Below the pieces are notes generated by a model that made no database searches, was not told the DNA's origin, and was given only the letters and a program-made list of their open reading frames with translations. A stretch of 64,000 nucleotides of DNA from Solimonas sp. K1W22B-7 (GTDB lineage: Bacteria > Pseudomonadota > Gammaproteobacteria > Nevskiales > Nevskiaceae), in assembly GCF_003428335.1 (NCBI RefSeq), contig NZ_CP031704.1, positions 4,474,071 through 4,538,070 on the forward strand, in the 5' to 3' direction. The position numbers were made by a program, and so were the translations under genes. Of the stretch, positions 1 to 64,000 are shown piece by piece (within the stretch, counting starts at the first letter, position 1; every line of letters starts with the position of its first letter).

Positions 1-25
1 GTCCACCCCGACGGCCAACGCCGCC

Positions 26-1132
26 ATGAGCGATGCGCAGAAATCCGCCCATATCCGCCAGACCGTGCTGCAGGCCGGCGTGGCCCTGCGCGAGCGCCAC
101 CCCTGGCTGCGCCACCAGGACGCCATCGGCGGCAGCGTGATGGCCCTGTCGGTGCTGGGCATGATCGCCAGTGGCGTGCTCTACGGCATTGGCCAGATAC
201 CGTGGTGGGTCTGCGTTCCGGTCAGTGCGCTGTTCGCCTCGTTCATCCACGAGCTGGAACACGACCTGATCCATACGATGTACTTCCGCCAGAGCCCGCG
301 CGCCTGGAACCTGATGATGGCGCTGTGCTGGCTGACGCGGCCGAGCACCGTGAGTCCCTGGGCACGCAAGCGCCTGCACCTGCATCATCACAAGTTCTCC
401 GGCACCGACACCGACCTGGAAGAATACGGCATCACCAACGGCGAGCCCTGGGGCCTGAAGCGCCTGCTGATGGTGGGTGACCACATGCTGGCGATCTACC
501 TGCGCCCGGTGGGCATGCACCGCGTATCGCGCAACTACATCCGCGCGCAGCAGCCCAAGAGCAAGGAGGAGTTCCGCGCCCTGGTGCGCGAGAACCTGCT
601 GAGCTACATGCCGCTGGGCCTGCTGCATTACGCGCTGTGGCACGGCTTCCTGGCGGCGAATGCGCTGCTGTTCGCCGCCTCGCTGGCCGGACACCCGCTG
701 CCGCTGGCGGCCTGGTCGCAGGCCATCGGCGTGGACCTGCCGGCGCTGCTGTCGCTGTGGACCACCACGGTGGTGGTGTGGCTGGCGCCCAACGTGCTGC
801 GCGTGTTCTGCCTGCACTTCATCAGCTCCAACATGCACTACTACGGCGACGTGGAGCCGGGCAACGTGATGCAGCAGACCCAGGTGCTGAACCCCTGGTG
901 GCTGTGGCCGATGCAGCTGTTCTGCTTCAACTTCGGCGGCACCCACGCGATCCATCATTTCGCGGTGAAGGAGCCGTTCTACGTGCGCCAGGCCACGGCG
1001 CAGACGGCTTACGGGGTGATGCGCGAGATGGGGGTGCGGTTCAATGATTTCGGGACGTTCACGCGGGCGAACCGGTGGGCGATGAAGACGGGGGCGAAGG
1101 TGGCGCCGGCGGGGGCCGTGACTACTGCCTGA
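26..1132 (+). CDS. Membrane fatty-acid desaturase family protein
   Basis: 368 aa with three His boxes (HELEHDLIH, HLHHHKF, HAIHHF) typical of membrane desaturases/hydroxylases. Hydrophobic segments. Confidence 0.8.
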   Translation: MSDAQKSAHIRQTVLQAGVALRERHPWLRHQDAIGGSVMALSVLGMIASGVLYGIGQIPWWVCVPVSALFASFIHELEHDLIHTMYFRQSPRAWNLMMALCWLTRPSTVSPWARKRLHLHHHKFSGTDTDLEEYGITNGEPWGLKRLLMVGDHMLAIYLRPVGMHRVSRNYIRAQQPKSKEEFRALVRENLLSYMPLGLLHYALWHGFLAANALLFAASLAGHPLPLAAWSQAIGVDLPALLSLWTTTVVVWLAPNVLRVFCLHFISSNMHYYGDVEPGNVMQQTQVLNPWWLWPMQLFCFNFGGTHAIHHFAVKEPFYVRQATAQTAYGVMREMGVRFNDFGTFTRANRWAMKTGAKVAPAGAVTTA

Positions 1133-1142
1133 TGCCCCCCTC

Positions 1143-1219
1143 CCGTAGGAGCGGCTGTCAGCCGCGATGGGCGGCGGCCATAGTGCCCGGCGCTCGCGGC
1201 TAACAGCCGCTCCTACGGG
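1143..1219. repeat. REPIN-like palindrome, family 1 (GTAGGAGCGGC...GCCGCTCCTAC, SMAG-like GTAG-terminated REP pair)
   Basis: Two inverted copies of GTAGGAGCGGCTGT(C/T)AGCCGCGA in an intergenic region. Same family recurs at 11693, 19541, 21566 and 47358. Confidence 0.6.
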
Positions 1220-1318
1220 GTTTCACGGATCGAGGTGTTTTACCCCTCTGGACATTTCAGTGAACATATGTAAACTGTAAATATCCAGTCAGGGCGGACT
1301 CGCCGCCGGGGGTTTCCG

Positions 1319-2593
1319 ATGACCAAGCCTTCTTCCCGCGACAGCCTCCTGTCCCAGGTCCGCGGCGCCCTGGCGCTGACCGGCGCCGGACTGGACCAGA
1401 TCACCGGCCACGTGCACGGCTTCCACCGGGCGATCTCCGACATCCCCTTCAAGGGCATGGCTCCGGTTCCCGGCGTCAACGCCGGCAGCGAACCGGTGCG
1501 CCTGATCCACGACGGCATCACCGACGGCGTCTATGGCGCGGTGCGCGGCTCGATGCGCCTGGTGTTCGGCGCCGCCGAGCAGCTGCTGCGCGAGGCCGAG
1601 AAGATCGCCCCGCCCGCCCTGGTGGCACCCAACACGCATCGCGACCTGGCGGTGAGCGCGCTGGCCGGCTTCGTCGGCGACGACATGGCGGTGAAGCGCA
1701 ACCCCTTGGCGCCGCGCATGGGCTTCTACCTGCAGGGCGAGCGCCTGGTGCTGGACCGCGTGGCGCTGAGCGCGGCCTACCCCGACGCCAAGCCGCGCAT
1801 CGTGGTCTTCATCCACGGCCTGGCCTGCAACGAATCAACCTGGGATTTCTACAGCGACCCGGAACAGCCGGAGACGCACCCCTACGGCCCGCGCCTGGAG
1901 CAGGATCTCGACTTCACGCCGGTCTACCTGCGCTACAACAGCGGCCTGCACATCTCGCGCAACGGCGCGCGCATGGCGCGACACCTGCAGCGCCTGGTGG
2001 AGCGCTGGCCGCGCGGCGTGCAGGAGATCGTGCTGGTGGGCCACAGCATGGGCGGCCTGGTGGCTCGCGCGGCGGTGGCCGCGGCGCTGCAGAACCGCAT
2101 CGCCTGGGCCGACCAGCTCAGCAATGTCATCTGTCTCGGCTCGCCGCACCTCGGCGCACCCCTGGAGCGCTGGGTGGATGCCGGCGTGCGCCTGATGCGC
2201 CGCGTGCCGCTGTCGCGTCCGCTGGCGGAGCTGCTGCATTCGCGCTCGGTGGGCGTGAAGGATCTGTTCCATGGTTATGTCGACGACGGCGACTGGCGCG
2301 GACGCGTCACGCACCACGATGGCGGCGGCGCGACGCGCATCCCCAAGGCGCCGCATGCGCGCTACCACTTCTTCGGCTGCACGCTGGGCAACGACGAGCA
2401 GGACCTGGTGGGCCGCGTGATCGGCGACGGACTGGTGCTGCTGCCCAGTTCCACCGCCGCGCACCTGGCGGACGCGGATACGGCGGTGCTGTTCCGCACC
2501 AATCACCTGCGGCTGCTGAACCACCCGGTGATCTATGGCTTGATCAGGGATGCGGTCAGCGGACGCAAGCTGCTGGAAGGCGAAGTGCTCTGA
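1319..2593 (+). CDS. Alpha/beta hydrolase, putative lipase/esterase
   Basis: 424 aa with a GHSMGG nucleophile-elbow motif; lipase-like alpha/beta fold. Confidence 0.75.
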   Translation: MTKPSSRDSLLSQVRGALALTGAGLDQITGHVHGFHRAISDIPFKGMAPVPGVNAGSEPVRLIHDGITDGVYGAVRGSMRLVFGAAEQLLREAEKIAPPALVAPNTHRDLAVSALAGFVGDDMAVKRNPLAPRMGFYLQGERLVLDRVALSAAYPDAKPRIVVFIHGLACNESTWDFYSDPEQPETHPYGPRLEQDLDFTPVYLRYNSGLHISRNGARMARHLQRLVERWPRGVQEIVLVGHSMGGLVARAAVAAALQNRIAWADQLSNVICLGSPHLGAPLERWVDAGVRLMRRVPLSRPLAELLHSRSVGVKDLFHGYVDDGDWRGRVTHHDGGGATRIPKAPHARYHFFGCTLGNDEQDLVGRVIGDGLVLLPSSTAAHLADADTAVLFRTNHLRLLNHPVIYGLIRDAVSGRKLLEGEVL

Positions 2594-2606
2594 GGGTGGC
2601 GGCCAT

Positions 2607-2684
2607 GTAGCCCGGTTTGCCGCAGGCAAGCCGGGGATCAGGCCCCACCGTCGCTCCCGGCTTCCCTGCGGGAAACCGGGCTAC
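2607..2684. repeat. REPIN, family 2 (GTAGCCCGGTTT(C/G)CCG(A/C)AGG(G/C)AAGCCGGG inverted pair)
   Basis: Two inverted REP copies between convergent genes. Same family flanks the RAYT gene at 16389-17070. Confidence 0.6.
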
Positions 2685-2715
2685 GGGAAATCAATGCGCA
2701 GGGTGTGTCAGCGCC

Positions 2716-3153
2716 TCAGGGCCCGATCAGCATGAAGCGCCAGGCGATGGAGATCAGCACGCCGGCGGTCAGCGTGGAGCGCAGGCGGAAGTAGCCGCCG
2801 ATCGTGTCCAGCACGCGCTCGCGCCAGAAGTCGGCGAGCAGCAGCAGCATGAACACCGTCGCCAGTGCCGCCAGCGCGGGAGCGAAGCTCAGGCTCACCG
2901 CTGCCCAGGCCAGCAGCACCAGGCCCGCCGACATCGCGAGGCCGATCAGGCCCTGCGGACCCTGCACCGCCGGCAGGGCGAAACCCCAGAAGGTGCCGGC
3001 CATGAAGGCCGCGATCAGGCCCGCCCAGGCGAGCCAGGCGTGGTCCAGCCACTGCGGCGCGGTTTCCGGGGAGAAGGTCCACCAGGCCGGGCCGATGAAG
3101 AAGGGGATCAGGCCGGCATAACCCAGGGCGAGGACGATCTTCGGCAGGTTCAT
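2716..3153 (-). CDS. DUF3429-like small membrane protein
   Basis: 145 aa with four hydrophobic helices; N-terminus MNLPKIVLALGYAGLIPFF. Confidence 0.65.
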   Translation of the reverse strand: MNLPKIVLALGYAGLIPFFIGPAWWTFSPETAPQWLDHAWLAWAGLIAAFMAGTFWGFALPAVQGPQGLIGLAMSAGLVLLAWAAVSLSFAPALAALATVFMLLLLADFWRERVLDTIGGYFRLRSTLTAGVLISIAWRFMLIGP

Positions 3154-3181
3154 GCGGACGCTCCCTGGATGCTGTGTGGAC

Positions 3182-3541
3182 TCACAGTAACTCTTTCACC
3201 GCCTCCGGCGGGCGGCCCAGGCGCGCCTGGGCGCCGCGCACCACGATGGGCCGCTCGATCAGCACCGGGTGGGCTGCCAGCAGGCGCAGCCATTCGGCAC
3301 GGGGCCGCGGGTCTTTCGGCGTCAGTTTCAGGGACTTGGCCTCTTCTTCCTTGAAGCGGACCAGGGCCTGCGGCTCGACGCCGAGCTTGCGGCAGAGGCC
3401 GTCCAGCGCGGCCGCATCCGGCGGGTCCTTGAGGTACTCGACGACCTGCGGCTCGACCCCGGCATCCCTGATCAATTGCAGGGTTTCGCGGCTCTTGCTG
3501 CAGCGCGGGTTGTGGTAGATCACGATCTTGGCTGTCGGCAT
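3182..3541 (-). CDS. ArsC/Spx-family (glutaredoxin-like) reductase, YffB type
   Basis: KIVIYHNPRCSKSR N-terminal CxxS motif and ArsC-family fold. ATG at 3541 chosen over the longer upstream extension in the ORF track. Confidence 0.7.
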   Translation of the reverse strand: MPTAKIVIYHNPRCSKSRETLQLIRDAGVEPQVVEYLKDPPDAAALDGLCRKLGVEPQALVRFKEEEAKSLKLTPKDPRPRAEWLRLLAAHPVLIERPIVVRGAQARLGRPPEAVKELL

Positions 3542-3642
3542 TCTCCGATTGTCGGCAACCGGGGGCGGGAGCACAATCCGGGCGCCGGCATCCCCCGCCG
3601 GCGGACCCGGGCACGAAGCGGTGCCCTGCCAAGGAGCGGCAC

Positions 3643-4611
3643 ATGAGATCACGCTGGTCGCGCGTCCTCGCCCTCGCCCTCGCCGGTCTCAGCCTGGGCC
3701 TCGCCGCCCCGGCACAGGCGACTTCCGTGGTCGCCGTGGAAAACGTGCAGGCCTTCCAGGAGACCATCAGCCACCAGAACGCCGGTCGCACGGTGCTGGT
3801 CCTGCGCCCCGCGGTGCCGGCCAGCAGCACACCGCCGCCGGTGTTCGTGCTGCTGCACTTCCTCGACGGCAGCTCCTCGGAGATGGCCAACCTGGTGGAG
3901 ATCTCCAAGCTGGTGCGCGACCGCGGCGCCTGGGTGCTGCTGCCGCAGGCGATCCAGGGCAACTGGAACCATACCCCGAACGCGGCGGACAACCTCGGCG
4001 GGCTCGGCGCCATCGACCTGCATGCCGGGCTGGTCGGCTTCAGCGCGGTGGACGATGTCGGCTTCCTGGCCAAGATGATCGACACGCTGACGGCGCGCTA
4101 CGGCCTGGACGCGCATCGCGTCTACATGGGCGGCTACTCCAACGGCGCGCTGATGACGCTGCGCTTCGCCTGCGAGCGGCCCGAGAAGATCGCCGGCGGC
4201 GCCGTGGTGGGCGCCACCATGCGCAATACGCAGCAGCCGGCCTGCCAGCCGGGCCACCCGGTATCGATGCTCTACATCAACGGCACGGCCGACCAGGTGG
4301 CGCCCTATGCCGGCGGCCCCACCAGCCTCTCGGCCGATGCCGCGCTGGCGTTCTGGGTGCAGGCCAACGGCTGCAACCCGACCCCGCAGACCACGACGCT
4401 GCCGGACACGGCACCGGACGGCACCACCACGCAACGCCGTGCCTGGCGCAGCTGCGCCGGAGGCGTCGGCGTGGACCACTACATCGTGCAGAACGGCGGC
4501 CATACCTGGCCGGGCACGATCGACTTCACACCCTCGCTGGGCAAGGCCTCGCAGGACTTCCAGGCCACCGACGCGATCTGGAACTTCTTCATGCAGTACA
4601 GCCGCCCGTGA
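3643..4611 (+). CDS. Secreted esterase, PHB-depolymerase/LpqC family
   Basis: Signal peptide (LALALAGLSLGLAAPAQA) and a GGYSNGALM serine-hydrolase motif. Confidence 0.75.
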   Translation: MRSRWSRVLALALAGLSLGLAAPAQATSVVAVENVQAFQETISHQNAGRTVLVLRPAVPASSTPPPVFVLLHFLDGSSSEMANLVEISKLVRDRGAWVLLPQAIQGNWNHTPNAADNLGGLGAIDLHAGLVGFSAVDDVGFLAKMIDTLTARYGLDAHRVYMGGYSNGALMTLRFACERPEKIAGGAVVGATMRNTQQPACQPGHPVSMLYINGTADQVAPYAGGPTSLSADAALAFWVQANGCNPTPQTTTLPDTAPDGTTTQRRAWRSCAGGVGVDHYIVQNGGHTWPGTIDFTPSLGKASQDFQATDAIWNFFMQYSRP

Positions 4612-4622
4612 GGAGAACCATC

Positions 4623-5879
4623 ATGCTCACCAGCAAGTTTTCCGGCGGCGCACTGCTGATCGCGGTCCTGGCGGCCTGCGGAGGCGGCCGCAGCGACGCC
4701 AGCGAATCCGCGCCGCAGCAGGCGCGCGCGCTGGGCAACGCCTCCCAGGTCAACCAGTACAGCGCCGGCGACCAGCAGGCGCCCGCCGCCGCGGGCGATG
4801 CCGCCGGCAACGTGGTGGTGGCCTGGGACAGTGTCGGCCAGGACGGCAGCCTCTCCGGCATCTACGCACGGCGCCTGGACAGCGCCGGCAACGCGCTGGG
4901 CAACGAGTTCCGCGTCAACACGCGCACCGACAACCGCCAGATCCTGCCGGCGGTGGCGATGAGCCCAGACGGCCGCTTCGCGGTGGCCTGGAACAGCAAT
5001 GGCGTCAACGGCGTGGGCCTGGGCATCTATGTGCAGCGCTACGCCGCCGACGGGACGCCGCAGGGAGGCGAGATCGAGGTCGCCGTCAGCGGCGAGTATT
5101 CGATCCAGCCGGGCGCCGGCGTGGCGATGGATCCGCAGGGCAACTTCATCGTCCTCTGGGCCGATCGCCGCATTCCCGGCGGCTTCTCGTCGCTGGACAC
5201 GCGCACGGTCCAGGTACAGCGCTACAGCGCCGACGGCAGCCCCAAGGGCGGGCCGGTGACGGTGGAGGCTTCGAGCTTCCCCACGGTACGCAATCCCACC
5301 GCGACGATGGACGCCGCCGGCAATTTCGTCGTGGCCTGGGTGCAGGGGCCCTCGGGCGTGTCCAAGAGCCAGGTCTTCGCGCGGCGCATCTTCGCCAGCG
5401 GCCTGCCGCGCGGCTTCGCCTTCCGCGTGTCGGAGAACAACGCGCAGGTCTCCGACGTGGACCGCGCGCGCATCGCCGGCAACGACGCCGGGGCTTTCGT
5501 GGTCGTGTGGGAACCGCTGGCGCTGGACGCGAGCAGCAGCGGCGCCTGGCTGCGCGTCTACAACGCGGCGGGCCAGGCCCTGCGCAGCGGCTTCCGCGCC
5601 GGCACCAACGGCGAGATCAGGCGCCATCCGACGGTGAGCATGAATGCCGGCGGCTTCGTGGTGGCCGGGCATGGCAATGGCGTGTGGGCACAGCGCTATG
5701 ACCTGCAGGGGAATCGCATCGGCACGGACTTCCGGCCCGACACTTCGGGCGCGCCGTATACGCAGCTATTTGGCGTGCCGGTGCTGGACAGCCACGGCGG
5801 GCTGACGCTGGTGTGGCAGGACTGGCAGCAGGACGGGGATGGTCGGGGGATCAGTTCGCGGCGGTATGCAGCGCCTTAG
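4623..5879 (+). CDS. Lipoprotein with six tandem ~65-aa repeats (beta-propeller-like)
   Basis: ATG at 4623 preceded by GAGGAG; lipobox LAACGG. Repeated units A/VW.S.G.(D/N)G...GIY.(Q/R)R(Y/L). The 783-aa ORF-track product is an artefactual upstream extension across the esterase gene. Confidence 0.6.
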   Translation: MLTSKFSGGALLIAVLAACGGGRSDASESAPQQARALGNASQVNQYSAGDQQAPAAAGDAAGNVVVAWDSVGQDGSLSGIYARRLDSAGNALGNEFRVNTRTDNRQILPAVAMSPDGRFAVAWNSNGVNGVGLGIYVQRYAADGTPQGGEIEVAVSGEYSIQPGAGVAMDPQGNFIVLWADRRIPGGFSSLDTRTVQVQRYSADGSPKGGPVTVEASSFPTVRNPTATMDAAGNFVVAWVQGPSGVSKSQVFARRIFASGLPRGFAFRVSENNAQVSDVDRARIAGNDAGAFVVVWEPLALDASSSGAWLRVYNAAGQALRSGFRAGTNGEIRRHPTVSMNAGGFVVAGHGNGVWAQRYDLQGNRIGTDFRPDTSGAPYTQLFGVPVLDSHGGLTLVWQDWQQDGDGRGISSRRYAAP

Positions 5880-5902
5880 GGTTCCTCGCAACAACACACG
5901 AA

Positions 5903-6040
5903 CCGTTCACACCGAGTCCCTCGATACGATCCGCCTTGGCGGATCACTCGGGATAGCCGGGGTTCAAGCGTATCGAGGTGCGCCACGGTGCCTCGATACG
6001 CGACGCTTCGCGGCGCTACTCGGCATGAACGGTCTGGTAT
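5903..6040. repeat. Cluster of REP-like units, family 3 (CCTCGATACG ... GCGCTACTCGG.(A/G)TGAACGG.TCT)
   Basis: Several direct and inverted partial copies in an intergenic region. A second clean inverted pair sits at 35655-35760. Confidence 0.45.
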
Positions 6041-6049
6041 AGATGCTGG

Positions 6050-7042
6050 CTACCACTTGGCGTGATGCTGCTCCACCACCCCGAACCCCTCCACCTTCTT
6101 CACCCCATCCGTCGTCTTCAGCGTTCCCGTAAACCGCCCGAACGGCTGCGTGAAGCGGCTGGCCAGCAACCCCACCGAGATGTCCTCGCGCCGCTCGCCC
6201 TCCGGCACGAACTGCACATCGAGCACGCCATCGGCGGTATGCACGCGCCAGGGCTGCAGCAGCTGCGCCGGGTCGTACTGGAACACGGCCTGCGCCAGCG
6301 GCAGCAGGCGATCGCCGAGCCACATGGCGTTCTCGTGGCCGTTCATGAAATGCGCAACCAGATTCACGCCGATGCGCTGGCCGTCTTCGGTGACGCCATC
6401 GAGGCTGGCCCAGTTCCAGTCGGTGTGGCGCGGCGGGTAGCCCAGGGTGAAATCCAGCGTGCCGGTGGCGTCTTGCTCAATGCGCTGTCCGTCGATTTCC
6501 AGCGCCAGGCGCAGCGGCAGCGCACAGAGCTTCCAGGTGTGATGGAAGGGCCGGCCGGGTGAGGAGGCGATGGCGGTCATGCCGGGGCCGGCGTCGCGGA
6601 ACTCCATCTGCAGCTTCAGGCCCGGCGCCTCGAAGCGCACGTCCCAGCCGCTGCCGGCGGGTCGTGCATGCCAGTGGCGCTTGCCGCCGCGCAGCTGCCA
6701 GTCGGCATCCGGCGAGGGAGCGAAATCGGTAGCGAAGCCGAAGGGCACGGTGGCCTTGTGCTCGGTGAGCTTCTTCGCCTGGCGGTCGTAGACGTAGACG
6801 AAGGCGGTGGCCATCAGGCCGGCGTCGGCCACGGCGTAGCCGACCATGTAGCGCGGCGTGAAGGCGCCGAAGTACATCCAGCCCTTGCGCTGCAGGCGGC
6901 GCGGCGAGAAGGCGCCGCGGCTGCCGTCCCAGGCGGCGGTGGAGAGATCGAAGACGCGGCCCTCGTAGCGGCCGTAGTCGGCGACGCGGCCGGAGCCGGC
7001 ATGCAGGGCGGGCGGCGCGGCGGGGAGTCTGGAGTCGGTCAT
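6050..7042 (-). CDS. DUF2804-like protein
   Basis: 330 aa. ATG at 7042 (MTDSRLPAAPP) avoids overlap with the Kelch gene; W/F-rich beta-type sequence. Confidence 0.6.
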   Translation of the reverse strand: MTDSRLPAAPPALHAGSGRVADYGRYEGRVFDLSTAAWDGSRGAFSPRRLQRKGWMYFGAFTPRYMVGYAVADAGLMATAFVYVYDRQAKKLTEHKATVPFGFATDFAPSPDADWQLRGGKRHWHARPAGSGWDVRFEAPGLKLQMEFRDAGPGMTAIASSPGRPFHHTWKLCALPLRLALEIDGQRIEQDATGTLDFTLGYPPRHTDWNWASLDGVTEDGQRIGVNLVAHFMNGHENAMWLGDRLLPLAQAVFQYDPAQLLQPWRVHTADGVLDVQFVPEGERREDISVGLLASRFTQPFGRFTGTLKTTDGVKKVEGFGVVEQHHAKW

Positions 7043-7055
7043 GTGCAGGGCTGCT

Positions 7056-8024
7056 TCAGGGAGTGAGGGCATCGTTGACGTCGGTGGGTCCGAGAATTTC
7101 GCGATCGGCACCGCCGGGCACGTGCAGGCGGCCCTGGTAGCCGGCCGCGCCGATGCCATGGCGCGGCAGCAGCATCGGTGCCAGCGCGCGCCAGGTGTCG
7201 GAACCGGGATCGTAGATTTCGGATTGGCCGAATACGCCGCGCGGCGAATCGTCGTTGCCTTCGCCGCCGACCATGATGATGCGTCCGTTCACCACGCCGG
7301 CCGCACCGCCGCCGCGCGGGGTCGGCAGCGCCGCGCGCGCCTGCCACTGGCGCGTGCGCGGATCGTAGGCCTCGACCTCGCCATGCAGCTCGCCGCTGCG
7401 TCCGCCGATGGCGTAGAAGCGGCCATCCACCGCGGCACCGGCGACGTGCTCGCGCGCGGTCGGCAAGTCCGGCAGCGTGGTCCACTGGTCGGCGACGGGA
7501 TCGTAGACGTCGAACTCGGTCGTGGCCTGCAGGTTGCGCTGGCCGCCGGCCAGGTAGATGCGTCCATCGATGACGCCGACCGCCGCCGCGCCGCGCTGGC
7601 GCCCTGCCGGCAGGGATGCCCGTGCGCGCCAGGTATTGGCGGCGGCATCGTATTCGTAGACGTCGCCCAGCGCGATGAAGGCCGGCGTGACGAGGTTGAA
7701 GCCGCCCAGCACGTAGAGCCGGCCGTTGGCGGCGGCGACGCCGGGGTGGTGGATCGGCTTGGGCAGCGGCGCGATCTCGCGCCAGCTGTCGCTGGCCGGG
7801 TCGTAGGCGATGGCGCTGGCCAGCGTCAGGCCCAGGCCGTCCATGCCGCCGACGACGTAGATGTCGCCGTCCAGTTCGGCCACGCCGTGCTCCTGGCGCG
7901 GCGCCGGCAGCGGCGCCCGCGTATGCCAGCCCGGCGCCTCGCCCGGCAGGCGCTGGTCGCCGCCGTCGCTGGAACCGCAGGCGCAGAGCAGCAGCGCCAG
8001 GGCCGTCGTTATCGTTCTTGTCAT
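7056..8024 (-). CDS. Kelch-repeat lipoprotein
   Basis: MTRTITTALALLLCACGSS lipobox, then six Kelch-type repeats (GG...RLYV/YAIGG). GGGGAG RBS. The 636-aa ORF-track product is a frame read-through into the next gene. Confidence 0.75.
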   Translation of the reverse strand: MTRTITTALALLLCACGSSDGGDQRLPGEAPGWHTRAPLPAPRQEHGVAELDGDIYVVGGMDGLGLTLASAIAYDPASDSWREIAPLPKPIHHPGVAAANGRLYVLGGFNLVTPAFIALGDVYEYDAAANTWRARASLPAGRQRGAAAVGVIDGRIYLAGGQRNLQATTEFDVYDPVADQWTTLPDLPTAREHVAGAAVDGRFYAIGGRSGELHGEVEAYDPRTRQWQARAALPTPRGGGAAGVVNGRIIMVGGEGNDDSPRGVFGQSEIYDPGSDTWRALAPMLLPRHGIGAAGYQGRLHVPGGADREILGPTDVNDALTP

Positions 8025-8047
8025 CGGCGCTCCCCCGAGAGAGCCGA

Positions 8048-8929
8048 TTATGCCTTGCGCTCCCACTCCGGCGGCGCCCACAGGTGCTTCATGCGCTGCG
8101 CCAGCGGGCCGGGGCGGAACACGTCGGCCCACATGTCGCGGAACTCGTGGAAGTTCAGCGTGAAGATGTTGTAGGAATTGATCTGCTTGGGAATCCCGTA
8201 CTCCACCTTCTCCACCTCGGCCTCGTAGCTGCCGAACCAGCGGTCGAAGATGCAGAGGATGCCGCCGAAGTTCTTGTCGATGTACTGCGGGTTGCGGCCG
8301 TGGTGCACGCGGTGGCTGGAGGGTGTGACGAACAGGTACTCCATCCACGGGTGCAGCTTGCCGACGCTCTCGGTATGCACGAAGTACTGGTAGGCCAGGT
8401 CCACGCCGTAGAGCAGGAACACCACCGCCGGGTGCACGCCCAGCAGCACCAGCGGCATGAAGAACAGCCACCAGCCGGTGATGGAGTACAGCAGGCTCTG
8501 ACGCATCGCCGTGGTCAGGTTCATGTGCTGGCCGCTGTGGTGCACCACGTGGGCGCTCCAGAACCAGCGTACACGGTGACTGGTGCGGTGGAACCAGTAG
8601 TAGCAGAACTCCACGCCGAACAGCATCAGCGGCAGCGTCCAGACATTGACCGGGATGGTGAAGAAGCGGTGCTCCCAGAACCACAGGGAAGCCGCGCCGG
8701 TGATCGCCAGGTGGGCGAACAGTTCGAACAGCGAGTAGCTGCCACCCAGGCCCAGGTTGGCGAGGATGTCCTTGAACTGGAACTGCTCGCGGGCACCGCG
8801 CTTGCGCATGACCTGCCACTCGATCGCGAAGGCGATCAGGAAGATCGGCGTCATCGCGCCCAGCAGCAACTGCTTCCAGTCCTGGTCGGCACCGATCACC
8901 GCCTCGATCCCCTCCATCCATTCCATCAT
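8048..8929 (-). CDS. Sterol desaturase / fatty-acid hydroxylase family protein
   Basis: HRTSHRVRWFW, HVVHHS and HRVHHG His boxes; four transmembrane segments. Confidence 0.8.
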   Translation of the reverse strand: MMEWMEGIEAVIGADQDWKQLLLGAMTPIFLIAFAIEWQVMRKRGAREQFQFKDILANLGLGGSYSLFELFAHLAITGAASLWFWEHRFFTIPVNVWTLPLMLFGVEFCYYWFHRTSHRVRWFWSAHVVHHSGQHMNLTTAMRQSLLYSITGWWLFFMPLVLLGVHPAVVFLLYGVDLAYQYFVHTESVGKLHPWMEYLFVTPSSHRVHHGRNPQYIDKNFGGILCIFDRWFGSYEAEVEKVEYGIPKQINSYNIFTLNFHEFRDMWADVFRPGPLAQRMKHLWAPPEWERKA

Positions 8930-9211
8930 GGCCCGCTCTCCTCGCCCGCTGTTTTGATGGGAGCATTGTGGCGAGGGGGCGGGAGCAGCGCTTGACCTTG
9001 GACGCCGGGGGGCGTGACAGCAGGCGCCACCCTTGTTTTTCCAGTTATATCAATGACTAACAACCCGCATCACGCCTATCAGACGGCCGGGATATCCCCT
9101 TCGAGACCCGGGAAGCACAGGCAAAGCTGACTCGGTCGGCAGCTTGTGCTTTGCCGCATGGCTGGCAGGATGCTCGCTGCAGCCCCGGAAAGAAGAGTGA
9201 AAGCAACCGAC

Positions 9212-9685
9212 ATGGAAATGCGCAGCAGCGAAACCCTGGTGATCCGCGGTAGCCGCCTGAATAGCCTGTTTGTCCTGTTTGCCTCCCTGATTTTCGTTTT
9301 CCTCGGCGTGATGTCTCTTGAGGACCACCCGATCCTGGCCTGGAGCGGCATCGGCTTCTTCGGCCTGGGCATTCCGGTCGGGCTGATCTTCCTGGTCCGT
9401 CCACCCGAACTGCGGCTGGATTCCCAGGGCTTCCAGATGGTCTCGCTGTTCAAGCCGGCGGTCTTCACTTGGGCGGAAGTGGAAGGCTTCTACATGACAG
9501 AGACTTCCGGGACGAAAATGATCGGCATCGTCTTCTCACCCGATTGCGAGAAGCTTCGGCGCAGCAGGCGCTGGACCGAGGCGTTCACCGGCGTGGCCGG
9601 CGCGGTGCCGGACATGTACACCAGGCCTGCCAGCGAAATCTGCGAGTTGCTCAATGAATGGCGGCGCCGGCACATTGGCCGCTAA
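9212..9685 (+). CDS. Hypothetical membrane protein (two N-terminal transmembrane helices, bacterial PH-like C-terminus)
   Basis: 157 aa from the ATG at 9212 (MEMRSSETL). Hydrophobic hairpin then a soluble domain. Codon usage consistent with the genome. Confidence 0.45.
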   Translation: MEMRSSETLVIRGSRLNSLFVLFASLIFVFLGVMSLEDHPILAWSGIGFFGLGIPVGLIFLVRPPELRLDSQGFQMVSLFKPAVFTWAEVEGFYMTETSGTKMIGIVFSPDCEKLRRSRRWTEAFTGVAGAVPDMYTRPASEICELLNEWRRRHIGR

Positions 9686-9721
9686 GCTGCCCCACCCGAC
9701 TCCCCTCTCCGGACTCCCCAC

Positions 9722-10186
9722 ATGAAACGGCAGCTACTCCTCCTCTCCTCGCTGGCCATGCTGTACGTGTTTCCGGCGCAGGCCGAAACCGTCGGCTGCG
9801 TCACCACGTCCTGGAAGCTGATCGGCGCCAACCACAAGGTCTGCGTGGAAGCCTTCACCGATACCAAGCTGCCGGGCGTGACCTGCCACGTCAGCCAGGC
9901 GAAGACCGGCGGCGTCGCCGGCACGTTCGGTCTGGCCCAGGACCCGGCGCAGTTCTCGCTGTCCTGCGAACAGACCGGGCCCATCGTGATCCCGGCGAAG
10001 ATGCCCGAGCAGGAAACCGTGTTCACGGAAGACACCTCGATCCTGTTCAAGGAAACGCGCGTGACGCGGATCTGGGACCCGAAGCACAACACGCTGGTGT
10101 ACCTGGCGATCAGCCGCAAGCTGATCGATGGCGCGCCGAACAACAGTGTGGCGACGGTGGCGGTGCGGCCGTGGGGTGGAAGGTAG
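9722..10186 (+). CDS. creA: CreA family periplasmic protein
   Basis: Signal peptide; conserved TRVTRIWDPKHNTLVYLAISRKLIDG segment typical of CreA. Confidence 0.75.
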   Translation: MKRQLLLLSSLAMLYVFPAQAETVGCVTTSWKLIGANHKVCVEAFTDTKLPGVTCHVSQAKTGGVAGTFGLAQDPAQFSLSCEQTGPIVIPAKMPEQETVFTEDTSILFKETRVTRIWDPKHNTLVYLAISRKLIDGAPNNSVATVAVRPWGGR

Positions 10187-10219
10187 GTGATACCCACATC
10201 TCGCAATTCTCCCAAAATT

Positions 10220-10966
10220 CTAGGGCCTTACAACAGTGAGCCTTTTCCCAAACATTGGGAATCGTTCTGCCAGGAGACTGCAAAAATCTTCTGTGACGAA
10301 GACAGAGATGACATCATCGTCTTTAAAAACATAGTTCCCAAATAGCCGCCATTCCCGTTCCATATAAACATTCTCTATTGCTTCATCTTCCACTTCCAAG
10401 GGGAAAGGCTTCACGAAGCTTAGTAGGTCTTTCTGGAAAATAGAATTTGCAGCAAAGATGGTTTCCTCCGCGTCAGGAGGATTCGACCCGACACGTCTGC
10501 TCCTCTTCTCCGTCAATCTTCGATGCTTACCATCTTCTCGGTTTAGCGCTTTTGCCACCACGGTAAGATCCTGCAGCAGAGCCCTTCCATTGGTCCCCCA
10601 ATGGTCGCCATCGAACGTGGGCACGTACAAAACTGGGCGCGCACCCTTCTCTGCTAACGATTTTTTATTGAAGGCTAACCCAAAGTACCCATACTTCTTA
10701 CAATGAACGACAGATAGTTCTTCGAATGGGATATCAGCGTAGCAAGTTACGGATGGAACAATAAAATCTTCCCTGCTAAGGCAACCGCCGCCATGAACGC
10801 TAAATTGAACGCCGCCTTGGACTCCTGCAGTTTCTCGACTGTAAGCCACCGTCCTGCTGGCAAGTATCGCGCATAGGGTTTCGAAGTTTCCCTGATGATC
10901 TAGAGGATTGCGAAATCCCACAAAGTGGCTCAGGTTCCGGGAAATGTAGCTTTGCTTTTTTTTCAT
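10220..10966 (-). CDS. AbiGi/DUF2971-like abortive-infection family protein (low-GC islet)
   Basis: Strong GC drop, AT-rich codons. N-terminal L..IL.S..V.YS motif, a VTCYADIPFEEL segment and a YGYFGLAFNKK...RPVLYV block resemble AbiGi/DUF2971 defence proteins. Start uncertain (10966, 11047 or TTG at 11095). Confidence 0.4.
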   Translation of the reverse strand: MKKKQSYISRNLSHFVGFRNPLDHQGNFETLCAILASRTVAYSRETAGVQGGVQFSVHGGGCLSREDFIVPSVTCYADIPFEELSVVHCKKYGYFGLAFNKKSLAEKGARPVLYVPTFDGDHWGTNGRALLQDLTVVAKALNREDGKHRRLTEKRSRRVGSNPPDAEETIFAANSIFQKDLLSFVKPFPLEVEDEAIENVYMEREWRLFGNYVFKDDDVISVFVTEDFCSLLAERFPMFGKRLTVVRP

Positions 10967-11081
10967 ATCATTTCGCAATACAACTACTCTGGTAGCCCAG
11001 ATTAATCGTGTAATGCAAAAGGGTACACTGCCGTGAGCAAGCTTCATGTGACCAGCATACAGGGTGGCCTGAATGCAACTA

Positions 11082-11167
11082 CGTAGGGTGGGCAAACGTC
11101 TTCATGTTTGCCCACGCGGTTGACGTTCCGACGCGTGGGCAAACGAAAAGACATTTGCCCACCCTAC
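11082..11167. repeat. Nested GTAG-terminated palindrome (four alternating TGGGCAAAC units)
   Basis: GTAGGGTGGGCAAACG...TTTGCCCACCCTAC outer inverted repeat with an inner inverted repeat. REPIN-like or bidirectional terminator bordering the low-GC gene. Confidence 0.45.
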
Positions 11168-11265
11168 GACCAGACAAGGACTAGCCGATAGCGCACCGGG
11201 CAATGGCGCCACTATCACGGTGGCAAAGTTTTGGGGCGCGACCCTGTAAGGCCGCGCCCGTCCCG

Positions 11266-11562
11266 CTAGTTGGTCTTCGGCACGTAGTACTCGTCCGGGC
11301 TCAGGACGCCATCGCCGTTATGGTCGCGCGTGGCGAAGCGCTTGTAGATCTGCGAGTCCGGCTTGACCTCGGACTTCTGCACCAGGCCGTCGCCGTTGGT
11401 GTCGGTCCACATGGCCTTGGTGGGCTCGCCCACTGCCGGTGCGCCGACCGTGGACGATCCTGGTGCGTCGAGCGAAGAGCCGGGCAAGGTGCCGACGCCG
11501 GCGAAGGGGGCGGTGGAGAAGAGGAATGCTGCCGCAGCGGTGCTGAAGGCCAACCGGTTCAT
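11266..11562 (-). CDS. Secreted EF-hand calcium-binding protein
   Basis: Signal peptide then two DxNGDGxV(S/Q) EF-hand loops. The 297-aa ORF-track product is an upstream artefact. Confidence 0.7.
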   Translation of the reverse strand: MNRLAFSTAAAAFLFSTAPFAGVGTLPGSSLDAPGSSTVGAPAVGEPTKAMWTDTNGDGLVQKSEVKPDSQIYKRFATRDHNGDGVLSPDEYYVPKTN

Positions 11563-11692
11563 GCTTGAACTCCCTGTGTGTATTGATGAAAACCGCAGGG
11601 AGACCGGAAAACGCGCGGGGAACCGGTTCCCGCGCGGCGTTGCGCACGGCACGGGGCCGCAGGGTAAAAGCAGCAGATTCCATGCCACGTAA

Positions 11693-11750
11693 CGGTAGGA
11701 GCGGCCGGTGGCCGCGACCTCGCCGGGTCGCGGCCACCGGCCGCTCCTAC
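11693..11750. repeat. REPIN, family 1
   Basis: GGTAGGAGCGGCCGGTGGCCGCGACC...GGTCGCGGCCACCGGCCGCTCCTAC. Confidence 0.55.
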
Positions 11751-11758
11751 AACAGGAC

Positions 11759-13117
11759 TTAGGCTTCCAGTTCCGCCAGCCCCTGCTCCAGGTAGTCCAG
11801 CAGGCGCTGCATGTGCGGCAGCGTGCGGCGGCAGGCGATGAGGCCGAACTCCAGCTTGTCGGCGTAGCTGTTGAGCGTGATGTTGAGCGCCTGGCCGTCG
11901 ATGACGATGGACACGGGGTACATGCCCTCCAGCTCGGCGCCGTTCCAGTAGAGCTTGTTCTTGGGGCCCGGCACGTTGGAGATGGTGACGTTGAAGGCCT
12001 GCCAGCGCGGGGCGGCGCCGGTGGCGTAGTTGAGCGAGAACGGCGCCATGGTCGCGGCCATGTAGTTGACGATCTCGGCCTGCGACATGTTCTGGAAGCG
12101 GTCCTTGGAGGTCTGCACCGAGCGCTGGATGGCGTGCAGGCGCTCCACCGGGTCTTCAATGCTGGTGTAGAGGTTGGCCAGGATCATCGCCACCTGGTTG
12201 CCGGAGTCGCTGTCGTCGCGGCGCAGGGACATGGGCACCATCGAGGTCAGCGGCTTGTCGGGCAGCTCGCCCAGTTCCTTCAGGTAGCTGCGCAGCGCCG
12301 AGCCGCACATGGCCAGCACGACGTCGTTGAGCGTGGCGTCGTGCTTGCGGCCGGCGGCGCGGATGCGCTCCAGCGACCAGGACTGCGCGGCGAAGCGGCG
12401 CGAGCCGGTGATGCGCTGGTTGAGGATGGACTTGGGCGCCTGGAACACGGAGACGTAGTCCGGGTTGCTGCGCGCGGCGCGGATCGAGCGGTACAGCTCG
12501 CGCGTGACGTTGGGCAGGGTCTTGGCCTGCTGGCCGAGCATGCCGGCGGCTTCTCCGACCACGGAGATGAAGCTGCGCGGCCGGTCTTCGCCGGGCACCA
12601 GCTCGCGCTTGCGCGGCGGCATGGCCCAGACCGGGATGTTCTGCTCTTCCGGCGTTTCGCTGGTGGCGCGCATCATCATGCGCATGGCGGCGATGCCGTC
12701 GACCAGGGCGTGGTGGATCTTGGAGTAGATGGCGATGCGGCCGTCTTCCAGACCGTCGATCAGGTAGAACTCCCACAGCGGCTTGGCGCGGTCCAGGTGC
12801 GCGCTGTGCAGCTGCGACACCAGGGCCAGCAGCTCGCGGATGCGGCCGGGCTTGGGCAGGGCCAGGTGACGGAAGTGCGACTCGATGTCGAACTCCTCGT
12901 CTTCCACCCAGAACGGTGCGCCGAGCTTGCGTTCCAGGCGCAGGTTGAACGGCGCGCAGGCCTTGGTGTGGCTGCGCATGAAGTCGGCGACCTTCTGCGT
13001 GTAGTCCGGGCCGGCGTCCTTGGGCGGGCGCGCCAGCTGCAGGCCGCCGACGTGCATCGGCTGGTTGCGCCGTTCCAGCAGCAGGAACATCTGGTCCTGC
13101 GGGCTCAGAGGCTTCAT
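11759..13117 (-). CDS. Wax ester synthase / acyl-CoA:diacylglycerol acyltransferase (WS/DGAT)
   Basis: HHALVDG active-site motif and ~450-aa WS/DGAT architecture. ATG at 13117 (MKPLSPQDQMFLL). Confidence 0.85.
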   Translation of the reverse strand: MKPLSPQDQMFLLLERRNQPMHVGGLQLARPPKDAGPDYTQKVADFMRSHTKACAPFNLRLERKLGAPFWVEDEEFDIESHFRHLALPKPGRIRELLALVSQLHSAHLDRAKPLWEFYLIDGLEDGRIAIYSKIHHALVDGIAAMRMMMRATSETPEEQNIPVWAMPPRKRELVPGEDRPRSFISVVGEAAGMLGQQAKTLPNVTRELYRSIRAARSNPDYVSVFQAPKSILNQRITGSRRFAAQSWSLERIRAAGRKHDATLNDVVLAMCGSALRSYLKELGELPDKPLTSMVPMSLRRDDSDSGNQVAMILANLYTSIEDPVERLHAIQRSVQTSKDRFQNMSQAEIVNYMAATMAPFSLNYATGAAPRWQAFNVTISNVPGPKNKLYWNGAELEGMYPVSIVIDGQALNITLNSYADKLEFGLIACRRTLPHMQRLLDYLEQGLAELEA

Positions 13118-13136
13118 CGCGCTTCTCCCTTCCTGG

Positions 13137-15248
13137 TTAGAAACTGCCGTTGCTGGTGCCGGCCGGCAGCGCCTTGGCGCGGCCATCGCTGAGCGTGATG
13201 GTGACTGGCACGTCGCTGTCGATGCTGTACTGCAGGGCCTTGCCGCGCAGGCAGCTCGCGGTGGCATCGATGCGCAGCGAGCGCACGTTGGACAGCGTGC
13301 CGCTGAGCTTGCCCTCCGCCGCCGGCATCGTGGGGTCGTCCAGGCGCGTGCGCAGCGTGGCGGCCCAGGGCACGGGATCGATGCCGGCATCCGCGCCGGT
13401 TTCGTAGCCGGGCTGGGCGAAGCCGCAGCCGAGGCTGGTGAGGTTCACCGTGCTCGGCCCTTCCGCCTCGGCGACGATCTGCGAGACCCAGTAGGCGCGG
13501 TCGTGCCTGATGCCGTACTCCGGCGAGTCGAGCTTGGCATCGGTCTTGTAGGTGACGCGCGCCGGGCTGCGCACGCGCCTCAGGCCTTCCACGTATGCCG
13601 CTTCCTTGCGCCAGTCGTTGAAGATCAGGTAGCTCAGGTGCTCGGCCACCGGGTGCAGGAAGAACTTGTACGGAATCTCTTCCTCGCCCATGCGCACGCC
13701 CATGGCCAGCGAGGACGTAACATGCACCAGTTCGTCGGCGCCGGAGTACAGGTTGGCGATGGGGATGTGCCGCAGGTTGCCGACATAGTCGATGATGTTG
13801 ACGTCGCCGCCCACCGCGCCGCCGGAGGACAGCGGCGGGATCGCAGTGCCCAGGGTCGCGGCCAGCGCGGTAACGGCCGGCGGCAGCGGGTTGCCCGGGA
13901 CCGGCAGGTTGAACAGGTCACCGGTGAAGCCCACCCAGTTGACCGCACCGGCGAACATGTCCGGATACAGCGCGGCGAAGCGCAGTGTGCCGAAGCCGCC
14001 CATGGAGTAACCGCTGACCAGCAGCTGCTCGTCGTCGATGGGATAGTTCGCGCGCACGTCGGCCAGGGTATCGAGCACGTCGCGCTCGGAAATGCCGCTA
14101 TAGAAGCCATGCGGGCCGCGGCCCAGCGGCGCGATGATGATGCGGTTGGGCTCTTCGCCGAAGCGCTGCTGGAAGTTGGCCTGGTTGACCTGGCTGCCGT
14201 GGTTGGCCTCGCAGCCGTGCATCAGCAGCTGCGCCGCGTGCGGGCCGGGCTTGGTCGGAATGTAGACACCGTAGGGCTGGTACTTGCCGAGGTAGTTGAA
14301 GCGCTGCTCGCAGGGCAGCTGGGTGGCGCCGTGCACGCCCGGCACGCCGACGATGTCGACACCCTCGCCCGGCTCCAGCGTGTACTGCGAGGTGTAGACA
14401 CGCTGGTGGAAGCCGGTCACGGCGGGCGCGGGACGGGTGACGCCGCCGCGCAGGTCGGCGACGCTGACGGTCTCGCCGAAGGCCGAGATGTCGCCGCCGG
14501 CCAGCGCCACCGACTGGCGGTCGTCCCACCAGTTGCCGCTGGCCGGCAGCACCTGGTTGGCGAGGCCGTCGGCCTTGGACTCTTCGTCCGGGCCGCGGAA
14601 GGCCAGGTTCATGACCTTGCCGTTCTTCTGCGCCACCACGGCCTGTACGCGCCAGCTGGAGCCCGCCGGCAGCGGCAGGCGGCCGATGAGGTGATTGGTG
14701 TCAGGGTTGCCGCTGTTGAACTGCCTGAGCACTTCCCAGCCGCGACTCTCGACGCCCAGGCCTTGCCACTCGCCGCCGCCGGTGGCGGGATCATTGTCGG
14801 TGTCGATGGCGAGCGCGGCGATGGCGTCGTCGGCGTGGTAGAGCGTGTTCAGCTCAAAGTCCGCCACCAGCTCGTTGCCCTCGATGGACAGCGTGAGCGC
14901 GACGAGGTCGGCGGTGTTGTCCAGGCCCGCGGGGTAGCGCACGTCACCGGCGGTGGGCGACAGCAGGCCCGGGGTGGTGGCGAAGGGGTTGCCGACCGAG
15001 CCCAGGCGGGTCAGGGCGTTGAGCACGGCGGGGCTCAGCGAGACGACGCCGGCATCGGCGCCGTAGTCGTCGTAGACGTAGTCGCGGTAGATCAGCTTGC
15101 CGCTGCACAACTCCGTGGTGCCGGCCACCCAGGAGTTGCGCTCGCACGAGCGGTTGTCCACGGGGGTGCCGCCGGTGGCGGTCACGGAATTGCTGCTGTG
15201 GCAGCCCGCCAGGGCGGCCGCCAACAGCGCGGGGGCGTATCGGCGCAT
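13137..15248 (-). CDS. Large lipoprotein with C-terminal alpha/beta-hydrolase (esterase) domain
   Basis: MRRYAPALLAAALAGC lipobox and GAGGAGAG RBS. SGYSMGGFG serine-hydrolase motif in the C-terminal half. Confidence 0.7.
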   Translation of the reverse strand: MRRYAPALLAAALAGCHSSNSVTATGGTPVDNRSCERNSWVAGTTELCSGKLIYRDYVYDDYGADAGVVSLSPAVLNALTRLGSVGNPFATTPGLLSPTAGDVRYPAGLDNTADLVALTLSIEGNELVADFELNTLYHADDAIAALAIDTDNDPATGGGEWQGLGVESRGWEVLRQFNSGNPDTNHLIGRLPLPAGSSWRVQAVVAQKNGKVMNLAFRGPDEESKADGLANQVLPASGNWWDDRQSVALAGGDISAFGETVSVADLRGGVTRPAPAVTGFHQRVYTSQYTLEPGEGVDIVGVPGVHGATQLPCEQRFNYLGKYQPYGVYIPTKPGPHAAQLLMHGCEANHGSQVNQANFQQRFGEEPNRIIIAPLGRGPHGFYSGISERDVLDTLADVRANYPIDDEQLLVSGYSMGGFGTLRFAALYPDMFAGAVNWVGFTGDLFNLPVPGNPLPPAVTALAATLGTAIPPLSSGGAVGGDVNIIDYVGNLRHIPIANLYSGADELVHVTSSLAMGVRMGEEEIPYKFFLHPVAEHLSYLIFNDWRKEAAYVEGLRRVRSPARVTYKTDAKLDSPEYGIRHDRAYWVSQIVAEAEGPSTVNLTSLGCGFAQPGYETGADAGIDPVPWAATLRTRLDDPTMPAAEGKLSGTLSNVRSLRIDATASCLRGKALQYSIDSDVPVTITLSDGRAKALPAGTSNGSF

Positions 15249-15371
15249 GCTCTCTCCTCGTCGCCGCGTGGGTCCGCGGCCTGTTGTGTATCCGGCTCGG
15301 GGCCGGTTGCCCCTAGTGTTGGGCAGAATCGCGGCAGCGGCAAGCGGCCGGGGCTCGGCTAACATGCCCCC

Positions 15372-16421
15372 ATGACCGCCAGCCACTCCACCATCGCCGT
15401 CAGCTACCTGCAGGCGCTGTTCGACCACCTGCGCCTCAAGGGCGTAACGGCGGCCGAGGTGCTGGACGGCGCGCAGATCGACCTGGCCGACCGCGACGCC
15501 CGCGTCGCCGAGGCCGTGGCGGCGGGCTGCTTCAACCGCGCGGCGGCGCGGCTCGGGGACGAATTCATCGGCATCCACGTCGGCGAGCAGATCCGCCCGG
15601 GGCATTACGGCGTGGTGGGCTATGTCGGCATGGCCTGCGCCACGCTGGGCGAGGCGATGCTGTGCCTGCAGCGCTACCAGGCGATGGTGCTGGACGTGGG
15701 CGCGCTGCCGCTGGAACTGAAGGGCACTGAGGTACGGCTGGGCTGGCGCCCGGACGACCAGAGCCATTTCTATCGCCACATGGCCGAGTTCAACCTCGCC
15801 GCGCTGGTGACCTTCATCCGCTGGATCACCGGCCAGCCGCTGGCGCCGCTGCGCATCGAGTTCCCCTATCCCGCGCCGGTGCGGCTGGAAGAGCAGCAGC
15901 GCGTATTCGGCTGCCCGCTGCGCTTCGATGCCGACTGCTATCGCCTGGTGGTGCCGCTGTCCTGGAACGAGCTGCCGCTGATCCAGCCCGACCCGGCGAT
16001 GCGCCAGCTGATGGACCGCCTGGCCGAGAAGCAGCTGCTGACGCTGCGCCGCCAGGACGACGACCTGGTGACGCAGGCGCGGCGCCTGCTGGCGCAGAAG
16101 CTGTCGGAGGGCGAAGCCAGCCTGGACCGCATCGCGGCGGCGATGAACGTGTCGTCGCGCAGCCTGCAGCGCCGCCTGCAGGACCAGGAGCTGAGCTTCA
16201 GCCAGCTACTGGACGAGGTGCGCCGCGAGCTGGCGGAACGCTATCTGGAAGATCCGGCGCTGGACCTGACCGACCTGGCCTTCTTGCTGGGGTATTCGGA
16301 GCAGAGCGCGTTCACGCGGGCGTTCAAGCGCTGGCATGGCCGGGCGCCGGCGGAAGCAAGAGCGCAGATGAGGACCGCCGCCAACACCGTAGCCCGGTTT
16401 CCCGAAGGGAAGCCGGGATAG
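15372..16421 (+). CDS. AraC-family transcriptional regulator
   Basis: C-terminal AraC HTH (DLTDLAFLLGYSEQSAFTRAFKRWHG). Divergent from the lipoprotein/WS-DGAT cluster. Confidence 0.8.
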   Translation: MTASHSTIAVSYLQALFDHLRLKGVTAAEVLDGAQIDLADRDARVAEAVAAGCFNRAAARLGDEFIGIHVGEQIRPGHYGVVGYVGMACATLGEAMLCLQRYQAMVLDVGALPLELKGTEVRLGWRPDDQSHFYRHMAEFNLAALVTFIRWITGQPLAPLRIEFPYPAPVRLEEQQRVFGCPLRFDADCYRLVVPLSWNELPLIQPDPAMRQLMDRLAEKQLLTLRRQDDDLVTQARRLLAQKLSEGEASLDRIAAAMNVSSRSLQRRLQDQELSFSQLLDEVRRELAERYLEDPALDLTDLAFLLGYSEQSAFTRAFKRWHGRAPAEARAQMRTAANTVARFPEGKPG

Positions 16422-16424
16422 CCC
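16389..16424. repeat. REP, family 2 (5' flank of RAYT)
   Basis: GTAGCCCGGTTTCCCGAAGGGAAGCCGGGATAGCCC. Confidence 0.6.
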
Positions 16425-16425
16425 T

Positions 16426-16959
16426 ATGGTCCAGTACCGGCGGGCGCGTGTAGCAGGCGCGACCTACTTCTTCACCGTTGCGCTGGAAGACCGTCGCGCC
16501 AGCCTGCTCACAGAGCATGTCGAACTTCTGCGCGCGGCTTTTCGCAGCGTTCATGCCGCGCGTCCATTCGACCTGGATGCCATTGCCGTGATGCCGGAGC
16601 ACCTGCATGCGATCTGGGTACTTCCCGAGGGCGACGCGGACTATGCGACGCGCTGGCAGCTGATCAAGACAGGTTTTACGCGAGCGCTTCGCGAAACTGG
16701 CGTACCCCTGCCCAGCCGCTCCAATGGCACGCCGGCGGTTTGGCAGCGCCGCTATTGGGAGCACCTGATCCGCGATGAGGATGACTGGCAGCGGCACCGG
16801 GATTACATCTTCTACAACCCGGTGAAGCATGGTCAGGTCAGCCGGGTAGCGGACTGGCCGCATTCCTCGTTTCACCGGATGGTGCGGCGGGGTGAACTGC
16901 CTTCGGACTGGGGTGGAGATGCGGCGGCGAGCGCTTCCGGGCATTTCGGGGAGCCCTGA
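16426..16959 (+). mobile_element. REP-associated tyrosine transposase (RAYT; IS200/IS605-like TnpA_REP)
   Basis: HUH motif (PEHLHAIW), catalytic Tyr region (YIFYNPVKHG), ~175 aa. Flanked on both sides by family-2 REP/REPIN. Confidence 0.8.
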
Positions 16960-16966
16960 GCTGCGC

Positions 16967-17070
16967 TCCCGGCTTCGCTACGCGAAACCGGGCTACATGG
17001 AATTCAGGGCCAAGTACCTGAAACCGGACCTACGCTTACCCGTAGCCTGGTTTGCCGAAGGCAAGCCGGG
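16967..17070. repeat. REPIN, family 2 (3' flank of RAYT)
   Basis: CTCCCGGCTTCGCTACGCGAAACCGGGCTAC ... GTAGCCTGGTTTGCCGAAGGCAAGCCGGG inverted pair. Confidence 0.6.
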
Positions 17071-17081
17071 AACGCCGGTCA

Positions 17082-17843
17082 CTATGCGCGCCGAACCCCG
17101 CGATGCTCCCGATATACCCCCCTCACCCACTCGAAACCCGGATGGTCGTCCCAGCGCACCGCCCGCATGCGCACGGTGCGGCGATAGGCGGGGGCGCCGA
17201 ACACCGGGTGTTCTTCCGGGCAGACCAGCGGCGACAGCAGGGCGCAGGCGGTGATGTCGGCCGCGCTAAGGCGGTCGCCGGCCAGGTAGGGGCGGCCGCC
17301 CTGGGTGCGCTCGGCGATGAAGTCCGCCGCCTCGTCGATCCTGGCCACGGCCTTGCGCATCGTGCCGGGCGACAGCTGCAGCAGGCGCGAGAAGCCGCGG
17401 CGCACCAGGGGGTAGGCCAGCGACAGGGCGCGGCGCTGCAGGGGGTTGGCGTCCTGGCTCCACAGGGCCAGCGTGGCGGCCTTGTCGCGCATGGTTTCGG
17501 CGAACAGTTGTCGGATCACGTGGACGCCGATGCGGTCGAAGCGCGCCTCCAGTTCCATCACCTCGGCGCGCAGGGCCGGGTCGGCCGGCAGCAGGGTAAA
17601 GGGGGCGTGCTGGCGTTCCAGCCATTCGAGGATGCGGGTGCTGTCCTGCACCACCTCGGCGCCCGCTTCCAGTACCGGCACCGAAGTGGCGCGCCGGGTC
17701 AGGGCCAGGATCCGGGGGATGTGGAAGAACGGCACCAGGCGCTGTTCGCGGTAGGCGATGCCGGCGTGGTCCAGGGTCCAGCGGATCTTTTCGCTGTAGT
17801 GGGAGACCGAGAAGGTATAGAGGGTCGGCGGGATGTCGTTCAT
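17082..17843 (-). CDS. Glutathione S-transferase family protein
   Basis: GST N-terminal (SHYSEKIRW, SVPVLE) and C-terminal domains. Confidence 0.8.
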   Translation of the reverse strand: MNDIPPTLYTFSVSHYSEKIRWTLDHAGIAYREQRLVPFFHIPRILALTRRATSVPVLEAGAEVVQDSTRILEWLERQHAPFTLLPADPALRAEVMELEARFDRIGVHVIRQLFAETMRDKAATLALWSQDANPLQRRALSLAYPLVRRGFSRLLQLSPGTMRKAVARIDEAADFIAERTQGGRPYLAGDRLSAADITACALLSPLVCPEEHPVFGAPAYRRTVRMRAVRWDDHPGFEWVRGVYREHRGVRRA

Positions 17844-17958
17844 CGGGCGTACTGTTGCATTCGTGCATGGTGCCCGGCCGGGCGCGCCAGCACCAGTTGG
17901 AGCCGGCCCCCTTCCTCAAGCATGCTATGCGCCTCACGGACGACGAACCCAGAACTAC

Positions 17959-19530
17959 ATGAAACGCCGCGACCTGCTCAAATCCGCCGCCGCCCTCGCC
18001 GCCTGGGGCATCCCGCCTGCGCTGCTGCTGGCGCCGGGTGCCGTCCTGGCCGACGACGCCCAGCCCTTCGACCTGGCCTGGCTCAAGGGCCGTGCCCGCG
18101 CACTGGCCGGCCAGCCCTATGTCTCGCACAAGGGCGAGGTGCCCAAGTCGCTCAAGGACCTGAACTGGGACGACTACCAGAGCATCCAGTTCAAGGCCGA
18201 CAAGTCGCTGTGGCGCAAGGAAGACCTGCCCTTCCAGGCGCGCCTGTTCCACCTGGGCCTGTTCTTCCAGACCCCGGTGCACATGTTCGAGGTGGTGGAC
18301 GGCAAGGCCCGCGAGATCAAGTACGACGGCAGCCTGTTCAAGTACACCGGCAAGCAGAAGCTCGGCCGCCTGCCGTCCGACCTGGGCTATGCCGGCTTCC
18401 GCCTGCTGTTCCACACCAACTTCGAGCTGGACATCTCGGCCTTCCTCGGCGCCAGCTACTTCCGCGCCGTGGGCGAGGAGAAGCAGTACGGCCTCTCGGC
18501 CCGCGGCCTGGCGATCGACACCGGCCTGCCGCGGCCGGAGGAATTCCCGATGTTCACGGCGTTCTGGCTGGAGCGTCCGCGCAAGGAGTCCAGCAAGGTC
18601 ACGGTCTACGCCCTGCTGGACTCGCCCAGCACCACCGGCGCCTACGTGTTCGACATCACCCCGGGCCGCAACCTGGTGATGGACGTGGACGTGGCCCTGT
18701 ACCCGCGCAAGCCGATCGAGCGCCTGGGCATCGCGCCGCTGACCAGCATGTACCAGTACGGCGAGAACGACCGCCGCATGGCCTGGGACTGGCGCCCGGA
18801 AATCCACGACACCGACGGCCTGCAGCTCTGGACCGGCTCCGGCGAGTGGATGTGGCGGCCGCTGACCAACCCCACCGGGGTCCGGGTCAATTCCTACTTC
18901 GACAACAACCCGCGCGGCTTCGGCCTGCTGCAGCGCGACCGCAGCTTCGACCACTACCAGGACGACGGCGTGTTCTACGACCGCCGCCCCAGCCTCTGGG
19001 TGGAACCCAAGAGCCAGTGGGGCAAGGGCGCCGTGCAGCTGGTGGAAATCCCCACCGTGGACGAGACCTTCGACAACATCGTGGCGTTCTGGAACCCGGA
19101 GGAGAAGGTGCAGCCGGGCAAGGAATACCTGCTGTCCTACCGCCTGCACTGGGGCGGCATCCCGCCGGCCACCCCGCCGCTGGCCACGGTGCAGGCCAGC
19201 CGCACCGGCCTGGGCGGCGTGGTCGGCCAGAAGCGCAAGTACTACTCCTGGCGCTTCGCGGTGGACTTCGCCGGGGGCTCGCTGGGCATGCTGGAGGGCA
19301 ACCCCAAGGTCGAGGCCGTGATCACCGCCTCGCGCGGCAAGGTGGAAATCACCTCGGCACGGCCGCTGGCGGCGCTCAAGGGCTACCGGGCGATGTTCGA
19401 CCTGGTGCCGGACGACAGCACCGAACCGATCAACCTGCGCATGTACCTGAAGCTGGGCAACCAGACCCTGACCGAGACCTGGATCTACCAGTACACGCCG
19501 CCGCCGGTGGCGGAGCGGAAGCTGCATTGA
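17959..19530 (+). CDS. Periplasmic glucan biosynthesis protein (OpgG/OpgD family)
   Basis: MKRRDLLKSAAALAA Tat-type signal. MdoG-family conserved blocks throughout. Confidence 0.85.
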   Translation: MKRRDLLKSAAALAAWGIPPALLLAPGAVLADDAQPFDLAWLKGRARALAGQPYVSHKGEVPKSLKDLNWDDYQSIQFKADKSLWRKEDLPFQARLFHLGLFFQTPVHMFEVVDGKAREIKYDGSLFKYTGKQKLGRLPSDLGYAGFRLLFHTNFELDISAFLGASYFRAVGEEKQYGLSARGLAIDTGLPRPEEFPMFTAFWLERPRKESSKVTVYALLDSPSTTGAYVFDITPGRNLVMDVDVALYPRKPIERLGIAPLTSMYQYGENDRRMAWDWRPEIHDTDGLQLWTGSGEWMWRPLTNPTGVRVNSYFDNNPRGFGLLQRDRSFDHYQDDGVFYDRRPSLWVEPKSQWGKGAVQLVEIPTVDETFDNIVAFWNPEEKVQPGKEYLLSYRLHWGGIPPATPPLATVQASRTGLGGVVGQKRKYYSWRFAVDFAGGSLGMLEGNPKVEAVITASRGKVEITSARPLAALKGYRAMFDLVPDDSTEPINLRMYLKLGNQTLTETWIYQYTPPPVAERKLH

Positions 19531-19540
19531 GCTTTATCCC

Positions 19541-19610
19541 TGTGGGAGCGGCCTTGGCCGCGATCTTGGGCAAAAAACCAAAAGATCGCGGCTGAAGCCG
19601 CTCCCACGGG
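19541..19610. repeat. REPIN, family 1
   Basis: TGTGGGAGCGGCCTTGGCCGCGATCTT...AAGATCGCGGCTGAAGCCGCTCCCACGGG. Confidence 0.55.
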
Positions 19611-19658
19611 CAAACTTCATGGGCGGCGGGCGGCCTGATCCACTAGAATCCGCCCCCC

Positions 19659-21560
19659 ATGCTGACCTTTGCCAACGCAACGCTGCGCCGCGGTTCGCGC
19701 ACCTTGCTCGAAAACCTCGCTTTCACGATCTATCCCGGCTATCGCGTGGGGGTGGTCGGCCGTAACGGCACCGGCAAGTCCAGCCTGTTCGCGATGCTGC
19801 TGGGCGAGCTGCAGCCGGACCTCGGCGACGTCTCGGTGCCGCGCAACCTGAGGATCGCCACCGTTGCCCAGGAAACCCCGGGGCTGTCGCAGTCGGCGCT
19901 GGATTTCGTGCTGGACGGCGACCAGGAGCTGCGCGCCACCGAGGCGGCGCTGACCAAGGCCGAGGAGGCCGAAGACCTCGACAAGCTGGCCGCGCTGCAC
20001 GACCGCATGGCGGCCATCGGCGGCTATGCCGCGCCGGCGCGCGCGGCCAAGCTGCTCGACGGCCTGGGCTTCGGCGCGGTGGAACAGGGCCAGGCGGTGG
20101 CGGACTTCTCGGGCGGCTGGCGCATGCGCCTGAACCTGGGGCGCGCGCTGATGTGCCGCTCCGACCTGCTGATGCTCGACGAGCCCACCAACCACCTCGA
20201 TCTCGACGCGGTGCTGTGGCTGCAGGACTGGCTGTCGACCTACCCCGGCACGCTGCTGGCGGTGTCGCATGACCGCGAGTTCCTCGACGCGGCCACCACC
20301 CACACCCTGCACCTGCAGGGCGGCGGCGCCACCCTGTACAGCGGCAACTACTCGCAGTTCGAGCGCATCCGCGCCGAACGCCTCGCGCAGCAGCAGAGCA
20401 CGCACGAGCAGCAGAAGCGCCAGGTGGCGCACCTGCAATCCTTCGTCGACCGCTTCAAGGCCGGCACCAAGGCGCGCCAGGCCCAGGCGCGCGTGAAGAT
20501 GATCGAGCGGATCAGCATGACGGCAGCGGTGGTGGCGGACCCGGAGTTCCAGTTCCGCTTCCCCAAGCCGGACCGCCTGCCCTCGCCGCTGATCCACTGC
20601 GACAAGGTGGCGGTGGGCTATGGCGACCGCACCGTGCTCAGCGGCGTGCGCAGCGGCCTGGAGCCGGGCGACCGCATCGGCCTGCTGGGCCCCAACGGCG
20701 CCGGCAAGTCCACCTTCGTGCGCCTGCTGGCCGGCGAACTGGACGCCCGCGCCGGCGCGCTGACGCGCTCGCCCTACCTGCGCGTGGGCTACTTCGCCCA
20801 GCACCAGGTGGAGCAGCTGGACATCAAGGCTTCGGCGATGCTGCATCTGCAGCGCCTGGCCCCGACGGCCAAGGAACAGGACCTGCGCGACTTCCTCGGC
20901 AGCTTCAATTTCCGCGGCGACCGCGCCTTCGAGGTGATCGAGCCGTTCTCGGGCGGCGAGAAGGCGCGCCTGGCCCTGGCCCTGGTGGTCTACGGCAAAC
21001 CCAACCTGCTGCTGCTCGACGAGCCCACCAACCATCTCGACCTGGACATGCGCCAGGCCCTGGAAATGGCCCTGCAGGAGTTCGCCGGCAGCGTAGTGCT
21101 GGTGTCGCATGACCGCCACCTGATCGCCGCGACCTGCGACGAGCTGTGGCGCGTGTCCGACGGCGAAGTGGCGTCCTTCGACGGCGACCTCGACGACTAC
21201 GCGCGCTGGCTGGGCCAGCGCCGCGCGGCGCAGGGCACCGGCAAGGTCGCCAAGGTGGCCAAGGCCACGGCCGAGGCCGCGATCCCGCAGGCGCCGAAGC
21301 GCCGGCCGGAAGAGCAGCGCGCGGTGGAGAAGCCCTTCCGCGAGACCATCCGCAACCTCGACGCGAAGATGGGCAAGCTGCAGCAGCGCCTCAAGGTGCT
21401 GGAGAACGAGCTGGCCGATCCGGCGATCTACGAGGCCGGGCAGCGCGGCAAGCTGCAGAAGCTGACGCAGGAACAGGCCGAGAAGCGCGCCGAGCTGGAA
21501 ACCAGCGAGGAGCAGTGGTTGGCGGCGTCGGAAGAACTCGAGAAACTACAGCAATATTGA
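19659..21560 (+). CDS. ABC-F family ATPase (YheS/Uup-like, two ABC domains)
   Basis: Two Walker A motifs (GRNGTGKS, GPNGAGKS), two LSGGE signatures, inter-domain linker and C-terminal coiled coil. Confidence 0.85.
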   Translation: MLTFANATLRRGSRTLLENLAFTIYPGYRVGVVGRNGTGKSSLFAMLLGELQPDLGDVSVPRNLRIATVAQETPGLSQSALDFVLDGDQELRATEAALTKAEEAEDLDKLAALHDRMAAIGGYAAPARAAKLLDGLGFGAVEQGQAVADFSGGWRMRLNLGRALMCRSDLLMLDEPTNHLDLDAVLWLQDWLSTYPGTLLAVSHDREFLDAATTHTLHLQGGGATLYSGNYSQFERIRAERLAQQQSTHEQQKRQVAHLQSFVDRFKAGTKARQAQARVKMIERISMTAAVVADPEFQFRFPKPDRLPSPLIHCDKVAVGYGDRTVLSGVRSGLEPGDRIGLLGPNGAGKSTFVRLLAGELDARAGALTRSPYLRVGYFAQHQVEQLDIKASAMLHLQRLAPTAKEQDLRDFLGSFNFRGDRAFEVIEPFSGGEKARLALALVVYGKPNLLLLDEPTNHLDLDMRQALEMALQEFAGSVVLVSHDRHLIAATCDELWRVSDGEVASFDGDLDDYARWLGQRRAAQGTGKVAKVAKATAEAAIPQAPKRRPEEQRAVEKPFRETIRNLDAKMGKLQQRLKVLENELADPAIYEAGQRGKLQKLTQEQAEKRAELETSEEQWLAASEELEKLQQY

Positions 21561-21565
21561 CGGAC

Positions 21566-21640
21566 TGTAGGAGCGGCCGTTGGCCGCGAAGGCCGGTCAT
21601 CATGGCAACCGGCGCTCGCGGCTAACAGCCGCTCCTACGA
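21566..21640. repeat. REPIN, family 1
   Basis: TGTAGGAGCGGCCGTTGGCCGCGAAG...GCTCGCGGCTAACAGCCGCTCCTACG. Confidence 0.55.
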
Positions 21641-21650
21641 AAAGACGACA

Positions 21651-22553
21651 CTACTCCGGCGTCTTGGCCTTCGCCCTTCTTGCCCGCACCCGCGCCACCA
21701 CCCGCTTAATCGGCTCCGCCACCCGCCGCCGCGTGCTGCGCGCGGCTGGCTTGCGCGGCTTGGCGACCGCCTTGCGGCGCGGTGCGGGCTTCTTCGTGGG
21801 CTCCCACTTGAGGATGCGGATCTCGCCCTGGAAGTCCTCGGCCAGGGCGGTGCAGCTCTCCACCCAGTCGCCGCAGTTGAAGCTGGTCACGCCGTTGCGC
21901 ACGTAGCGCACCTCGGCATGGTGGGTGTGGCCGGTGACGACGCCATTCAGGCCCTCGTTGCGGCAGCGGTGCAGCATCTTCTCGTCGACGCCGGACAGGT
22001 ATTGCGTCACCGACTTCACCTGGGTCTTCACCATGGCCGACAGCTTGGGCATGGGCTCCGCCACGCCGTTCCAGCGCTGCCAGGCGGTGTCCGCGCGCAT
22101 CAGCAGGGTGTAGGCCAGGTCGGAAGCATGGGCCAGCAGCGGCATGTTGCTGACCACTTCGTCGAAGACATCGCCGTGGATCACCAGCAGGCGGCGGCCG
22201 TCGGCGGTGGTGTGGACCGCCTCGTTGGCCAGGCGGATGCGGCCCAGGCGCAGCTGCTTGCGCACGAACTGGCGCAGGAAGTCGTCATGGTTGCCGGCGA
22301 TGTAGTGCACCTTGGTGCCCTTGCGGGCCTTGGCGATCACGGCGTGCAGCACGCGGCTGTGGTCGGGCGGCCAGTAGAACTTGGCGCGCAGTTTCCAGCC
22401 GTCGAAGATGTCGCCGACCAGGTAGAGGTTCTCGCACTCGTTCTGGCGCAGGAACTCGACCAGGGCGCGCGCCTTGCAGCCCTCCGAGCCCAGGTGCACG
22501 TCGGAAATCCATAGCGTGCGGTGACGCCGTACCGCGGGTTTTCTGCTGCTCAT
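21651..22553 (-). CDS. LpxH-family metallophosphoesterase (UDP-2,3-diacylglucosamine diphosphatase-like) with K/R-rich C-terminal tail
   Basis: WISDVHLG, VGDIFDGW and AGNHD calcineurin-like motifs. ~60-aa Lys/Arg/Ala-rich tail. Confidence 0.65.
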   Translation of the reverse strand: MSSRKPAVRRHRTLWISDVHLGSEGCKARALVEFLRQNECENLYLVGDIFDGWKLRAKFYWPPDHSRVLHAVIAKARKGTKVHYIAGNHDDFLRQFVRKQLRLGRIRLANEAVHTTADGRRLLVIHGDVFDEVVSNMPLLAHASDLAYTLLMRADTAWQRWNGVAEPMPKLSAMVKTQVKSVTQYLSGVDEKMLHRCRNEGLNGVVTGHTHHAEVRYVRNGVTSFNCGDWVESCTALAEDFQGEIRILKWEPTKKPAPRRKAVAKPRKPAARSTRRRVAEPIKRVVARVRARRAKAKTPE

Positions 22554-22640
22554 GGCCACTCCTGCTGACGGCATGGAGGCTACAGTGGCTCCATGCCAGT
22601 TCGATTACGCAAGAAGCAGACCACGCTTCGCCGGCAGGGT

Positions 22641-23291
22641 TCAGCCGGCGGCCCGATCGGAGACGTAGGGGTTGCTGTGGCGCTCGTTGCCGAATGTGGA
22701 CATGGGGCCGTGGCCCGGGACGAAGTGCGTGTCGTCACCCAAGGGGAACAGTCGTTCGCGAATCGCGCGGACCAGGTCGCCACGGTTGCCGCGAGGAAAG
22801 TCGGTGCGGCCGATGCCCCCCTGGAACAGCACGTCGCCGACGAAGGCCAGCTGCGAAGGCGCATGGTGAAACACTACGTGACCGGGCGTATGTCCCGGGC
22901 AATGCAGCACGTCCAGGCTCAGGCTGCCCAGGGTCACGGTGTCGCCCTGCTCCAGCCAGCGGTCGGGTGTGAAGACGCGCGCCGGCGGGAAGCCGTAGGT
23001 CTCGGCGTCCTGCGGCAGGCGCTGGATCCAGAAGTCGTCGTCGCGGTGCGGGCCTTCGATCGGCAGGCCCAGGCGCTCGGCCAGGTCCTGCACGGCGCTG
23101 GCATGGTCCAGGTGACCATGGGTGACCAGCAGCTTTTCCAGGGTCACGCCGTGGTGGGCCACGCGCTGCAGCAGCTGCTCGATCTCGCCGCCGGCATCCA
23201 CCAGTGCGCCTTGCAAGGTCTCGCTGTCCCAGATCAGCGAGCAGTTCTGCCGCAGCGGGGTGACCGGGATGATCTCGACGCGCAGGGCCAT
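22641..23291 (-). CDS. MBL-fold metallo-hydrolase
   Basis: LVTHGHLDHASA His motif. Start ATG overlaps the cysH stop (ATGA). Confidence 0.75.
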   Translation of the reverse strand: MALRVEIIPVTPLRQNCSLIWDSETLQGALVDAGGEIEQLLQRVAHHGVTLEKLLVTHGHLDHASAVQDLAERLGLPIEGPHRDDDFWIQRLPQDAETYGFPPARVFTPDRWLEQGDTVTLGSLSLDVLHCPGHTPGHVVFHHAPSQLAFVGDVLFQGGIGRTDFPRGNRGDLVRAIRERLFPLGDDTHFVPGHGPMSTFGNERHSNPYVSDRAAG

Positions 23292-23998
23292 CAGAGATGC
23301 AGGCCGCACTCGGTCTTGGGCTTGCCCTGCCAGCGGCCGGCGCGGCCGTCACCGGGCACCGTGCAATGCGAGCAGCCGATGGAGGAATAGCCCTTCTCCA
23401 CCAGCGGGTGCAGTTGCAGGGCGTGCTCGCGGATGTAGTCGTCGCGCTGTTCGCGGGTGACGTCGATCATCGGGTTGAACTTGACGATGCCGCGGCGCTC
23501 CTCGAACACCGGCAGCGTGGCGCGGTGATCGGTCTGCCAGCGCATCAGGCTGGACACCCAGATGTGGTACGCGGGCTTGGCCGATTCCAGCGGCTCCACC
23601 TTGTTGACCGAGCAGCAGAAGTCCGGATCGCGCGACCAGGTCTTCTCGTCGACGGTGAACTGGTGCTTCCAGTCCTCGGCCTTGAGGTCGAACACTTCCA
23701 GGCCGAACTCGGCGACCAGGAAGTCGCGGTAGGCCAGGGTCTCGGGGAAGTGGAAGCCGGTGTCGATGAAGGCCACGCGCTGGCTCGGACGGATGCGCGA
23801 GATGATGTGCAGGAAGTGCGCCGAGGTAGCGGCAAAGGACGAGGTCACCAGCACCTTGTCCTCGGGGAAATCCTTGTACAGCTCCTCTAGGCGCTGCTCG
23901 AAATCCAGCGGCGCGTACTTGGCGTTCAGGGCCTCGATACGCTCGGAGCTGAGGCCGGCGCTGTTGGCGGGGTTGGGTGCTGCTTCTGCAATCGACAC
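23291..23998 (-). CDS. cysH: Adenylyl-/phosphoadenylyl-sulfate reductase (thioredoxin-dependent, Fe-S type)
   Basis: PAPS-reductase fold, CC...CSHC cluster cysteines and C-terminal ECGLH motif. GTG start at 23998 after AAGGAAAG. Confidence 0.7.
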   Translation of the reverse strand: MSIAEAAPNPANSAGLSSERIEALNAKYAPLDFEQRLEELYKDFPEDKVLVTSSFAATSAHFLHIISRIRPSQRVAFIDTGFHFPETLAYRDFLVAEFGLEVFDLKAEDWKHQFTVDEKTWSRDPDFCCSVNKVEPLESAKPAYHIWVSSLMRWQTDHRATLPVFEERRGIVKFNPMIDVTREQRDDYIREHALQLHPLVEKGYSSIGCSHCTVPGDGRAGRWQGKPKTECGLHL

Positions 23999-24100
23999 GA
24001 AACTTTCCTTGCGACCGGCTGGGAAACCCGGAAACGGGGCGCCAATTCTAAGGCTTTTGACTATGCAGGGCCGCTTTTGGGTCAAAAAACTCTAAGGAAA

Positions 24101-24559
24101 TCAGCTTTTCCGTCCCCGCCCACCCTGCGCGGCCACCGGTTCCGGCGCGGGAAAGCTGCCGTCGAGGTAGAGCCAGCGGCCGTCGATGCGCTCGAAACGG
24201 CTCAGCTCGTGCAGGCGCTGGGCGCTGCCGCCGCCGATGCGGTAGCGGGCCACGAACTCCACCTGGGCGTGGTCGGCGTCCTGCGGCACATACCGCAACA
24301 CCTTGAGCCCCAGCCAGGTGGTGCGCGGATGCTCGCTGCCCAGGTCCAGGGACTCCGGGCAGGTGCCGGGGTGCCAGGTCGCCAGCAGGTAACCCTCGAG
24401 GCCCGAGAAATAGGCGCTGTAGCGCGAGCGCATCAGCGCCTCGGCGGTGGGCGGCAGGGCCTTGCCCAGGTGGAAAGGCTCGCAGCAGGCCACGTACGCG
24501 GCGCCGGAACCGCAGGGACAGGTCGGCCCGGCGGGCTGGTTGGAAACGGGTCGTGTCAT
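24101..24559 (-). CDS. YchJ-family protein (UPF0225, SEC-C motif)
   Basis: CPCGSGAAYVACC SEC-C metal-binding motif, repeated near the C-terminus. Confidence 0.75.
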   Translation of the reverse strand: MTRPVSNQPAGPTCPCGSGAAYVACCEPFHLGKALPPTAEALMRSRYSAYFSGLEGYLLATWHPGTCPESLDLGSEHPRTTWLGLKVLRYVPQDADHAQVEFVARYRIGGGSAQRLHELSRFERIDGRWLYLDGSFPAPEPVAAQGGRGRKS

Positions 24560-24586
24560 GTCCGGATTGTGCTGCACCGGAGGGTC

Positions 24587-25711
24587 TCAATGCGCGCCGG
24601 CCTTGGCGCCGTTGCCGGCACTGCGCGCCGCTTCGGGCTCGCCTGCGTCCAGGCGCAGCGGCCCTTCCAGCTGCAGCGACTGGCGCGGCATGCCGAAGAC
24701 GATGCGCTCGCTCTTGAGCGCCCGCATGATCGCCAGGTTCACCGCCTGCTGGATGTCCATGAACAGGTTGTAGTCCGGGTCGGTGACCCAGTAGACCGTC
24801 TCGAACACCAGCGAGTACTCGCCGAACTTCTGGAAGTGCGCCCGCTCGAAGCGCACCCTGGACTGGGCTTCGACGATCTTGCGGATCGTCGCCGGGATCT
24901 GCTCGAGCAGGTCCGGCGGGGTCTCGTAGGCCACACCGAAACTGAACAGCACGCGGCGCTCGACCATGCGCTTGTAGTTGCGCAGGCGGGTCTTGAGCAG
25001 GTCGCTGTTGGAGAACACGATCTGCTCGCCGTCGAGGCTGCGGATGCGCGTGGTCTTGAGGCCGACGTTCTCGACCGTGCCCATGTAGTTGTCGACGATG
25101 ATGAAGTCGCCGATCACGAAGGGCTTGTCCACCACGATCGACAGCGAGGCGAACAGGTCGCCGAGGATGTTCTGCACCGCCAGCGCCACGGCGACACCCC
25201 CGATGCCGAGGCCCGCCACCAGGGCGGTGATGTTGATGCCGAGGTTGTCCAGTACCAGGAGCAGGATCACGGTCCACAACACCAGCTGGGCGATGAAGCC
25301 GATGGCAGAGAGGCTGGTCGCGGCGCTGGCATTGGAAGCCATGGCCCTGGCGCGCGAACGGCCCAGCCAGAAGTTGAGCGCTGCCCCGGCCCAGAAGCCC
25401 AGCTGCAGGAAGAAGGCCACGGCCGTGGCCGCTTTCAGGAGGTCGTTGTGCCGATCGGGCAATGTCAGGTAGTGGCTGCCCAGCGACAGCGCGAAGATCG
25501 ACACCAGCCACAGGCGCGTCGCCTGCAGCGCAGCGACCATGGCGTCGTCGAGCTGGGTACGCGAACGCTGTGCCTGGGCGACAAGGCGGCGCGCCAGGAT
25601 CGGCTTGGCCAGGTACATCACCAGCGCGATCGCCACCGACAGGCCCAGCGTGATCAGCCAGTCCCGTGGAGTACCGCCGTAGACCGGGGTCTCCAGCAAT
25701 TGCAGGTTCAT
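24587..25711 (-). CDS. Mechanosensitive ion channel (MscS family)
   Basis: Transmembrane helices followed by the conserved MscS beta domain (FVIGDFIIVDNYMGTVENVGLKTTRIR). Confidence 0.85.
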   Translation of the reverse strand: MNLQLLETPVYGGTPRDWLITLGLSVAIALVMYLAKPILARRLVAQAQRSRTQLDDAMVAALQATRLWLVSIFALSLGSHYLTLPDRHNDLLKAATAVAFFLQLGFWAGAALNFWLGRSRARAMASNASAATSLSAIGFIAQLVLWTVILLLVLDNLGINITALVAGLGIGGVAVALAVQNILGDLFASLSIVVDKPFVIGDFIIVDNYMGTVENVGLKTTRIRSLDGEQIVFSNSDLLKTRLRNYKRMVERRVLFSFGVAYETPPDLLEQIPATIRKIVEAQSRVRFERAHFQKFGEYSLVFETVYWVTDPDYNLFMDIQQAVNLAIMRALKSERIVFGMPRQSLQLEGPLRLDAGEPEAARSAGNGAKAGAH

Positions 25712-25849
25712 CCCTGAACTCCTTGAAACTCGTTGAATATGGGCACCTTCCTGGCACCGTCATGGACTTGGAGTGGTTTTGCCGCCGATCCGTTCCCGGC
25801 TGGAATGATGTATATACGGACGTTATAATGTCCGACAGGAGGGTCCGCC

Positions 25850-26074
25850 ATGAAACTCAAGATCACCACCGTGGGCAATTCGGCCGGCGTCGTGCTGCCC
25901 AAGGAACTGCTGGCGCGCCTGCGCCTGGACAAGGGCGACACGCTCTATGTCACCGAGCTGCCTGATGGCGTGAAGCTGCAGGCCTACGATCCGACGTTTG
26001 CGCAGCAGATGGAGGTGGCCGAAAGCGTCATGCGCCGCCGCCGCACTTTGCTGCACAAGCTGTCCGAGAACTGA
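25850..26074 (+). CDS. Type II antitoxin, AbrB/MazE/SpoVT family (Phd-like partner of Doc)
   Basis: 74 aa, swapped-hairpin fold signature (KITTVGNSAGVVLPKELL). Directly precedes doc. TATAAT -10 box embedded in a CGGAC...GTCCG inverted repeat upstream. Confidence 0.7.
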   Translation: MKLKITTVGNSAGVVLPKELLARLRLDKGDTLYVTELPDGVKLQAYDPTFAQQMEVAESVMRRRRTLLHKLSEN

Positions 26075-26083
26075 GGACAGGCC

Positions 26084-26518
26084 ATGATCGTCTGGATTGG
26101 CCGCTCCCTGGCCCTGGCGATACACGACCGGCAATTGGCCGAGCATGGCGGCAGCAGCGGCGTGCGCGATGAGAACATGCTGGAGTCGGCGCTCGCCCGG
26201 CCTCAGCAGTTGCATCACTACGGCGACCCGCCGCCGGACCTGGCGGACCTCGCCGCCTCCCTTGCCTTCGGCCTGGCGCGAAATCATCCTTTCGTCGACG
26301 GCAACAAGCGCACGGCGGCTGTGGTCTGCGAAACCTTCATCGAGCTCAATGACGCGATGCTCGCTGCCGAGGACGTGGAACTGTTCCCCCGCTTTCTGGC
26401 GCTGGCCGAGGGCCAACTCACCGTCGAAGAGTTCGCGGCATGGCTGCGCCCGCGCATCCGCTCCTCACCGCGCGGCGATGTGCAGGAACCGCCGCCGCGC
26501 TACGAAACCGCGGGCTGA
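26084..26518 (+). CDS. doc: Doc/Fic-family death-on-curing toxin
   Basis: HPFVDGNKRTA Fic/Doc motif; 10 nt after the antitoxin stop. Confidence 0.8.
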   Translation: MIVWIGRSLALAIHDRQLAEHGGSSGVRDENMLESALARPQQLHHYGDPPPDLADLAASLAFGLARNHPFVDGNKRTAAVVCETFIELNDAMLAAEDVELFPRFLALAEGQLTVEEFAAWLRPRIRSSPRGDVQEPPPRYETAG

Positions 26519-26521
26519 CCT

Positions 26522-27034
26522 ATGCAACTGCACCAGATCAACATCCAGTACGACCCGGCCCAGGATCGCCTGCTGCTGCGCATCAGCACGCGCGACAAGC
26601 AGGAGTACCACCTGTGGCTGACGCGGCGGCTGACCGCGCTGTGGTGGCCGGCGCTGTTCCAGGTGCTGGGTCATAGCGAGCCGGTGCGCCAGCACAGCGA
26701 CCCGCAGACGCAGAAGGCGGTGCTCGAGTTCCAGCACCAGCATGCGCTGGAAGGCACCGACTTCAGGAAACAGTTCGAGCCCGGTGAACTGAGCCCTGCG
26801 ATGGCGCCGCTGCTGGTGAACAAAGTGCAGATGCGCCGCGCCGGCGAGGAACACTACCTGCTGCTGTTCTCGCCGCAGGAAGGGCCGGGCCTGGAGATCC
26901 GCCTGCCGGAAAAGACCGTGCACGCGCTGGCCAAGCTGATCGACGAGGGCGTGAAGCTGGCCGAATGGGGCCTGACGGCGCCGGACGCGGCGCAGCCCAC
27001 GCTGGCGCCGGCGGAGCGCAAGCACATCAACTGA
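26522..27034 (+). CDS. Hypothetical protein (co-oriented, 3 nt after doc)
   Basis: 170 aa with genome-typical codon usage. No recognisable motif. Confidence 0.45.
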   Translation: MQLHQINIQYDPAQDRLLLRISTRDKQEYHLWLTRRLTALWWPALFQVLGHSEPVRQHSDPQTQKAVLEFQHQHALEGTDFRKQFEPGELSPAMAPLLVNKVQMRRAGEEHYLLLFSPQEGPGLEIRLPEKTVHALAKLIDEGVKLAEWGLTAPDAAQPTLAPAERKHIN

Positions 27035-27623
27035 GTTGCCAGATACGGCAGCGATTGTTCGCCGGCATCGCGTGGTCGTCGAGCAGCTGCAGGCCGATGG
27101 CTGACGCCAGCGCGTCCACCGCCTCGGCGTCGCGGATGCCGCGGCGCGGGTCGGCGTGCTTCAGCGCGGTGTCGAAGGCGGCGTTGCTGTCGCTGGTGAA
27201 ACGGCCGCCGTAGTTGAACGGCCCGTACACCGCCAGCTTCGCGCCCGCCGCCATCACCTCCGGCAGGCGCCGGAACATTTCCCGCACGTCGTCCCAGCCC
27301 ATGATGTGCAGGGTGTTGGCGCTGAACACGGCGTCGTAGCCCGGCGCCGGCCAGTCCGCCTGGTTGACGTCGAGCACCAGCGGCGGCGGCGTGTTGGGCA
27401 GGGCCGCATCCTCCAGCCAGAGGCGGATGCCATCGAGATTTTCCTCGCGGTCGGCGCACTGCCACACCAGCTGCGGCAGCGCCGCGGCGAAATGCACCGC
27501 GTGCTGGCCGGTGCCGCTGCCGATCTCCAGCACGCGGCCCCGGTCGGCGAAATGCTGGCGCAGCACCGCGAGGATCGGCTCGCGGTTGCGCTCGCAGGAC
27601 GCGGAGTAGGGCTTGTTGCTCAC
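27027..27623 (-). CDS. DUF938-type class I SAM-dependent methyltransferase
   Basis: VLEIGSGTGQH SAM-binding motif. GTG start overlapping the MAPEG stop (GTGA). Confidence 0.6.
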   Translation of the reverse strand: MSNKPYSASCERNREPILAVLRQHFADRGRVLEIGSGTGQHAVHFAAALPQLVWQCADREENLDGIRLWLEDAALPNTPPPLVLDVNQADWPAPGYDAVFSANTLHIMGWDDVREMFRRLPEVMAAGAKLAVYGPFNYGGRFTSDSNAAFDTALKHADPRRGIRDAEAVDALASAIGLQLLDDHAMPANNRCRIWQLS

Positions 27624-28021
27624 ACCAGCAGCACGGCGATGCCGCGCCACAGGCACAGCACACCGAGCACCAGCAGCAGGATGAAGGTCAGCAGCGTTCC
27701 GTAGAAGCGGCCGAACTTCCAGCCCGGGGTGAACGACAGCGCGATACCGTGCAGCAGGCGCGCCACCAGCAGCGCGGCGCCGAGCAGGTGCAGCAGCCAG
27801 GGCGGCGTGACGCCGCCGAACTCGAGCATCGCGAGCATCAGCAGGATGAAGGGCACGTATTCGGCGAAGTTGCCGTGGCCGCGGATGCGGCGCAGCAGTT
27901 CCTGGTCGCCGCCGTCGCCCAGGCTCACGCCGTGGCCGCGCTGCTGCACCACGCGATAGCTCAGCGCCAGGTACAGGATCGCCAGTGCGCCGGCGTACAG
28001 CGGTGTGATGGTCAGCAGCAT
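27620..28021 (-). CDS. MAPEG-family membrane protein
   Basis: 133 aa with four transmembrane helices and MAPEG-like conserved R/Y positions. Confidence 0.65.
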   Translation of the reverse strand: MLLTITPLYAGALAILYLALSYRVVQQRGHGVSLGDGGDQELLRRIRGHGNFAEYVPFILLMLAMLEFGGVTPPWLLHLLGAALLVARLLHGIALSFTPGWKFGRFYGTLLTFILLLVLGVLCLWRGIAVLLV

Positions 28022-28117
28022 GACGCTCCCCCTTGATTGGATAGGCCTAGGCTAGCGGAAAGCCTGCGGGAGATTGTTATATTTTATTTATTATAAATTA
28101 ATCTTATTTATCTATAA

Positions 28118-29206
28118 TCACACGTCGCCGACATAAATGCCCACGCCCCGCGCCGTGGCGATCAACGGATCGTCAGGCTGCAGCAGGCGCGAGCCCACCG
28201 TGACCTCGGCCAGCGGCACGTCGATCACGCCGCGGTCCTGCCAGGCGACCATGCGCGAGAAACGTCGCTGCGCCACCAGCTTGACCGCGTGCACGCCGAA
28301 GGCCGAGGCCAGCAGGCGGTCGCGCGGCGACGGCGTGCCGCCGCGCTGCAGGTGACCCAGCACGGTGACGCGGGTCTCCGTCCCCAGGCGCTTGCCGATC
28401 TCGCGCTCCAGGTAGTAACCGATGCCGCCGTAGCGCAGCTGCTCGCCCGGCAGGTTTACGGAGGCATGCTGCCCCTCTTCGGTCTTGACCCCCTCGGCCA
28501 CCACCAGCAGTGCATGCGAGCGGCCCTGCGTCAGTACGCGGCGCAGGTGCGCCACCAGGCCGTCGAGCGTGTACGGGATTTCCGGCACCAGGATCACGTC
28601 GGCGCCGCCGGCAATGCCGCCGTTGAGCGCGATGTGCCCGGTGTCGCGGCCCATGGTCTCCAGGATCATCACGCGGTGATGGCTGGCGGCAGTGGGCTGC
28701 AGGCGGTCCAGCGCGTCGGTGACGACGTTGATCGCGGTGGCGAAACCCACGGCGTACTCGGTGCCGTGGACGTCGTTGTCGATGGTCTTGGGCACGCCGA
28801 CCATGCCGATGCCGGCCTGGTCGCAGAGGCGCCGCAGGATGCGCATGGAGCCGTCGCCACCGATCACGATCAGTGCGTCCAGCGCCAGCTCGCGCACGCC
28901 GGCGGCGAAGTCCCCGGAGCGGTCGCGGAAGCTGCCGTCGGGCTGCGGAAAGCGGAAGGGATCGCCCTTGTTGGTGGTGCCGAGAAAAGTGCCGCCCTCG
29001 CGCAGCAGGCCCTCGTCGAAGGACTCCGCACGCAACTCGCGGTAGCGCGGCGGCTGCTCCATCAGGCCCAGCGAGCCGTCAAGGATGCCCAGCACACGGC
29101 AGCCGCAGACCTGGGAGGCGTGATAGGTCACCGCGCGGATCACCGCGTTGAGCCCGGCGCAGTCGCCACCGCTGGTCAGCACGCCGATGGTCTTGATGTC
29201 CTTCAT
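28118..29206 (-). CDS. pfk: 6-phosphofructokinase
   Basis: GVLTSGGDCAGLNAV, GGDGS and MGR motifs. ATG at 29206 (MKDIKTIGVL). Confidence 0.85.
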   Translation of the reverse strand: MKDIKTIGVLTSGGDCAGLNAVIRAVTYHASQVCGCRVLGILDGSLGLMEQPPRYRELRAESFDEGLLREGGTFLGTTNKGDPFRFPQPDGSFRDRSGDFAAGVRELALDALIVIGGDGSMRILRRLCDQAGIGMVGVPKTIDNDVHGTEYAVGFATAINVVTDALDRLQPTAASHHRVMILETMGRDTGHIALNGGIAGGADVILVPEIPYTLDGLVAHLRRVLTQGRSHALLVVAEGVKTEEGQHASVNLPGEQLRYGGIGYYLEREIGKRLGTETRVTVLGHLQRGGTPSPRDRLLASAFGVHAVKLVAQRRFSRMVAWQDRGVIDVPLAEVTVGSRLLQPDDPLIATARGVGIYVGDV

Positions 29207-29415
29207 GCGGATCTTCTTCGGGAACAAGAGTCCTGAGAGTAGCGCAGCGGCCCGATGGTTCGACCGCCTTCGCGGACGGATTTATACTCCCCTCCGGAAT
29301 ATGAACGACCTTGCCTGACCTGCTCCGCCCTCGCGGCGGAACGTGAACTCCCGGCGCCCGGCGCGCCGGCTCCCTTGCGGCTGCCCGTGGCAGCCACGAA
29401 CAGGTCAGCTACCCC

Positions 29416-30444
29416 ATGTCATTCCATCCTTTCCCGGATGCGCTGCGGCGCATCGGTTTTCCCCTCCGCCTCGTCCCGTTTCTCTCCAGCGAAACCGGCG
29501 CCCTGCCCGCGCGCGTGATTGCGCGCCACCGCGACCGCTGCGAGCTGCATGACGGCAGCCAGGTCTTCGAGGCCCTGTTTGCTCCCGGCGAAGATCCGCT
29601 GGCCGGCGACTGGGCGCTATGGCGCGATGAAGGCGGCACGCGCCGCATCGCCGCGCTGCTGCCACGCGCCAATCTCCTGCGCCGCGGCCGCGGCGACGGC
29701 GAGGCGCAACCGCTGGTCGCCAATGTCGACACCGCCCTGCTGGTGATGGGCCTCGACGGCAACTACAAGCCCAATCGCCTGGAGCGCTTCCTGCTGCTGG
29801 CGCGTGCCTCGGAGACGGCGGCGGTGGTGGTGCTGAGCAAGGCCGATCTCTGCACGGACGCCGACGCACGCATCGCCGCCGTGCGGCGCCTTTGCGGCAG
29901 CGCCACGCAAGTGGTGCATGGCGACACACGCGACGCCACGCTGCGCGCAGCCCTGCAGCCCTGGCTGGGCGAAGGCCAGACGCTGGTGCTGCTCGGCTCT
30001 TCCGGTGTCGGCAAGTCCACGCTGTGCAACACGCTGCTCGGTGACTCGCGCCAGGCTACCGGTACCGTGAGCGCCGCCGCCGATCGCGGCCGCCACACCA
30101 CCACGGCGCGGCGACTGCTGTGCCTGCCCGACGGCGCCTGCATCATCGACACACCGGGTTTGCGCGAGTTGCGACTGTCCGGCGACGAAGCGCTGGGCAA
30201 CGGTGCCTTCGAGGACATCGCGCAGCTGGCGGAGCACTGCCGTTACGGCGATTGCCGGCACGAGGAGGAGCCCGGCTGCGCGGTGCGCGGACAAGTGGAC
30301 GAAGGGCGGCTGGCGAACTATCACAAGCTGGAACGCGAGCTTGCGCATGCACGTCAGACAAGCTTGCAGAGACAGGCAACGAAACGGGCCGACAAGGCAC
30401 TCCATCGCAGCCAGCGCCGCTTCTACCGCGACCGCGATCGATAG
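29416..30444 (+). CDS. rsgA: Ribosome small-subunit-dependent GTPase A
   Basis: GSSGVGKSTL P-loop and C-terminal zinc-finger cysteines (CRYGDCRHEEEPGC). Confidence 0.85.
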   Translation: MSFHPFPDALRRIGFPLRLVPFLSSETGALPARVIARHRDRCELHDGSQVFEALFAPGEDPLAGDWALWRDEGGTRRIAALLPRANLLRRGRGDGEAQPLVANVDTALLVMGLDGNYKPNRLERFLLLARASETAAVVVLSKADLCTDADARIAAVRRLCGSATQVVHGDTRDATLRAALQPWLGEGQTLVLLGSSGVGKSTLCNTLLGDSRQATGTVSAAADRGRHTTTARRLLCLPDGACIIDTPGLRELRLSGDEALGNGAFEDIAQLAEHCRYGDCRHEEEPGCAVRGQVDEGRLANYHKLERELAHARQTSLQRQATKRADKALHRSQRRFYRDRDR

Positions 30445-30487
30445 TGTTCGTTCATGGATAACAGGGGAAAACCTTGAAAAATATTTC

Positions 30488-30516
30488 TTGCAAGCGCTTT
30501 TGCGCAGGCGTACAGT
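30488..30516 (+). promoter_or_regulatory. Sigma70-like promoter (TTGCAA-17 bp-TACAGT) followed by CGCAAT-c-ATTGCG palindrome
   Basis: Near-consensus -35/-10 with 17-bp spacer in an AT-richer stretch. A 13-bp palindrome at 30527-30539 lies at the predicted +1 region. Confidence 0.5.
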
Positions 30517-30522
30517 CCGCGC

Positions 30523-30779
30523 GCTTCGCAATCATTGCGATGAAAAAATTTTCGGGCACACAGGCTTCCATGACCATCTTGTCCAGGACCCAGGCAACGA
30601 GCATGCAACGGCATCACAGCCGTGGCGGCGTCGCGCCTGCGCTCCGGCCTGAACGGACCTTGGGCAATACCGCCAGCCTGACGCTTATCGACTGATCCAT
30701 CCCTTGCAGGGAGATCGGTCACCCCGATCTCCCGTGGAATGCGAACCCCCGGGAGCCTTGCTACCGGGGGTTTTTCTTT
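30523..30779 (+). ncRNA. Candidate small transcript (sRNA and/or leaderless 51-aa ORF) bounded by promoter and intrinsic terminator
   Basis: Promoter at 30488-30516. Stable hairpin at 30703-30729. GC-rich stem plus U-tract at 30745-30779. Contains the ORF at 30540..30695, which has no SD. Confidence 0.35.
30745..30779 (+). terminator. Rho-independent terminator
   Basis: CCCCCGGGAGCCTTGCTACCGGGGGTTTTTCTTT. Confidence 0.7.
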
Positions 30780-30985
30780 GCGTTCGCGGTGGAGAAACAG
30801 GATTCGGCGACACAGGTCGCCAAACAGATTGGCGCCTCGGCAAGAGGCGCCAATAGGGGGCCGATGATGACGGCGCCATGCAGCGGTGCAGGCTCGCGAG
30901 TCCTGCCCGGTGCGCCCGGCTGTGCCGGTGCGTATGCCGCGTGTCGTGCGACGTCGATCCCTCACAGGAAGCTTTGATCTTCCTT

Positions 30986-31058
30986 TGGAAGCTAGCTCAT
31001 TGGATAGAGCAGGTGGTTTTCAACCATCCGGTAACGGGTTCGACTCCCGTGCTTTCGC
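30986..31058 (+). tRNA. tRNA-Glu(UUC)-like element with aberrant acceptor stem (possible pseudogene or att remnant)
   Basis: Perfect D-arm (GCTC-ATTGGATA-GAGC), anticodon arm with loop TTTTCAA (U33, anticodon UUC, A37), T-arm ACGGG-TTCGACT-CCCGT. Acceptor stem needs U1•G72 and G3•U70. No proper CCA (GCTTTCG-C-ACCA). Confidence 0.35.
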
Positions 31059-31433
31059 ACCAGGTCCGAAAGGACACACATCGGGGACGCCCCGTGTGTG
31101 ACGGCAACACCGGCAAAGGCTCGTCCGATGCCGGCCTGTCCTCACGCAGCGGCGCGATGGCCGGGGCACTGTCTTCCGACGCGAAGGCGGCGCGGCACAA
31201 GGCTCGATCGCCATCCAGCGCAGCGGATGGCTTCATGCCGGAACCGCGCCGCCCGACCCGGGGATCGCGGTGCCTCCCCTGACACGTCGTCAGGGGTGTC
31301 CCCTTCTTATTCGCCTGCGCGAGCAGGCAAGGCTGCCGCGTTGCGGGAGACCAGAGCGATCCGCGCCAGGCCGGCGAGCGCGGTGGAGCAGCGGAGCCGG
31401 CGGAAACGAGGCCAGAAAAAAGGAGTGCCTCCC

Positions 31434-32567
31434 ATGATGAGCATTTTTGGAATGAAGCGTATCGTCATCGGCGACGGCGAGCGTGGACTGCTGTACCGCA
31501 ACCGCCGCTTCGAGCGCGTGCTGTCCCCGGGCGTGACCTGGATGTGGAGCCCGTTCGTGGCCGCCGACCTGCGCGTAGCCGACATCACCCGCCCGGAATA
31601 CGAGGGCAAGGACACGGACATGCTGGTGGAGCGCCTGGGCGCGAAGCTGGAGCGCGATTTCGTGCTCGCCGACGTCGGCACCGACGAGGTCGGCCTGGTG
31701 TCGAAGAACGGCAAGCTCGAGGACGTGCTGGTCCCCGGCGCCCGCAAGCTGTACTGGAAGGGCCCGGTGTCCGTCGCCGTGCAGCGCCTGCCCTTGGGGG
31801 AGAGCCTGGAACTGGAACCGGCGGTGGCCAAGCGCCTGCGCCAGACCGGCGTGCTCGACCGCTACGCGCTGAGCACCACGGTACCGGCGGAGTCGGCGGG
31901 CCTGCTGTTCGTCGACGGCAAGCTGCAGCGCGTGCTGCAGCCGGGTGCCTACGCCTTCTGGAACTTCCAGAAGAACGTCGGCGTCGAGCTGATCGAGCTG
32001 CGCCTGCAGTCCCTGGAGGTGTCGGGCCAGGAACTGCTGACCAAGGACAAGGTCAGCCTGCGCGTGAACCTGTCGGCGACGATCCGCGTCAGCGATCCGG
32101 TGGCGGCCCGCACCAAGGTGGCGAAGTACATCGACTACCTGTACCGCGAGCTGCAGTTCGGCCTGCGCCGTTCGGTCGGCGTGAAGACGCTGGACGAACT
32201 GCTGTCGGACAAGACGGCGATGGACGGCGAGATTTTCGCCTACGTCGCCGGCCGCGTGCGCGAGCTGGGTGTCGAGCTGCTGGGCGTGGGCGTCAAGGAC
32301 CTGATCCTGCCGGGTGAGATGAAGGACATCCTCAACGGCCTGGTGCAGGCCGAGAAGGCGGCCCAGGCCAATGTCATCCGCCGCCGCGAGGAGGCCAACG
32401 CGACGCGCTCGCTGCTGAACACGGCGCGCCTGATCGAAGAGAGCCCGACGCTGCTGCGCCTGAAGGAGCTGGAGGCGCTGGAGAAGGTGACCGAGAAGAT
32501 CGACAAGCTGACGGTCTTCGGTGGACTGGACGGTGTGCTCAAGCAGCTGGTGACGCTGCGCCCGTAG
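31434..32567 (+). CDS. SPFH/Band-7 domain protein (stomatin/flotillin-like)
   Basis: ATG at 31434 after AAAGGAG. SPFH-domain blocks and a coiled-coil C-terminus. Confidence 0.8.
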   Translation: MMSIFGMKRIVIGDGERGLLYRNRRFERVLSPGVTWMWSPFVAADLRVADITRPEYEGKDTDMLVERLGAKLERDFVLADVGTDEVGLVSKNGKLEDVLVPGARKLYWKGPVSVAVQRLPLGESLELEPAVAKRLRQTGVLDRYALSTTVPAESAGLLFVDGKLQRVLQPGAYAFWNFQKNVGVELIELRLQSLEVSGQELLTKDKVSLRVNLSATIRVSDPVAARTKVAKYIDYLYRELQFGLRRSVGVKTLDELLSDKTAMDGEIFAYVAGRVRELGVELLGVGVKDLILPGEMKDILNGLVQAEKAAQANVIRRREEANATRSLLNTARLIEESPTLLRLKELEALEKVTEKIDKLTVFGGLDGVLKQLVTLRP

Positions 32568-32574
32568 TACTGTC

Positions 32575-32611
32575 GAGGGCCGCCCGCGAAGGCGGGCGGA
32601 CCCTCTTTATT
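32575..32611 (+). terminator. Rho-independent terminator of the SPFH gene
   Basis: GGGCCGCCCGCGAAGGCGGGCGGACCC then TCTTTATTT. Confidence 0.7.
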
Positions 32612-32616
32612 TGAGA

Positions 32617-32806
32617 CCGGGGCCTGTTAACGCTACCGCGGTCGCTGCGACGGAGACCGTTTTGGTGCAGGGCAATGTCCCGATACGCGCGGTGTACTAG
32701 ACGTACATAAGCGGGTCGGGACGCAGCCATGCGCCAAAACGGGCCCGCCCCTATGGGGTGCCCCGTAGGGGCATCGCGGCGATTGCGGTAGTGTTAACAG
32801 GCCCCC
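32617..32806 (+). ncRNA. Candidate structured RNA (Y-RNA-like/tRNA-repair-associated element or rtcB 5' leader)
   Basis: ~33-bp closing stem between 32617-32650 and 32773-32806 whose mismatches are all G•U on the + strand. Second long-range stem (CCGUUUUGGUGCA / UGCGCCAAAACGG, one U•G). Internal GUCCCGA...UCGGGAC and CCCC-UAU-GGGG / GCCCC-GUA-GGGGC hairpins. Confidence 0.3.
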
Positions 32807-32846
32807 TTGGAGGATGCGACGCTCTGAGTGGCGCCGCAGGAACGAT

Positions 32847-34040
32847 ATGAGCATCAAGCAGGAAATCACCACCGGCAGCGTGCCGGTGAAGATCTGGACC
32901 GACGACGTCGACGAGGCCTCGCGCAAGCAGCTGGCGAACATTGCCGGCCTGCCGTTCGTGCACCACCACGTCGCCGCGATGCCGGACGTGCATCTGGGCA
33001 TCGGCGCGACCGTGGGCTCGGTGATCGCGACGCGCCAGGCGATCGTGCCTGCTGCGGTGGGCGTGGACATCGGCTGCGGCATGGCCGCGGCGCGTACCAC
33101 GCTGACTGCCGGGGACCTGGACGAGAAGCGTCTCAACAACGTCTTCCGCCAGATCAGCCGCGACGTGCCGGTGGGCCGCGACCAGCATCGTGGCGACCGT
33201 GCGCCGACCGAGGCGGCTGCCGCCTTCGACCCGGGCCTGAACGCGATCCTGGAGAAGCACCCGAAGCTGGAGTCGCGCAAGGACCCGAACGGCTGGATCT
33301 GTCAGCTGGGCAGCCTGGGTGGCGGCAACCACTTCATCGAACTGTGCCTGGATGAGGCCGGCCGCGTGTGGGTGATGCTGCACTCGGGTAGCCGCGGTAT
33401 CGGCAACCGCATCGGCACCTACTTCATCGAGCGCGCCCGCGAGAAGGCGCTGCGCATGGACCGCCAGCTGCCGGACATCGACCTGGCCTGGCTGGACGAG
33501 GGTTCGCCGGACTTCGACGACTATGTCGAGGCGGTGGGCTGGGCGCAGGACTACGCGCGCATGAATCGCGAGGTGATGCTGGGCCTGGTGCTGGCGGCGA
33601 TGCGCCGTCACCTGCGTCCGTTCGAGACCGTGGCGGAGGCGGTGAACTGCCACCACAACTACGTCTCGCGCGAGCATCACTACGAGGCCGACGTCTGGGT
33701 GACCCGCAAGGGCGCGATCCGCGCCGGCGAGGGCCAGCTGGGCATCATCCCGGGCAGCATGGGCGCCAAGAGCTTCATCGTGCGCGGCAAGGGCAACCCG
33801 GAAAGCTTCGAGTCCTGCTCGCACGGCGCCGGCCGCCGCATGAGCCGCACGCAGGCGCAGAAGAAGTACACCGCTACCGACCTGGTGCAGCAGACCGAGG
33901 GCGTGGTCTGCCGCAAGGACGCCGGCGTGGTCGACGAGATTCCGGCGGCGTACAAGGACATCGATGAAGTGATGGCCAACCAGACGGACCTGGTGGAGGT
34001 GGTGCACACGCTGAAGCAGGTGATGTGTGTGAAGGGGTGA
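32847..34040 (+). CDS. rtcB: RNA-splicing ligase RtcB (3'-phosphate/5'-OH RNA ligase)
   Basis: HHHVAAMPDVHLGIGATVGSV, GCGMA, NHF and CHHNY motifs of RtcB; ~397 aa. Confidence 0.85.
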   Translation: MSIKQEITTGSVPVKIWTDDVDEASRKQLANIAGLPFVHHHVAAMPDVHLGIGATVGSVIATRQAIVPAAVGVDIGCGMAAARTTLTAGDLDEKRLNNVFRQISRDVPVGRDQHRGDRAPTEAAAAFDPGLNAILEKHPKLESRKDPNGWICQLGSLGGGNHFIELCLDEAGRVWVMLHSGSRGIGNRIGTYFIERAREKALRMDRQLPDIDLAWLDEGSPDFDDYVEAVGWAQDYARMNREVMLGLVLAAMRRHLRPFETVAEAVNCHHNYVSREHHYEADVWVTRKGAIRAGEGQLGIIPGSMGAKSFIVRGKGNPESFESCSHGAGRRMSRTQAQKKYTATDLVQQTEGVVCRKDAGVVDEIPAAYKDIDEVMANQTDLVEVVHTLKQVMCVKG

Positions 34041-34184
34041 ATCGCCGCGCTTATGCGATGACTAAATGTCATCGCATGCGGCGATTCACGCCCGGCCATG
34101 GATGGCCGGGCCGGGGCTAGATCAGGAAGTGAAGTCCCGCCATGGATGGCGCCCCCGCTTTAGGCACAAGACAGGAGGAAGAAA

Positions 34185-35289
34185 GTTGAGTAAGAGCAGA
34201 AAGTTAAAGCTGCGAAAGCTTCGGCAGAAGAAACTTCGACAGCAAGATCGCCGGGCCAATGCATCATCTAGGACATCGAAAGGCGCTACCACAAGCACTA
34301 AGGTGTCCGTTGATCGCTTGGGGCCCTCTGGCGTGCCCGGTGTTCTATTGATTGTTCCTGAGTTTCCAGATCGGAAAATTTCTGACCAAGAAAAATTCAA
34401 GGATAAAAGCAAGCGAATGTTCAAGTTAAAGGCGCTGCTGGGGAAGCACTCCTCAAGAGAAGGAGGTATCTCCACCATCATGACTAGTGAAGATGGGGAT
34501 TCATTTATCGTTGCAGGCTATGAAGACACTGCGGGCATGCTTCATACGTCCGTAGGGAAGATGATTCTGAGACACAACGCAAAGAAGGAGCTTGCGCTGG
34601 TAGAGTTCGATTGCAATTCAACCTCCATCCATGAAGCGAAGCACCTGTTCTTAAAGGCGCTTACTCCCTTTCTTGATCATCTGAGCTTCTTGGCAAACAT
34701 CCCGCTACACATCGTGAGAGTGGGATGCCTAGACACAGTTCATCATATTGAATCCGTGGATTACGTTGGACCTCATGCCAATGTACAACTGAATCCACAC
34801 GCCTCCTCCATGGAGGAAGAGTTGATTCCTGTGTATGCGCTATACAGGGAAGCAAAAAACAATCCAAGCTCGCTGTACAAGTTTTTGTGCTACTACAAGA
34901 TTCTTGAAGGAATCTATAAGTCTTTACGACCAGCGCTCATGTCGCGTGCAAAGGATAAGGGTATTTCTATAGCGATGCACAAAGAGGTAGTGCCGAAATT
35001 GCATGACCCGCTTCCGGACCACGCTGAACTAGAGGAAAGGCAAATTAAGGAAGTTTTTAACGGCCGATTTCGTGAAGACTTTAGAAACCAGGCGGCCCAC
35101 TTCCTACTAGGCGAAGGCCTCCCGTTGAATGTCAGCGACTCGGAGATCTATTCCAAGTTCTCTAGGGAGTTGCCATTGATTGAAGTGTGCGTACGCATAG
35201 CGATGGAGACACATCGCGAGTATTTGCAAGACTATCAAAAGAAAGTTGCCAGCTTTCACGCGCAGACGGTCTCATCGCCTTCCGCCTAG
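34185..35289 (+). CDS. Low-GC hypothetical protein with HEPN-like Rx4H motif (Abi/defence-like)
   Basis: AGGAGG + 7 nt + TTG start. GC much lower than flanks. Lys-rich N-terminus, FRNQAAHF (R-x4-H) near the C-terminus. No further recognisable motifs. Confidence 0.4.
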
Positions 35290-35326
35290 TGAAAAAGGGG
35301 CAGTGCTTGCGCACCGCCCCTTTTGT

Positions 35327-35623
35327 TTACTCCGGGCTTCGCTTGAAGTTCTTCTTCGCTGCCTGCCTTAGACCGCCGAAATCCCCGCGGATCAACGCTT
35401 CCTTCTTCAGCCGGTTCCAGCGCTTGACCTGCATCTCCGAAGCCAAGGCTTCCTCGCGGCTCGAAAACTCCTGCGAGTACACCAGCAGCAGTGGCTTTCG
35501 CGTGGCGGTATAGCCTTCGAACGTACCGGCCTCATGCTGGGCAATGCGCTGATCGAGGTTGTCCGTATGCCCGGTGTAGTAGGAGCCGTCGGCGCAGCGC
35601 AGGATGTAGAGCCAGAACGGCAT
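35327..35623 (-). CDS. GIY-YIG nuclease family protein
   Basis: WLYILRCADGSYYTGHTDNLDQRIAQHE GIY-YIG motif plus conserved Glu/Asn. ATG at 35623. Confidence 0.75.
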   Translation of the reverse strand: MPFWLYILRCADGSYYTGHTDNLDQRIAQHEAGTFEGYTATRKPLLLVYSQEFSSREEALASEMQVKRWNRLKKEALIRGDFGGLRQAAKKNFKRSPE

Positions 35624-35654
35624 GGGTGACCTTGGTGAATGTGTGAGCCCCTCG

Positions 35655-35760
35655 ATACGCTGCGCTACTCGGGGTGAACGGGTCTTTAGAATCTTCCAGC
35701 GACCAACAGACCGTTCTCCCCGAGTGCCGCGTAGCGGTGTATCGAGGGGCTCACCATACC
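35655..35760. repeat. REPIN-like inverted pair, family 3
   Basis: GTGAGCCCCTCGATACGCTGCGCTACTCGGGGTGAACGGGTCT ... inverted copy ending ...CGAGGGGCTCAC. Confidence 0.5.
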
Positions 35761-35764
35761 TCAA

Positions 35765-36190
35765 CTAAACCCCCATCCCGCCCATCGGCGTCCTCATCAC
35801 CACCAACCTCGAATCCTCCAGCGCCGCCGAGCGGTGCACCGTCTCCGCGCGGTACTCCGGGTTGGAGATCATCTGCAGGAAGGCCTGCATCGACGGATAG
35901 CGCACCAGCAGCACCTCGTCCCAGCGCTCGTCCTCGGGGCCGATGAAGCGGCCGATGCCCTCGGCCAGGAACAGCGGCTCGCCGCCGACGTCGCGCACGC
36001 GCCTTTCCGCCAGCACCGAGTAGCGCCCGTAGGCCTCGCGCCCGGTGCAGGGCGCATGGCCCGAGCCTTCCGGGTAAGCCGCCTGGCCGCGAAAGCGCAG
36101 CAGGTTGAGCATGGTCACCGGCGTGTTCATGGGAATGCCGGTGGCGATGCGCTTGATGTCGGCACCGCTGGGTTCGATCGTGCGGCTCAT
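35765..36190 (-). CDS. DUF1330 domain protein
   Basis: 141 aa; dimeric alpha+beta barrel-like DUF1330 signature region. Confidence 0.65.
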   Translation of the reverse strand: MSRTIEPSGADIKRIATGIPMNTPVTMLNLLRFRGQAAYPEGSGHAPCTGREAYGRYSVLAERRVRDVGGEPLFLAEGIGRFIGPEDERWDEVLLVRYPSMQAFLQMISNPEYRAETVHRSAALEDSRLVVMRTPMGGMGV

Positions 36191-36194
36191 TGCG

Positions 36195-38057
36195 TCAGAT
36201 TCCCTGGCGTGTGATCTGGGACGGCGACAGCAGCGGCAACTGCACCGAGCCCGCGACGTTCAGTGCCGGCACCAGCAGGTCGCGCGACCAGGTCACCGGA
36301 TACTGCGCATGGAAGCCATAGACCAGCAAGGCCAGTTCGTCGCCCTCGGCCAGGCGCTCGGCGATGCCGCTCATGTCGCCGATGTGCTCACCGAAACCGC
36401 GCACCGGGGTCAGCTGGTCGTCGACCAGATCCCAGCGCGTCTCCCCGGCCTTGCGGTGGCCGATACCCAGGAACAGGATCGGGTCGCAGGCACCGATGCC
36501 CAGGGGAATCGCGCAGCTCGCCTGCTCGGCGCCGGTGAGGCCGGCGAGATTCAGCGACATCGTGGGGATGCCCGCGACGATGGCACCGCCCGCCGGGGCG
36601 GTGTACAGCGGCTGCGTCGCCAGCAGGGCCTCGCGCGCACCGTTGCCCAGCACCGCGCCGACCACGCCCAGCACCGAGTTGAGCTGCGGCGTGGAGTCGT
36701 TGATGTCGAAGCTCTGGCCGCCCTTGGGCACCGTGCGCACGCTGATGGCATCACCCTCGGCCAGGCTCAGGCAGATGTCCTTGCCGCTGGGCAGGGCCGC
36801 GTTCACGGCACCGCCCTTGCCCTGCAGCTTCTCCTCGAACCAGGCGAACTGGACATCGTCCAGCACCAGCGACCCGCAGGCGCGTGAGCCGCCGGCGTCC
36901 TGGAAGTTGGGCAGGGTCAGGGCGGTGTAGAACGGATCGAGCGCCGTCTCCAGATTGCTGCCCGGGGGCAGCGGCACGGTGGTGAGGCTCAGCGGCAGGA
37001 TGTGGCCGGACTGGTGTGTCAGCAGGCGCACGTCGCCACCGCGCGCCTTGAGGCACTCGTAGTTGCCGACGCCGTCGTTGAAGTTGAACAGCGTGTCGCG
37101 GAAGCCCTGGGTGATCAGCGCATCGATCTTGGCGTAGGGACGCGGCGCGACCTCGCGCGGATCGGGCGTGGCCAGCAGGAAGTTCTGCTCGCCGGCCGGC
37201 AGGCCGTCGCAGAAGTAGGACACGCTGTGGTACTTGAAGAAGTTGCGGCCGGCATCGGTGAACTGGTTCTGCACCGCGGCATTGATCAGCGATTCGAAGA
37301 TCGCCGTGTCCTGGCGCGTCTGGCCGCGGGCCAGGGTGTCGAGCAGGCCGGTCAGGATCAGCGTCGGATCGCCGCCGGTCACCACGGCCAGCAGCGGCAG
37401 CTCGGCGCTCAGCGACAGCAGCAGGCCGTAGCCCGACTTCACGACGTTGCCGGAGTTGAGCGCGTACATCAGGTCGTGCGGGGTGATGTCGGGCGCAATC
37501 ACGCGCAGGCGCTGCTGGGGGTCGGCGCCGGCCAGCAGGAACTGGTACATGCCGCCGTAGGAGCCGCTGTAGCTGCCCACCACCATGCGGCCGTCGCCGT
37601 GGCGGCGCAGGCCCTCGAGGTTCTCGGCCCAGTCGAGGATGCCGATCAGGTCCTGGCCCTCGAAGTCCGGCGACATCACGCGCACCTGGCCGCTGGACTC
37701 GCCATTGCCGCGCTCGTCGATCGAGATCACGTAGTAGCCGGCGTCGCGCAGGCGCTGCTGGAAGCCGCTGGGGGTGATGTTGCGGCTGCCGCCGTAGCCG
37801 TGGCCATGCAGCACCAGGGGATAGGTCTTGCCCTTCTCCATGTGCGTCGGCTCCATCACCTGGATCACCGCCACGTCGCCGGTCTTGGCCACCGCGACCT
37901 CCTGGCGATAGACCGTGCCGTCGCGGCTCTCGGTCACCGGGTGGGTGGTACGGCCGCTGCCGCCCCCAGAACCGCTGCCGCTGACCTCGTCGCTGGAGTT
38001 GCAGGCCGACAGGCACAGGATTGCCAGCCCCAGCAGGGCGCTTCGCATCGCTTTCAT
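36195..38057 (-). CDS. CocE/NonD-family (X-Pro dipeptidyl-peptidase S15-like) hydrolase lipoprotein
   Basis: MKAMRSALLGLAILCLSAC lipobox after GAGGAGAGG. GSYSGSYGG nucleophile elbow in alpha/beta fold. Large C-terminal beta domain. Confidence 0.7.
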   Translation of the reverse strand: MKAMRSALLGLAILCLSACNSSDEVSGSGSGGGSGRTTHPVTESRDGTVYRQEVAVAKTGDVAVIQVMEPTHMEKGKTYPLVLHGHGYGGSRNITPSGFQQRLRDAGYYVISIDERGNGESSGQVRVMSPDFEGQDLIGILDWAENLEGLRRHGDGRMVVGSYSGSYGGMYQFLLAGADPQQRLRVIAPDITPHDLMYALNSGNVVKSGYGLLLSLSAELPLLAVVTGGDPTLILTGLLDTLARGQTRQDTAIFESLINAAVQNQFTDAGRNFFKYHSVSYFCDGLPAGEQNFLLATPDPREVAPRPYAKIDALITQGFRDTLFNFNDGVGNYECLKARGGDVRLLTHQSGHILPLSLTTVPLPPGSNLETALDPFYTALTLPNFQDAGGSRACGSLVLDDVQFAWFEEKLQGKGGAVNAALPSGKDICLSLAEGDAISVRTVPKGGQSFDINDSTPQLNSVLGVVGAVLGNGAREALLATQPLYTAPAGGAIVAGIPTMSLNLAGLTGAEQASCAIPLGIGACDPILFLGIGHRKAGETRWDLVDDQLTPVRGFGEHIGDMSGIAERLAEGDELALLVYGFHAQYPVTWSRDLLVPALNVAGSVQLPLLSPSQITRQGI

Positions 38058-38105
38058 GGTCCTCTCCTCAGAGGGACGGCTCTGCCCGTGGGCGGCCGTT
38101 CTGTT

Positions 38106-38125
38106 CGTGAATATCCGATGACGGG
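38106..38125 (-). promoter_or_regulatory. Conserved 20-mer TCGTGAATAT(C/T)(C/T)GATGACGG (copy 1), 5' of CocE/NonD hydrolase gene
   Basis: Same motif recurs at 40875-40894 upstream of the alpha/beta hydrolase gene. Confidence 0.35.
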
Positions 38126-38256
38126 TATACGCGTCGGAAAGGGCCTTTGTCCATGCCCAGGCAGGGGATGGGGTCCGCCGGGCGGGTATGGATTTCCCTG
38201 ACAGGGACCGGCCCTTACAGGCCATAATCCGGTCATCTTTTGGCCAAGGATGAGCC

Positions 38257-39327
38257 GTGTACAAGTCGCTCAGAGCCCAGACCCTGCATTACTTCGCCCG
38301 CCCCCACACCGGGATGCCCGACGGCCCGGTGGATTCGCCGGCGGACTGGCGCGGCGCGGCCATGCGCCAGCGCAGCGACTGGCAGTACCGCTTCAGCCCG
38401 GCCGACATCGAGGAATGCCGTGCCGCGGTGCGCCATGCCGAGGCCAGCGGCAAGACCATGGCCGGGATGACCCGGGCAGACTTCCCCTTGCCCGGCCTGG
38501 CCGCCCACATCGACATCTGGCGCCACGACATCCGCCATGGCCGCGGCTTCGTGCTGCTGCGCGGCCTGCCGGTGGAGCAGTGGACCGAGGCGCAGAGCGC
38601 GCTGTTCTACTGGGGTTTCGGCCACCATCTGGGCCTGCCCGGGGCACAGAACCCCCAGGGCGACCTGCTGGGCCACGTGCGCGACCAGCGCACCGGTGGC
38701 GACATCCGCTACTACCGCACCAACAAGGCCCTGGCGCCGCATTGCGACACTGCCGACGTGGTCGGCCTGCTGTGCCTGAAGACCGCGAAAAGCGGCGGCC
38801 TGTCGCGCATCGCCAGTTCGGTGGCGGTGTACAACGAGCTGCTGCGACGCAAGCCGCGGCTGGTGCCGCGGCTGTTCGAACCGATGTGGTTCGACACCAA
38901 GGGCGAAGGCGGCATCCCCGCCTACCCCATCGCGCCCTGCCGCCATGCCGACGGCGAGCTGCGCAGCTTCTGGCAGAGCGACTACTACCGCAGCGTCGAG
39001 CACATCCCCCACGTGCCGAAGCTGACCGCCGCCGAGCACGAACTGCTCGACGCCTACGACGCCATCGCCGGCGATCCTGAGTTCTGCCTGGACATGGACC
39101 TGCAGCCGGGCGACATCCAGCTGATCTCCAATCACACGATCCTGCACGCCCGCACCGGCTTCGAGGACTGGCCCGACCCGGACCAGCGCCGCCACCTGCT
39201 GCGCCTGTGGCTGACCCTGCCGGCAGACCTGCCGCTGCGGCTGAAGCTGCTGCGCGGCCTCAGCTGGGCGCGCGTCACCGCCACCGCGGCGCGCGAGCTG
39301 CTGCGCGCCCAGCGCAGCCCCGCCTGA
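38257..39327 (+). CDS. TauD/TfdA-family Fe(II)/2-oxoglutarate dioxygenase
   Basis: HCD metal-binding triad region (APHCDTAD), NHTILHART and C-terminal Arg. GTG start after AAGGATGAG. Confidence 0.8.
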   Translation: MYKSLRAQTLHYFARPHTGMPDGPVDSPADWRGAAMRQRSDWQYRFSPADIEECRAAVRHAEASGKTMAGMTRADFPLPGLAAHIDIWRHDIRHGRGFVLLRGLPVEQWTEAQSALFYWGFGHHLGLPGAQNPQGDLLGHVRDQRTGGDIRYYRTNKALAPHCDTADVVGLLCLKTAKSGGLSRIASSVAVYNELLRRKPRLVPRLFEPMWFDTKGEGGIPAYPIAPCRHADGELRSFWQSDYYRSVEHIPHVPKLTAAEHELLDAYDAIAGDPEFCLDMDLQPGDIQLISNHTILHARTGFEDWPDPDQRRHLLRLWLTLPADLPLRLKLLRGLSWARVTATAARELLRAQRSPA

Positions 39328-39388
39328 GGCACTGGCGCAAGACGCCCGGCTTGCCGATACTGCCGCGCCCCATCGCCCGAGCCCGCCC

Positions 39389-39871
39389 ATGCCCTCCTTC
39401 GATATCGTCTCCGAAGTCGACACGCACGAACTGACCAATGCCCTGGACCAGGCGCGGCGCGACCTGGACAACCGCTACGACCTGCGCGGCACCAATGCCC
39501 GCATCGAGCAGGAGGAATTCGTCGTCACGCTGTTCGCCGGCAACGAGTTCCAGCTCAAGCAGCTGCTGGAGATCCTGCACCGCCGCCTCGCCGCCCGGCA
39601 CATCGACCTGCGCAGCGTCGAGTCCGGCAAGATCGAGACCAACCTCGCCGAGGCGCGCCAGAAGGTCACGATCAAGCAGGGCATCGAGCAGGCCCAGGCC
39701 AAGAAGATCGTCACGAAGATCAAGGAGTCCAAGATCAAGGTGGACACCCAGATCACCGGCGACAAGCTGCGCGTGATCGGCAAGAAGCGCGACGACCTGC
39801 AGGCGGTGATCGCGATGCTGCGCGCGGCCGATACCGAGCTGCCGCTGCAGTATGAGAATTTCCGGGATTGA
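39389..39871 (+). CDS. yajQ: YajQ-family nucleotide/c-di-GMP-binding protein (UPF0234)
   Basis: MPSFDIVSEVD N-terminus and full-length YajQ similarity; 160 aa. Confidence 0.85.
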   Translation: MPSFDIVSEVDTHELTNALDQARRDLDNRYDLRGTNARIEQEEFVVTLFAGNEFQLKQLLEILHRRLAARHIDLRSVESGKIETNLAEARQKVTIKQGIEQAQAKKIVTKIKESKIKVDTQITGDKLRVIGKKRDDLQAVIAMLRAADTELPLQYENFRD

Positions 39872-39886
39872 GAAAAAGCTTGCCTA

Positions 39887-39913
39887 CGCAGGAGCGAGCA
39901 AGCTCGCTCCTGC
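39887..39913. terminator. Palindrome CGCAGGAGCGAGCAAGCTCGCTCCTGC (REP-variant / terminator after yajQ)
   Basis: Perfect 11-bp arms, no T-tract. Related to the family-1 GGAGCG core. Confidence 0.4.
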
Positions 39914-39946
39914 CCGGCCAGATTCAGCTCCGAAATCCCCTCAGGA

Positions 39947-40855
39947 CTAAGCCGCCCGCGCGGCGTTCGCGCTGATCAGTTCCGCCCAGCGCGGCATCAG
40001 CGGCAGCGCGAAGTCATGCCCCATGCCGGGGATCAGTTCCAGCTTCGCATTGCGGATCAGCCGGGCACTGCGCTGGCCGCAGGCCGGCCGCAGCAGCGGG
40101 TCGGCCAGGCCATGCACCACCTGCGTGGGCGCGGTGATCCGCGACAGCAGCGGCTCGATGCTGCCGGTGGCGACGATGGCGTGGGCCTGTCGCGCGTGGC
40201 CCACCGGGCGGAAGGCGCGGTCGTAGGCGCGGCCGACCAGGCGGGTGCGATATTCCAGCGGCGTCGGGAAGCCGGGGCTGCCGACACGGCACAGCATCGC
40301 GGTCGAACGGCGGATCACGGCCTCGCGCGTGCGCGGCTTGGGGCCGATGCCGGCCATGCGCCACAGCACGTCGAAGCGCGCCGAGGGCAGGCGCGGGTCG
40401 TTGGTGCTGGACATGATCGAGCTCAGGCTCAGCACGCGCTCCGGGTAACGGCCGGCGACGATCTGGCTGATCATGCCGCCCATGGAAACACCCACCAGGT
40501 GCGCGCGCGGGATTTTCAGCGCATCGAGCAGGCCGACGACGTCGTCGGCCATGTCGTGCAGGTCGTAGTTGGCCTCGGCCGGCAGGCCCAGGCGGCTGCG
40601 CACCCAGTCACGCGGCACGCGGATGCTGAGGCCGCGATCAGCGTCGCCGGAAAGCCCGGCGTCGCGGTTGTCGAAGCGGAGCAGGCGGAAACCGCGCTGC
40701 ACCAGGCGCTCGCAGAGATCGTCGGGCCAGTGGATGAGCTGTCCGCCCAGTCCCATGACCAGTAGCATCGGTTCGCCGTTTTGCGGTCCCGCCTGCTCCC
40801 AACTCAGTTGCAGCCCATTGACGCAGGCGCTGCCGGCGGACCAGCAAAGTTTCAT
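39947..40855 (-). CDS. Alpha/beta hydrolase
   Basis: HLVGVSMGGMIS nucleophile elbow; C-terminal GMGHDF His motif. Confidence 0.8.
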   Translation of the reverse strand: MKLCWSAGSACVNGLQLSWEQAGPQNGEPMLLVMGLGGQLIHWPDDLCERLVQRGFRLLRFDNRDAGLSGDADRGLSIRVPRDWVRSRLGLPAEANYDLHDMADDVVGLLDALKIPRAHLVGVSMGGMISQIVAGRYPERVLSLSSIMSSTNDPRLPSARFDVLWRMAGIGPKPRTREAVIRRSTAMLCRVGSPGFPTPLEYRTRLVGRAYDRAFRPVGHARQAHAIVATGSIEPLLSRITAPTQVVHGLADPLLRPACGQRSARLIRNAKLELIPGMGHDFALPLMPRWAELISANAARAA

Positions 40856-40874
40856 TACCGCTTTGTGTCCTTAT

Positions 40875-40894
40875 CGTGAATATTTGATGACGGA
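40875..40894 (-). promoter_or_regulatory. Conserved 20-mer TCGTGAATATTTGATGACGG (copy 2), in the 5' UTR of the alpha/beta hydrolase gene
   Basis: See copy 1 at 38106-38125. Embedded in a TGTGTCC...GGACACA inverted repeat. Confidence 0.35.
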
Positions 40895-40956
40895 CACAAA
40901 AATAGCAGGCTTGCGGCGATTTGTTGTTACAGCGGACCAGCGGTGCCTGCAGCACC

Positions 40957-41245
40957 GCGGACGGTGACAGGCCCTAGGGCCTGTCATCCATTCCCTGATC
41001 GCTGCGATGCCCCCGTATTTGCCGCCAGGCAAGGCGCGAGGAGGTCGCTTATCGGGAATAAGAGACTGACGAGCAACACAGCATGGCGGCAAAGACGGGG
41101 GCACCCGGAGGGCGGGGCCGCCTGGGCGCAGGGCGTCGCCCCGTGTCGCTGATGTACATTCAGTACACGGCGCGCCCCGGGGCATAGCCCTGCACCCAGG
41201 CGGCCTCCGTCGCAGCGACCAGGGAAGGGATGACAGGCCCTAGCG
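40957..41245. repeat. MITE-like element bounded by inverted GGATGACAGGCCCTAG repeats
   Basis: Perfect 22-bp palindrome TGACAGGCCCTAGGGCCTGTCA at 40962-40985. Inverted partial copy GGGATGACAGGCCCTAG at 41222-41240. ~290-bp intergenic segment between. Confidence 0.4.
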
Positions 41246-42145
41246 CAGGTTCACGACGCCGGCCGAAACATGTCCGGTGGGCCCGGCCAGCGCCGCCGAC
41301 TCGCAGTGCGTGATCTGGTCGTCGAAGAAGAAGTCGGGCCCGAACTCGCGCAGGAACGGCCCCTTGGCGAGGCCGCCGAGGAACATCGCCTCGTCGATCG
41401 CGATGCCCCAGTCCATCAGCGTGCGGATTGCACGCTCGTGCGCCGGGGCGCTGCGCGCGGTGACCAGGGCGGTACGCAGGCGGATCGGCACCGCTTCGGT
41501 AGAGGCTGCCTGCAGGCGCTGCAGGGCCACCAGCAGCGGCTTGAACGGCCCCGCCGGCAGCGGCCGCGCGGCATGCGTGCGCTCGTGGTTCTGGAAAGCG
41601 TCCAGCCCGTCGGCCTGGAACACGCGCTCGGCTTCGTCGGAGAACAGCACCGCGTCGCCGTCGAAGGCGATGCGCAGCTCTCCCGGATGACGGTCGGCCT
41701 CGACCACGGAGGTGCTGAACACCCGCGCCGCCGGGAAGCCGGCATTGAGCGCGGCGGCCACGTCCTCGTCGTGGGCCGACAGGAACAGCTGCGCGCCCAG
41801 CGGCTTGAGGTAGTGCCAGGGCGGCTGGCCGCGGGTGAAGACGCCGCGCTCCAGGCTCAGGCCGGCGGCCTTGGCGGAGCGGAACACGCGCAGGCCGGAG
41901 ACCGGGTCGTTGCGCGACAGGATCACCACTTCGACGCGGTGCTGGCCGTCGCCGTTGAAGGCCAGCAGCTTGCGCGCCAGCGGGAAGGCCACGCCGGCGC
42001 GCGCCGGCTCATCCAGGCGCTCGAGCTGCAGGCGCGTATAGGCCGCGTCGCCCTGCTCGTCGAACAGGCGGTTCTCTTCCTCGAAGTCGAACAGGGCGCG
42101 CGAGGACAGCGCCACCACCAGCTTGTTGTCGAGCGTGACGCCCAT
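41240..42145 (-). CDS. HAD-like 5'-nucleotidase family protein
   Basis: ATG at 42145 (MGVTLDNKLVVALSSRALFDFEEE). DxDx(T/V)-like N-terminus and cytosolic 5'-nucleotidase-like blocks. The upstream 160 codons of the ORF-track product are Arg/Ala/Gly-rich artefact. Confidence 0.6.
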   Translation of the reverse strand: MGVTLDNKLVVALSSRALFDFEEENRLFDEQGDAAYTRLQLERLDEPARAGVAFPLARKLLAFNGDGQHRVEVVILSRNDPVSGLRVFRSAKAAGLSLERGVFTRGQPPWHYLKPLGAQLFLSAHDEDVAAALNAGFPAARVFSTSVVEADRHPGELRIAFDGDAVLFSDEAERVFQADGLDAFQNHERTHAARPLPAGPFKPLLVALQRLQAASTEAVPIRLRTALVTARSAPAHERAIRTLMDWGIAIDEAMFLGGLAKGPFLREFGPDFFFDDQITHCESAALAGPTGHVSAGVVNLR

Positions 42146-42162
42146 GGTTGGGGAGAACCGGT

Positions 42163-43287
42163 TCAGGACATCAGGGCGGCGGCGGCCATCAGGCCGGCAC
42201 CGAGCACCACCGCGGCCAGGCGCAGGTCCTTGTCGCGCAGCAGCGCCTGCAGGGTCCCCGGTGGCGGTGGCGGCGGCCCCAGGCCGCTGCGCGCGGCAGG
42301 ATCCTGGGCAACGCAGCGGAACAGCGCAGTGACGGAATCGAACTCCGGTGCCAGCGGCCAGTAGGCCGACACGTCGGTGAGCGCGCCGGCAACGGTGGCG
42401 ACGCTTGCTGCGGCGACCGGCACGGCATCGACCAGTTGCAGCGGCTCGGAACCCCGCCGCAGCGTCGCCAGGCAGTTGCGCAGGTCCGTGGCCAGTTCGC
42501 GGGCGCTCTGGTAGCGCGCGGCGGCGGACTTGGCCAGCGCGCGGTCGACGATCTGGTCCAGCGCCTCCGGCACGTCCTGCAATACCTGGCTCAGCGAGGG
42601 GTGCGCGGCCACGGCGATGTTGCGCCACAGCTGCTTGGTGTCGGGACCGTCGAAGGCCGGGCGGCCACTGAGCATTTCGTAGATCACCGCGCCCAGCGAG
42701 AAGATGTCCGTGCGCTGGTCGGTGGGCCGGCCGAGGACCTGCTCCGGCGACATGTAGCGCGGCGTGCCGAACAGCATGCCGCGCGGCGCCTGGCCCTGCG
42801 GCTGGCGCAGGCTGGCGATGCCGAAGTCCATGATCTTGGCGTGACCGCTCCCCGACAGCATGATGTTGGCGGGCTTGATGTCGCGGTGCTCGACGCCGTG
42901 ATCGTGCGCGAAAGCCAGGCCCTCGGCGATTTCGGCGGCCAGCGTCAGCGCCTCGCGCAGCGACAGCCGCGACTGGGTCAGGCGCTGGCGCAGGTCGATT
43001 CCGGGCAGCAGTTCCATCGCCATGTAGGCGAAGTCACCCTCGCGGCCGAAGTCGAAGACCGTGACGATGGCCGGATGGCTGAGCCGCGCCGCCGCCCGTG
43101 CCTCCAGGGAGAAGCGCGCCTCGTAGCTCTCGCGCTGCGTCGCGTCCCCGGGCAGCAGGATGGTCTTGATCGCGACGGTGCGCTCCAGCAGCGGATCGCG
43201 CGCCTCGTAGACGATACCCATGGCACCGCGGCCCAGCTCGCGCTCGACCTGGTAGCGGCCCAGCTGCGTAATCGGCTGGTCGCTCAT
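42163..43287 (-). CDS. Hanks-type Ser/Thr protein kinase with C-terminal membrane anchor
   Basis: GRGAMGIVYEA, AIK, HRDIKPANI, DFG and SPE motifs. Pro-rich linker and C-terminal transmembrane helix. Confidence 0.85.
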   Translation of the reverse strand: MSDQPITQLGRYQVERELGRGAMGIVYEARDPLLERTVAIKTILLPGDATQRESYEARFSLEARAAARLSHPAIVTVFDFGREGDFAYMAMELLPGIDLRQRLTQSRLSLREALTLAAEIAEGLAFAHDHGVEHRDIKPANIMLSGSGHAKIMDFGIASLRQPQGQAPRGMLFGTPRYMSPEQVLGRPTDQRTDIFSLGAVIYEMLSGRPAFDGPDTKQLWRNIAVAAHPSLSQVLQDVPEALDQIVDRALAKSAAARYQSARELATDLRNCLATLRRGSEPLQLVDAVPVAAASVATVAGALTDVSAYWPLAPEFDSVTALFRCVAQDPAARSGLGPPPPPPGTLQALLRDKDLRLAAVVLGAGLMAAAALMS

Positions 43288-44363
43288 CGCTTGCCCTTCT
43301 TCTTGGCCTTGGGGGACGGCGGCGGTGCCGGCGGCGGCCCTTCGAAGGTGTAGCGCACCCGCAGGTGCTGGGCCGGCTTGGGCGAGATCGTCACCGACAG
43401 CGGCGGATAGGTGAGGTACTTCACCTCCAGCAGGTGATCGCCGGCAGCCAGCTGCAGCTGCTCCAGCCCGGGGATCTGCCCCTGCGAGACGCCGTCGACA
43501 AAGACCTCGCCGCCGGGCTGGATGTCGAACATCAGGACCGCCGGCGGCGCGAAGTCATGGCTGATCCGCAGCCGCTGGCCATGCTCCAGCTGCACCGTCT
43601 GCCGCAGCGGCTCCTGGTCGGCATAGCGCACCACGATGCGATGACTGCCCGGCTTGAGCTCCAGCTGCGTCAGCGGCGGCGAGGCCCCGACGCGTTCGCC
43701 GTCGATGCTGACCTGGCCGCTGGGCTTGATGTCGAATTCCAGCACCGGCGGTTTCAGGTTCAGCTGGCGCCCGGCCAGTGCCAGGGCCACCAGGCCGAGT
43801 GCACTCACGGCGGCGATCGACAGCAAACCGCGCCGGCGCTGTGCCGGCGTGCGCGGACCGGGCGTGTAGAGCTCCATCCGGCCGCTTTCCCCAGGCAGTG
43901 CCCCGGCCTTCACCAGCAGCGCGCTGCGGCTGGGAGTCCGGGCCGCCAGCGCGTCACGGAAGGCCTGGGTGATGCGCACCTCGCCCAGCGGCGAATAGGC
44001 CGCGGCCGTACCCGCGGCGATGATGCTGTCGCCGACCATCCCGACGACGGTCCCGCCCTGCGCGACCGGCAGGGTCGGGCCGTGGTCCAGGCCCAGCTGC
44101 AGCGGCAGCCCGACGGCGTTCTCCAGGCAGCGTCCGGCTGCGTCCAGTGCGCCCTCCGGATGGTCCAGCACCACCACGATCAAGCCGTCGGAAGCGTTCA
44201 GGACCAGGCGGTCCGGCAGGTTCAGCCCCTGCAGCGCCCGGCTGGCGCAGGCCACCAGCAGCGACCGCAGGCGCGCCTGTTCGGCCGCCGGCAGTGCCGC
44301 GTATTCGGCCAGACGCAAGTACAGCACGCTGGCCATCGTAGGTGACAGGCTGGAGTCGTTCAT
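43284..44363 (-). CDS. PEGA-domain membrane protein (co-operonic with STK, ATGA overlap)
   Basis: Transmembrane helix then two PEGA-like repeats (VSIDGERVGASP; VFVDGVSQGQIP). Basic C-terminal tail. Confidence 0.6.
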   Translation of the reverse strand: MNDSSLSPTMASVLYLRLAEYAALPAAEQARLRSLLVACASRALQGLNLPDRLVLNASDGLIVVVLDHPEGALDAAGRCLENAVGLPLQLGLDHGPTLPVAQGGTVVGMVGDSIIAAGTAAAYSPLGEVRITQAFRDALAARTPSRSALLVKAGALPGESGRMELYTPGPRTPAQRRRGLLSIAAVSALGLVALALAGRQLNLKPPVLEFDIKPSGQVSIDGERVGASPPLTQLELKPGSHRIVVRYADQEPLRQTVQLEHGQRLRISHDFAPPAVLMFDIQPGGEVFVDGVSQGQIPGLEQLQLAAGDHLLEVKYLTYPPLSVTISPKPAQHLRVRYTFEGPPPAPPPSPKAKKKGKR

Positions 44364-44515
44364 GGACCGCGGTGGAATCCCCTTGGGGTGATTCTAGCGG
44401 CAGTGGCGCCCGCAGGCAGCGGCAATTTGCATGACGGCCGAATCTGTCCTCAATGACGGACGCCCCTCGTCGGAAATCCCGCCGTCGCGGGCGCCGCCCC
44501 CGCTAAACTGGCCCG

Positions 44516-47500
44516 ATGCAACAACACCTCCCCCTCGTCCGCGCCGGCCTCGCCGCGCAGGGCCCGATGGCCGGCCTGTTCCATGCGGCAGTGGCGGACT
44601 GGTTCACCGAGACTTTCGGCGCGCCCACCGAGGTACAGCAGCGCGCCTGGGAAGTGACCGCGCGCCACCGCGATGCCCTGATCGCCGCCCCCACCGGCTC
44701 CGGCAAGACCCTGGCGGCCTTCCTCGCCGCGATCAACGACCTGGTGATCGAAGGCATCCAGAACGGCCTGGCCGACGAAGTGCAGGTGCTTTACATCTCG
44801 CCGCTGAAGGCCCTGTCCAACGACATCCAGAAGAACCTGCAGGCGCCGCTGGAGGGCATCCGCCAGCGTGTCCGCGCCATGGGCCTGGGCGAGCTGTCGA
44901 TCCGCGACGCGGTGCGCACCGGCGACACCCCGACCTTCGAGCGCGAGCGCCAGCGCCGCGCGCCGCCGCACATCCTGGTGACCACGCCGGAGTCGCTGTT
45001 CATCCTGCTGTCCTCCGATTCCGGCCGCGACATGCTGCGCAAGGTGCGCAGCGTGATCGTCGACGAACTGCACGCCATGGCCGGCTCCAAGCGCGGCGCT
45101 CACCTGGCGTTGTCGCTGGAACGGCTCGACGCACTCTGCGGCAAGCCGCCGGTACGCATCGGCCTGTCGGCCACGCAAAAACCGGTGGAGACCATGGCCC
45201 GGCTGCTGGTCGGTGACTCCGGCCGCGCCTGCGAGATCATCGACACTGGCCACGTGCGCAAGCGCGACCTGGCGCTGGAAGTGCCGCTGTCGCCGCTGAC
45301 TTCGGTGATGTCCAACGAAGTCTGGGGCGAAATCTACGACCGTCTCGCCGAACTGACAAAGGCACACCGCACCACGCTGATCTTCGTCAACCAGCGCCGC
45401 ATGGCCGAGCGCCTGGCGCGCCACCTGGCCGAGCGCATCGGCGAGGAGCACGTCACCGCGCATCACGGCAGCTTGGCCAAGGAGCACCGCCTCAAGGCCG
45501 AACAGCGCCTCAAGGCCGGGCAGCTCAAGGCCCTGGTCGCCACCGCCTCGCTGGAGCTGGGCATCGACATCGGCGACGTCGACCTGGTCTGCCAGATCGG
45601 TTCGCCGCGCTCGATCAACGCCTTCCTGCAGCGCGTCGGCCGTTCCGGCCACGCCGTGCGCGCCACGCCCAAGGGCCGGCTGTTCCCGGTGTCGCTGGAC
45701 GACCTCGCCGAGTCGGTCGCGCTGCTCGACAGCGTGCAGCAGGGCGAGCTGGACCGCGTCTGCGTATTCCAGCAGCCGATGGACGTGCTGGCACAGCAGA
45801 TCGTCGCCGAGGTGGCCTGTCGCGAGTGGGGCCTGGAGGAACTCCATGCGCGCTTCCGCCGCGCCCTGCCCTACTGCGCGCTGACACTGGCCGCCTTCGA
45901 GGAACTGGTGCAGATGCTGGCCGACGGCTACAGCACGCGCCGCGGCCGTCGTGGCGCGCTGCTGCACTACGACGTGGTCAACCGCATGCTGCGCGGCCGC
46001 CGCGGCGCCAAGCTCACCGCCGTGACCAATGCCGGCGTCATCCCCGACCAGTTCGACTACGAGGTGGAGCTGTCGCCCGAGGGCCTGCGCGTCGGCACGC
46101 TCAACGAGGACTTCGCCTTCGAGAGCGTGCCGGGCGACATCGTGCAGCTCGGCAACACCTCCTACCGCATCCTGAAAGTGGAGACCGGCCGCGTCATCGT
46201 CGAGGACGCGCACGGCCAGCCGCCGAGCCTGCCGTTCTGGCTCGGCGAGGGCCTGGGCCGCAGCGAGGAGCTGTCGCTGGCGGTGTCGCGACTGCGGGCG
46301 CGGGCCGATCAGCTGCTTGGCGAGCACAGCGTCGAGGCCTGCCGCGACTGGCTGGTGCGCGACTACGGCCTCAGCGCCGCCGCGGCGCTGCAGCTGGCCA
46401 ACTACTATGCCGCCGCGCGCATCGCCCTGGGCCTGCTGCCGACACGCGATCGCATCGTCTTCGAGCGCTTCTTCGACGAGGTCGGCGACACTCACCTGGT
46501 GATCCACGCACCGCTGGGTTCACGGATCATGCGCGCCTGGGGCCTGGCGCTGCGCAAGAGCTTCTGCCGCCAGTTCAACTTCGAGCTGCAGGCGGCGGCG
46601 CTGGACGATTCGCTGGTGCTGTCGCTGGGGCCCACGCACAGCTTCCCGCTGGAAGACGTGAAGGGCTTCCTGCACGCCAACACCGCGGAGGAGAAACTGG
46701 TGCAGGCGGTGCTGCAGGCACCGATGTTCGGCACGCGCTGGCGCTGGGCCGCCAGCACCGCGCTGGCGGTGGCGCGCAACCGCAATGGCAAGCGCGTGCC
46801 GCCGCAGTTCCAGCGCAGCGATGCCGAGGACCTGCTGACCCACGCCTTCCCCGACGCCGTCGCCTGCCAGGACAACCTGCCGGGCGACCGCGAGATGCCG
46901 GATCACCCGCTGGTGCAGCAGGCCATGCACGACTGCCTGCATGAGGTCATGGACGTGGACGGCATGGTGGCGCTGCTGCGGCGCATCGAGACCGGCACGG
47001 TGGAGGTGGTCTGCCGCGACCTCACCGCACCCTCGCCGCTATCCGAGTCGATCATCAACGCCAAGCCCTACGCCTTCCTTGACGACGGCGCCGCCGAGGA
47101 ACGGCGCACGCTGGCGGTGAAGACCCGCGGCGTCTACGAACCCGAGACCGCCGCCGACCTCGGCCGCCTCGATCCTGCGGCGATCGAGCAGGTGCGCGGC
47201 GAAATGCGTCCCTCGGCGATCAATGCCGACGAACTGCATGACGCGCTGCTGGTGCATGGTTTCCTGACCGATGCCGAGGCGAGCGACATGGGCGCCGCCG
47301 GCTGGCTGGATGAATTGATGAGCCAGCGGCGCGTGGCGAAGCTGAGACTGGATTCCCGCGGGAGCGGCTTCAGCCGCGATGCGGAGTCCATCGCGGCTGA
47401 AGCCGCTCCCACAAAAGAACAGCTTCTCTGGGCCTGCGCCGAGCGCCTGCCCGAGCTGCGCGCCGTATTGCCGCAGGCCCGCGTCGAAGGCGACGCTCCG

Positions 47501-48901
47501 GCACTATCCGCACCACCCGACGCCGACCAGGCCCTGCGCGAACTCACCCGCAGCCGCCTGGAAGCCGTCGGCCCCGTCACCGCCGCCGAACTCGGCGCAC
47601 CGCTGGGCCTCTCCGCCGGCGGCATGGCGATCCCGCTGGCGGCGCTGGAGGCCGAGGGCTACGTCATGCGCGGCGACTTCACCGGCGCCGGAGAAGTGGA
47701 ATGGTGCGAACGCCGCCGCCTGGCGCGCATCCATCGCCACACCCGCGACAAGCGCCGCGCCGAAATCCAGCCGGTGTCGCCGGCGGCCTTCATGCGCTTC
47801 CTGTTCGACTGGCAGGGCCTGGCCGGCGGCGAACCGCGCGAAGGCGCGCCGGCACTGGGCCTGGTGCTGAACCAGCTCGAGGGTTTTCCGGTCGCCGCGA
47901 GCGCCTGGGAATCGGAGATCCTGCCGTCGCGCCTGCGCCACTACGAGGCCGGCTGGCTCGACCAGCTCTGCGCCACCGGCCGCAGCATCTGGCAGCGCCT
48001 GCCCAGCGGCGAAGGCGGCCGCAAGGCGGCGCCGGTGCGCGCCACGCCGATCGTGCTGCTGCCGCGCGAGCAGGCGGCCCACTGGCAGGCCGCGGCCGAT
48101 GACGATCCCGACCTCTCCGGCGCCGCCTTCGCGGTGCTGGAGACGCTGCGCGCTCACGGCGCGTCCTTCTTCGTCGAACTGGTCGCCGACTCCGGCCAGT
48201 TGCGCAGCCAGGTGGAGCAGGCCTTGGGCGAGCTGGTCAGCCATGGCCTGGTCACCTCGGACGGCTTCGCCGGCCTGCGCGCACTGATTGCGCCGGCCGA
48301 GATGAAGGCACGGCGCCTGCGCCGCGGCGGCTTGCAGGCCGCCTGCGCCAACCTCGAAGGCGCCGGCCGCTGGTCGCTGGTGCGCCCGCGCCGTGCGGCG
48401 GAGACACCGGAGCCCGCCGCGCGCACCGAGCACATCGCACGCGTGCTGCTGCGCCGCTACGGCGTGGTGTTCCGCAAGCTGCTGGAGCGCGAGCCCGCGC
48501 TGCCGCCCTGGCGCGAGATCTTCTACGTGCTGCGCCGCCTGGAAGCGCGCGGCGAGGTGCGCGGCGGCCGTTTCGTCAGCGGTTTCTCCGGCGAGCAGTT
48601 CGCGCTGCCCGAGGCCGCCGGCAGCCTGCGCCGTCACCGCGAGGACGCCGACGCCGCACTGGTCGCCGTCTCCGGCTGCGATCCGCTGAACCTCACCGGC
48701 ATCATCGTGCCGGGCGAGCGCGTGCCGGCCACGCCAGGCAACCGCGTGCTGTTCCGCGGCGGCGTGCCGGTGGCCTGCCGCATCGGCGGCGAGACACGCT
48801 ACCTGGTGCAGGGCGACATCGCGGTGCAAGGCGAGTGGAAACATCGCCTGGTGCGCCGCGCCAGCCGTGGCGGCGACGCGCCTATGGCTGCGGGGCAGTG
48901 A
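44516..48901 (+). CDS. lhr: Lhr-family large ATP-dependent helicase
   Basis: DEAD/DEAH core (APTGSGKTLAAFL, DELH, SAT, QRVGRSGH) plus the long Lhr C-terminal extension; 1461 aa. Confidence 0.85.
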   Translation: MQQHLPLVRAGLAAQGPMAGLFHAAVADWFTETFGAPTEVQQRAWEVTARHRDALIAAPTGSGKTLAAFLAAINDLVIEGIQNGLADEVQVLYISPLKALSNDIQKNLQAPLEGIRQRVRAMGLGELSIRDAVRTGDTPTFERERQRRAPPHILVTTPESLFILLSSDSGRDMLRKVRSVIVDELHAMAGSKRGAHLALSLERLDALCGKPPVRIGLSATQKPVETMARLLVGDSGRACEIIDTGHVRKRDLALEVPLSPLTSVMSNEVWGEIYDRLAELTKAHRTTLIFVNQRRMAERLARHLAERIGEEHVTAHHGSLAKEHRLKAEQRLKAGQLKALVATASLELGIDIGDVDLVCQIGSPRSINAFLQRVGRSGHAVRATPKGRLFPVSLDDLAESVALLDSVQQGELDRVCVFQQPMDVLAQQIVAEVACREWGLEELHARFRRALPYCALTLAAFEELVQMLADGYSTRRGRRGALLHYDVVNRMLRGRRGAKLTAVTNAGVIPDQFDYEVELSPEGLRVGTLNEDFAFESVPGDIVQLGNTSYRILKVETGRVIVEDAHGQPPSLPFWLGEGLGRSEELSLAVSRLRARADQLLGEHSVEACRDWLVRDYGLSAAAALQLANYYAAARIALGLLPTRDRIVFERFFDEVGDTHLVIHAPLGSRIMRAWGLALRKSFCRQFNFELQAAALDDSLVLSLGPTHSFPLEDVKGFLHANTAEEKLVQAVLQAPMFGTRWRWAASTALAVARNRNGKRVPPQFQRSDAEDLLTHAFPDAVACQDNLPGDREMPDHPLVQQAMHDCLHEVMDVDGMVALLRRIETGTVEVVCRDLTAPSPLSESIINAKPYAFLDDGAAEERRTLAVKTRGVYEPETAADLGRLDPAAIEQVRGEMRPSAINADELHDALLVHGFLTDAEASDMGAAGWLDELMSQRRVAKLRLDSRGSGFSRDAESIAAEAAPTKEQLLWACAERLPELRAVLPQARVEGDAPALSAPPDADQALRELTRSRLEAVGPVTAAELGAPLGLSAGGMAIPLAALEAEGYVMRGDFTGAGEVEWCERRRLARIHRHTRDKRRAEIQPVSPAAFMRFLFDWQGLAGGEPREGAPALGLVLNQLEGFPVAASAWESEILPSRLRHYEAGWLDQLCATGRSIWQRLPSGEGGRKAAPVRATPIVLLPREQAAHWQAAADDDPDLSGAAFAVLETLRAHGASFFVELVADSGQLRSQVEQALGELVSHGLVTSDGFAGLRALIAPAEMKARRLRRGGLQAACANLEGAGRWSLVRPRRAAETPEPAARTEHIARVLLRRYGVVFRKLLEREPALPPWREIFYVLRRLEARGEVRGGRFVSGFSGEQFALPEAAGSLRRHREDADAALVAVSGCDPLNLTGIIVPGERVPATPGNRVLFRGGVPVACRIGGETRYLVQGDIAVQGEWKHRLVRRASRGGDAPMAAGQ
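47358..47410. repeat. Family-1 REPIN palindrome embedded in-frame inside the lhr CDS
   Basis: CGGGAGCGGCTTCAGCCGCGATgcggagtccATCGCGGCTGAAGCCGCTCCCAC translated as ...SRGSGFSRDAESIAAEAAPT... within the Lhr ORF. Confidence 0.55.
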
Positions 48902-50177
48902 CGAAGCTGAAGCTGTAGGGGCGCGCCAGCGCAATCCCGCGGTAGTCCTTCGCCTTGGTCGTCACCACCGCGGTATAGCGCTCGCCCGGGCGCAGCGGTT
49001 CCTGCAGGCGCAGCCTGACCGCGTTGGCATAGTCGCGCTGCCAGCTGCCCGGCTCCACCACACCCCTGACGCGCTGCCCGCGCTCGTCGAACAGGCAGAC
49101 CGTGCCCGGCAGTTCCAGGCTCGCGGCATCCATGTTGCTGCTGAAGAAGACGTGCAGCCAGCGGTGCTGGGTCCAGGATTCGCGCGCCGGCTCCAGCACC
49201 ACGTCGAGCGCGCCGTGGCCGGGGTAGCTGCCGATCACCGCCGGCGGCAGCGGCTTCGCGGGATCGCCGGTCAGCAGGTCCCAGAGCTGGCGGTACATGC
49301 CGGCCACGGCGTAGCCGCTCTGCACCACGCCGCCCGGCGCGGTGTAGTAGTTGGCCGATGCCCAGGGCATCTGCAGGCGCATGCGCGTCACCTCCAGCGG
49401 TGCCGCGAGGCTTTCCGCCTGCACCGCCGCGCGCGCAAAGGCGTTGCCGCGCTCGATCATCACGGCCGTCACGCCCTGCTCCGGGCGGTTGCGCCGGTAG
49501 ACCTCCACCAGGTCCGCCGTGGGCGGGAACACCAGCGTCGGCGCGTTCAGCACCAGGCGGCGCTCGGCGATGTTGACCATGTCCATCGCGTACTCGATGG
49601 CGTTGAGCGGCGTGGCGCCGTAGAGCTGCTTCAGCGGATCGAGGATCGCCGCCGGCAGCTGCGGCAGGAGCTGGCCGATCCACTCCGGCGTGTTCGGCGT
49701 CTCGCCGCGGTTGCGCACCTCGGGCTCGAACTGCGCGTCCCAGGTCTGGTCGGTGAGGCTGTGGGCGGCATCGCCGAAGGCAAAGGCGATCAGGTGGCCG
49801 CAGCGGTCGGTCAGCAGGTTCAGGTCGATCGTGCCCAGCGGCGGGCGCCGCAGGATCGCGGTGCGCACTTCGCCGCTGCAGCCAGTCTCGCGCAGGTACT
49901 GCAGGAACTGGATGACGAAATCGCCCCAGTGCGCGCGCTCGGCCATGTCGCGGTCGGCCGGGAAGACATTGCCCGAGCCGTAGCCGCCGTCGGGGTAGAT
50001 CGCGCCGGCGATCAGCGCCGGGCGGTGCGCGGTCAGGATGGCCTTGAGCGGGCCGTCCTCCAGCGCGTCACGGCCGAAGTCGGCCATCGCGGCATGGGTG
50101 GCCATGCCCGCAGCCTGGGCGGCGCCGGCGCAGAGGGTCAGCAGCAGGGTAGCAAGCAGGCGCATCGGCTTCTTCAT
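48882..50177 (-). CDS. Secreted zinc-dependent phospholipase C-like protein with C-terminal Ig-like domain
   Basis: Signal peptide. H/D-rich PLC-like N-terminal domain (AGAIYPDGGYGSG, HW..F). Beta-rich C-terminus. Converges with and overlaps the lhr 3' end by 20 nt. Confidence 0.55.
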   Translation of the reverse strand: MKKPMRLLATLLLTLCAGAAQAAGMATHAAMADFGRDALEDGPLKAILTAHRPALIAGAIYPDGGYGSGNVFPADRDMAERAHWGDFVIQFLQYLRETGCSGEVRTAILRRPPLGTIDLNLLTDRCGHLIAFAFGDAAHSLTDQTWDAQFEPEVRNRGETPNTPEWIGQLLPQLPAAILDPLKQLYGATPLNAIEYAMDMVNIAERRLVLNAPTLVFPPTADLVEVYRRNRPEQGVTAVMIERGNAFARAAVQAESLAAPLEVTRMRLQMPWASANYYTAPGGVVQSGYAVAGMYRQLWDLLTGDPAKPLPPAVIGSYPGHGALDVVLEPARESWTQHRWLHVFFSSNMDAASLELPGTVCLFDERGQRVRGVVEPGSWQRDYANAVRLRLQEPLRPGERYTAVVTTKAKDYRGIALARPYSFSFVTAPQP

Positions 50178-50335
50178 TCGGTGGACTTGCAGCAGCCGTC
50201 CTCAAGCTGCCGGACCCGCTCCAGCTCGGCCCGGGCCTCGGCATCGCCGCCGGAGGCAGAGGACTGCGGAGCGTCGGAGGAATGGCAGGCGGCCAGCACG
50301 GCCACCGCCAGGAGCAGGGCGGCAAGACGGATCAT
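50174..50335 (-). CDS. Small lipoprotein (53 aa)
   Basis: MIRLAALLLAVAVLAACHSS lipobox. Stop overlaps the PLC-like start (ATGA). Short, hence low confidence. Confidence 0.4.
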   Translation of the reverse strand: MIRLAALLLAVAVLAACHSSDAPQSSASGGDAEARAELERVRQLEDGCCKSTE

Positions 50336-50531
50336 CGGCACAGTCTGGGTTTTGCGGGTGTCGCGAGGATGACGCCCTGGGACACTGTCCACCAAGGGGA
50401 AAGATTGCTCCACTCCCCGGCCCGCCGATGCCTGTCGTCGCTCGCCTGCGACCTTCCGTCCGCCGCAGGGAATCCTTGTCCACAGGCTAAATGTAGTATT
50501 TGTCCTACAATATTAATAAGGAAAGGCTTAC

Positions 50532-51512
50532 ATGACCGTCCAGGCCGGCAGGGCCCGCAGGATCAGCTGCATCGGCTTCGACTGGCGCGCCGAGGTCTCC
50601 CTGAAGGAGACGCTGGCGCTGCTGCGCGGCAAGACCCGCGAAGCCTGGCAGTACTCGGACGAGTTGACGGCGGAGGTGGTGGTGTACGAAACCCACAACG
50701 CCCTGGCCCAGGCCATGGTCCGGCGCTGCCAGGCCGAAGGCTCCGGCGGCCGCGTGTTCTTTCCCTCCAGCAGCGAAGACGACAGCGTGCTGACGCTGCG
50801 CTACCCCTTCGGCGCCAGCCGCCTGGTCGCCTGCCTGGACAGCGCCTCGCTGCAGTTGCAGGGCACTGCCGCCAACCAGGAGCGCAGCGACGAAGCCAGC
50901 CTGTGCCAGCGCATCGACGATGCCCTGCGCACGCCCGGCAGCCTGGCGGTGGCGATCCGCGCCGGCAGCCAGCAGGGCTGGCTCAAGCTGCCGGAGCGGC
51001 AGCTGTTCTGGTCGCAACCGCTGGGGATCGAGGAGATCGCACAGCTGCTGTCCGGCGACGTCGAGGTACAGGCGCTGGGCCCGGTGGACGCCGCCAGCCT
51101 GCGGCGCCTCGAAGCCGGCGCACGTCACCCGGCGCAGGCCGAACCGCTGCTCTGGGCAATCGGCATCGCGCGCTCCAAGGGCTCGCTGCTGCACCGTCTC
51201 GACATCGCCAGTCCCTGCCGCCTGCGCCGCTGGCCGGACTTCGGTGCGATCGGCCGCCGCAACCTGGATATCCGCTGCGCCTCGCTGCTGACGCAGCGCG
51301 AACTGGCGCCCACGCACCTGGCGATGATGGCGGGCATTCCGCTCGGCGCGATCGGCAACTTCCTCAACGCCTGTGCCCTGATCGACGTGCTCGAGGCCGG
51401 CAAGGCGACGGCCCTGCCGCAGGCCGCGCCGCGCGTGGCAGCCCTGCCTTCGGAATCCGGATTCGGCAGCATGCTGCGCCGCATCCGCATGGCCCTGACG
51501 ATCGCCGAATAA
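50532..51512 (+). CDS. Uncharacterised protein, first gene of conservon-like module (paralog of 58162..59088)
   Basis: 326 aa. About 35% identity to the second copy over the full length (shared G.DWRAE.SLK.TLALL.G.TRE.W ... RRPDFG..G....D.RC..LL.......LA..AGIP.....NFLNA.AL). Stop overlaps the GTPase start (TAATG). Confidence 0.6.
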   Translation: MTVQAGRARRISCIGFDWRAEVSLKETLALLRGKTREAWQYSDELTAEVVVYETHNALAQAMVRRCQAEGSGGRVFFPSSSEDDSVLTLRYPFGASRLVACLDSASLQLQGTAANQERSDEASLCQRIDDALRTPGSLAVAIRAGSQQGWLKLPERQLFWSQPLGIEEIAQLLSGDVEVQALGPVDAASLRRLEAGARHPAQAEPLLWAIGIARSKGSLLHRLDIASPCRLRRWPDFGAIGRRNLDIRCASLLTQRELAPTHLAMMAGIPLGAIGNFLNACALIDVLEAGKATALPQAAPRVAALPSESGFGSMLRRIRMALTIAE

Positions 51513-52066
51513 TGCCGCGGGAATACAAACTCCTGTTCGCCGGAGCGATGGGGGCCGGCAAGACCACCGCGATCGCCGCCATCAGCGACCACGCGCCGGT
51601 GCGCACCGAGGCGCTCAACAGCGATCGCAGCCAGCACGGCAAGGCGCTGACCACGGTGGGCTTCGACTACGGCGAGATCGCGCTCGACGGCGGCGACCGC
51701 CTGCGGCTCTACGGCATGCCGGGCCAGGACCGTTTCAGCTTCATGTGGAAGGTCGCCAGCGAAGGCGCCCTCGGCGTGGTGGTGCTGGCCGACAACAGCC
51801 GCCCCGATCCGCTGGCCGACCTGTCGCTCTACGTCGAGTCCTTTCGCGCGCTGGCGGATTGCGGCGCCATGGTGATCGGCATCGGCCGCCTCGGCGAAGG
51901 CAGCACCAGCGTCGAAACCTACGCCGCCTGGCTCGCCAGCCAGGGCCTGTCGCTGCCCGTGTTCACCATCGACGTACGCCGCCGCGACGATGTACTGCTG
52001 CTGCTCGACGCCCTGCTCTACCAGATCGAGGCCCACAAGATGCTTGCGAACGCCGGACATGCCTGA
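51512..52066 (+). CDS. CvnD/MglA-like Ras-superfamily small GTPase (conservon-type ATP/GTP-binding protein)
   Basis: GAMGAGKTT P-loop, TTVGFDYG switch I, LYGMPGQDRF switch II. Closely matches the actinobacterial CvnD pattern (GGFGVGKTT...LFGTPGQDRF). Confidence 0.75.
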   Translation: MPREYKLLFAGAMGAGKTTAIAAISDHAPVRTEALNSDRSQHGKALTTVGFDYGEIALDGGDRLRLYGMPGQDRFSFMWKVASEGALGVVVLADNSRPDPLADLSLYVESFRALADCGAMVIGIGRLGEGSTSVETYAAWLASQGLSLPVFTIDVRRRDDVLLLLDALLYQIEAHKMLANAGHA

Positions 52067-52472
52067 CGAATTCCCGATGGACCCCGCCACCGGCGGAAAC
52101 ACCGTGCCGGCGCACTACGCCACAGCGCTCGATGCCCTGCTCGCCACCGTGCCCGCGCTGACCGGCGCCGTGCTGTCGCGCAGCGACGGCTTCGAGGTGC
52201 TCGGCCGCACCCGCGCCGATGTCCCCGTATCGCGCCTGTCGGCGCTGTCCAGCTCGATGATGGCCCTGAGCCAGGCGGCGCTGCGCGAAGTCGGCATGCA
52301 CGGCGGCGGCGGCAGCGTCCTGGTGGAAGGCCAGGACGGAAAGCTGCTGCTGCTGGAAGTGCCGCTGCGCGGGCAGCCGATGGTGCTCGCCGCCATCGGC
52401 GGTGCCGACGTCGTCACCGGAACACTGCTGTGGGCCGCGCGCGATTGCGTGCGGCAACTGATCAATCCCTAG
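52059..52472 (+). CDS. Roadblock/LC7 domain protein (CvnB/MglB-like) 1
   Basis: ~137 aa. GAVLSRSDGFEV...LLLLEV pattern of the Roadblock fold. Overlaps the GTPase stop by 8 nt. Confidence 0.7.
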   Translation: MPDEFPMDPATGGNTVPAHYATALDALLATVPALTGAVLSRSDGFEVLGRTRADVPVSRLSALSSSMMALSQAALREVGMHGGGGSVLVEGQDGKLLLLEVPLRGQPMVLAAIGGADVVTGTLLWAARDCVRQLINP

Positions 52473-52494
52473 AACACAAACGGAGTACAACAAG

Positions 52495-52854
52495 ATGAGC
52501 AACGTTCAAGCGTCCCTCGAGAGCTTCCTGTCCCTGGACGGCGGCATGTGCAGCGCCCTGGTCGATGCCAACAGCGGCATGATGCTGGGCCAGGCCGGCA
52601 CCGGCGTGGACCTGGAACTGGCCGCCGCCGGCAACACCGAAGTGGTCCGCGCCAAGCTCAAGACCATGAACACCCTCAAGCTCAACGACAAGATCGAGGA
52701 CATCCTGATCACGCTGGGCAAGCAGTACCACATCATCCGCCCGATCGCGTCCAAGCCCGGCCTGTTCTTCTATGGCGTGCTCGACAAGACCAAGGGCAAC
52801 CTGGCGATGGCACGCCGCAAGGTGCAGGACATCGAAAGCGGCCTGGCGATGTAA
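52495..52854 (+). CDS. Roadblock/LC7 domain protein (CvnB/MglB-like) 2
   Basis: 119 aa. GMCSALVDANSGMMLG...HIIRP Roadblock pattern. ACGGAG RBS. Confidence 0.7.
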   Translation: MSNVQASLESFLSLDGGMCSALVDANSGMMLGQAGTGVDLELAAAGNTEVVRAKLKTMNTLKLNDKIEDILITLGKQYHIIRPIASKPGLFFYGVLDKTKGNLAMARRKVQDIESGLAM

Positions 52855-52865
52855 GCAGCCGCGCA

Positions 52866-52900
52866 AACAAGAAGGGGCCGCGATATGCGGCCCCTTTTTT
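52866..52900. terminator. Bidirectional rho-independent terminator
   Basis: AAGGGGCCGCGATATGCGGCCCCTTTTTTG between convergent operons. Confidence 0.7.
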
Positions 52901-52932
52901 GTATTCGCTCCTACACCCGAAGGGCATGGCTC

Positions 52933-56132
<3,200 letters not shown>

Positions 56133-56179
56133 TCAAGCCGCGTCGCTAGCCTGCTGCATTTTTCTTGCCGGAAACCGCA

Positions 56180-57103
56180 ATGTCTTCAATCTCCCTGCGC
56201 ACTGGTGTCGTCCTGCTGGCCCTGTCGCTGCTCGCTGCCTGCTCGGACAGCAGTAGTACCCAGGGCTCCGCTGAAGCGGGCGTCACTGAATTCCAGGTCG
56301 ATGCCGCCGAGCTGACCGAATCCTCCGGGCTGGCCCGCTCGCAGCGCCAGGACGATCTCTACTGGAGCCACAACGACAGCGGCGGGCCGACCACGGCCTA
56401 TGCCTTCGACGGCCTCGGCCGCCTGCGCGGCAGCCTGACGCTGTCGGGCGCGATCAACCTCGACTGGGAAGACATGGCGTCCTTCCGCGAAGACGGGCAG
56501 CCGCGGCTGCTGCTCGCCGACATCGGCGACAACGGCGCGATACGCCCGCTGCTGACGCTGTACATCGCCGCGGAGCCCGAGTTGCCCGCCCCGACGGCGG
56601 AAGCGCCCTCGGAACTGCGCGCGGCACCGCTGCGCAGCCTGCGGATCGCCTACCCCGACGGCCCGCGCGACTGCGAAAGCGTCGCCGTCGACGAGCGCGA
56701 AGGCGCGATCTACCTGCTGAGCAAGCGCGATCCTGTGCCGCGCCTGTACCGCCTGCCGCTGCGGCCGGCGCTGCCGCTGGCCATTGCCACCGCGCTCGGC
56801 GAGATCGCCATCCCGCGCGCGCCCGAGGGAGCCGCGGAACCGGAGCGCATCAACTGGGTCACCGGCATGGACTTCGACGCGGCCGGCGAGCGGCTGGCCG
56901 CGGTGTCGCTGACGCAGCTGCACGTCTGGCGCCGCAATGCCGGCGAAACCTGGGAGGCGGCATTGCAGCGCCTGCCGCGGACGCAGGACCTGCCGGACTA
57001 TTCGCAGATCGAGGCCGTCACTTGGACCGCCGACGGCAGCGCCGTGCTGATCAGCTCCGAGGGCAATCCCACGCCGGTGGCACGCATCCCGATCCCGGAT
57101 TGA
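56180..57103 (+). CDS. Hypothetical lipoprotein
   Basis: MSSISLRTGVVLLALSLLAACSDSS lipobox; ~307 aa. WSHNDSGG/DCESVAV motifs suggest a beta-propeller-like fold. Confidence 0.55.
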   Translation: MSSISLRTGVVLLALSLLAACSDSSSTQGSAEAGVTEFQVDAAELTESSGLARSQRQDDLYWSHNDSGGPTTAYAFDGLGRLRGSLTLSGAINLDWEDMASFREDGQPRLLLADIGDNGAIRPLLTLYIAAEPELPAPTAEAPSELRAAPLRSLRIAYPDGPRDCESVAVDEREGAIYLLSKRDPVPRLYRLPLRPALPLAIATALGEIAIPRAPEGAAEPERINWVTGMDFDAAGERLAAVSLTQLHVWRRNAGETWEAALQRLPRTQDLPDYSQIEAVTWTADGSAVLISSEGNPTPVARIPIPD

Positions 57104-57200
57104 ACCGGGTTGCCGTCGGCAGCTCCCGGGCTTGGGCCGGATTTATGCTCGCCCCGGGCTGCGCCATGCGGCAGCATGCGCATCAAACCAGGAGAACGAC

Positions 57201-58091
57201 TTGACCGCCGACCCGATCACCACGATGTTCTTGCCGATAGCGCTGGGCATCATCATGTTCGGCCTGGGCCTGTCGCTGCGCGTGGACGATTTCACCCGCG
57301 TGCTGAGGTACCCCAGGGCGGTCCTGGTAGCCCTGGCCTGCCAGATGCTGATCCTGCCGGCCGCCGGTGTCGGCATCGCCCACCTCTTCGGACTGCCGCC
57401 GGTGCTGGCGGTGGGCCTGATGCTGCTGGCGGCCTCGCCCGGCGGCACCTCCGCCAACCTGTACAGCCACCTTTCCCACGGCGATGTCGCGCTCAACATC
57501 ACGCTCACCGCGGTCAACTCGGTGTTGGCCATGATCACCATCCCGATCATCGTCAACCTGTCGATGCTGCACTTCATGGAGCAGGGCCAGTCGCTGCCGC
57601 TGCAGTACCAGAAGGTCATTGAGCTGTTCATGATCGTGCTCGGGCCGGTGCTGCTGGGCATGCTGCTCAATGCCTGGCGGCCGAAGTTCGCGGCCGTGAT
57701 GAGCAAGCCGGTCAAGCTGCTCTCCGTGGTGGTGCTGCTGGCCGTGATCGGCGTGGCCCTGTTCAAGGGGCGCGGCGCCATCGGCAGCTACTTCGCCGTC
57801 CTGGCACCGGCCTGCCTGGCCTTCAACCTGCTCAGCCTGGCGGTGGGCTACGGCGTGCCGCGGCTGCTGAAGCTGAACGAGCGCCAGTCCATCGCCATCG
57901 GCATGGAGATCGGCATCCACAACGGCACCCTGGCCATCGCCATCGCGCTGTCGCCGCTGATGCTGAACAACTCGGACATGGCGATGCCCGCGGTGGTCTA
58001 TAGCGGGTTCATGTTCTTCACGGCCGCGGCCTTTGGATTCTGGGTTAACCGCAAAGGCCGCGTGGGCTCGGCGATTGTGTCAAATAGTTAA
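57201..58091 (+). CDS. Bile acid:sodium symporter (BASS) family transporter
   Basis: Eight or more transmembrane segments with BASS signature regions (GLMLLAASPGGTSANLYS). TTG start after AGGAGA; ATG at 57225 is an alternative. Confidence 0.8.
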   Translation: MTADPITTMFLPIALGIIMFGLGLSLRVDDFTRVLRYPRAVLVALACQMLILPAAGVGIAHLFGLPPVLAVGLMLLAASPGGTSANLYSHLSHGDVALNITLTAVNSVLAMITIPIIVNLSMLHFMEQGQSLPLQYQKVIELFMIVLGPVLLGMLLNAWRPKFAAVMSKPVKLLSVVVLLAVIGVALFKGRGAIGSYFAVLAPACLAFNLLSLAVGYGVPRLLKLNERQSIAIGMEIGIHNGTLAIAIALSPLMLNNSDMAMPAVVYSGFMFFTAAAFGFWVNRKGRVGSAIVSNS

Positions 58092-58161
58092 ACAAAGACT
58101 TTTTATTAAATAGAAAGAAGGCGGCGCTCTCGGCGCCGCCAAACCCCACGTCGTTGGTTCC

Positions 58162-59088
58162 TCAGAACAGCTCGCCGGACCGCACACCGCTCTCCCTCGC
58201 CGCCAGTTCTGCCGGCACGCCATCGAGCAGTTCGCACAGCGCCGCGGCATTGAGGAAGTTGTTCGCCACCGCCGGCGGAATGCCGGCGGTGCTGGCCAGT
58301 TGCCCCGGGGTCATCGGCGCCTGCAGCAGCAGCGCACTGCAGCGCAGGTCCGACTTGCGCCCACCCACGGTGCCGAAATCCGGCCGCCGCCGCAGGCCAT
58401 AGGCCCGCGCCTCGCTGAGCCGGCGCAGCAGTCTCCCGCCCGAGGTGGCGACGCCGATGGTCCACAGCGGCGCCTCCCAGGCATGTTGCTGCGGCGTGAT
58501 CGCCTGCAGCTTGCGCAGCGCCGCATAGTCATCGGCGCGCAGCAGCTGGATCTCCACGCCCGGCGCCAGCAGCCGCGCGATCTCGTCGCCATCCAGCGGC
58601 AGCGGCCAGCGCAGCGCGGCCTCCGCCGGCAGCAGCAGGCCGCGGCGCTCGCCGGTCAGCAAGGCAACCCCACGCACGCCGGGGCTGTGCAGCGCCTCGT
58701 CGATGCGCTGGCAGAGGCTGTCGCCCACCGGCTCGCGGCGCGGCGCGGGCAGGACCTCGGAGGCATGGTCCAGGCAGCGGATCAGGCGACTGGCACCGAA
58801 GGGATGGCGCAACCGCCGCTGCGCGTCGGCGGTCTCGCCGTCGCAGGGCACGAACAGCTGCCGCGGCGACGACGGCGACTCGCGCCGCTGCAGCGCCTGC
58901 GCCAGCGGATTGCCCGGCTCGTAGATCACCACGTCCGCCGCCAAGCCTTCGCCGAAGGCCCAGGGCTCGCGGGTCCTGCCGTCGAGCAGGGCCAGGGTCG
59001 CTTTCAGCGAGCGCTCGGCACGCCAGTCGACCCCCAGGCAGGCGAGGCGGCGGGGCTGGACCGTGTTCTTGGGGCTCAGGACGGGCAT
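58162..59088 (-). CDS. Uncharacterised protein, paralog of 50532..51512 (orphan copy)
   Basis: 308 aa, collinear similarity to the first conservon-module gene. No GTPase or Roadblock partners adjacent. Confidence 0.6.
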   Translation of the reverse strand: MPVLSPKNTVQPRRLACLGVDWRAERSLKATLALLDGRTREPWAFGEGLAADVVIYEPGNPLAQALQRRESPSSPRQLFVPCDGETADAQRRLRHPFGASRLIRCLDHASEVLPAPRREPVGDSLCQRIDEALHSPGVRGVALLTGERRGLLLPAEAALRWPLPLDGDEIARLLAPGVEIQLLRADDYAALRKLQAITPQQHAWEAPLWTIGVATSGGRLLRRLSEARAYGLRRRPDFGTVGGRKSDLRCSALLLQAPMTPGQLASTAGIPPAVANNFLNAAALCELLDGVPAELAARESGVRSGELF

Positions 59089-59204
59089 ATGTAAGCCTTT
59101 TGCCTATTTGATAGTAGGTAAAAGATGACATACGACTGTGGATAAATCGCCCGCCGGAGGGACCGGCGGTACAGGAAGCGGCGATGGCCGGTCGGCTGCC
59201 GCGG

Positions 59205-59615
59205 CTACTGCCAGCCCACCACCTCGTAGCCCTTGTCGCCCAGGCAGCGGTTCACCCAGGCCATGTAGACCGGGCTGGGCTGGTTGCTGCGGAACAGGCC
59301 GCGCACCAGGCCGGTGGCCGCGCCCGCTGCGGCACCCGCTCCGGCGCCCCGGCCGACATTGCCGTAGACCGCCCCCGCTGCCGCACCGCCAACCCCGCCG
59401 ATCACCGCGCCGCCGGCGGTGGAGCGCGCCACCTGGTCGCCGCCACGGCTGAGATCGGCCGATTCCGCCTGCTGGATGCAGGCCTGCACCGCCGCGTCCT
59501 GCGCGGCCTTGCCGGCGAGCTGCGAGGTGGCGTTGGGATAGATCACCGGCCGCGCGGTGGCGCAGCCGGCGAGCAGGAGGGTCAGAAACAGCGGCAGCAA
59601 GGCATGGCGTGGCAT
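59205..59615 (-). CDS. Glycine-zipper (Gly/Ala-rich) lipoprotein
   Basis: MPRHALLPLFLTLLLAGC lipobox; GGAVIGGVGGAAAGAVYG glycine-zipper segment. Confidence 0.6.
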   Translation of the reverse strand: MPRHALLPLFLTLLLAGCATARPVIYPNATSQLAGKAAQDAAVQACIQQAESADLSRGGDQVARSTAGGAVIGGVGGAAAGAVYGNVGRGAGAGAAAGAATGLVRGLFRSNQPSPVYMAWVNRCLGDKGYEVVGWQ

Positions 59616-59689
59616 CGGAGGACTCCGCGCGGACGACCAGCCGATGCTAGCAGCCAACCGGCATCCAGTCCCCCTGGCAAAGATTTTCG

Positions 59690-59770
59690 GTCCGCAAATG
59701 GACGCAAATAAACGCGAATGGAAGCGTGCGGATTTGCGTTTATTTGCGTTTATTTGCGGACTGAAGTTTT
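59690..59770. promoter_or_regulatory. AT-rich composite palindrome with tandem GCGTTTATTTGC units
   Basis: GTCCGCAAATGGACGCAAATAAACGC...TGCGTTTATTTGCGTTTATTTGCGGAC. Lies downstream of the diiron-oxygenase operon and upstream of the lipoprotein gene. Confidence 0.35.
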
Positions 59771-59832
59771 GGCCGGTTTCGGCCCGACGGGGCTCCGGCT
59801 TTCGCCGGAGCGACAGGTTCTGTCCGCAGCTT

Positions 59833-61038
59833 TCAGTGTCCGACTGGCGCTTTATACGCCGAGATATCGCGAATCAGGTCCTCGCCGGTCAGCTGCGTCG
59901 CGTTCTTGCCGCCGAGGAAGCTGGTCAGCCCGGACCTGTCGTAGTGCGCCTTGATGCGGTCGCTCATCAGGCCGATGTATTCCAGGTTGGGGATCAGCCT
60001 CAGGAACATCAGGTGACGGAAGGCCGACATCGACGGCGCGTTCATCACCACCTCGTCCCAGTCCTTCAGCGACAGCTTGTGCTCGAACCATTCGTAGTAC
60101 AGCTCATGCGACAGGAAGCGGTTGCGCATCAGCAGCGCCACTTCATAGGCCCAGTCCTCGCGTTCGCGGCGCTCGGCCTCGGACAGTTCCGTCGAGATGT
60201 GCGCCTTCAGCGCCAGCACGCCATAGTGCACGTGGCGCGCCTCGTCCTGGATCACGTATCGGAGCAATTGCTTCAGCAGCGGCTCGCGGGTGAAGTTGTA
60301 CATGGTGCCGAAGGCGCCCAGCGCCAGGCCCTCCACCATGATCTGCATGCCGAGGAACTTCACGTCCCAGCGCGAATCGGTGAGCAGGTCGTCGAGGATC
60401 ACGAACAGGTTGTCGTTGACCGCATAGACCTTCTGCATCTTGGTGTCGAGGTAGCGCAGGAACACTTCCAGATGGCGGCCCTCGTCCATCACCTGCGTGG
60501 CACCGTAGAGCTTGCCGTCGAGCCATTGCACCGACTCGGTGACCTGCGCCGCGGCGTACAGCGCGCCCTGCTCGCCGTGCATGAACTGCGACAGCGTCCA
60601 TGAGGCCATGTCGGCGGCGAAGCGCAGCTTCTCCTTCTGGTTGAGGCGGATGCCCTTGGCCGCCAGGCCCTCGAAGGGCGGGTAGTCCAGCGGCATCACC
60701 GGCTTGTCCGGGTCTTCCGGATCGACGCTGGTGCTCCAGTCGAGGTCGCGGTCGCCATTCCACTGGTTGGCCACCGCGCGCCGGTACAGCTCGTACATCT
60801 CGGGGAAGTCGCCCTTGTAGGTCAGGTCGAAATGCGCGGCATGGCCGGACACCATCGGCACCGCATCGCCGCTGCGCGCCCGGCCCAGCACCAGGCCGCG
60901 CACCGCCGAGGGCGCCATCGACGCGGCGACCTTGACGTTGCCGACCGAGGCCAGCACGCCGAGATTGTCGAAGGTGCTGTAGATCTGGTTCTGCGCCTTC
61001 AGCGGCAGTCCATTGAGCATGCGATCAAGCATCATCAT
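59833..61038 (-). CDS. Ferritin-like diiron oxygenase (AurF/CmlI-like family)
   Basis: Two ExxH motifs (DEGRH, DEARH) plus additional carboxylates (HGEQ, VEGL) in a ~400-aa helical protein. Immediately downstream of a reductase. Confidence 0.55.
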   Translation of the reverse strand: MMMLDRMLNGLPLKAQNQIYSTFDNLGVLASVGNVKVAASMAPSAVRGLVLGRARSGDAVPMVSGHAAHFDLTYKGDFPEMYELYRRAVANQWNGDRDLDWSTSVDPEDPDKPVMPLDYPPFEGLAAKGIRLNQKEKLRFAADMASWTLSQFMHGEQGALYAAAQVTESVQWLDGKLYGATQVMDEGRHLEVFLRYLDTKMQKVYAVNDNLFVILDDLLTDSRWDVKFLGMQIMVEGLALGAFGTMYNFTREPLLKQLLRYVIQDEARHVHYGVLALKAHISTELSEAERREREDWAYEVALLMRNRFLSHELYYEWFEHKLSLKDWDEVVMNAPSMSAFRHLMFLRLIPNLEYIGLMSDRIKAHYDRSGLTSFLGGKNATQLTGEDLIRDISAYKAPVGH

Positions 61039-61056
61039 GACGTCGACTCCTTGCGA

Positions 61057-62133
61057 TTACGCTGCAACCGATAAAGGGCCCGTGGCGCAGGCCGAGCAGG
61101 CCAGCGTGTAACCCGCCGCCCGTTCCTCGGGCGACAGGCAGTTGGGTTCGTTGAGGGCCACTTCGCCCTCCAGCACCTGGATCTTGCAATGCGCACAGCC
61201 GCCCACCATGCAGCTGAACTGCAGCGGCAGGCCCTCGCGCAGCCCTGCTTCCAGGATGCTCTCGCCGGGCCGCTGCGTGACCACGCGGCCGGATTGCTTG
61301 AACAGGATTTCCTGCGGCAGCGTCGGCCGCGACTGCGTTTTCGGCGCCGCCAGGAAACGCTCGTGGCGGATGCACGCTGCCGGCACGCCGGCTTCGCGCA
61401 GCGCCGTCTCGGCTGTCTCCATCAGGCCGCCGGGTCCGCAGAGGTAGTAGTCCGCATCGGCCTGCACGCCAAGCAGCGCGACGATGCGCGCGGCGTCGAG
61501 GCGGCCGCGCTCGCCGTTCCAGCCAGCCTGCGGCTGCGACAGCACCTGCACCAGTTCCAGCGAGGGATGGTGCCGCGCCAGTTCGCGCAGGCGTTCGCCG
61601 AAGATGACCTGGTCCTGGCTGCGGCTGGCGTAGACCAGGCGGATTGCGCGGCGCGGATTTTTCGCCAGCGCGGTCTCCACCAGGCTGATCACCGGCGTGA
61701 TGCCGCTGCCGCCGGCGAGGAAACGCAGCGGGCCGTCACCCTCCTCCAGCAGGAAATCACCGGTGGGCCCAAGCAGGCGGTAGCGGCTGCCGACCTGCAG
61801 GGCGTCCTGGATATGCGAGGACACCCAGCCGCCGGGGATCAGCTTGATGGTGCAGGCCAGGCCGCCGCCCTCGGGCGCGCTCAGCGAGTAGGCGCGGCGC
61901 ACGGTCTGGCCGTCGATCTCGAAGCAGTGGGTGAAGTACTGGCCGGCGCGGAAGGCGGGCATCACGCCGTCCTCGGGTTCCAGCACCAGGGTCAGGGTCT
62001 CGGCGGTTTCGCGCCGCAGCTCGGCCACGCGCACCGGGCGCGGCGCATGTCCCGGCTGGGGCGTGCCCCAGCGCTTGGAAGGTCCCGCGCCGCGTGGGAT
62101 CAGGATCCGCCGCGGTCTGCCGAGTGCGAACAT
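61057..62133 (-). CDS. Ferredoxin-NAD(P)H reductase with C-terminal [2Fe-2S] ferredoxin domain (PaaE/oxygenase-reductase type)
   Basis: RRAYSL flavin-binding motif, GGSGITP NAD motif, C-terminal CMVGGCAHC...C plant-type ferredoxin cysteines. Confidence 0.8.
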   Translation of the reverse strand: MFALGRPRRILIPRGAGPSKRWGTPQPGHAPRPVRVAELRRETAETLTLVLEPEDGVMPAFRAGQYFTHCFEIDGQTVRRAYSLSAPEGGGLACTIKLIPGGWVSSHIQDALQVGSRYRLLGPTGDFLLEEGDGPLRFLAGGSGITPVISLVETALAKNPRRAIRLVYASRSQDQVIFGERLRELARHHPSLELVQVLSQPQAGWNGERGRLDAARIVALLGVQADADYYLCGPGGLMETAETALREAGVPAACIRHERFLAAPKTQSRPTLPQEILFKQSGRVVTQRPGESILEAGLREGLPLQFSCMVGGCAHCKIQVLEGEVALNEPNCLSPEERAAGYTLACSACATGPLSVAA

Positions 62134-62314
62134 CGTTCACCCCGAGTCTGTAGTTACTCCTCGAGGGCCAGCTTGCGAGCGATGCTGCGGATTGTCAAAC
62201 GATTGGTTAATTACACCAGAAATCCCGGCCCGGTCATTGCTGTAAGCAATATAGATTGCAATCACTCTCTATCTTTGTGTAAGGTGGGCGCATCAACCTG
62301 CCCCGGGACTCGCC

Positions 62315-64000
62315 ATGGCTTCCTTCGATGTAGTGATCCAGAACGGCCTCTGGTTCGACGGCACCGGCGCCGCGCCGGCACCGCGCCACCTCGGGATCCG
62401 CGAGGGCCGCGTCGCCGCGGTTTCCGGGGAGCCGCTGCCCACGTCCGGCGCCGAGGTCATCGACGCCCGCGGCCAGTGGGTGTTGCCCGGCTTCGTCGAC
62501 ATCCACACCCACTACGACGCCGAGATCCTGGTCTCGCCGGGCCTGCAGGAATCGGTGCGCCACGGCGTGACCAGCATCTTCCTCGGCAGCTGCTCGCTGT
62601 CGACCGTGCACGCCGACGCGCTGGACTGCGCCGATCTCTTCAGCCGCGTCGAGGCGATCCCGCGCGAGCACATGCTGGCCGCGGTGGGCGGGGTCAAGAC
62701 CTGGGACACGGCGGCCGGCTACGTGCGCCACCTGGAGTCGCTGCCGCTGGGCCCCAACGTCGCCGCCTTCCTCGGCCACTCCGACCTGCGCACGCACGTC
62801 ATGGGCCTGGGCCGCGCGGTGGACGATCGCGTGCGCCCCGACGAGGCCGAGCTGCAGCAGATGTCGAAGCTGCTGGAAGACGCGCTGGCCGCCGGCTTCC
62901 TCGGCCTGTCCTCCATGACCACGCCCTGGGACAAGCTCGACGGCGAGCGCTACCGCTCCCGGTCGCTACCGTCCACCTACGCCCGCTGGAAGGAGCACCG
63001 CCGCCTCAACCGTGTGCTGCGCCGCCAGGGCCGCGTGCTGCAGAGCGCGCCCAACACCACCAACCCGCTCAACTTCTTCCTGTTCCTGCTGGAGAGCTGC
63101 GGCTTTTTCATCCGCAAGGCGCTGCGCACTTCGCTGCTGGTGGCGGCCGACAGCAAGGCGGTGCCCTCCGGTACGGTGTTCGCGCTGCTCGGCGGTGTCG
63201 GCTTCGCCAATCGCGTGCTGCGGTCGAACCTGGTCTGGCAGCACCTGCCGGTGCCCTTTCAGGTCTACGCCGACGGCATCGACTTCGTGATCTTCGAGGA
63301 GTTCGGCGCCGGCCAGGCCGCGCTGCACCTGAAGGACGAGGTGCAGCGCAACAAGCTGCTGCAGAACGAGGCCTACCGCCGCCAGTTCCGCCGCCAGCTC
63401 GACGGCAGCTTCGACCTGCGCCTGTGGACGCGCGACCTGCATGACACCGAGATCGTCGCCTGCCCGGATGCCTCGGTGGTCGGCAAATCCTTCGGCCAGG
63501 TCGCTGACGAGCGCAGCATCCATCCGGGCGATGCCTTCCTCGACCTGGTCGTGGCGCATGGCCAGCAGGTCCGCTGGCGCATGACCATCGCCAATCACCG
63601 CCCGCAGGTGCTGGACCGCATCGCCAGCCACCCGGCGCTGCAGCTGGGCTTCGCCGACTCCGGCGCGCACCTGCGCAACATGGCCTTCTACAACGCCCCG
63701 GTGCGCTTCCTGCGGCGCGTGCAGGAAGCGCAGCGCGCCGGCCGGCCCTTCATGTCGCTGGAGCAGGCCGTGCACCGTCTCACCGGCGAGCTCGGCGCCT
63801 TCTACGGCGTGGACGCCGGCACGCTGCGCCTGGGCGACCGCGCCGACGTGGCGATCATCGACCCGGCGCAGCTCGACACCGGCGTCGATGCCCACCACGA
63901 GGCCGAGATGCCCGAGTTCGGCGGCATGCGCCGCCTGGTCAACCGCAGCGGCGCGGCGGTGTCCGCCACCCTGGTCGGCGGCCAGCTGGTCTACCGCGAC
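62315..64000 (+). CDS. N-acyl-D-amino-acid deacylase (D-aminoacylase) family amidohydrolase, 3'-truncated by window end
   Basis: DVVIQNGLWFDGTG...VLPGFVDIHTHYD metal-binding motif of amidohydrolase-3/D-aminoacylase. Continuous ORF to the window edge. Confidence 0.75.
   Translation, partial: MASFDVVIQNGLWFDGTGAAPAPRHLGIREGRVAAVSGEPLPTSGAEVIDARGQWVLPGFVDIHTHYDAEILVSPGLQESVRHGVTSIFLGSCSLSTVHADALDCADLFSRVEAIPREHMLAAVGGVKTWDTAAGYVRHLESLPLGPNVAAFLGHSDLRTHVMGLGRAVDDRVRPDEAELQQMSKLLEDALAAGFLGLSSMTTPWDKLDGERYRSRSLPSTYARWKEHRRLNRVLRRQGRVLQSAPNTTNPLNFFLFLLESCGFFIRKALRTSLLVAADSKAVPSGTVFALLGGVGFANRVLRSNLVWQHLPVPFQVYADGIDFVIFEEFGAGQAALHLKDEVQRNKLLQNEAYRRQFRRQLDGSFDLRLWTRDLHDTEIVACPDASVVGKSFGQVADERSIHPGDAFLDLVVAHGQQVRWRMTIANHRPQVLDRIASHPALQLGFADSGAHLRNMAFYNAPVRFLRRVQEAQRAGRPFMSLEQAVHRLTGELGAFYGVDAGTLRLGDRADVAIIDPAQLDTGVDAHHEAEMPEFGGMRRLVNRSGAAVSATLVGGQLVYRD

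What the first reader, a model, noticed from the sequence alone, without database searches (positions are those of the whole stretch)
34185..35623. Low-GC HEPN-like gene wedged between RNA ligase rtcB and a GIY-YIG nuclease
A 368-aa ORF has GC far below the flanks. It starts at TTG after a perfect AGGAGG, has a K/R-rich N-terminus, and carries an R-x4-H motif (FRNQAAHF) in its C-terminal helical region. This is the catalytic signature of HEPN RNases used by Abi/toxin systems.

It lies directly downstream of RtcB, the enzyme that re-ligates HEPN/toxin-cleaved tRNAs and rRNAs. It converges on a small GIY-YIG endonuclease gene. The juxtaposition of a putative RNA-damaging effector with an RNA-repair ligase and a tRNA-like element is reminiscent of RNA-based conflict/repair modules. 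The HEPN-like gene itself looks horizontally inserted.
Basis: partly seen in the sequence, partly recalled or inferred. Interest (0 to 1): 0.6.

Follow-up and report, generated by a model that had tools for sequence, protein, structure and literature searches.

The report
Strain-specific solo HEPN (MauJ-family) RNase gene
A single foreign, low-GC gene has been inserted just after the RNA-repair ligase gene rtcB in this Solimonas genome; it encodes an uncharacterised "MauJ-family" protein whose C-terminal half has the fold and invariant catalytic motif of HEPN RNA-cutting enzymes, so it is probably a stand-alone defence or toxin RNase, and its position beside rtcB looks mostly accidental.

Summary
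The ORF is 34186-35289 (+), 367 aa, TTG start 7 nt after AGGAGG. Its GC is 0.479 (GC3 0.54 against 0.87-0.93 in neighbours), the lowest of any gene-sized window in the 64 kb.

R300 and H305 are invariant in 240/240 homologues. They sit at the end of helix 3, are followed by N/D/H in 92%, and there is an invariant E/D in helix 2. These are the defining HEPN RNase features.

The three nearest relatives (RtcB 96, 93 and 90% identical) lack the gene at the same locus, so it is a recent insertion of about 1.3 kb.

The family has no conserved neighbour. It often lies in prophages, mobile elements or defence islands. RtcB adjacency is not conserved (0/83 rtcB loci). One unrelated MAG does carry the gene just downstream of rtcR-rtcBA, which is a weak hint only.

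Verdict: HEPN-like and horizontally acquired are supported. An RtcB/GIY-YIG "module" is not.

The parts
34042..35376 (.). Strain-specific foreign segment of about 1.3 kb. It is absent from the syntenic locus of the three nearest relatives.
   Evidence: blastn of window 29000-41000 against L170, L171 and L172. Homology stops at 34041 (end of rtcB) and resumes at 35377/35397 inside the inverted GIY-YIG gene.
34173..34178 (+). Shine-Dalgarno AGGAGG, 7 nt before the TTG start.
   Evidence: Sequence read directly.
34186..35289 (+). MauJ-family (PF17419) gene, 367 aa plus stop; predicted HEPN RNase. NCBI annotates only the last 290 aa (D0B54_20390), which cuts off part of the conserved N-terminal domain.
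   Evidence: Pfam E 5.6e-19, 69.6 bits against a cut-off of 28, covering profile positions 1-116/116. There are 152 homologues, typically 320-330 aa, aligning from about residue 37. P0001 is 100% identical over 79% of the query.
34186..34305 (+). Polybasic N-terminal tail (aa 1-40), predicted helical. It is an optional feature that recurs across the family.
   Evidence: 42% K+R over the first 33 residues. Comparable K/R-rich tails occur in P0020, P0074, P0119, P0146, P0159, P0197, P0207, P0209, P0227, P0228 and P0235; P0171 has a SEC-C-type CPCGSG..C.H tail in the same place. Helix 3-26 in the model.
34306..34800 (+). N-terminal alpha/beta domain (aa 41-205): a curved antiparallel sheet packed against one long helix. 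Near-invariant residues are G104, S106, N131, E135 and D164. Function unknown; candidate sensor or regulatory domain.
34816..35271 (+). C-terminal HEPN-like four-helix bundle (aa 211-362): H1 211-225, H2 229-257, insert 258-286, H3 287-304, H4 319-362.
35083..35100 (+). R300-N-Q-A-A-H305, the predicted catalytic Rx4H motif at the end of helix 3.
   Evidence: R 240/240, H 240/240, R+1 is N/D/H in 222/240. The placement matches the HEPN definition in PMC3710099.
34846..34908 (+). Most conserved block of the family, R221-E-A-K-N..S228..Y231.FLC235..K238..E241. It spans the end of helix 1 and helix 2 and includes the helix-2 acidic residue E241.
   Evidence: R221 252/253, E222 251/253, Y231 253/253, K238 251/253, E241 is E/D in 252/252.
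35293..35324 (.). G+C-rich hairpin with A/T runs on both sides, between the convergent MauJ-like and GIY-YIG genes. Likely a bidirectional terminator.
   Evidence: Inverted repeat I6, 14-nt arms, 93% complementary; sequence.
34034..34092 (.). Hairpin straddling the rtcB stop, with no T-run. It replaces the canonical rtcB terminator seen in L170, so read-through from rtcB into the new gene is possible.
   Evidence: Inverted repeat I3. No sigma-70-like promoter was found in 33900-35800.
32814..34040 (+). rtcB, a resident gene. The likely true start is M12 at 32847, because orthologues are 397 aa.
   Evidence: PF01139 E 1.6e-129. Orthologues are 96, 93 and 90% identical in syntenic loci.
35327..35623 (-). 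Small GIY-YIG gene, resident but inverted relative to the relatives. Its 3' end was replaced at the junction with the foreign segment.
   Evidence: 74-76% aa identity to the L170 and L171 GIY-YIG genes, aligned in reverse orientation.

Best explanation
What it is. Window 34186-35289 is a recently acquired single-gene insertion. It encodes a full-length member of the uncharacterised MauJ family (PF17419).

Architecture. The protein has three parts:
- an optional polybasic tail;
- an alpha/beta N-terminal domain of unknown function;
- a C-terminal HEPN domain with an intact R-[N/D/H]-x3-H site plus a helix-2 acidic residue.

Proposed mechanism (inferred, not shown). The protein is a metal-independent endoribonuclease. 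As in other HEPN enzymes, it would act as a dimer or oligomer that brings two Rx4H motifs together. It would be held inactive in the resting cell, probably by its own N-terminal domain, since no partner gene is conserved. On infection or stress it would cut tRNA, mRNA or rRNA, leaving 2',3'-cyclic phosphate and 5'-OH ends. That makes it a stand-alone abortive-infection or toxin-type effector. The basic tail may help bind RNA or ribosomes.

The rtcB context. Its position after rtcB reflects insertion into a locally variable intergenic spot, not a conserved RtcB-HEPN module. Because the rtcB terminator was replaced, the gene may nonetheless be co-transcribed with rtcB in this strain.

Shown versus inferred. 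Shown: family membership, fold, motif conservation and placement, insertion, and lack of a conserved partner. Inferred: RNase activity, autoinhibition, defence role.
For: Family.
- PF17419 at E 5.6e-19 over the whole profile.
- 152 homologues in the word-indexed search.
- 1019 50%-identity clusters at E<=1e-3, nearly all 310-370 aa with the same architecture.

Fold.
- AF2 pLDDT 89.6.

HEPN hallmarks as defined in PMC3710099, each met here.
- Four-helix up-down bundle with an insert between H2 and H3.
- Rx4H at the end of H3 and start of the loop.
- Polar N/D/H after R in 222/240.
- Acidic residue in H2 in 252/252.
- R and H invariant in 240/240.

Insertion.
- Absent from L170, L171 and L172 at the same locus.
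- GC3 0.54 against about 0.9 in neighbours.

Solo gene.
- No recurrent neighbour in 71 non-redundant loci.
- No tandem-repeat RNA-antitoxin-like arrays nearby.

Conflict and mobile contexts of homologues.
- Lambdoid prophage nin region.
- Mu-like prophage.
- Tn7-like TniQ cargo.
- Next to conjugation genes.
- Between a type II CBASS and AbiZ.
- Next to an AriA/GajA-like ATPase plus a PDC-M28C-like protein.
- Strong PADLOC hits among immediate neighbours: PDC-S28, Pycsar, OloA, PD-Lambda-2, type IV REase.

Same genome. The window holds a second low-GC solo gene, an AbiGi-like ORF at 10220-11095.

Precedent. Single-protein HEPN defence nucleases exist that are autoinhibited oligomers: ApeA and DARNA.
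Against: - No sequence-level link to any recognised HEPN family. Pfam hmmscan finds only MauJ; PDB profile search finds nothing meaningful; hhalign against RnlA gives probability 0.3%; Foldseek against PDB has best E 0.087.
- No PADLOC or PHROGs model matches.
- No member was found in 2.9 M IMG/VR viral contigs, 50,697 phage genomes or 72,556 plasmids.
- Several homologues sit among ordinary housekeeping genes.
- Defence-island enrichment was not tested against a proper background.
- No activity, toxicity or phage data exist. No paper in the searched library mentions the family together with HEPN.
Confidence: 0.6

Rival explanations
1. One reading: an RNA damage-and-repair module. The HEPN RNase and RtcB work together. 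RtcB reseals, or Rtc signalling senses, the 2',3'-cyclic-phosphate ends the RNase makes, so RtcB acts as antidote or reset, with GIY-YIG as a further component.
For: - HEPN cleavage chemistry yields exactly the ends RtcB ligates (established knowledge; HEPN chemistry is summarised in PMC3710099).
- The rtcB terminator is replaced and no promoter is predicted, so co-transcription is possible.
- A second, unrelated occurrence exists. In L120 the order is rtcR-rtcB-rtcA, two ORFs, then a low-GC MauJ-like gene, all on one strand.
- Rough chance of at least one rtcB in 493 kb of flanks is 0.02-0.05.
Against: - 0 of 80 rtcB loci from other species, and 0 of the 3 closest relatives, have the gene.
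- Only 1 of 71 non-redundant MauJ-like loci has rtcB.
- In L120 the genes are separated by two unrelated ORFs, one of them a secreted PEP-CTERM-type protein.
- GIY-YIG is resident in relatives that lack the gene and is never found next to other family members.
- The focal locus cannot count as evidence, because it was picked for this adjacency.
Confidence: 0.12
2. Toxin of an addiction or toxin-antitoxin-like selfish element. The gene persists by post-segregational killing or as mobile-element cargo rather than by defending against phage. The antidote would be the in-cis N-terminal domain, an unrecognised small ORF or RNA, or a host factor.
For: - Patchy distribution and foreign composition.
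- Presence on Tn7-like, conjugative and prophage elements.
- HEPN toxins of TA systems are among the structural matches: 8xdj, 5yep, 7ae2.
Against: - No conserved adjacent gene. No MNT or other family recurs among the immediate neighbours of 71 non-redundant loci, and none lies beside the gene in the window.
- No repeat arrays suggesting an RNA antitoxin.
- The gene often sits alone among housekeeping genes with no mobility genes nearby (and the window itself).
Confidence: 0.15
3. A non-conflict role: a housekeeping or regulatory RNA-processing or ligand-binding HEPN protein, or an accessory factor of methylamine utilisation as the family name suggests.
For: - The family is named after mauJ of methylamine-dehydrogenase gene clusters (Pfam name).
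- Some HEPN domains are non-catalytic or act in RNA maturation, for example Las1 and sacsin.
- Several homologues lie among metabolic genes.
Against: - No mau or methylamine-dehydrogenase family appears in the 25 families listed for the immediate neighbours (the listing is capped at 25 of 115), and there is none around the gene in the window.
- Members occur in organisms named as Chlorobiaceae, Endozoicomonadaceae and Deltaproteobacteria.
- The gene is missing from the closest relatives, so it is dispensable.
- Strict invariance of the catalytic R/H argues for an active nuclease.
Confidence: 0.08

Closest known systems
HEPN superfamily of metal-independent RNases (Anantharaman et al. 2013, PMC3710099)
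   Different: No sequence-profile match to any recognised HEPN Pfam family or to HEPN chains in the PDB. The family was not named in that survey: 'methylamine' occurs 0 times in it, and no paper in the library holds both 'MauJ' and 'HEPN'.
Pfam PF17419 MauJ (methylamine utilization protein MauJ; function unknown)
   Same: Clear profile membership, 69.6 bits against a cut-off of 28. All 120 listed homologues carry PF17419.
   Different: The Pfam model covers only the 116-position core of the C-terminal domain, whereas the whole 325-position architecture is conserved. No methylamine genes appear in this or the sampled loci. The name appears to be historical rather than functional.
ApeA, a single-gene HEPN abortive-infection system (bioRxiv 10.64898/2026.01.26.701840)
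   Same: One polypeptide with a non-catalytic N-terminal region plus a C-terminal HEPN domain, and no partner gene. It is the working model for autoinhibition and trigger-dependent tRNA cleavage.
   Different: No match to the PADLOC ApeA models or to Pfam HEPN_Apea. The N-terminal fold is unrelated as far as tested. Oligomeric state, ligand and targets are unknown here.
DARNA / PD-T7-3 (bioRxiv 10.64898/2026.02.22.705581)
   Same: Stand-alone HEPN Rx4H defence RNase with an extra regulatory domain.
   Different: Domain order is reversed there (N-terminal HEPN, C-terminal Pds5-like helical domain, 456 aa). No PADLOC match here.
RnlA / LsoA (RNase LS) toxins
   Different: hhalign probability is 0.3%. 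RnlA needs the adjacent antitoxin RnlB, and no adjacent antitoxin exists here.
HepT-MntA type HEPN/MNT toxin-antitoxin pairs
   Different: No nucleotidyltransferase partner. The protein is 2.5 times larger and has an extra domain.

Membership tests
Pfam PF17419 (MauJ) | Score above Pfam's gathering threshold over the full model. | tested here: met
   69.6 bits against a cut-off of 28, E 5.6e-19, profile positions 1-116/116, at aa 216-341.
Pfam PF17419 (MauJ) | Association with methylamine dehydrogenase (mau) genes, which is the origin of the name. | tested here: not met
   No mau genes around the gene in the window. None appears in the 25 families listed for the immediate neighbours of 71 non-redundant loci; that listing is capped at 25 of 115 families.
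HEPN superfamily | [quoted passage not shown] | tested here: met
   Model helices 211-225, 229-257, 287-304 and 319-362, with the insert at 258-286; pLDDT about 90. Definition.
HEPN superfamily | [quoted passage not shown] | tested here: met
   R300 lies within helix 287-304 and H305 is the first loop residue. R 240/240 and H 240/240.
HEPN superfamily | Polar residue (N/D/H) immediately after the R. | tested here: met
   N 130, D 71, H 21 of 240.
HEPN superfamily | Conserved acidic residue in helix 2, typically as Ex3[KR]. | tested here: met
   E241 is E/D in 252/252. The query has E241-x3-K245. The family-wide basic partner is R248 (E-x6-R), so the spacing is atypical.
HEPN superfamily | Structural similarity to solved HEPN domains. 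| tested here: met
HEPN superfamily | Sequence or profile similarity to a recognised HEPN family. | tested here: not met
   Pfam gives only MauJ at E<=1. PDB profile search gives no HEPN hit. hhalign against RnlA gives 0.3%. HHpred against Pfam/PDB profiles was not available.
HEPN superfamily | Metal-independent endoribonuclease activity leaving a 2',3'-cyclic phosphate. | not testable with these tools
   Needs biochemistry.
Known anti-phage systems (PADLOC-DB v2: ApeA, PD-T7-3, PD-T4-2, AbiD/F, AbiU, AbiV and others) | Match to a system's protein model. | tested here: not met
   0 families at E<=1.
Rtc RNA-repair operon accessory gene | Conserved adjacency to rtcB/rtcA across lineages. | tested here: not met
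   0/80 distant and 0/3 close rtcB loci carry it. 1/71 MauJ-like loci carries rtcRBA.
Type II HEPN-MNT or type III (AbiF-like) toxin-antitoxin | An adjacent MNT antitoxin gene, or a tandem-repeat RNA antitoxin. | tested here: not met
   No recurrent neighbour. TRF finds no consistent arrays within 600 bp upstream or 400 bp downstream, in the window or in homologous loci.

The most novel reading that the evidence does not exclude
MauJ-family proteins are a previously unrecognised, widespread class of single-gene HEPN abortive-infection RNases. The conserved N-terminal alpha/beta domain would be a new infection sensor, and the polybasic or SEC-C tail would target ribosome-associated RNA. Recurrent landing next to rtc operons (this genome and MAG L120) would reflect real coupling: RtcB reverses, or the CARF-containing regulator RtcR senses, the cyclic-phosphate RNA ends the nuclease makes. 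That would give a built-in damage-and-repair (reset) circuit for an immune RNase.
Probability: 0.1. Interest if true: 0.75.

Novelty: new member of a known kind. Interest (0 to 1): 0.45.

Why it matters
- It gives a testable function, a stand-alone HEPN RNase, to a protein family of about 1,000 clusters. That family currently carries a misleading "methylamine utilization" name and has no literature in the searched library.
- It corrects a truncated gene model in the source genome: the annotation has 290 aa, the real product is probably 367 aa.
- It supplies a clean natural "with and without" comparison, since sister genomes lack the gene at an otherwise syntenic locus. That is useful for asking what the gene does.
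- If the weak recurrence next to rtc operons proved real, it would link an immune-type RNase to the Rtc RNA-repair system, whose natural triggers are still poorly defined.
- As it stands, the finding is a plausible new candidate defence gene, not a new principle.

Tried and rejected
- PADLOC, NCBIfam and PHROGs scans of the protein found nothing.
- PDB sequence search with the single protein and with the family profile gave only chance-level hits, such as MCM2 and Rab33B at E about 1.
- Foldseek of the whole model against the PDB had no hit at E<=0.001; RnlA appeared at E 0.19.
- hhalign of the family profile against E. coli RnlA gave probability 0.3%.
- tblastn against the phage and plasmid collections, and a motif scan of IMG/VR, found no members. 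The idea that this is typically a phage or plasmid gene is therefore dropped.
- An Rfam scan of 29000-37000 for Y-RNA, tRNA-like or antitoxin RNAs found only tRNA-Glu.
- A TRF scan for type III-antitoxin-like repeats near the gene and its homologues found none that are consistent.
- A search for flanking direct repeats or att sites around the insertion found none convincing.
- The scan of species-representative genomes for rtcB returned no Solimonas. The relatives needed for synteny had to be found through the protein database instead.
- Literature searches for MauJ with HEPN, PF17419, MauJ with methylamine, and 'MauJ family/domain/-like' gave 0 papers.
- The 226-aa ORF next to the L120 homologue was considered as a partner and rejected. 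It is a signal-peptide/PEP-CTERM-type protein with no relatives at other loci.
Full report
**1. What is there**

The ORF runs in frame 34066..35289 on the plus strand. An AGGAGG lies at 34173-34178, leaving a 7-nt spacer. Translation from the TTG gives 367 aa.

The first 33 residues (MSKSRKLKLRKLRQKKLRQQDRR...) are 42% K+R. The motif FRNQAAHF is residues 299-306.

The gene has GC 0.479 and GC3 0.543. Its neighbours RtcB, DUF1330, the S15-type hydrolase and TauD have GC 0.68-0.71 and GC3 0.90-0.93. Among all 1104-nt windows of the 64 kb (mean 0.678, sd 0.040), the minimum (0.477) falls exactly on this gene.

Upstream is rtcB (PF01139, E 1.6e-129). Downstream, convergent and sharing a hairpin at 35293-35324, is a 98-aa GIY-YIG gene.

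The only tRNA-like feature nearby is a normal tRNA-Glu(UUC) at 30986-31058.

**2. Family**

Pfam places residues 216-341 in PF17419 "MauJ", at E 5.6e-19 and 69.6 bits against a cut-off of 28, covering the whole 116-position model. PADLOC, NCBIfam, PHROGs and PDB sequences give nothing.

The window comes from Solimonas sp. K1W22B-7. The identical protein is annotated there as a 290-aa hypothetical protein, D0B54_20390.

A search of 5.8 billion proteins gave 152 homologues. All 120 listed carry PF17419, and most are 320-330 aa. A profile search of 1.84 billion cluster representatives gave 1019 clusters at E<=1e-3 and 640 at E<=1e-10. Nearly all are 310-370 aa and match over the whole 325-position profile.

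Homologues align from about residue 37 of the query. The 290-aa annotation therefore cuts into a conserved domain.

K/R-rich N-terminal tails like the one here recur in at least a dozen diverse members: P0020, P0074, P0119, P0146, P0159, P0197, P0207, P0209, P0227, P0228 and P0235. Several begin MSK.../MAR.../MSR... like the query. One member (P0171) has a SEC-C-type Cys/His motif in the same place. This supports the TTG start. It also shows the tail is an optional but real feature of the family.

**3. Structure and the HEPN question**

AlphaFold2 with a 29-sequence alignment gave a confident model (pLDDT 89.6, pTM 0.81). It has:
- a helical tail;
- an alpha/beta domain (strands between residues 51 and 194 around a long helix at 148-170);
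- a C-terminal bundle with helices at 211-225, 229-257, 287-304 and 319-362, and an insert at 258-286.

- 4nqf (7.6);
- YutE 1ylm (7.3);
- TT1696 1ufb (7.2);
- HEPN toxin 8xdj (7.1);
- AbiV 9bj5 (7.1);
- HI0074 1jog and AF0298 2hsb (7.0);
- then Csm6, Roquin, SO_3166, LsoA, Csx1, Las1L and AbiA.

The reference survey of the superfamily (PMC3710099) lists the defining features:
- a four-helix up-down bundle, usually with an insert between H2 and H3;
- the Rx4-6H motif at the end of H3 and the start of the H3-H4 loop;
- a polar N/D/H after the R;
- a conserved acidic residue in H2.

All four are met here. R300 is in helix 287-304 and H305 is the first loop residue. Across 240 aligned homologues, R is 240/240, H is 240/240, and the following residue is N/D/H in 222/240. 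E241 in H2 is E/D in 252/252. The motif is thus the most conserved feature of the family, not a chance match.

What is missing is any sequence-level bridge to a recognised HEPN family:
- Pfam hmmscan finds only MauJ.
- A family profile against PDB sequences finds only noise.
- Foldseek against the PDB has no significant hit, with RnlA at E 0.19.
- hhalign of the family against E. coli RnlA gives 0.3%.

I therefore file the C-terminal domain as HEPN by fold and active-site geometry. Membership by sequence is untested, because HHpred was not available.

**4. Is it an insertion?**

Yes. The closest RtcB proteins in the database are 96%, 93% (Solimonas fluminis) and 90% identical. Their loci are syntenic with the window (RsgA ... 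RtcB ... DUF1330, S15 peptidase, TauD, YajQ, hydrolase), but none has the MauJ-like gene.

In L170 and L171, rtcB is followed after about 130 bp by GIY-YIG. In L172 it is followed directly by the S15 peptidase gene.

blastn shows homology ending at 34041, the last base after the rtcB stop. It resumes at 35377/35397 inside GIY-YIG. About 1.3 kb (34042-35376) is therefore strain-specific.

The canonical rtcB terminator seen in L170 has been replaced. In its place is a hairpin without a T-run (34034-34092). No sigma-70-like promoter is predicted before the new gene. Read-through from rtcB is possible but untested. No integrase, transposase or flanking direct repeat marks the insertion.

**5. Is the RtcB / GIY-YIG neighbourhood functional?**

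Comparative evidence says mostly no.

- In 80 rtcB loci from other species, with up to 7 kb on each side, tblastn finds no MauJ-like gene and no GIY-YIG relative. An SPFH gene accompanies rtcB in 3 of the 80.
- I collected 89 MauJ-like loci, 71 of them non-redundant, with 493 kb of flanks.
- All-against-all BLAST of ORFs within 5 kb found no neighbour family shared by independent loci.
- Scanning 150 immediate neighbours, the commonest Pfam family was phage integrase, in 3 of them.
- There is no MNT partner and no tandem-repeat array of the kind that encodes type III antitoxins.
- GIY-YIG is resident in relatives that lack the gene.

One exception deserves mention. In MAG contig L120 the order is rtcR (divergent), then rtcB, rtcA, a 206-aa ORF, a 226-aa secreted PEP-CTERM-type ORF, and a MauJ-like gene. 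All but rtcR are on one strand. The last two genes form a low-GC patch, 0.46-0.47 against 0.55-0.60.

With a crude null (one rtcB per 4.5 Mb in 20-50% of genomes), the chance of at least one rtcB in 493 kb is 0.02-0.05. This is a single post-hoc observation, so I treat it as a lead and not as support.

**6. What the contexts do suggest**

Homologues were found in these settings:
- the nin region of a lambdoid prophage of Chitinimonas arctica;
- a Mu-like prophage region beside an ImmA/IrrE-type regulator;
- next to Tn7-like TniQ genes and a T6SS vgrG cluster in Paraburkholderia;
- beside conjugative-transfer genes;
- between a type II CBASS operon and an AbiZ homologue;
- next to an AriA/GajA-like ABC ATPase and a PDC-M28C-like protein.

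Among 150 immediate neighbours there are strong PADLOC matches to PDC-S28, Pycsar (PycC and PycTIR), OloA, PD-Lambda-2 and a type IV restriction enzyme.

Other homologues sit among plain metabolic genes, as in the window. The family is absent from IMG/VR viral contigs, sequenced phages and PLSDB plasmids at the sensitivity used.

The pattern is a patchy, solo gene with foreign composition that is often in defence or mobile neighbourhoods. That is what single-gene abortive-infection nucleases look like. I did not test the enrichment against a background.

The same window contains a second low-GC solo gene (10220-11095, minus strand) that matches AbiGi, at Pfam E 8.8e-11 and PADLOC E 2e-8. This genome does pick up Abi-type genes one at a time.

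**7. Mechanism proposed**

Shown:
- a HEPN-type bundle with an invariant R-[N/D/H]-x3-H and a helix-2 acidic residue;
- an extra conserved N-terminal domain;
- an optional basic tail;
- no partner gene;
- recent acquisition.

Inferred from established knowledge of HEPN enzymes (PMC3710099; ApeA and DARNA preprints):
- The protein is a metal-independent endoribonuclease.
- It needs dimerisation or oligomerisation to build a composite active site.
- It is kept off in uninfected cells. With no antitoxin gene present, this is most simply done by its own N-terminal domain or by its oligomeric state.
- A phage- or stress-derived cue switches it on.
- It then cleaves tRNA, rRNA or mRNA and arrests growth.

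The basic or SEC-C tail may direct it to RNA or ribosomes; this is speculative. The products would be substrates for the neighbouring RtcB. Nothing shows that this matters biologically.

**8. Comparison with known systems, and novelty**

It works like ApeA, DARNA (PD-T7-3) and RnlA/LsoA, which are single polypeptides combining a HEPN nuclease with a regulatory domain. It is not a member of any of those families.

It is a member of Pfam MauJ, whose name comes from methylamine-dehydrogenase clusters. No such genes appear in the 25 families listed for the immediate neighbours (the listing is capped at 25 of 115).

No paper in the searched library mentions MauJ together with HEPN, or cites PF17419. 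I could not check whether Pfam already places PF17419 in its HEPN clan.

I rate it a new (uncharacterised) member of a known kind. Interest is moderate, at 0.45.

Noticed in passing
window 35327-35760; L170 7259-7745; L171 7240-7680: The small GIY-YIG gene is orthologous to that of the two nearest relatives (74-76% aa) but lies in the opposite orientation. In the relatives it is bracketed by inverted repeats of about 35-40 bp (for example L170 7259-7299 against 7634-7670), with a third copy downstream. In the window two copies form a hairpin at 35643-35681 / 35711-35754 on the 5' side of the gene. A third relative (L172) lacks both GIY-YIG and DUF1330. The cassette looks invertible or mobile, and the spot after rtcB is a local hotspot of rearrangement. 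The core CCCCTCGATACRC occurs 3 times in the window against 0.14 expected.
   Followed up: partly
window 10220-11095 (-): A second low-GC islet (GC 0.47-0.51 against about 0.65 in the flanks) holds a 291-aa ORF that matches AbiGi (Pfam PF10899 E 8.8e-11; PADLOC AbiGi E 2e-8). No AbiGii-like partner was recognised in the adjacent ORFs that were scanned.
   Followed up: partly
window 30444-32808: The block holding tRNA-Glu(UUC) (30986-31058) and the SPFH/Band-7 gene is present in relative L170 but absent from L171 and L172, where RsgA or PFK directly precedes rtcB. SPFH sits next to rtcB in 3 of 80 distant rtcB loci (L044, L057, L089).
   Followed up: no
L120 1754-9005 (MAG contig JADHED010000996.1): A complete rtcR-rtcB-rtcA system is followed on the same strand by a low-GC patch (6800-9000). 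The patch holds a PEP-CTERM-type secreted ORF and a MauJ-like gene. rtcA appears split into two ORFs, which may be a frameshift or an assembly error.
   Followed up: partly
P0171 residues 1-25 (family member, metagenome): One MauJ-family protein carries an N-terminal SEC-C-type zinc motif (NDPCPCGSGRKYKMCH) exactly where others have a polybasic tail. This suggests the two appendages are interchangeable.
   Followed up: no
window 34186-34419 vs GenBank annotation D0B54_20390: The deposited gene model (290 aa, starting at M78) omits the RBS-preceded TTG start, the basic tail and the first strands of the conserved N-terminal domain.
   Followed up: yes
window 32814-32846: The rtcB ORF as listed (408 aa) probably starts 11 codons later, at M12 (32847). 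All close orthologues are 397-398 aa and align from residue 12.
   Followed up: partly

Follow-up and report, generated by a model that had tools for sequence, protein, structure and literature searches.

REPs carrying GTAG or CGTC tags have been described inside genes (Di Nocera et al. 2013, PMC3733652), where their dimers encode 20 to 30 residues, the hosts are often DNA-repair or replication genes, and the insertions were suggested to occupy flexible linkers or loops; Additional file 3 of that survey includes GTAG-1 dimers translated as GSGFSRDAGG... in P. mendocina and as RSGFSRDEGS... in P. entomophila. The element described here lies in the lhr gene of a Solimonas strain, within a 64-kb window (the whole stretch of DNA that was analyzed). 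Like the dimers of PMC3733652, it has a tag of the GTAG type, is an inverted dimer situated wholly inside a long ORF, and encodes the peptide RGSGFSRD, which matches the catalogued GSGFSRD... sequences. The element is ordinary in kind, in-frame GTAG REP dimers with the same peptide being already catalogued in the part of that survey drawn on here. The statement in an earlier note on this DNA that REPs are normally extragenic holds as a rule, but intragenic dimers of exactly this type were on record. In the same part of the survey, Lhr is not among the listed hosts, the genus Solimonas falls outside the sampled organisms, and recurrence at one site is given only for recB of two Xanthomonas species, whereas here one loop was hit in at least nine lineages and an insert was traced across speciation. 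A literature search for Lhr together with REP returned nothing relevant; relative to the literature searched, the present analysis adds the recurrent hot spots in Lhr and the dated persistence of one insert.

Three further systems bear comparison. REPINs (Bertels & Rainey 2011, PMC3116915) share with the lhr element the inverted units, the short spacer, the long hairpin, the dispersed copies, and the division into N4 and N5 sub-families of the unit loop. They are described as extragenic, whereas the lhr copy is translated and no RAYT motif was found in the 64-kb window. The RPE of Rickettsia (Ogata et al. 2000, as cited in PMC3733652) is likewise a palindromic insert read in-frame in a gene that stays functional, with the peptide at a tolerated position; RPEs are longer, AT-rich and from an obligate intracellular alphaproteobacterium, and have no sequence relationship to the lhr element. 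The host protein itself compares with M. smegmatis Lhr (MsmLhr; PDB 7LHL, PMC8053096), which likewise combines an Lhr-Core with tandem winged helices that form the C-terminal domain, the first of the five being named WH2 by Warren et al. 2021 (PMC8053096). At the WH2 wing, MsmLhr lacks any extra segment, and the disordered loops of 7LHL (aa 1046-1052 and 1251-1276) lie elsewhere.

Table 1. Positions of the lhr gene, its internal repeat and the extragenic doublets of the same family in the window.
Feature	Position	Strand	Basis or context
lhr, 1461 codons, Lhr-type SF2 DNA helicase, Lhr-Core and C-terminal winged-helix domain	44516..48901	+	ORF, Pfam, structure-database matches
Expanded WH2 wing loop (modeled), aa 944-970, 27 residues vs 6 in empty-site orthologs, net gain 63 nt	47345..47425	+	Protein and DNA alignments with L001, L003, L004; AF2 model
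Left REP unit, GCGG-GAGCGGCTTCAGCCGCGATG	47358..47381	+	Tag decayed from GT(A/G)G to GCGG
Doublet loop, 7 nt, CGGAGTC	47382..47388	+	
Right REP unit, inverted, GTGG-GAGCGGCTTCAGCCGCGATG read on - strand	47389..47412	-	
Closest extragenic doublet, same sub-family, GTGGGAGCGGC-N4-GCCGCGAT	19539..19610	.	Between two convergently ordered + strand ORFs
Extragenic doublet, N5 sub-family, GTAGGAGCGGC-N5-GCCGCGA	1142..1219	.	
Extragenic doublet with 25/25 perfect arms	11695..11750	.	
Extragenic doublet	21567..21638	.	Directly after ORF 19659..21560

The gene that carries the repeat is complete. Pfam families DEAD, Helicase_C, WH_Lhr and DEAD_assoc (aa 641-843) were matched before the insert, and WH3_Lhr (aa 1087-1160) and WH4_Lhr (aa 1298-1380) after it, all above the curated cut-offs; MsmLhr was matched with E = 3e-187 (7LHL, over aa 314-1395) and E = 6e-154 (5V9X). 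The SF2 RecA modules, WH, core C-domain and C-terminal winged helices of a full-length Lhr were thus all found. In comparison with the S. fluminis locus (L002), dN/dS was 0.16 over aa 1-937 and 0.19 over aa 975-1461, so that purifying selection acts on lhr both before and after the insert. The earlier note had placed the repeat in a poorly conserved C-terminal extension, a description that suits aa 850-1070, the most divergent part of lhr, but not the C-terminal domain, for which the value of 0.19 indicates purifying selection. The exact Lhr protein of the window had no match among the contigs on record, and hence no second assembly of the same strain is on record.

With its tag bases included, the element spans 47358-47412 and reads GCGG-GAGCGGCTTCAGCCGCGATG / CGGAGTC / CATCGCGGCTGAAGCCGCTC-CCAC. 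Its arms (47360-47381 and 47389-47410) are 22 nt each, 100% complementary and 7 nt apart, as expected of two inverted neighboring REP units forming the single hairpin of a REPIN. The unit, GT(G)G-GAGCGGC-TTCA-GCCGC-GAT, bears a GTAG-type tag that is GTGG on the right and decayed to GCGG on the left. The whole element lies within the + strand ORF, keeps the reading frame, and encodes the peptide RGSGFSRDAESIAAEAAP (aa 948-965 of Lhr). An in-frame palindrome inside lhr, which the earlier note had proposed, is therefore present, with all 22 arm positions paired and the 1461-codon ORF intact. The 21-nt arms given in that note are separated by 9 nt rather than by 11.

Copies of the same family are dispersed through the window. 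A 21-mer of the element had four matches at no more than three mismatches (0.01 expected), and the family pattern GGAGCGGC-N4-5-GCCGC had 10 matches, which form five inverted doublets, against an expectation of 0.10. Four of these five doublets lie between ORFs, the lhr copy being the intragenic one, in agreement with the earlier view of the element as a REP doublet whose family is otherwise extragenic in the window, and with the dispersed, mostly extragenic copies characteristic of REPINs. The tags of the other window copies are GTAG or GTGG. Two of the five doublets are perfect and the remaining three are 86-88% complementary; the right unit of the lhr element is identical at 21/21 positions to the extragenic unit at 19585-19605. 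No extragenic copies of the exact family pattern were found in the flanks of the L001-L005 loci. A regular-expression search of all six frames of the 64-kb window for an NPxxxGLV-type RAYT C-terminal motif was negative, and a stretch of this length has little chance of including a gene present in a single copy. Between the palindromes at 11168 and 11695 lies a gap of 527 nt, which was rejected as a RAYT candidate because it holds a small EF-hand-like ORF. The reading that the palindrome arose by chance or is an assembly artefact has a practically negligible probability: nothing in this analysis was found to support it, the excess of family matches speaks against chance, and the presence of this element at an identical site in other, independent assemblies (see below), together with the intact frame and the conserved domains downstream, speaks against an artefact.

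Whether the repeat represents added sequence can be judged from orthologs. The lhr survey took one genome per species and yielded 80 loci, the closest being from Solimonas, for a total of 81 Lhr sequences in the genome set. The Lhr proteins of three Solimonas loci (L001, L003 and L004) are 91-92% identical to that of the window and lack exactly 63 nt at the element, their empty site reading KL-LHRDDV-LW in place of KL-RLDSRGSGFSRDAESIAAEAAPTKEQL-LW in the window. Among the 81 sequences, the stretch that runs from MSQRR to AERLPEL usually measures 26-27 residues, which corresponds to a loop of 6-7 residues; 11 sequences have 10 or more extra residues at this loop, and the other 70 do not. The element is a genuine insertion: it lies in-frame inside a conserved ORF and is missing from orthologs, as described for intragenic REP dimers, and the extra residues that the earlier note had proposed to look for in an ortholog alignment are present here. 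As a minor observation, the empty-site sequences contain the heptanucleotide CATCGCG, a possible repeat remnant; this candidate was set aside as too short to separate from chance.

The location of the insert in the fold was examined with an AlphaFold2 model of aa 861-1100, built from a 77-sequence alignment (mean pLDDT 88). The homologs used for this alignment were fragments at no more than 50% identity and included no Solimonas proteins. In segment numbering, the model places a helix at 44-54, a strand at 56-58, helices at 59-64 and 68-76, and a strand at 80-85, followed by the insert and a strand at 109-114. The pLDDT of the insert is about 50-70 as compared with values above 90 (95-98) on its flanks. 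The best PDB match of the model is the C-terminal domain of MsmLhr (7LHL), and the alignment with the MsmLhr sequence picks up again at residue 965, directly after the insert. By this model, the extra residues form the wing loop of a winged helix, at the surface between two beta strands, and the host module would correspond to WH2 of the M. smegmatis nomenclature (PMC8053096). The permissive surface loop suggested in the earlier note is thereby supported by structural mapping. The wing is also likely to lie outside the tetramer contacts named in PMC8053096.

The distribution of the insert among Solimonas loci bears on its age, for which the earlier note had suggested recent RAYT-mediated mobility. 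S. fluminis (L002) and a metagenome contig (L081) were found to carry this element at an identical site. Both are 9% diverged from the window in Lhr protein, and at synonymous sites L002 has diverged from the window by pS = 0.27. All three share the atypical left end CGCGGGAGC, with a GCGG tag where other copies have GTAG or GTGG, as well as a 12-nt left linker counted from AAGCTG and the same reading frame. Their right flanks are related (ACAAAAGAA in the window, GCAAAAGAC in L081). The repeats of L002 and the window differ at 5 of 51 positions, four of which belong to the arms, and the palindromes of L002 and L081 are partly decayed. The insert in these three sequences is of common ancestry. 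Recombination was rejected as the source of the common insert, as sliding-window distances gave no local affinity between the window and L002. A recent insertion specific to this genome is accordingly very improbable. The perfect arms and their identity to another window copy do lend the element a young appearance, and so does the presence of two perfect doublets in the window beside three that are 86-88% complementary. That appearance is outweighed by the same insertion with the same junction peculiarities in two assemblies at 9% protein divergence and pS = 0.27, and the RAYT motif was not found in the 64-kb window. Recent mobility was therefore not borne out.

The Lhr tree has the form (window,(L002,(L001,L003,L004))) with a bootstrap of 100. 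The empty-site clade is thus nested among carriers, which argues for an old insertion followed by loss. S. terrae (L005), with an Lhr 76% identical to that of the window, has at the same site a segment alignable to the insert of the window, with the flank AAA-ACAGCT as part of the alignment. Its score was 25 as compared to 8.4 ± 4.2 for shuffled sequences, and was reached by 1 of 500 shuffles. This segment is probably an older remnant of the insert. The simplest history suggested by these sequences would be a single insertion before the lineages split and a subsequent deletion, read from the tree, in the ancestor of L001, L003 and L004. Independent insertions at a hot spot in the lineages of the window, S. 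fluminis and S. terrae, with neither common ancestry nor deletion, would account for the repeated hits on this loop, including those in distant lineages (L037, L099/L112 and L129) with the same or a related REP core, and would make the deletion in L001/L003/L004 unnecessary. Such a history is nonetheless very unlikely, as the GCGG tag, the 12-nt AAGCTG spacing, the frame and the related right flank are common to the window, L002 and L081, whereas the known independent cases differ in loop length and junctions.

We favor, with a probability of about 0.78, the reading that the element is a REPIN of the host GT(A/G)G family which inserted in-frame into the WH2 wing long ago, was tolerated as a passenger, and was later lost in one sub-clade. 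In this history, a GT(A/G)G-tagged REP doublet of the host would have inserted into lhr, in the beta-hairpin loop forming the WH2 wing, before the lineages of the window and S. fluminis split and probably before the split from S. terrae, and would subsequently have been deleted in the L001/L003/L004 sub-clade. Mobilization by a RAYT-type single-strand transposase is presumed from the literature on such elements. The insert would represent a tolerated passenger rather than a new functional module, its persistence being attributable to a length divisible by three, to translation in one of the two frames in which the repeat contains no stop codon, and to the lengthening of an exposed loop by about 21 low-complexity residues with the fold undisturbed. 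Of the five positions at which L002 and the window differ inside the repeat, three are nonsynonymous (S/G, A/S and P/S), indicating that the peptide is not conserved, and the peptide is likely to be neutral.

The intact palindrome of the window is not explained by a purely neutral passenger. No changes have accumulated in the window arms since the split from L002, as compared to about 7 expected in 44 arm bases at the synonymous rate (P ~7e-4), and the five differences in the repeat contrast with about 14 expected at that rate (P = 0.002). The deficit becomes marginal (P ~0.06 by our own estimate) when local divergence at all sites, 0.19-0.20, is taken as the reference. The two linkers next to the insert have diverged to a much greater extent than the repeat, the left one at 5 of 12 positions. 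Active maintenance of the palindrome, through selection for the hairpin as a DNA or RNA element of the lhr transcript (for example, as a binding site or a barrier to an RNase or exonuclease), arm-to-arm repair, or conversion from other copies, would account for the unchanged arms, the low divergence from L002 despite pS = 0.27, the more diverged linkers, and the 21/21 identity to the extragenic unit. Two further observations are consistent with it: the two arm changes common to L002 and L081 (A to G and C to T) would preserve G-U pairing in the sense RNA, and the element region folds as a very stable hairpin (-56.6 kcal/mol, z = -7.2 vs shuffles). We consider maintenance unlikely even so, since L002 and L081 have a broken palindrome, L001/L003/L004 lost the entire element while retaining the gene, the deficit is only marginal against all-site divergence, and the counts are tiny. 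Searches for known signals at the hairpin were likewise negative: it is followed by ACAAAAGAAC, no intrinsic terminator (GC-rich hairpin with T run) was found on either strand of 46800-48000, a promoter scan gave no promoter-like site at the element region, and Rfam 15 gave no family at gathering threshold, only generic hairpin matches of 16-34 bits against thresholds of 37-150.

On the favored reading of an old, tolerated passenger, the locus would provide a clean and dated case of a REPIN that a functional DNA-repair helicase has kept in translation across one or more speciation events. The case shows that REPINs can add peptide segments to proteins of free-living Gammaproteobacteria, as RPEs do in Rickettsia.

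The WH2 wing, near aa 946, has received recognizable palindromic repeats in other lineages as well. L037 carries a doublet of GTAGGAAGCGGCTTCAGCCGCGAT with 22-nt perfect arms, and a further copy of the unit lies at L037:8500-8528; L099 and L112 have a single unit with the same core. Other sequences at this loop are a perfect doublet of GTGGGAGGGGTTTCAGCCCCGAC in L129, GTAGAGCGGAGCTTGCTCCGC in L019, CCCTCCCCTTCAAGGGGAGGGTTGG... in L008 and L092 (with a 43/43 copy elsewhere in L008), the GGGGAGAGG...GGGGTGAGGG type in L006, L027 and L050, and a doublet of GTCATTCCCGCGAACGCGGGGATC in L109. Counting Solimonas, the lineages number at least nine and the repeat families at least six, and the nearer relatives have the short loop. 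A second Lhr site, near aa 235 at the RecA1/RecA2 junction, holds perfect stems of 53 nt (L009), 36 nt (L012) and 29 nt (L018). A third, near aa 604 in a loop of the core C-domain, has inserts in 20 of the 81 sequences; among these are doublets whose translation is CRSELARE...FASKLAPT and, in one genome of S. stutzeri, an insert of 246 residues made up of repeated units.

As the families that occupy the same loops differ in sequence, and presumably use different transposases, a selection filter on permissive loops would explain the recurrence better than a shared target sequence. A mechanistic cause, in which Lhr is a preferred site of REP landing or retention and the hairpin, unbroken in the lineage of the window through a speciation event, is kept by selection or conversion as a cis-acting DNA or RNA element of the lhr mRNA, appears distinctly improbable. 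Lhr itself unwinds RNA:DNA and DNA duplexes.

The more useful lead is this wider pattern of three Lhr loops hit by different repeat families. It constitutes a natural map of insertion-tolerant sites in Lhr, applicable for example to protein tagging, it supports the concentration of intragenic REPs in DNA-repair genes that had earlier been left unexplained, and it provides a system in which the decay rate of an immobilized REPIN can be measured. In a rough control, perfect palindromes with stems of at least 16 nt were counted in 351 kb of lhr and 590 kb of flanks, two raw matches upstream of the true start codon being discounted. Nine were found inside lhr, all at the three sites, as compared to at most two in long ORFs of the flanks, so that by this rough measure the density in lhr is several-fold above that of neighboring coding DNA.

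The segment of the window lhr gene that runs from the end of the Lhr-Core to WH3 (aa 850–1070) and spans the in-frame REP doublet is approximately twice as divergent from the lhr loci of four other genomes (L001–L004) as is the remainder of the gene (0.16–0.20 versus 0.06–0.13 nucleotide differences per site, window 44516–48901). In the C-terminal third of lhr, three-way distances among the window, L002 (S. fluminis, which carries the insert), and L001 (a close Solimonas ortholog without it) turn star-like, which hints at mosaic ancestry. The empty site of L001, L003, and L004, the close orthologs that lack the 63-nt insert, reads AAGCTGCTGCATCGCGACGA when aligned to window 47345–47425 and includes CATCGCG, which exactly matches the lhr repeat at its loop/right-arm junction. 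This motif could be a deletion scar or a chance match, being too short to tell which.

In-frame insertions were also observed in other lhr genes. Three uncultured proteobacteria carry very long perfect palindromes aligned to window aa ∼235, and an uncultured gammaproteobacterial lhr (L037) contains two REP doublets within one gene (see table). Four Stutzerimonas/Pseudomonas lhr genes (L080, L048, L029, and L042) exhibit in-frame inserts at the site aligned to window aa ∼604, made up of repeats that read HPSPLPGGERG...SPSPLGGEGRGEG in translation and lengthening Lhr by 60 to 246 residues. The size of this repeated-unit insert varies among S. stutzeri genomes.

Coordinates of palindromes and associated features in lhr loci (L-numbers) and in the window
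Feature	Coordinates	Strand	Description
RecA1/RecA2-junction palindrome	L009:1694-1834		perfect stem, 53 nt
RecA1/RecA2-junction palindrome	L012:4205-4306		perfect stem, 36 nt
RecA1/RecA2-junction palindrome	L018:4201-4304		perfect stem, 29 nt
L037 REP doublets	L037:5281-5396 and L037:6435-6504		sites aa ∼604 and WH2 wing; perfect arms, 22–23 nt each
Low-GC island	window 10200-11100		GC 47–50%
291-aa ORF	window 10220..11095	-	inside low-GC island
Palindromic doublet	window 11082-11168		37-nt arms, 89% complementary
Inverted repeat	window 59686-59765		34-nt arms, 88% complementary

Within the window, a palindromic doublet of the CGTAGGGTGGGCAAACG...CGTTTGCCCACCCTACG type lies 530 nt away from the extragenic doublet at 11695–11750, to which it is unrelated, and is probably a member of another REP family in the same genome. 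This palindrome borders an ORF-containing island of low GC content (∼65% in the surroundings) that looks horizontally acquired. The AT-richer inverted repeat, made of recurring TTTGCG/CGCAAA motifs (GCAAATGGACGCAAATAAACGCGAAT ... ATTTGCGTTTATTTGCGTTTATTTGCGGAC), looks like a protein-binding or origin-like site.

What the first reader, a model, noticed from the sequence alone, without database searches (positions are those of the whole stretch)
50532..52854. Kinase-less, rearranged conservon-like GTPase module outside Actinobacteria
Four co-directional genes with overlapping or tightly spaced junctions (TAATG overlap, then an 8-nt overlap, then a 22-nt gap):
- An uncharacterised 326-aa protein.
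- A small GTPase whose P-loop, switch I and switch II (GAMGAGKTT ... TTVGFDYG ... LYGMPGQDRF) match the Streptomyces conservon GTPase CvnD/MglA family almost residue for residue.
- Two Roadblock/LC7 proteins (CvnB/MglB-like; MglB-type proteins act as GAPs).

Canonical conservons are cvnA(sensor kinase)-cvnB-cvnC(DUF742)-cvnD. Here there is no kinase and no obvious DUF742. The unknown first gene occupies that position, and its C-terminus (..AGIP.....NFLNA.AL..LL) could be an HTH-like CvnC analogue. The gene order is X-D-B-B. That makes the 326-aa protein a candidate new GEF/scaffold partner for an MglA/CvnD-type switch in a gammaproteobacterium.
Basis: partly seen in the sequence, partly recalled or inferred. 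Interest (0 to 1): 0.72.

Follow-up and report, generated by a model that had tools for sequence, protein, structure and literature searches.

The report
Known "Group 3" MglA GTPase operon
This four-gene operon in Solimonas is real, but it belongs to the "Group 3 MglA" small-GTPase modules of beta/gamma-proteobacteria already catalogued in 2014, so it is a new member of a known, biochemically untested kind.

Summary
Four co-directional, tightly coupled genes lie at 50532-52854 in Solimonas sp. K1W22B-7 (Gammaproteobacteria, Nevskiales): X (326 aa), a small GTPase (184 aa), a Roadblock protein (137 aa) and a 119-aa protein, followed by a terminator hairpin.

The module is not new. Wuichet & Søgaard-Andersen 2014 (PMC4316618) defined "Group 3 MglA" systems of beta/gamma-proteobacteria as DUF>MglA>MglB(>MglB). 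They predicted the DUF to be receiver-like at the N-terminus and winged-helix at the C-terminus. The window matches this:
- GTPase motifs fit: TT in G2, GMPGQ in G3, no NKxD in G4, DVR in G5.
- The GTPase groups with the Neisseria Group 3 protein, not with CvnD.
- An X-family profile hits the gene upstream of the Neisseria GTPase.

All 13 loci with an X ortholog that I tested keep the four-gene order. The single unlinked homolog is the ortholog of a second, orphan X paralog in this window (58162-59088, minus strand).

New details: the receiver is degenerate (a pseudo-receiver). RWPDFG and a tail-helix arginine are near-invariant. No sequence test identifies the 119-aa protein as Roadblock. Similarity of X to DUF742 is limited to the HTH.

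Function is inferred: a GTPase switch with a Roadblock GAP and X as regulator or effector.

The parts
50414..50531 (+). Intergenic leader upstream of X. It has an AT-rich stretch (about 50490-50520) and an AAGGAAAGG ribosome-binding region. This is the presumed promoter region of the operon.
   Evidence: Sequence read. The sigma-70 consensus scan found no site, so the promoter is inferred only.
50532..51512 (+). X (X1), 326 aa: the 'DUF' component of a Group 3 MglA system. It is Solimonas sp. K1W22B-7 D0B54_20450, annotated as a hypothetical protein.
   Evidence: ORF. It is 100% identical to P0001. No Pfam or NCBIfam family matches. The family has 1809 cluster representatives at E<=1e-3. AF2 model: pLDDT 87.5, pTM 0.81.
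50556..50855 (+). X residues 9-108: receiver-like (CheY-fold) domain with a degenerate phosphorylation site, i.e. a pseudo-receiver.
50901..51170 (+). X residues 124-213: confidently folded middle alpha/beta domain of unassigned fold.
51216..51398 (+). X residues 229-289: winged helix-turn-helix preceded by the near-invariant RWPDFG motif (residues 233-238, 51228-51245). The third helix has no basic residues.
51459..51503 (+). X residues 310-324: C-terminal amphipathic helix (MLRRIRMAL) after a disordered linker. It carries a near-invariant arginine, R319.
   Evidence: Helix 310-324 follows a linker with pLDDT below 50 at 293-309. R319 is present in 70 of 71 members; L322 is L or F in 71 of 71.
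51512..52066 (+). Group 3 MglA-type small GTPase, 184 aa. Motifs: G1 GAMGAGKTT, G2 TT, G3 GMPGQ, G4 IGIGR (no NKxD), G5 DVR.
   Evidence: PF03029, 42 bits. Weak Rab/Sec4/MglA matches in the PDB. Motif table over 121 homologs. The best match in the plasmid collection is the Neisseria Group 3 gene at 46% identity. NJ tree.
52059..52472 (+). Roadblock/LC7 (MglB/CvnB-type) protein, 137 aa, with the conserved Asp-Gly pair (SRSDGFEV). Expected GAP subunit.
   Evidence: Robl_LC7 at 22.3 bits. The family profile hits 7f8m (E 2e-10), 9jue, CvnB5 3leq (E 4.7e-6), Rv3364c and LAMTOR3. D43 and G44 are invariant.
52495..52854 (+). 119-aa protein ('Robl2'): the most conserved product of the cassette. Its family is unassigned. 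It is possibly a divergent Roadblock-like partner of the 137-aa protein.
   Evidence: It is 73-88% identical across loci in which X is only 38-79% identical. 61 columns are invariant. There is no Pfam hit at E<=10, no PDB profile hit and no hhalign match to Roadblock.
52872..52902 (.). GC-rich hairpin followed by a T-run: a terminator-like site that closes the operon.
   Evidence: 10-bp stem with 8 GC pairs. The sequence AAGGGGCCGCGATATGCGGCCCCTTTTTT was read.
58162..59088 (-). X2: an orphan paralog of X, 308 aa. It has RRRPDFG in place of RWPDFG, lacks the C-terminal helix, and has no GTPase or Roadblock gene beside it.
   Evidence: The X-family profile hits it at E 4.5e-82. It is 48% identical to X1 and 62% to P0039. 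Its synteny matches L002: a gly-zipper gene upstream and a convergent SBF transporter.

Best explanation
The locus is a chromosomal Group 3 MglA module in the sense of Wuichet & Søgaard-Andersen 2014. It is a self-contained small-GTPase switch, transcribed as one operon with overlapping or closely spaced genes.

- The 184-aa GTPase is the switch. It has an intact P-loop, Thr-Thr in switch I and a catalytic Gln in switch II. Its guanine-specificity motif is non-canonical: GxGR replaces [NT]KxD, and there is a DVR G5 motif.
- The 137-aa Roadblock protein most likely acts as its GAP. It probably pairs with the highly conserved 119-aa protein.
- X is a pseudo-receiver / alpha-beta / winged-helix protein with a flexible tail helix. 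It most likely binds the GTPase as its nucleotide-state regulator (GEF or co-GAP/scaffold) or as its effector. It probably does not act as a phosphorylated response regulator.

Shown here: the identity of the parts, their conservation as a unit, and the placement in Group 3. Inferred: the GAP and GEF roles, the heterodimer, and the cellular output. The output could be type IV pilus or polarity control, or gene regulation.
For: Gene structure and coupling.

Group 3 definition and gene order (DUF>MglA>MglB>MglB) in Neisseria, Acidithiobacillus, Leptothrix, Methylomonas and Teredinibacter: PMC4316618 text and Table S2.

GTPase:
- G2 TT, G3 G[MTL]PGQ, G4 [VI]G[VI]GR and G5 DVR across 121 homologs.
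- Best match in the plasmid collection is the Neisseria gonorrhoeae locus, 46% identity over 82% of the query.
- The NJ tree groups the window clade with Neisseria, apart from CvnD and the Deinococcus/Thermus proteins.

X:
- The X-family profile hits three collinear ORF fragments directly upstream of the Neisseria GTPase, each at E about 1e-6.

Conservation of the unit:
- The four-gene order is kept in 13 of 13 loci with an X1 ortholog, and in L016 and L019. Flanks differ outside close Solimonas species.

Roadblock 1: its profile hits CvnB5 and other Roadblock structures. D43 and G44 are invariant.

Roles in related systems: MglB is a GAP, MfpD is a GAP and MfpC is a GEF (titles and abstracts listed).
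Against: - No biochemical data exist for any Group 3 system in the searched literature. Locus tags of listed members return no papers.
- The 119-aa protein cannot be assigned to Roadblock by sequence, so the heterodimer idea is inference.
- G4 lacks both the Lys and a conserved Asp, so guanine specificity is itself unproven.
- No test here shows that X touches the GTPase.
- The wHTH could still bind DNA.
- Nothing in the 64-kb window points to an output pathway.
Confidence: 0.72

Rival explanations
1. Divergent conservon. The C-terminal module of X (RWPDFG, winged helix, linker, tail helix) is a distant homolog of CvnC/MfpC (DUF742), the GEF of actinobacterial G-protein systems. Here it is fused to a pseudo-receiver that replaces the CvnA kinase as the input.
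For: - Group 2 (CvnD) and Group 3 GTPases share the unusual G4 and G5 features (PMC4316618).
- DUF742 proteins and the X C-terminus have the same layout: an N-terminal extended motif, an HTH whose third helix is hydrophobic or acidic, a short linker, and a final helix (LLEAVLDGLRRQL against MLRRIRMAL). This was read from the sequences.
- hhalign aligns the two HTH regions at E 1.5e-4 to 2.6e-4.
- MfpC is reported to be a GEF (PMC11343762).
Against: - hhalign probability is only 42-51%, the match covers about 50 HTH columns, and identity is 7-10%.
- Pfam DUF742 matches 1 of 71 X-family members at E 0.08. Generic winged-helix families match more members.
- The X profile finds nothing in four Streptomyces conservon loci.
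- My DUF742 alignment had little diversity.
Confidence: 0.2
2. Transcriptional output. X is a DNA-binding, response-regulator-like transcription factor, and the GTPase and its partners gate its DNA binding. This is the suggestion made in the 2014 paper.
For: Receiver-like plus wHTH is the classic layout of DNA-binding response regulators (PMC4316618).
Against: - The third helix of the wHTH (AIGNFLNACALID; family consensus V..F.NAcALcGLL) has no basic residues, and the wHTH region of X1 has a net negative charge. This was read from the sequences.
- The phospho-acceptor Asp and the conserved Lys are missing in most members.
- No inverted-repeat operator was looked for or seen.
Confidence: 0.2
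3. Polarity or type IV pilus regulator. As with MglA/MglB in Myxococcus, the module controls pilus-dependent motility or cell polarity. This concerns the output and is compatible with the best explanation.
For: - In Snodgrassella, which has a Group 3 mgl operon, mutations in an orphan mglB improved gut colonisation. The authors suggest altered T4P-dependent motility (PMC11112851).
- Several genera in the Group 3 list (Neisseria, Dichelobacter, Acinetobacter, Xanthomonas, Stenotrophomonas) are, from my own knowledge, known for type IV pilus-dependent twitching motility.
Against: - The Snodgrassella evidence is indirect.
- Group 3 GTPases lack the intrinsic Arg finger of Group 1 MglA.
- No pilus or motility genes flank the operon here or in the related loci.
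Confidence: 0.3
4. A mobile anti-phage or conflict system built around a small GTPase.
For: - The flanking genes differ between genera.
- A related GTPase in Ralstonia lies next to an IS element and an ATPase-phosphatase fusion.
Against: - There is no PADLOC hit except a marginal P-loop match at E 0.0065.
- The cassette is syntenic among Solimonas species, and no mobility genes are nearby.
- GC content equals that of the surroundings.
Confidence: 0.03

Closest known systems
Group 3 MglA systems of beta/gamma-proteobacteria (Wuichet & Søgaard-Andersen 2014, PMC4316618), e.g. Neisseria meningitidis NMB0476 locus, Acidithiobacillus AFE_2575, Teredinibacter TERTU_4498
   Same: - Same gene order, DUF>MglA>MglB>MglB.
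- Same GTPase motif pattern: TT, GxPGQ, non-NKxD G4, D-x-R G5.
- Same predicted DUF architecture: receiver-like N-terminus and wHTH C-terminus.
- Same host classes.
- The X profile detects the Neisseria DUF, and the GTPase is closest to the Neisseria protein.
   Different: - Nevskiales were not in the 2014 genome set.
- Here G3 is GMPGQ rather than GTPGQ.
- G4 has lost the T-K-x-D that Neisseria still has (GITKMD against GIGRLG).
- The canonical Roadblock gene comes first and the unassignable 119-aa gene second. In Neisseria the weak Roadblock match comes first and the canonical one second.
- A second, orphan X paralog lies 5.3 kb downstream.
Actinobacterial conservon / actinobacterial G-protein system (CvnA-B-C-D; Mfp operon)
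   Same: - A small GTPase of the same broad MglA family with a deviant G4 and a DAR-like G5.
- A CvnB-type Roadblock partner. The Robl1 profile hits CvnB5 3leq and Rv3364c.
- A small wHTH-containing partner encoded next to the GTPase.
   Different: - No CvnA histidine kinase and no Pfam DUF742.
- Gene order is X-D-B-B rather than A-B-C-D.
- GTPase identity to CvnD proteins is only 31-35%, and it falls in a separate clade.
- G4 is GxGR rather than NxFD.
- The host is a gammaproteobacterium.
Myxococcus/Thermus MglA-MglB with the RomR-RomX GEF (Group 1 MglA)
   Same: - A Ras-like GTPase with a Roadblock GAP.
- A receiver-domain protein (RomR) takes part in the GEF complex (abstract of PMC9481161), which parallels the receiver-like domain of X.
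   Different: - Group 1 MglA has an intrinsic Arg finger beside the G2 Thr, a TVPGQ G3 and a canonical NKxD. The window protein has TT, GMPGQ and no NKxD.
- RomR and RomX are not encoded next to mglA, and nothing here shows them to be homologous to X.
DUF4388 (PATAN)-GTPase-Roadblock operons of Thermus and Deinococcus
   Same: - Same order: partner, GTPase, Roadblock.
- The partner also ends in an HTH, a linker and a final helix (GLLQRVLRAL). This was read from the sequences.
   Different: - The N-terminal domain there is DUF4388, not receiver-like.
- The X family has no DUF4388 hit.
- hhalign probability is only 8-18%.
Eukaryotic Rag GTPase regulators built from Roadblock, longin and winged-helix modules (Ragulator/LAMTOR; GATOR1 NPRL2/NPRL3; yeast Npr2)
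   Same: - The Robl1 profile reaches LAMTOR3.
   Different: - Sequence identity is 1-10%.
- Foldseek does not find these matches significant (E above 1).
- The aligned segment is unknown, so this is a lead and not a relationship.

Membership tests
Group 3 MglA system (Wuichet & Søgaard-Andersen 2014) | G2 has Thr-Thr, with no intrinsic Arg finger next to the conserved Thr. | tested here: met
   The window has KALTTVGFDYG, and TT is kept in all displayed homologs. Criterion taken.
Group 3 MglA system (Wuichet & Søgaard-Andersen 2014) | G3 motif is GTPGQ, shared by Groups 2-5. | tested here: met
   The window and its closest relatives have GMPGQ or GLPGQ. More distant members of the same clade have GTPGQ. 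P, G and Q are kept; only the T varies.
Group 3 MglA system (Wuichet & Søgaard-Andersen 2014) | G4 deviates from [NT]KxD, and G5 is a D-A-R type motif. | tested here: met
   G4 is [VI]G[VI]GR in 117-120 of 121 homologs. G5 has D154 and R156 in 121 of 121 (DVR).
Group 3 MglA system (Wuichet & Søgaard-Andersen 2014) | The neighbourhood is a conserved unknown protein, then MglA, then one or two MglB genes. | tested here: met
   The order X-GTPase-Robl1-119aa is found here and in 13 of 13 ortholog loci. Table S2 lists DUF>MglA>MglB>MglB. Caveat: the second 'MglB' is unverified here.
Group 3 MglA system (Wuichet & Søgaard-Andersen 2014) | The unknown protein has a receiver-like N-terminus and a wHTH C-terminus, and matches no Pfam model. 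| tested here: met
Group 3 MglA system (Wuichet & Søgaard-Andersen 2014) | Homology to components of a listed Group 3 genus (Neisseria), and closer to these than to Group 2. | tested here: met
   The GTPase is 44-46% identical to the Neisseria gonorrhoeae gene, against 31-35% to CvnD. The X profile hits the upstream Neisseria ORF fragments at E about 1e-6.
Group 3 MglA system (Wuichet & Søgaard-Andersen 2014) | The host is a beta- or gammaproteobacterium. | tested here: met
   Solimonas sp. K1W22B-7, in Nevskiales, Gammaproteobacteria.
Actinobacterial conservon / AGPS | A CvnA-type sensor histidine kinase is encoded in the operon. | tested here: not met
   No kinase ORF lies in or beside the operon. 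The neighbours are Lhr, a Zn-PLC/Big_5 protein, DUF748, ThiC and an SBF transporter.
Actinobacterial conservon / AGPS | A CvnC protein (Pfam DUF742) is present. | tested here: inconclusive
   X has no DUF742 hit, and only 1 of 71 family members hits it, at E 0.08. hhalign probability is 42-51% over the HTH only.
Actinobacterial conservon / AGPS | A CvnD (Group 2) GTPase with an NxFD G4, in the actinobacterial clade. | tested here: not met
   G4 is GIGR here, against VAVNEFD or NxF in the Streptomyces sequences. The window protein falls in a separate clade in the NJ tree.
Actinobacterial conservon / AGPS | A CvnB-type Roadblock protein is present. | tested here: met
   The Robl1 family profile hits CvnB5 3leq at E 4.7e-6 and Rv3364c at E 8.8e-6.
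Roadblock/LC7 (for the 119-aa protein) | Detectable sequence or profile similarity to Robl_LC7 or to solved Roadblock proteins. | tested here: not met
   No Pfam hit at E<=10. The PDB profile search gives only spurious hits at E>=1. hhalign against Robl1 and a mixed Roadblock alignment gives probability below 1%.
Phosphorylatable response-regulator receiver (for the X N-terminus) | Conserved acidic pocket, phospho-acceptor Asp at the end of beta3, Thr/Ser at beta4, and Lys at beta5. | tested here: not met
   X1 has E53 and Y91. Across the family the acceptor position is D in 29 of 71, the Lys position is K in 10 of 71, and the pocket position 17 is D or E in 17 of 71. The fold is REC-like.
Group 1 MglA (Myxococcus/Thermus type) | An intrinsic Arg finger adjacent to the G2 Thr, a TVPGQ G3 and a canonical NKxD. 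| tested here: not met
   The window has TT, GMPGQ and GIGR. Criteria taken.
PATAN / DUF4388 partner proteins | A Pfam PF14332 match. | tested here: not met
   X and 71 family members have no DUF4388 hit. The Thermus partner does hit it, at E 1.2e-8.

The most novel reading that the evidence does not exclude
X is the long-missing nucleotide-state regulator of Group 3 GTPases. Its C-terminal module would be a non-DNA-binding winged helix that docks on the GTPase, evolutionarily related to the CvnC/MfpC (DUF742) GEF and to the C-terminal half of the Thermus and Deinococcus DUF4388 partners. That module is made of the near-invariant RWPDFG motif, a winged helix with an uncharged third helix, a flexible linker, and a tail helix with the near-invariant R319. 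The tail arginine would act in trans on the active site. The pseudo-receiver would replace the conservon kinase as the input. The ultra-conserved 119-aa protein would be a previously unrecognised partner, either a cryptic Roadblock or a new fold. This reading would unite Groups 2, 3 and 5 under one three-part GTPase / Roadblock / winged-helix regulator design.
Probability: 0.2. Interest if true: 0.55.

Novelty: new member of a known kind. Interest (0 to 1): 0.3.

Why it matters
Group 3 MglA systems occur in important bacteria, including Neisseria, Stenotrophomonas, Xanthomonas, Acinetobacter and Acidithiobacillus. No biochemical study of them turned up in the searched literature. The only functional evidence found is indirect, from Snodgrassella gut colonisation.

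The Solimonas locus adds no new kind of system, but this analysis sharpens what to test:
- The first gene is a pseudo-receiver, so kinase input is unlikely.
- Its winged helix does not look DNA-binding.
- It carries near-invariant RWPDFG and tail-arginine motifs that are obvious mutagenesis targets.
- The GTPase has lost the guanine-specificity Asp and Lys.
- The fourth gene is the most conserved part, yet it belongs to no recognised family.

The X family has about 1800 clusters at 50% identity and still has no Pfam or NCBIfam model.

Tried and rejected
Rejected. Only marginal P-loop hits appear, against a PF03029 hit above its cutoff and Ras-family PDB matches.
2. **X never linked to a GTPase (the other refutation test).** Rejected. 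Linkage holds in 13 of 13 ortholog loci and in two distant lineages. The apparent exception, L002/L003, is the ortholog of the orphan paralog X2.
3. **DUF742 homology of the X C-terminus.** I built DUF742 alignments from four Streptomyces plasmid conservons and from a database search. The search returned mostly near-identical sequences: 5 clusters at 80% identity. hhalign stayed at 42-51% probability. Inconclusive.
4. **PATAN/DUF4388 relationship.** Not supported.
5. **Roadblock identity of the 119-aa protein.** Pfam at E<=10, a PDB profile search, hhalign against Robl1 and a mixed Roadblock set, and hmmsearch against the Neisseria MglB genes were all negative.
7. **AFDB Foldseek search.** The library was unavailable.
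8. **Organism names for distant GTPase homologs through cluster look-up.** None were returned.
9. **Defence-system models.** Nothing meaningful.
10. **Literature search by Group 3 locus tags.** No papers found.
11. **Sigma-70 promoter scan upstream of X.** No site found.

Full report
**Observation**

The + strand of the window carries four tightly packed ORFs:
- X: 50532-51512, 326 aa.
- A GTPase: 51512-52066, 184 aa. Its ATG shares the A of X's TAA.
- A 137-aa protein: 52059-52472, an 8-nt overlap with the GTPase gene.
- A 119-aa protein: 52495-52854, after a 22-nt spacer containing GGAG.

A GC-rich hairpin followed by a T-run (52872-52902) closes the unit. GC content matches the surroundings. 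X is 100% identical to hypothetical protein D0B54_20450 of Solimonas sp. K1W22B-7, a member of Nevskiales in the Gammaproteobacteria.

**What the parts are**

*GTPase.* It passes Pfam PF03029 ATP_bind_1 at 42 bits against a cutoff of 27. Beyond that it has only marginal P-loop hits. Its PDB matches are weak ones to Rab, Sec4, Arf and MglA. It is therefore a Ras-like small GTPase, not an AAA or ParA ATPase.

*137-aa protein.* It narrowly misses the Robl_LC7 cutoff as a single sequence (22.3 against 23 bits). A profile of its orthologs hits solved Roadblock proteins, including Streptomyces CvnB5 (3leq, E 4.7e-6), M. tuberculosis Rv3364c and LAMTOR3. The Asp-Gly pair D43-G44 is invariant.

*119-aa protein.* It is the most conserved product of the cassette: 73-88% identity across loci in which X is only 38-79% identical. 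No sequence method assigns it to Roadblock or to any other family. Its pattern of hydrophobic and helical stretches is compatible with a Roadblock topology. That is my reading of the sequence, not a test result.

*X.* It matches no Pfam or NCBIfam model.

**Anatomy of X**

An AF2 model built on 30 orthologs is confident (pLDDT 87.5, pTM 0.81). It shows five regions:
- An N-terminal alpha/beta domain, residues 9-108.
- A middle alpha/beta domain, residues 124-213.
- A winged helix-turn-helix, residues 229-289.
- A disordered linker, residues 293-309.
- A terminal helix, residues 310-324.

Across 71 diverse family members:
- The receiver's phospho-acceptor position is Asp in only 29. X1 has Glu there.
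- The conserved Lys position is Lys in only 10. X1 has Tyr there.
- The acidic-pocket position is mostly Pro or Ser.

The domain is a pseudo-receiver. The near-invariant residues lie elsewhere: W234-P235 within RWPDFG, W208, and R319 and L322 in the tail helix. The third helix of the wHTH (AIGNFLNACALID) has no basic residue. This argues against sequence-specific DNA binding, although that is an inference.

**Conservation and distribution**

- A word-indexed search found 40 X homologs. All named ones are from Solimonas or Sinimarinibacterium.
- A full profile search found 1809 cluster representatives at E<=1e-3. Most are 310-350 aa long and match over their full length.
- A genome scan plus one look-up gave 13 loci with X orthologs: Solimonas spp., Sinimarinibacterium, Stenotrophobium and several MAGs. 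All 13 keep X, GTPase, Roadblock and the 119-aa gene in that order.
- Two more distant metagenomic lineages, reached through GTPase homologs, have the same four genes. Their X is 43% and 29% identical to X1.
- Flanking genes are syntenic only among close Solimonas species. The cassette is therefore conserved as a unit.
- The single X homolog not followed by a GTPase (P0039; L002/L003) is the ortholog of a second X-family gene in this window, X2 (58162-59088, minus strand). X2 is 48% identical to X1 and 62% to P0039, and shares the gly-zipper and SBF-transporter synteny.
- X2 has RRRPDFG in place of RWPDFG, lacks the tail helix, and has no GTPase or Roadblock gene beside it.

**Comparison with what is known**

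Wuichet & Søgaard-Andersen (Genome Biol Evol 2014, PMC4316618) divided prokaryotic MglA-family GTPases into five groups. Group 2 is the actinobacterial conservon GTPase CvnD/MfpB. Group 3 is "almost exclusively" from beta/gamma-proteobacteria such as Neisseria, Stenotrophomonas and Xanthomonas.

[quoted passage not shown] Phyre2 predicted the unknown protein to be receiver-like at the N-terminus and wHTH at the C-terminus, with no Pfam match. Table S2 lists the order DUF>MglA>MglB>MglB for N. meningitidis NMB0476, Acidithiobacillus, Leptothrix, Methylomonas, Methylomicrobium and Teredinibacter.

The paper's motif criteria are TT in G2, GTPGQ in G3, a G4 that departs from [NT]KxD, and a DAR-type G5. 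The window GTPase has TT, GMPGQ, GIGR and DVR. Among 121 homologs the G4 is [VI]G[VI]GR and the G5 D-V-R is invariant.

Three results tie the window directly to a listed Group 3 genus:
- The best tblastn match of the window GTPase in the plasmid collection is a Neisseria gonorrhoeae record of chromosome size, at 46% identity and 82% coverage.
- The X-family profile hits three collinear ORF fragments immediately upstream of that gene, each at E about 1e-6. The gonococcal copies of the DUF and the GTPase are frameshifted.
- An NJ tree groups the window clade with Neisseria and apart from Streptomyces and Rhodococcus CvnD and from the Deinococcus and Thermus proteins.

A 2024 paper on Snodgrassella also uses the "group 3 mgl operon" label. 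It reports that mutations in an orphan mglB improve colonisation of a non-native bee host, possibly through type IV pilus-dependent motility (PMC11112851). Searches for locus tags of Group 3 members returned no papers.

**Relation to the conservon**

- Groups 2 and 3 share the odd G4 and G5.
- Robl1 is CvnB-like.
- A small wHTH partner is encoded next to the GTPase in both systems.

Membership fails, however. There is no CvnA kinase and no Pfam DUF742. The gene order differs, the G4 differs (GxGR against NxFD), the clade is separate and the phylum differs.

I tested whether the X C-terminus is a DUF742 homolog. hhalign of the X C-terminal profile against DUF742 alignments gives E of about 2e-4. 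The probability is only 42-51%, and the match covers about 50 HTH columns at 7-10% identity. Pfam DUF742 matches 1 of 71 members at E 0.08, and generic winged-helix families match more often.

By eye, three protein types share a layout: a short conserved N-terminal motif, an HTH, a linker, and a final helix of the LLxxI/VxxxL type. They are X residues 224-326, DUF742 proteins, and the C-terminal halves of the Thermus DUF4388 and Deinococcus partners encoded upstream of related GTPases. This is a hypothesis, not a finding.

**Most likely mechanism**

*Shown:*
- A conserved, translationally coupled four-gene unit.
- An MglA-family GTPase with an intact P-loop, switch I Thr and switch II Gln.
- A Roadblock partner.
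- A pseudo-receiver/wHTH partner.

*Inferred from characterised relatives* (MglB and MfpD act as GAPs, MfpC and RomR-RomX act as GEFs):
- The Roadblock protein accelerates hydrolysis, probably as a heterodimer with the 119-aa protein.
- X binds the GTPase through its winged helix and tail and sets or reads its nucleotide state.
- Phosphorylation is unlikely to be the input.

The output is unknown. Pilus or polarity control and transcriptional control are both open. Loss of both the Lys and the Asp of NKxD means that even guanine specificity should be checked experimentally.

**Verdict**

The claim of novelty is not, because this is a new member, in Nevskiales, of a system type described computationally in 2014 and still uncharacterised biochemically.

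The added value of this analysis is:
- The pseudo-receiver diagnosis.
- The folded middle domain.
- The near-invariant RWPDFG and tail-arginine motifs.
- The deviant G4.
- The unassignable but ultra-conserved fourth protein.
- The orphan X2 paralog.

Noticed in passing
window 58162-59088 (-): A second, orphan X-family paralog (X2, 308 aa, 48% identical to X1). It lies 5.3 kb downstream of the operon on the opposite strand. It has RRRPDFG in place of the near-invariant RWPDFG and lacks the C-terminal helix. It is flanked by a gly-zipper lipoprotein gene and a convergent SBF transporter gene. Its metagenomic ortholog P0039 keeps the Trp and the tail helix.
   Followed up: yes
window 55992-56083 (-): A full-length TPP riboswitch match (RF00059, 40.7 bits, E 1.7e-6, below the gathering score of 54.3) lies upstream of thiC. 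It falls inside the mechanically listed 669-aa ThiC ORF. The real thiC start is therefore probably downstream, near 55949 (MSAIAEDIH...).
   Followed up: partly
L021 1888-3533 (Neisseria gonorrhoeae NZ_CP119140.1): In this gonococcal record the Group 3 DUF gene and the GTPase gene are each split by frameshifts: the DUF into three ORF fragments and the GTPase into two. The module looks pseudogenised in this strain. The 2.17-Mb record is filed as a 'plasmid' in PLSDB but is of chromosome size.
   Followed up: partly
L022 2617-6328 (Ralstonia solanacearum megaplasmid AP024102.1): A related GTPase (about 40% identical) sits in a different cassette next to IS elements. The order is a 124-aa hypothetical protein, the GTPase, a 436-aa ABC/AAA ATPase fused to a DSP-type protein phosphatase, small proteins and a Roadblock protein. 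This may be a distinct GTPase-Roadblock system.
   Followed up: no
L027 2357-3880 and L026 2267-4508: Thermus oshimai and Deinococcus gobiensis plasmids carry partner-GTPase-Roadblock operons. The upstream partner (DUF4388 in Thermus) ends in an HTH, a linker and a terminal helix that resemble the C-terminus of X. hhalign similarity is not significant.
   Followed up: partly
window 52495-52854 and its orthologs (A4): The 119-aa protein evolves much more slowly than its operon partners: 67-88% identity where X is 29-79% identical. It matches no known family. The reason for this constraint is unexplained.
   Followed up: partly
window 10001-12000 and 34001-36000: There are two dips in GC content, 0.57 and 0.54 against about 0.68-0.70 elsewhere. 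A tRNA gene lies at 30986-31058. These regions might be acquired DNA.
   Followed up: no
L016 7411-9918 (-): In one metagenomic lineage the four-gene cassette is followed by a convergent 835-aa Ser/Thr protein kinase with TPR repeats. This was seen in one lineage only.
   Followed up: no
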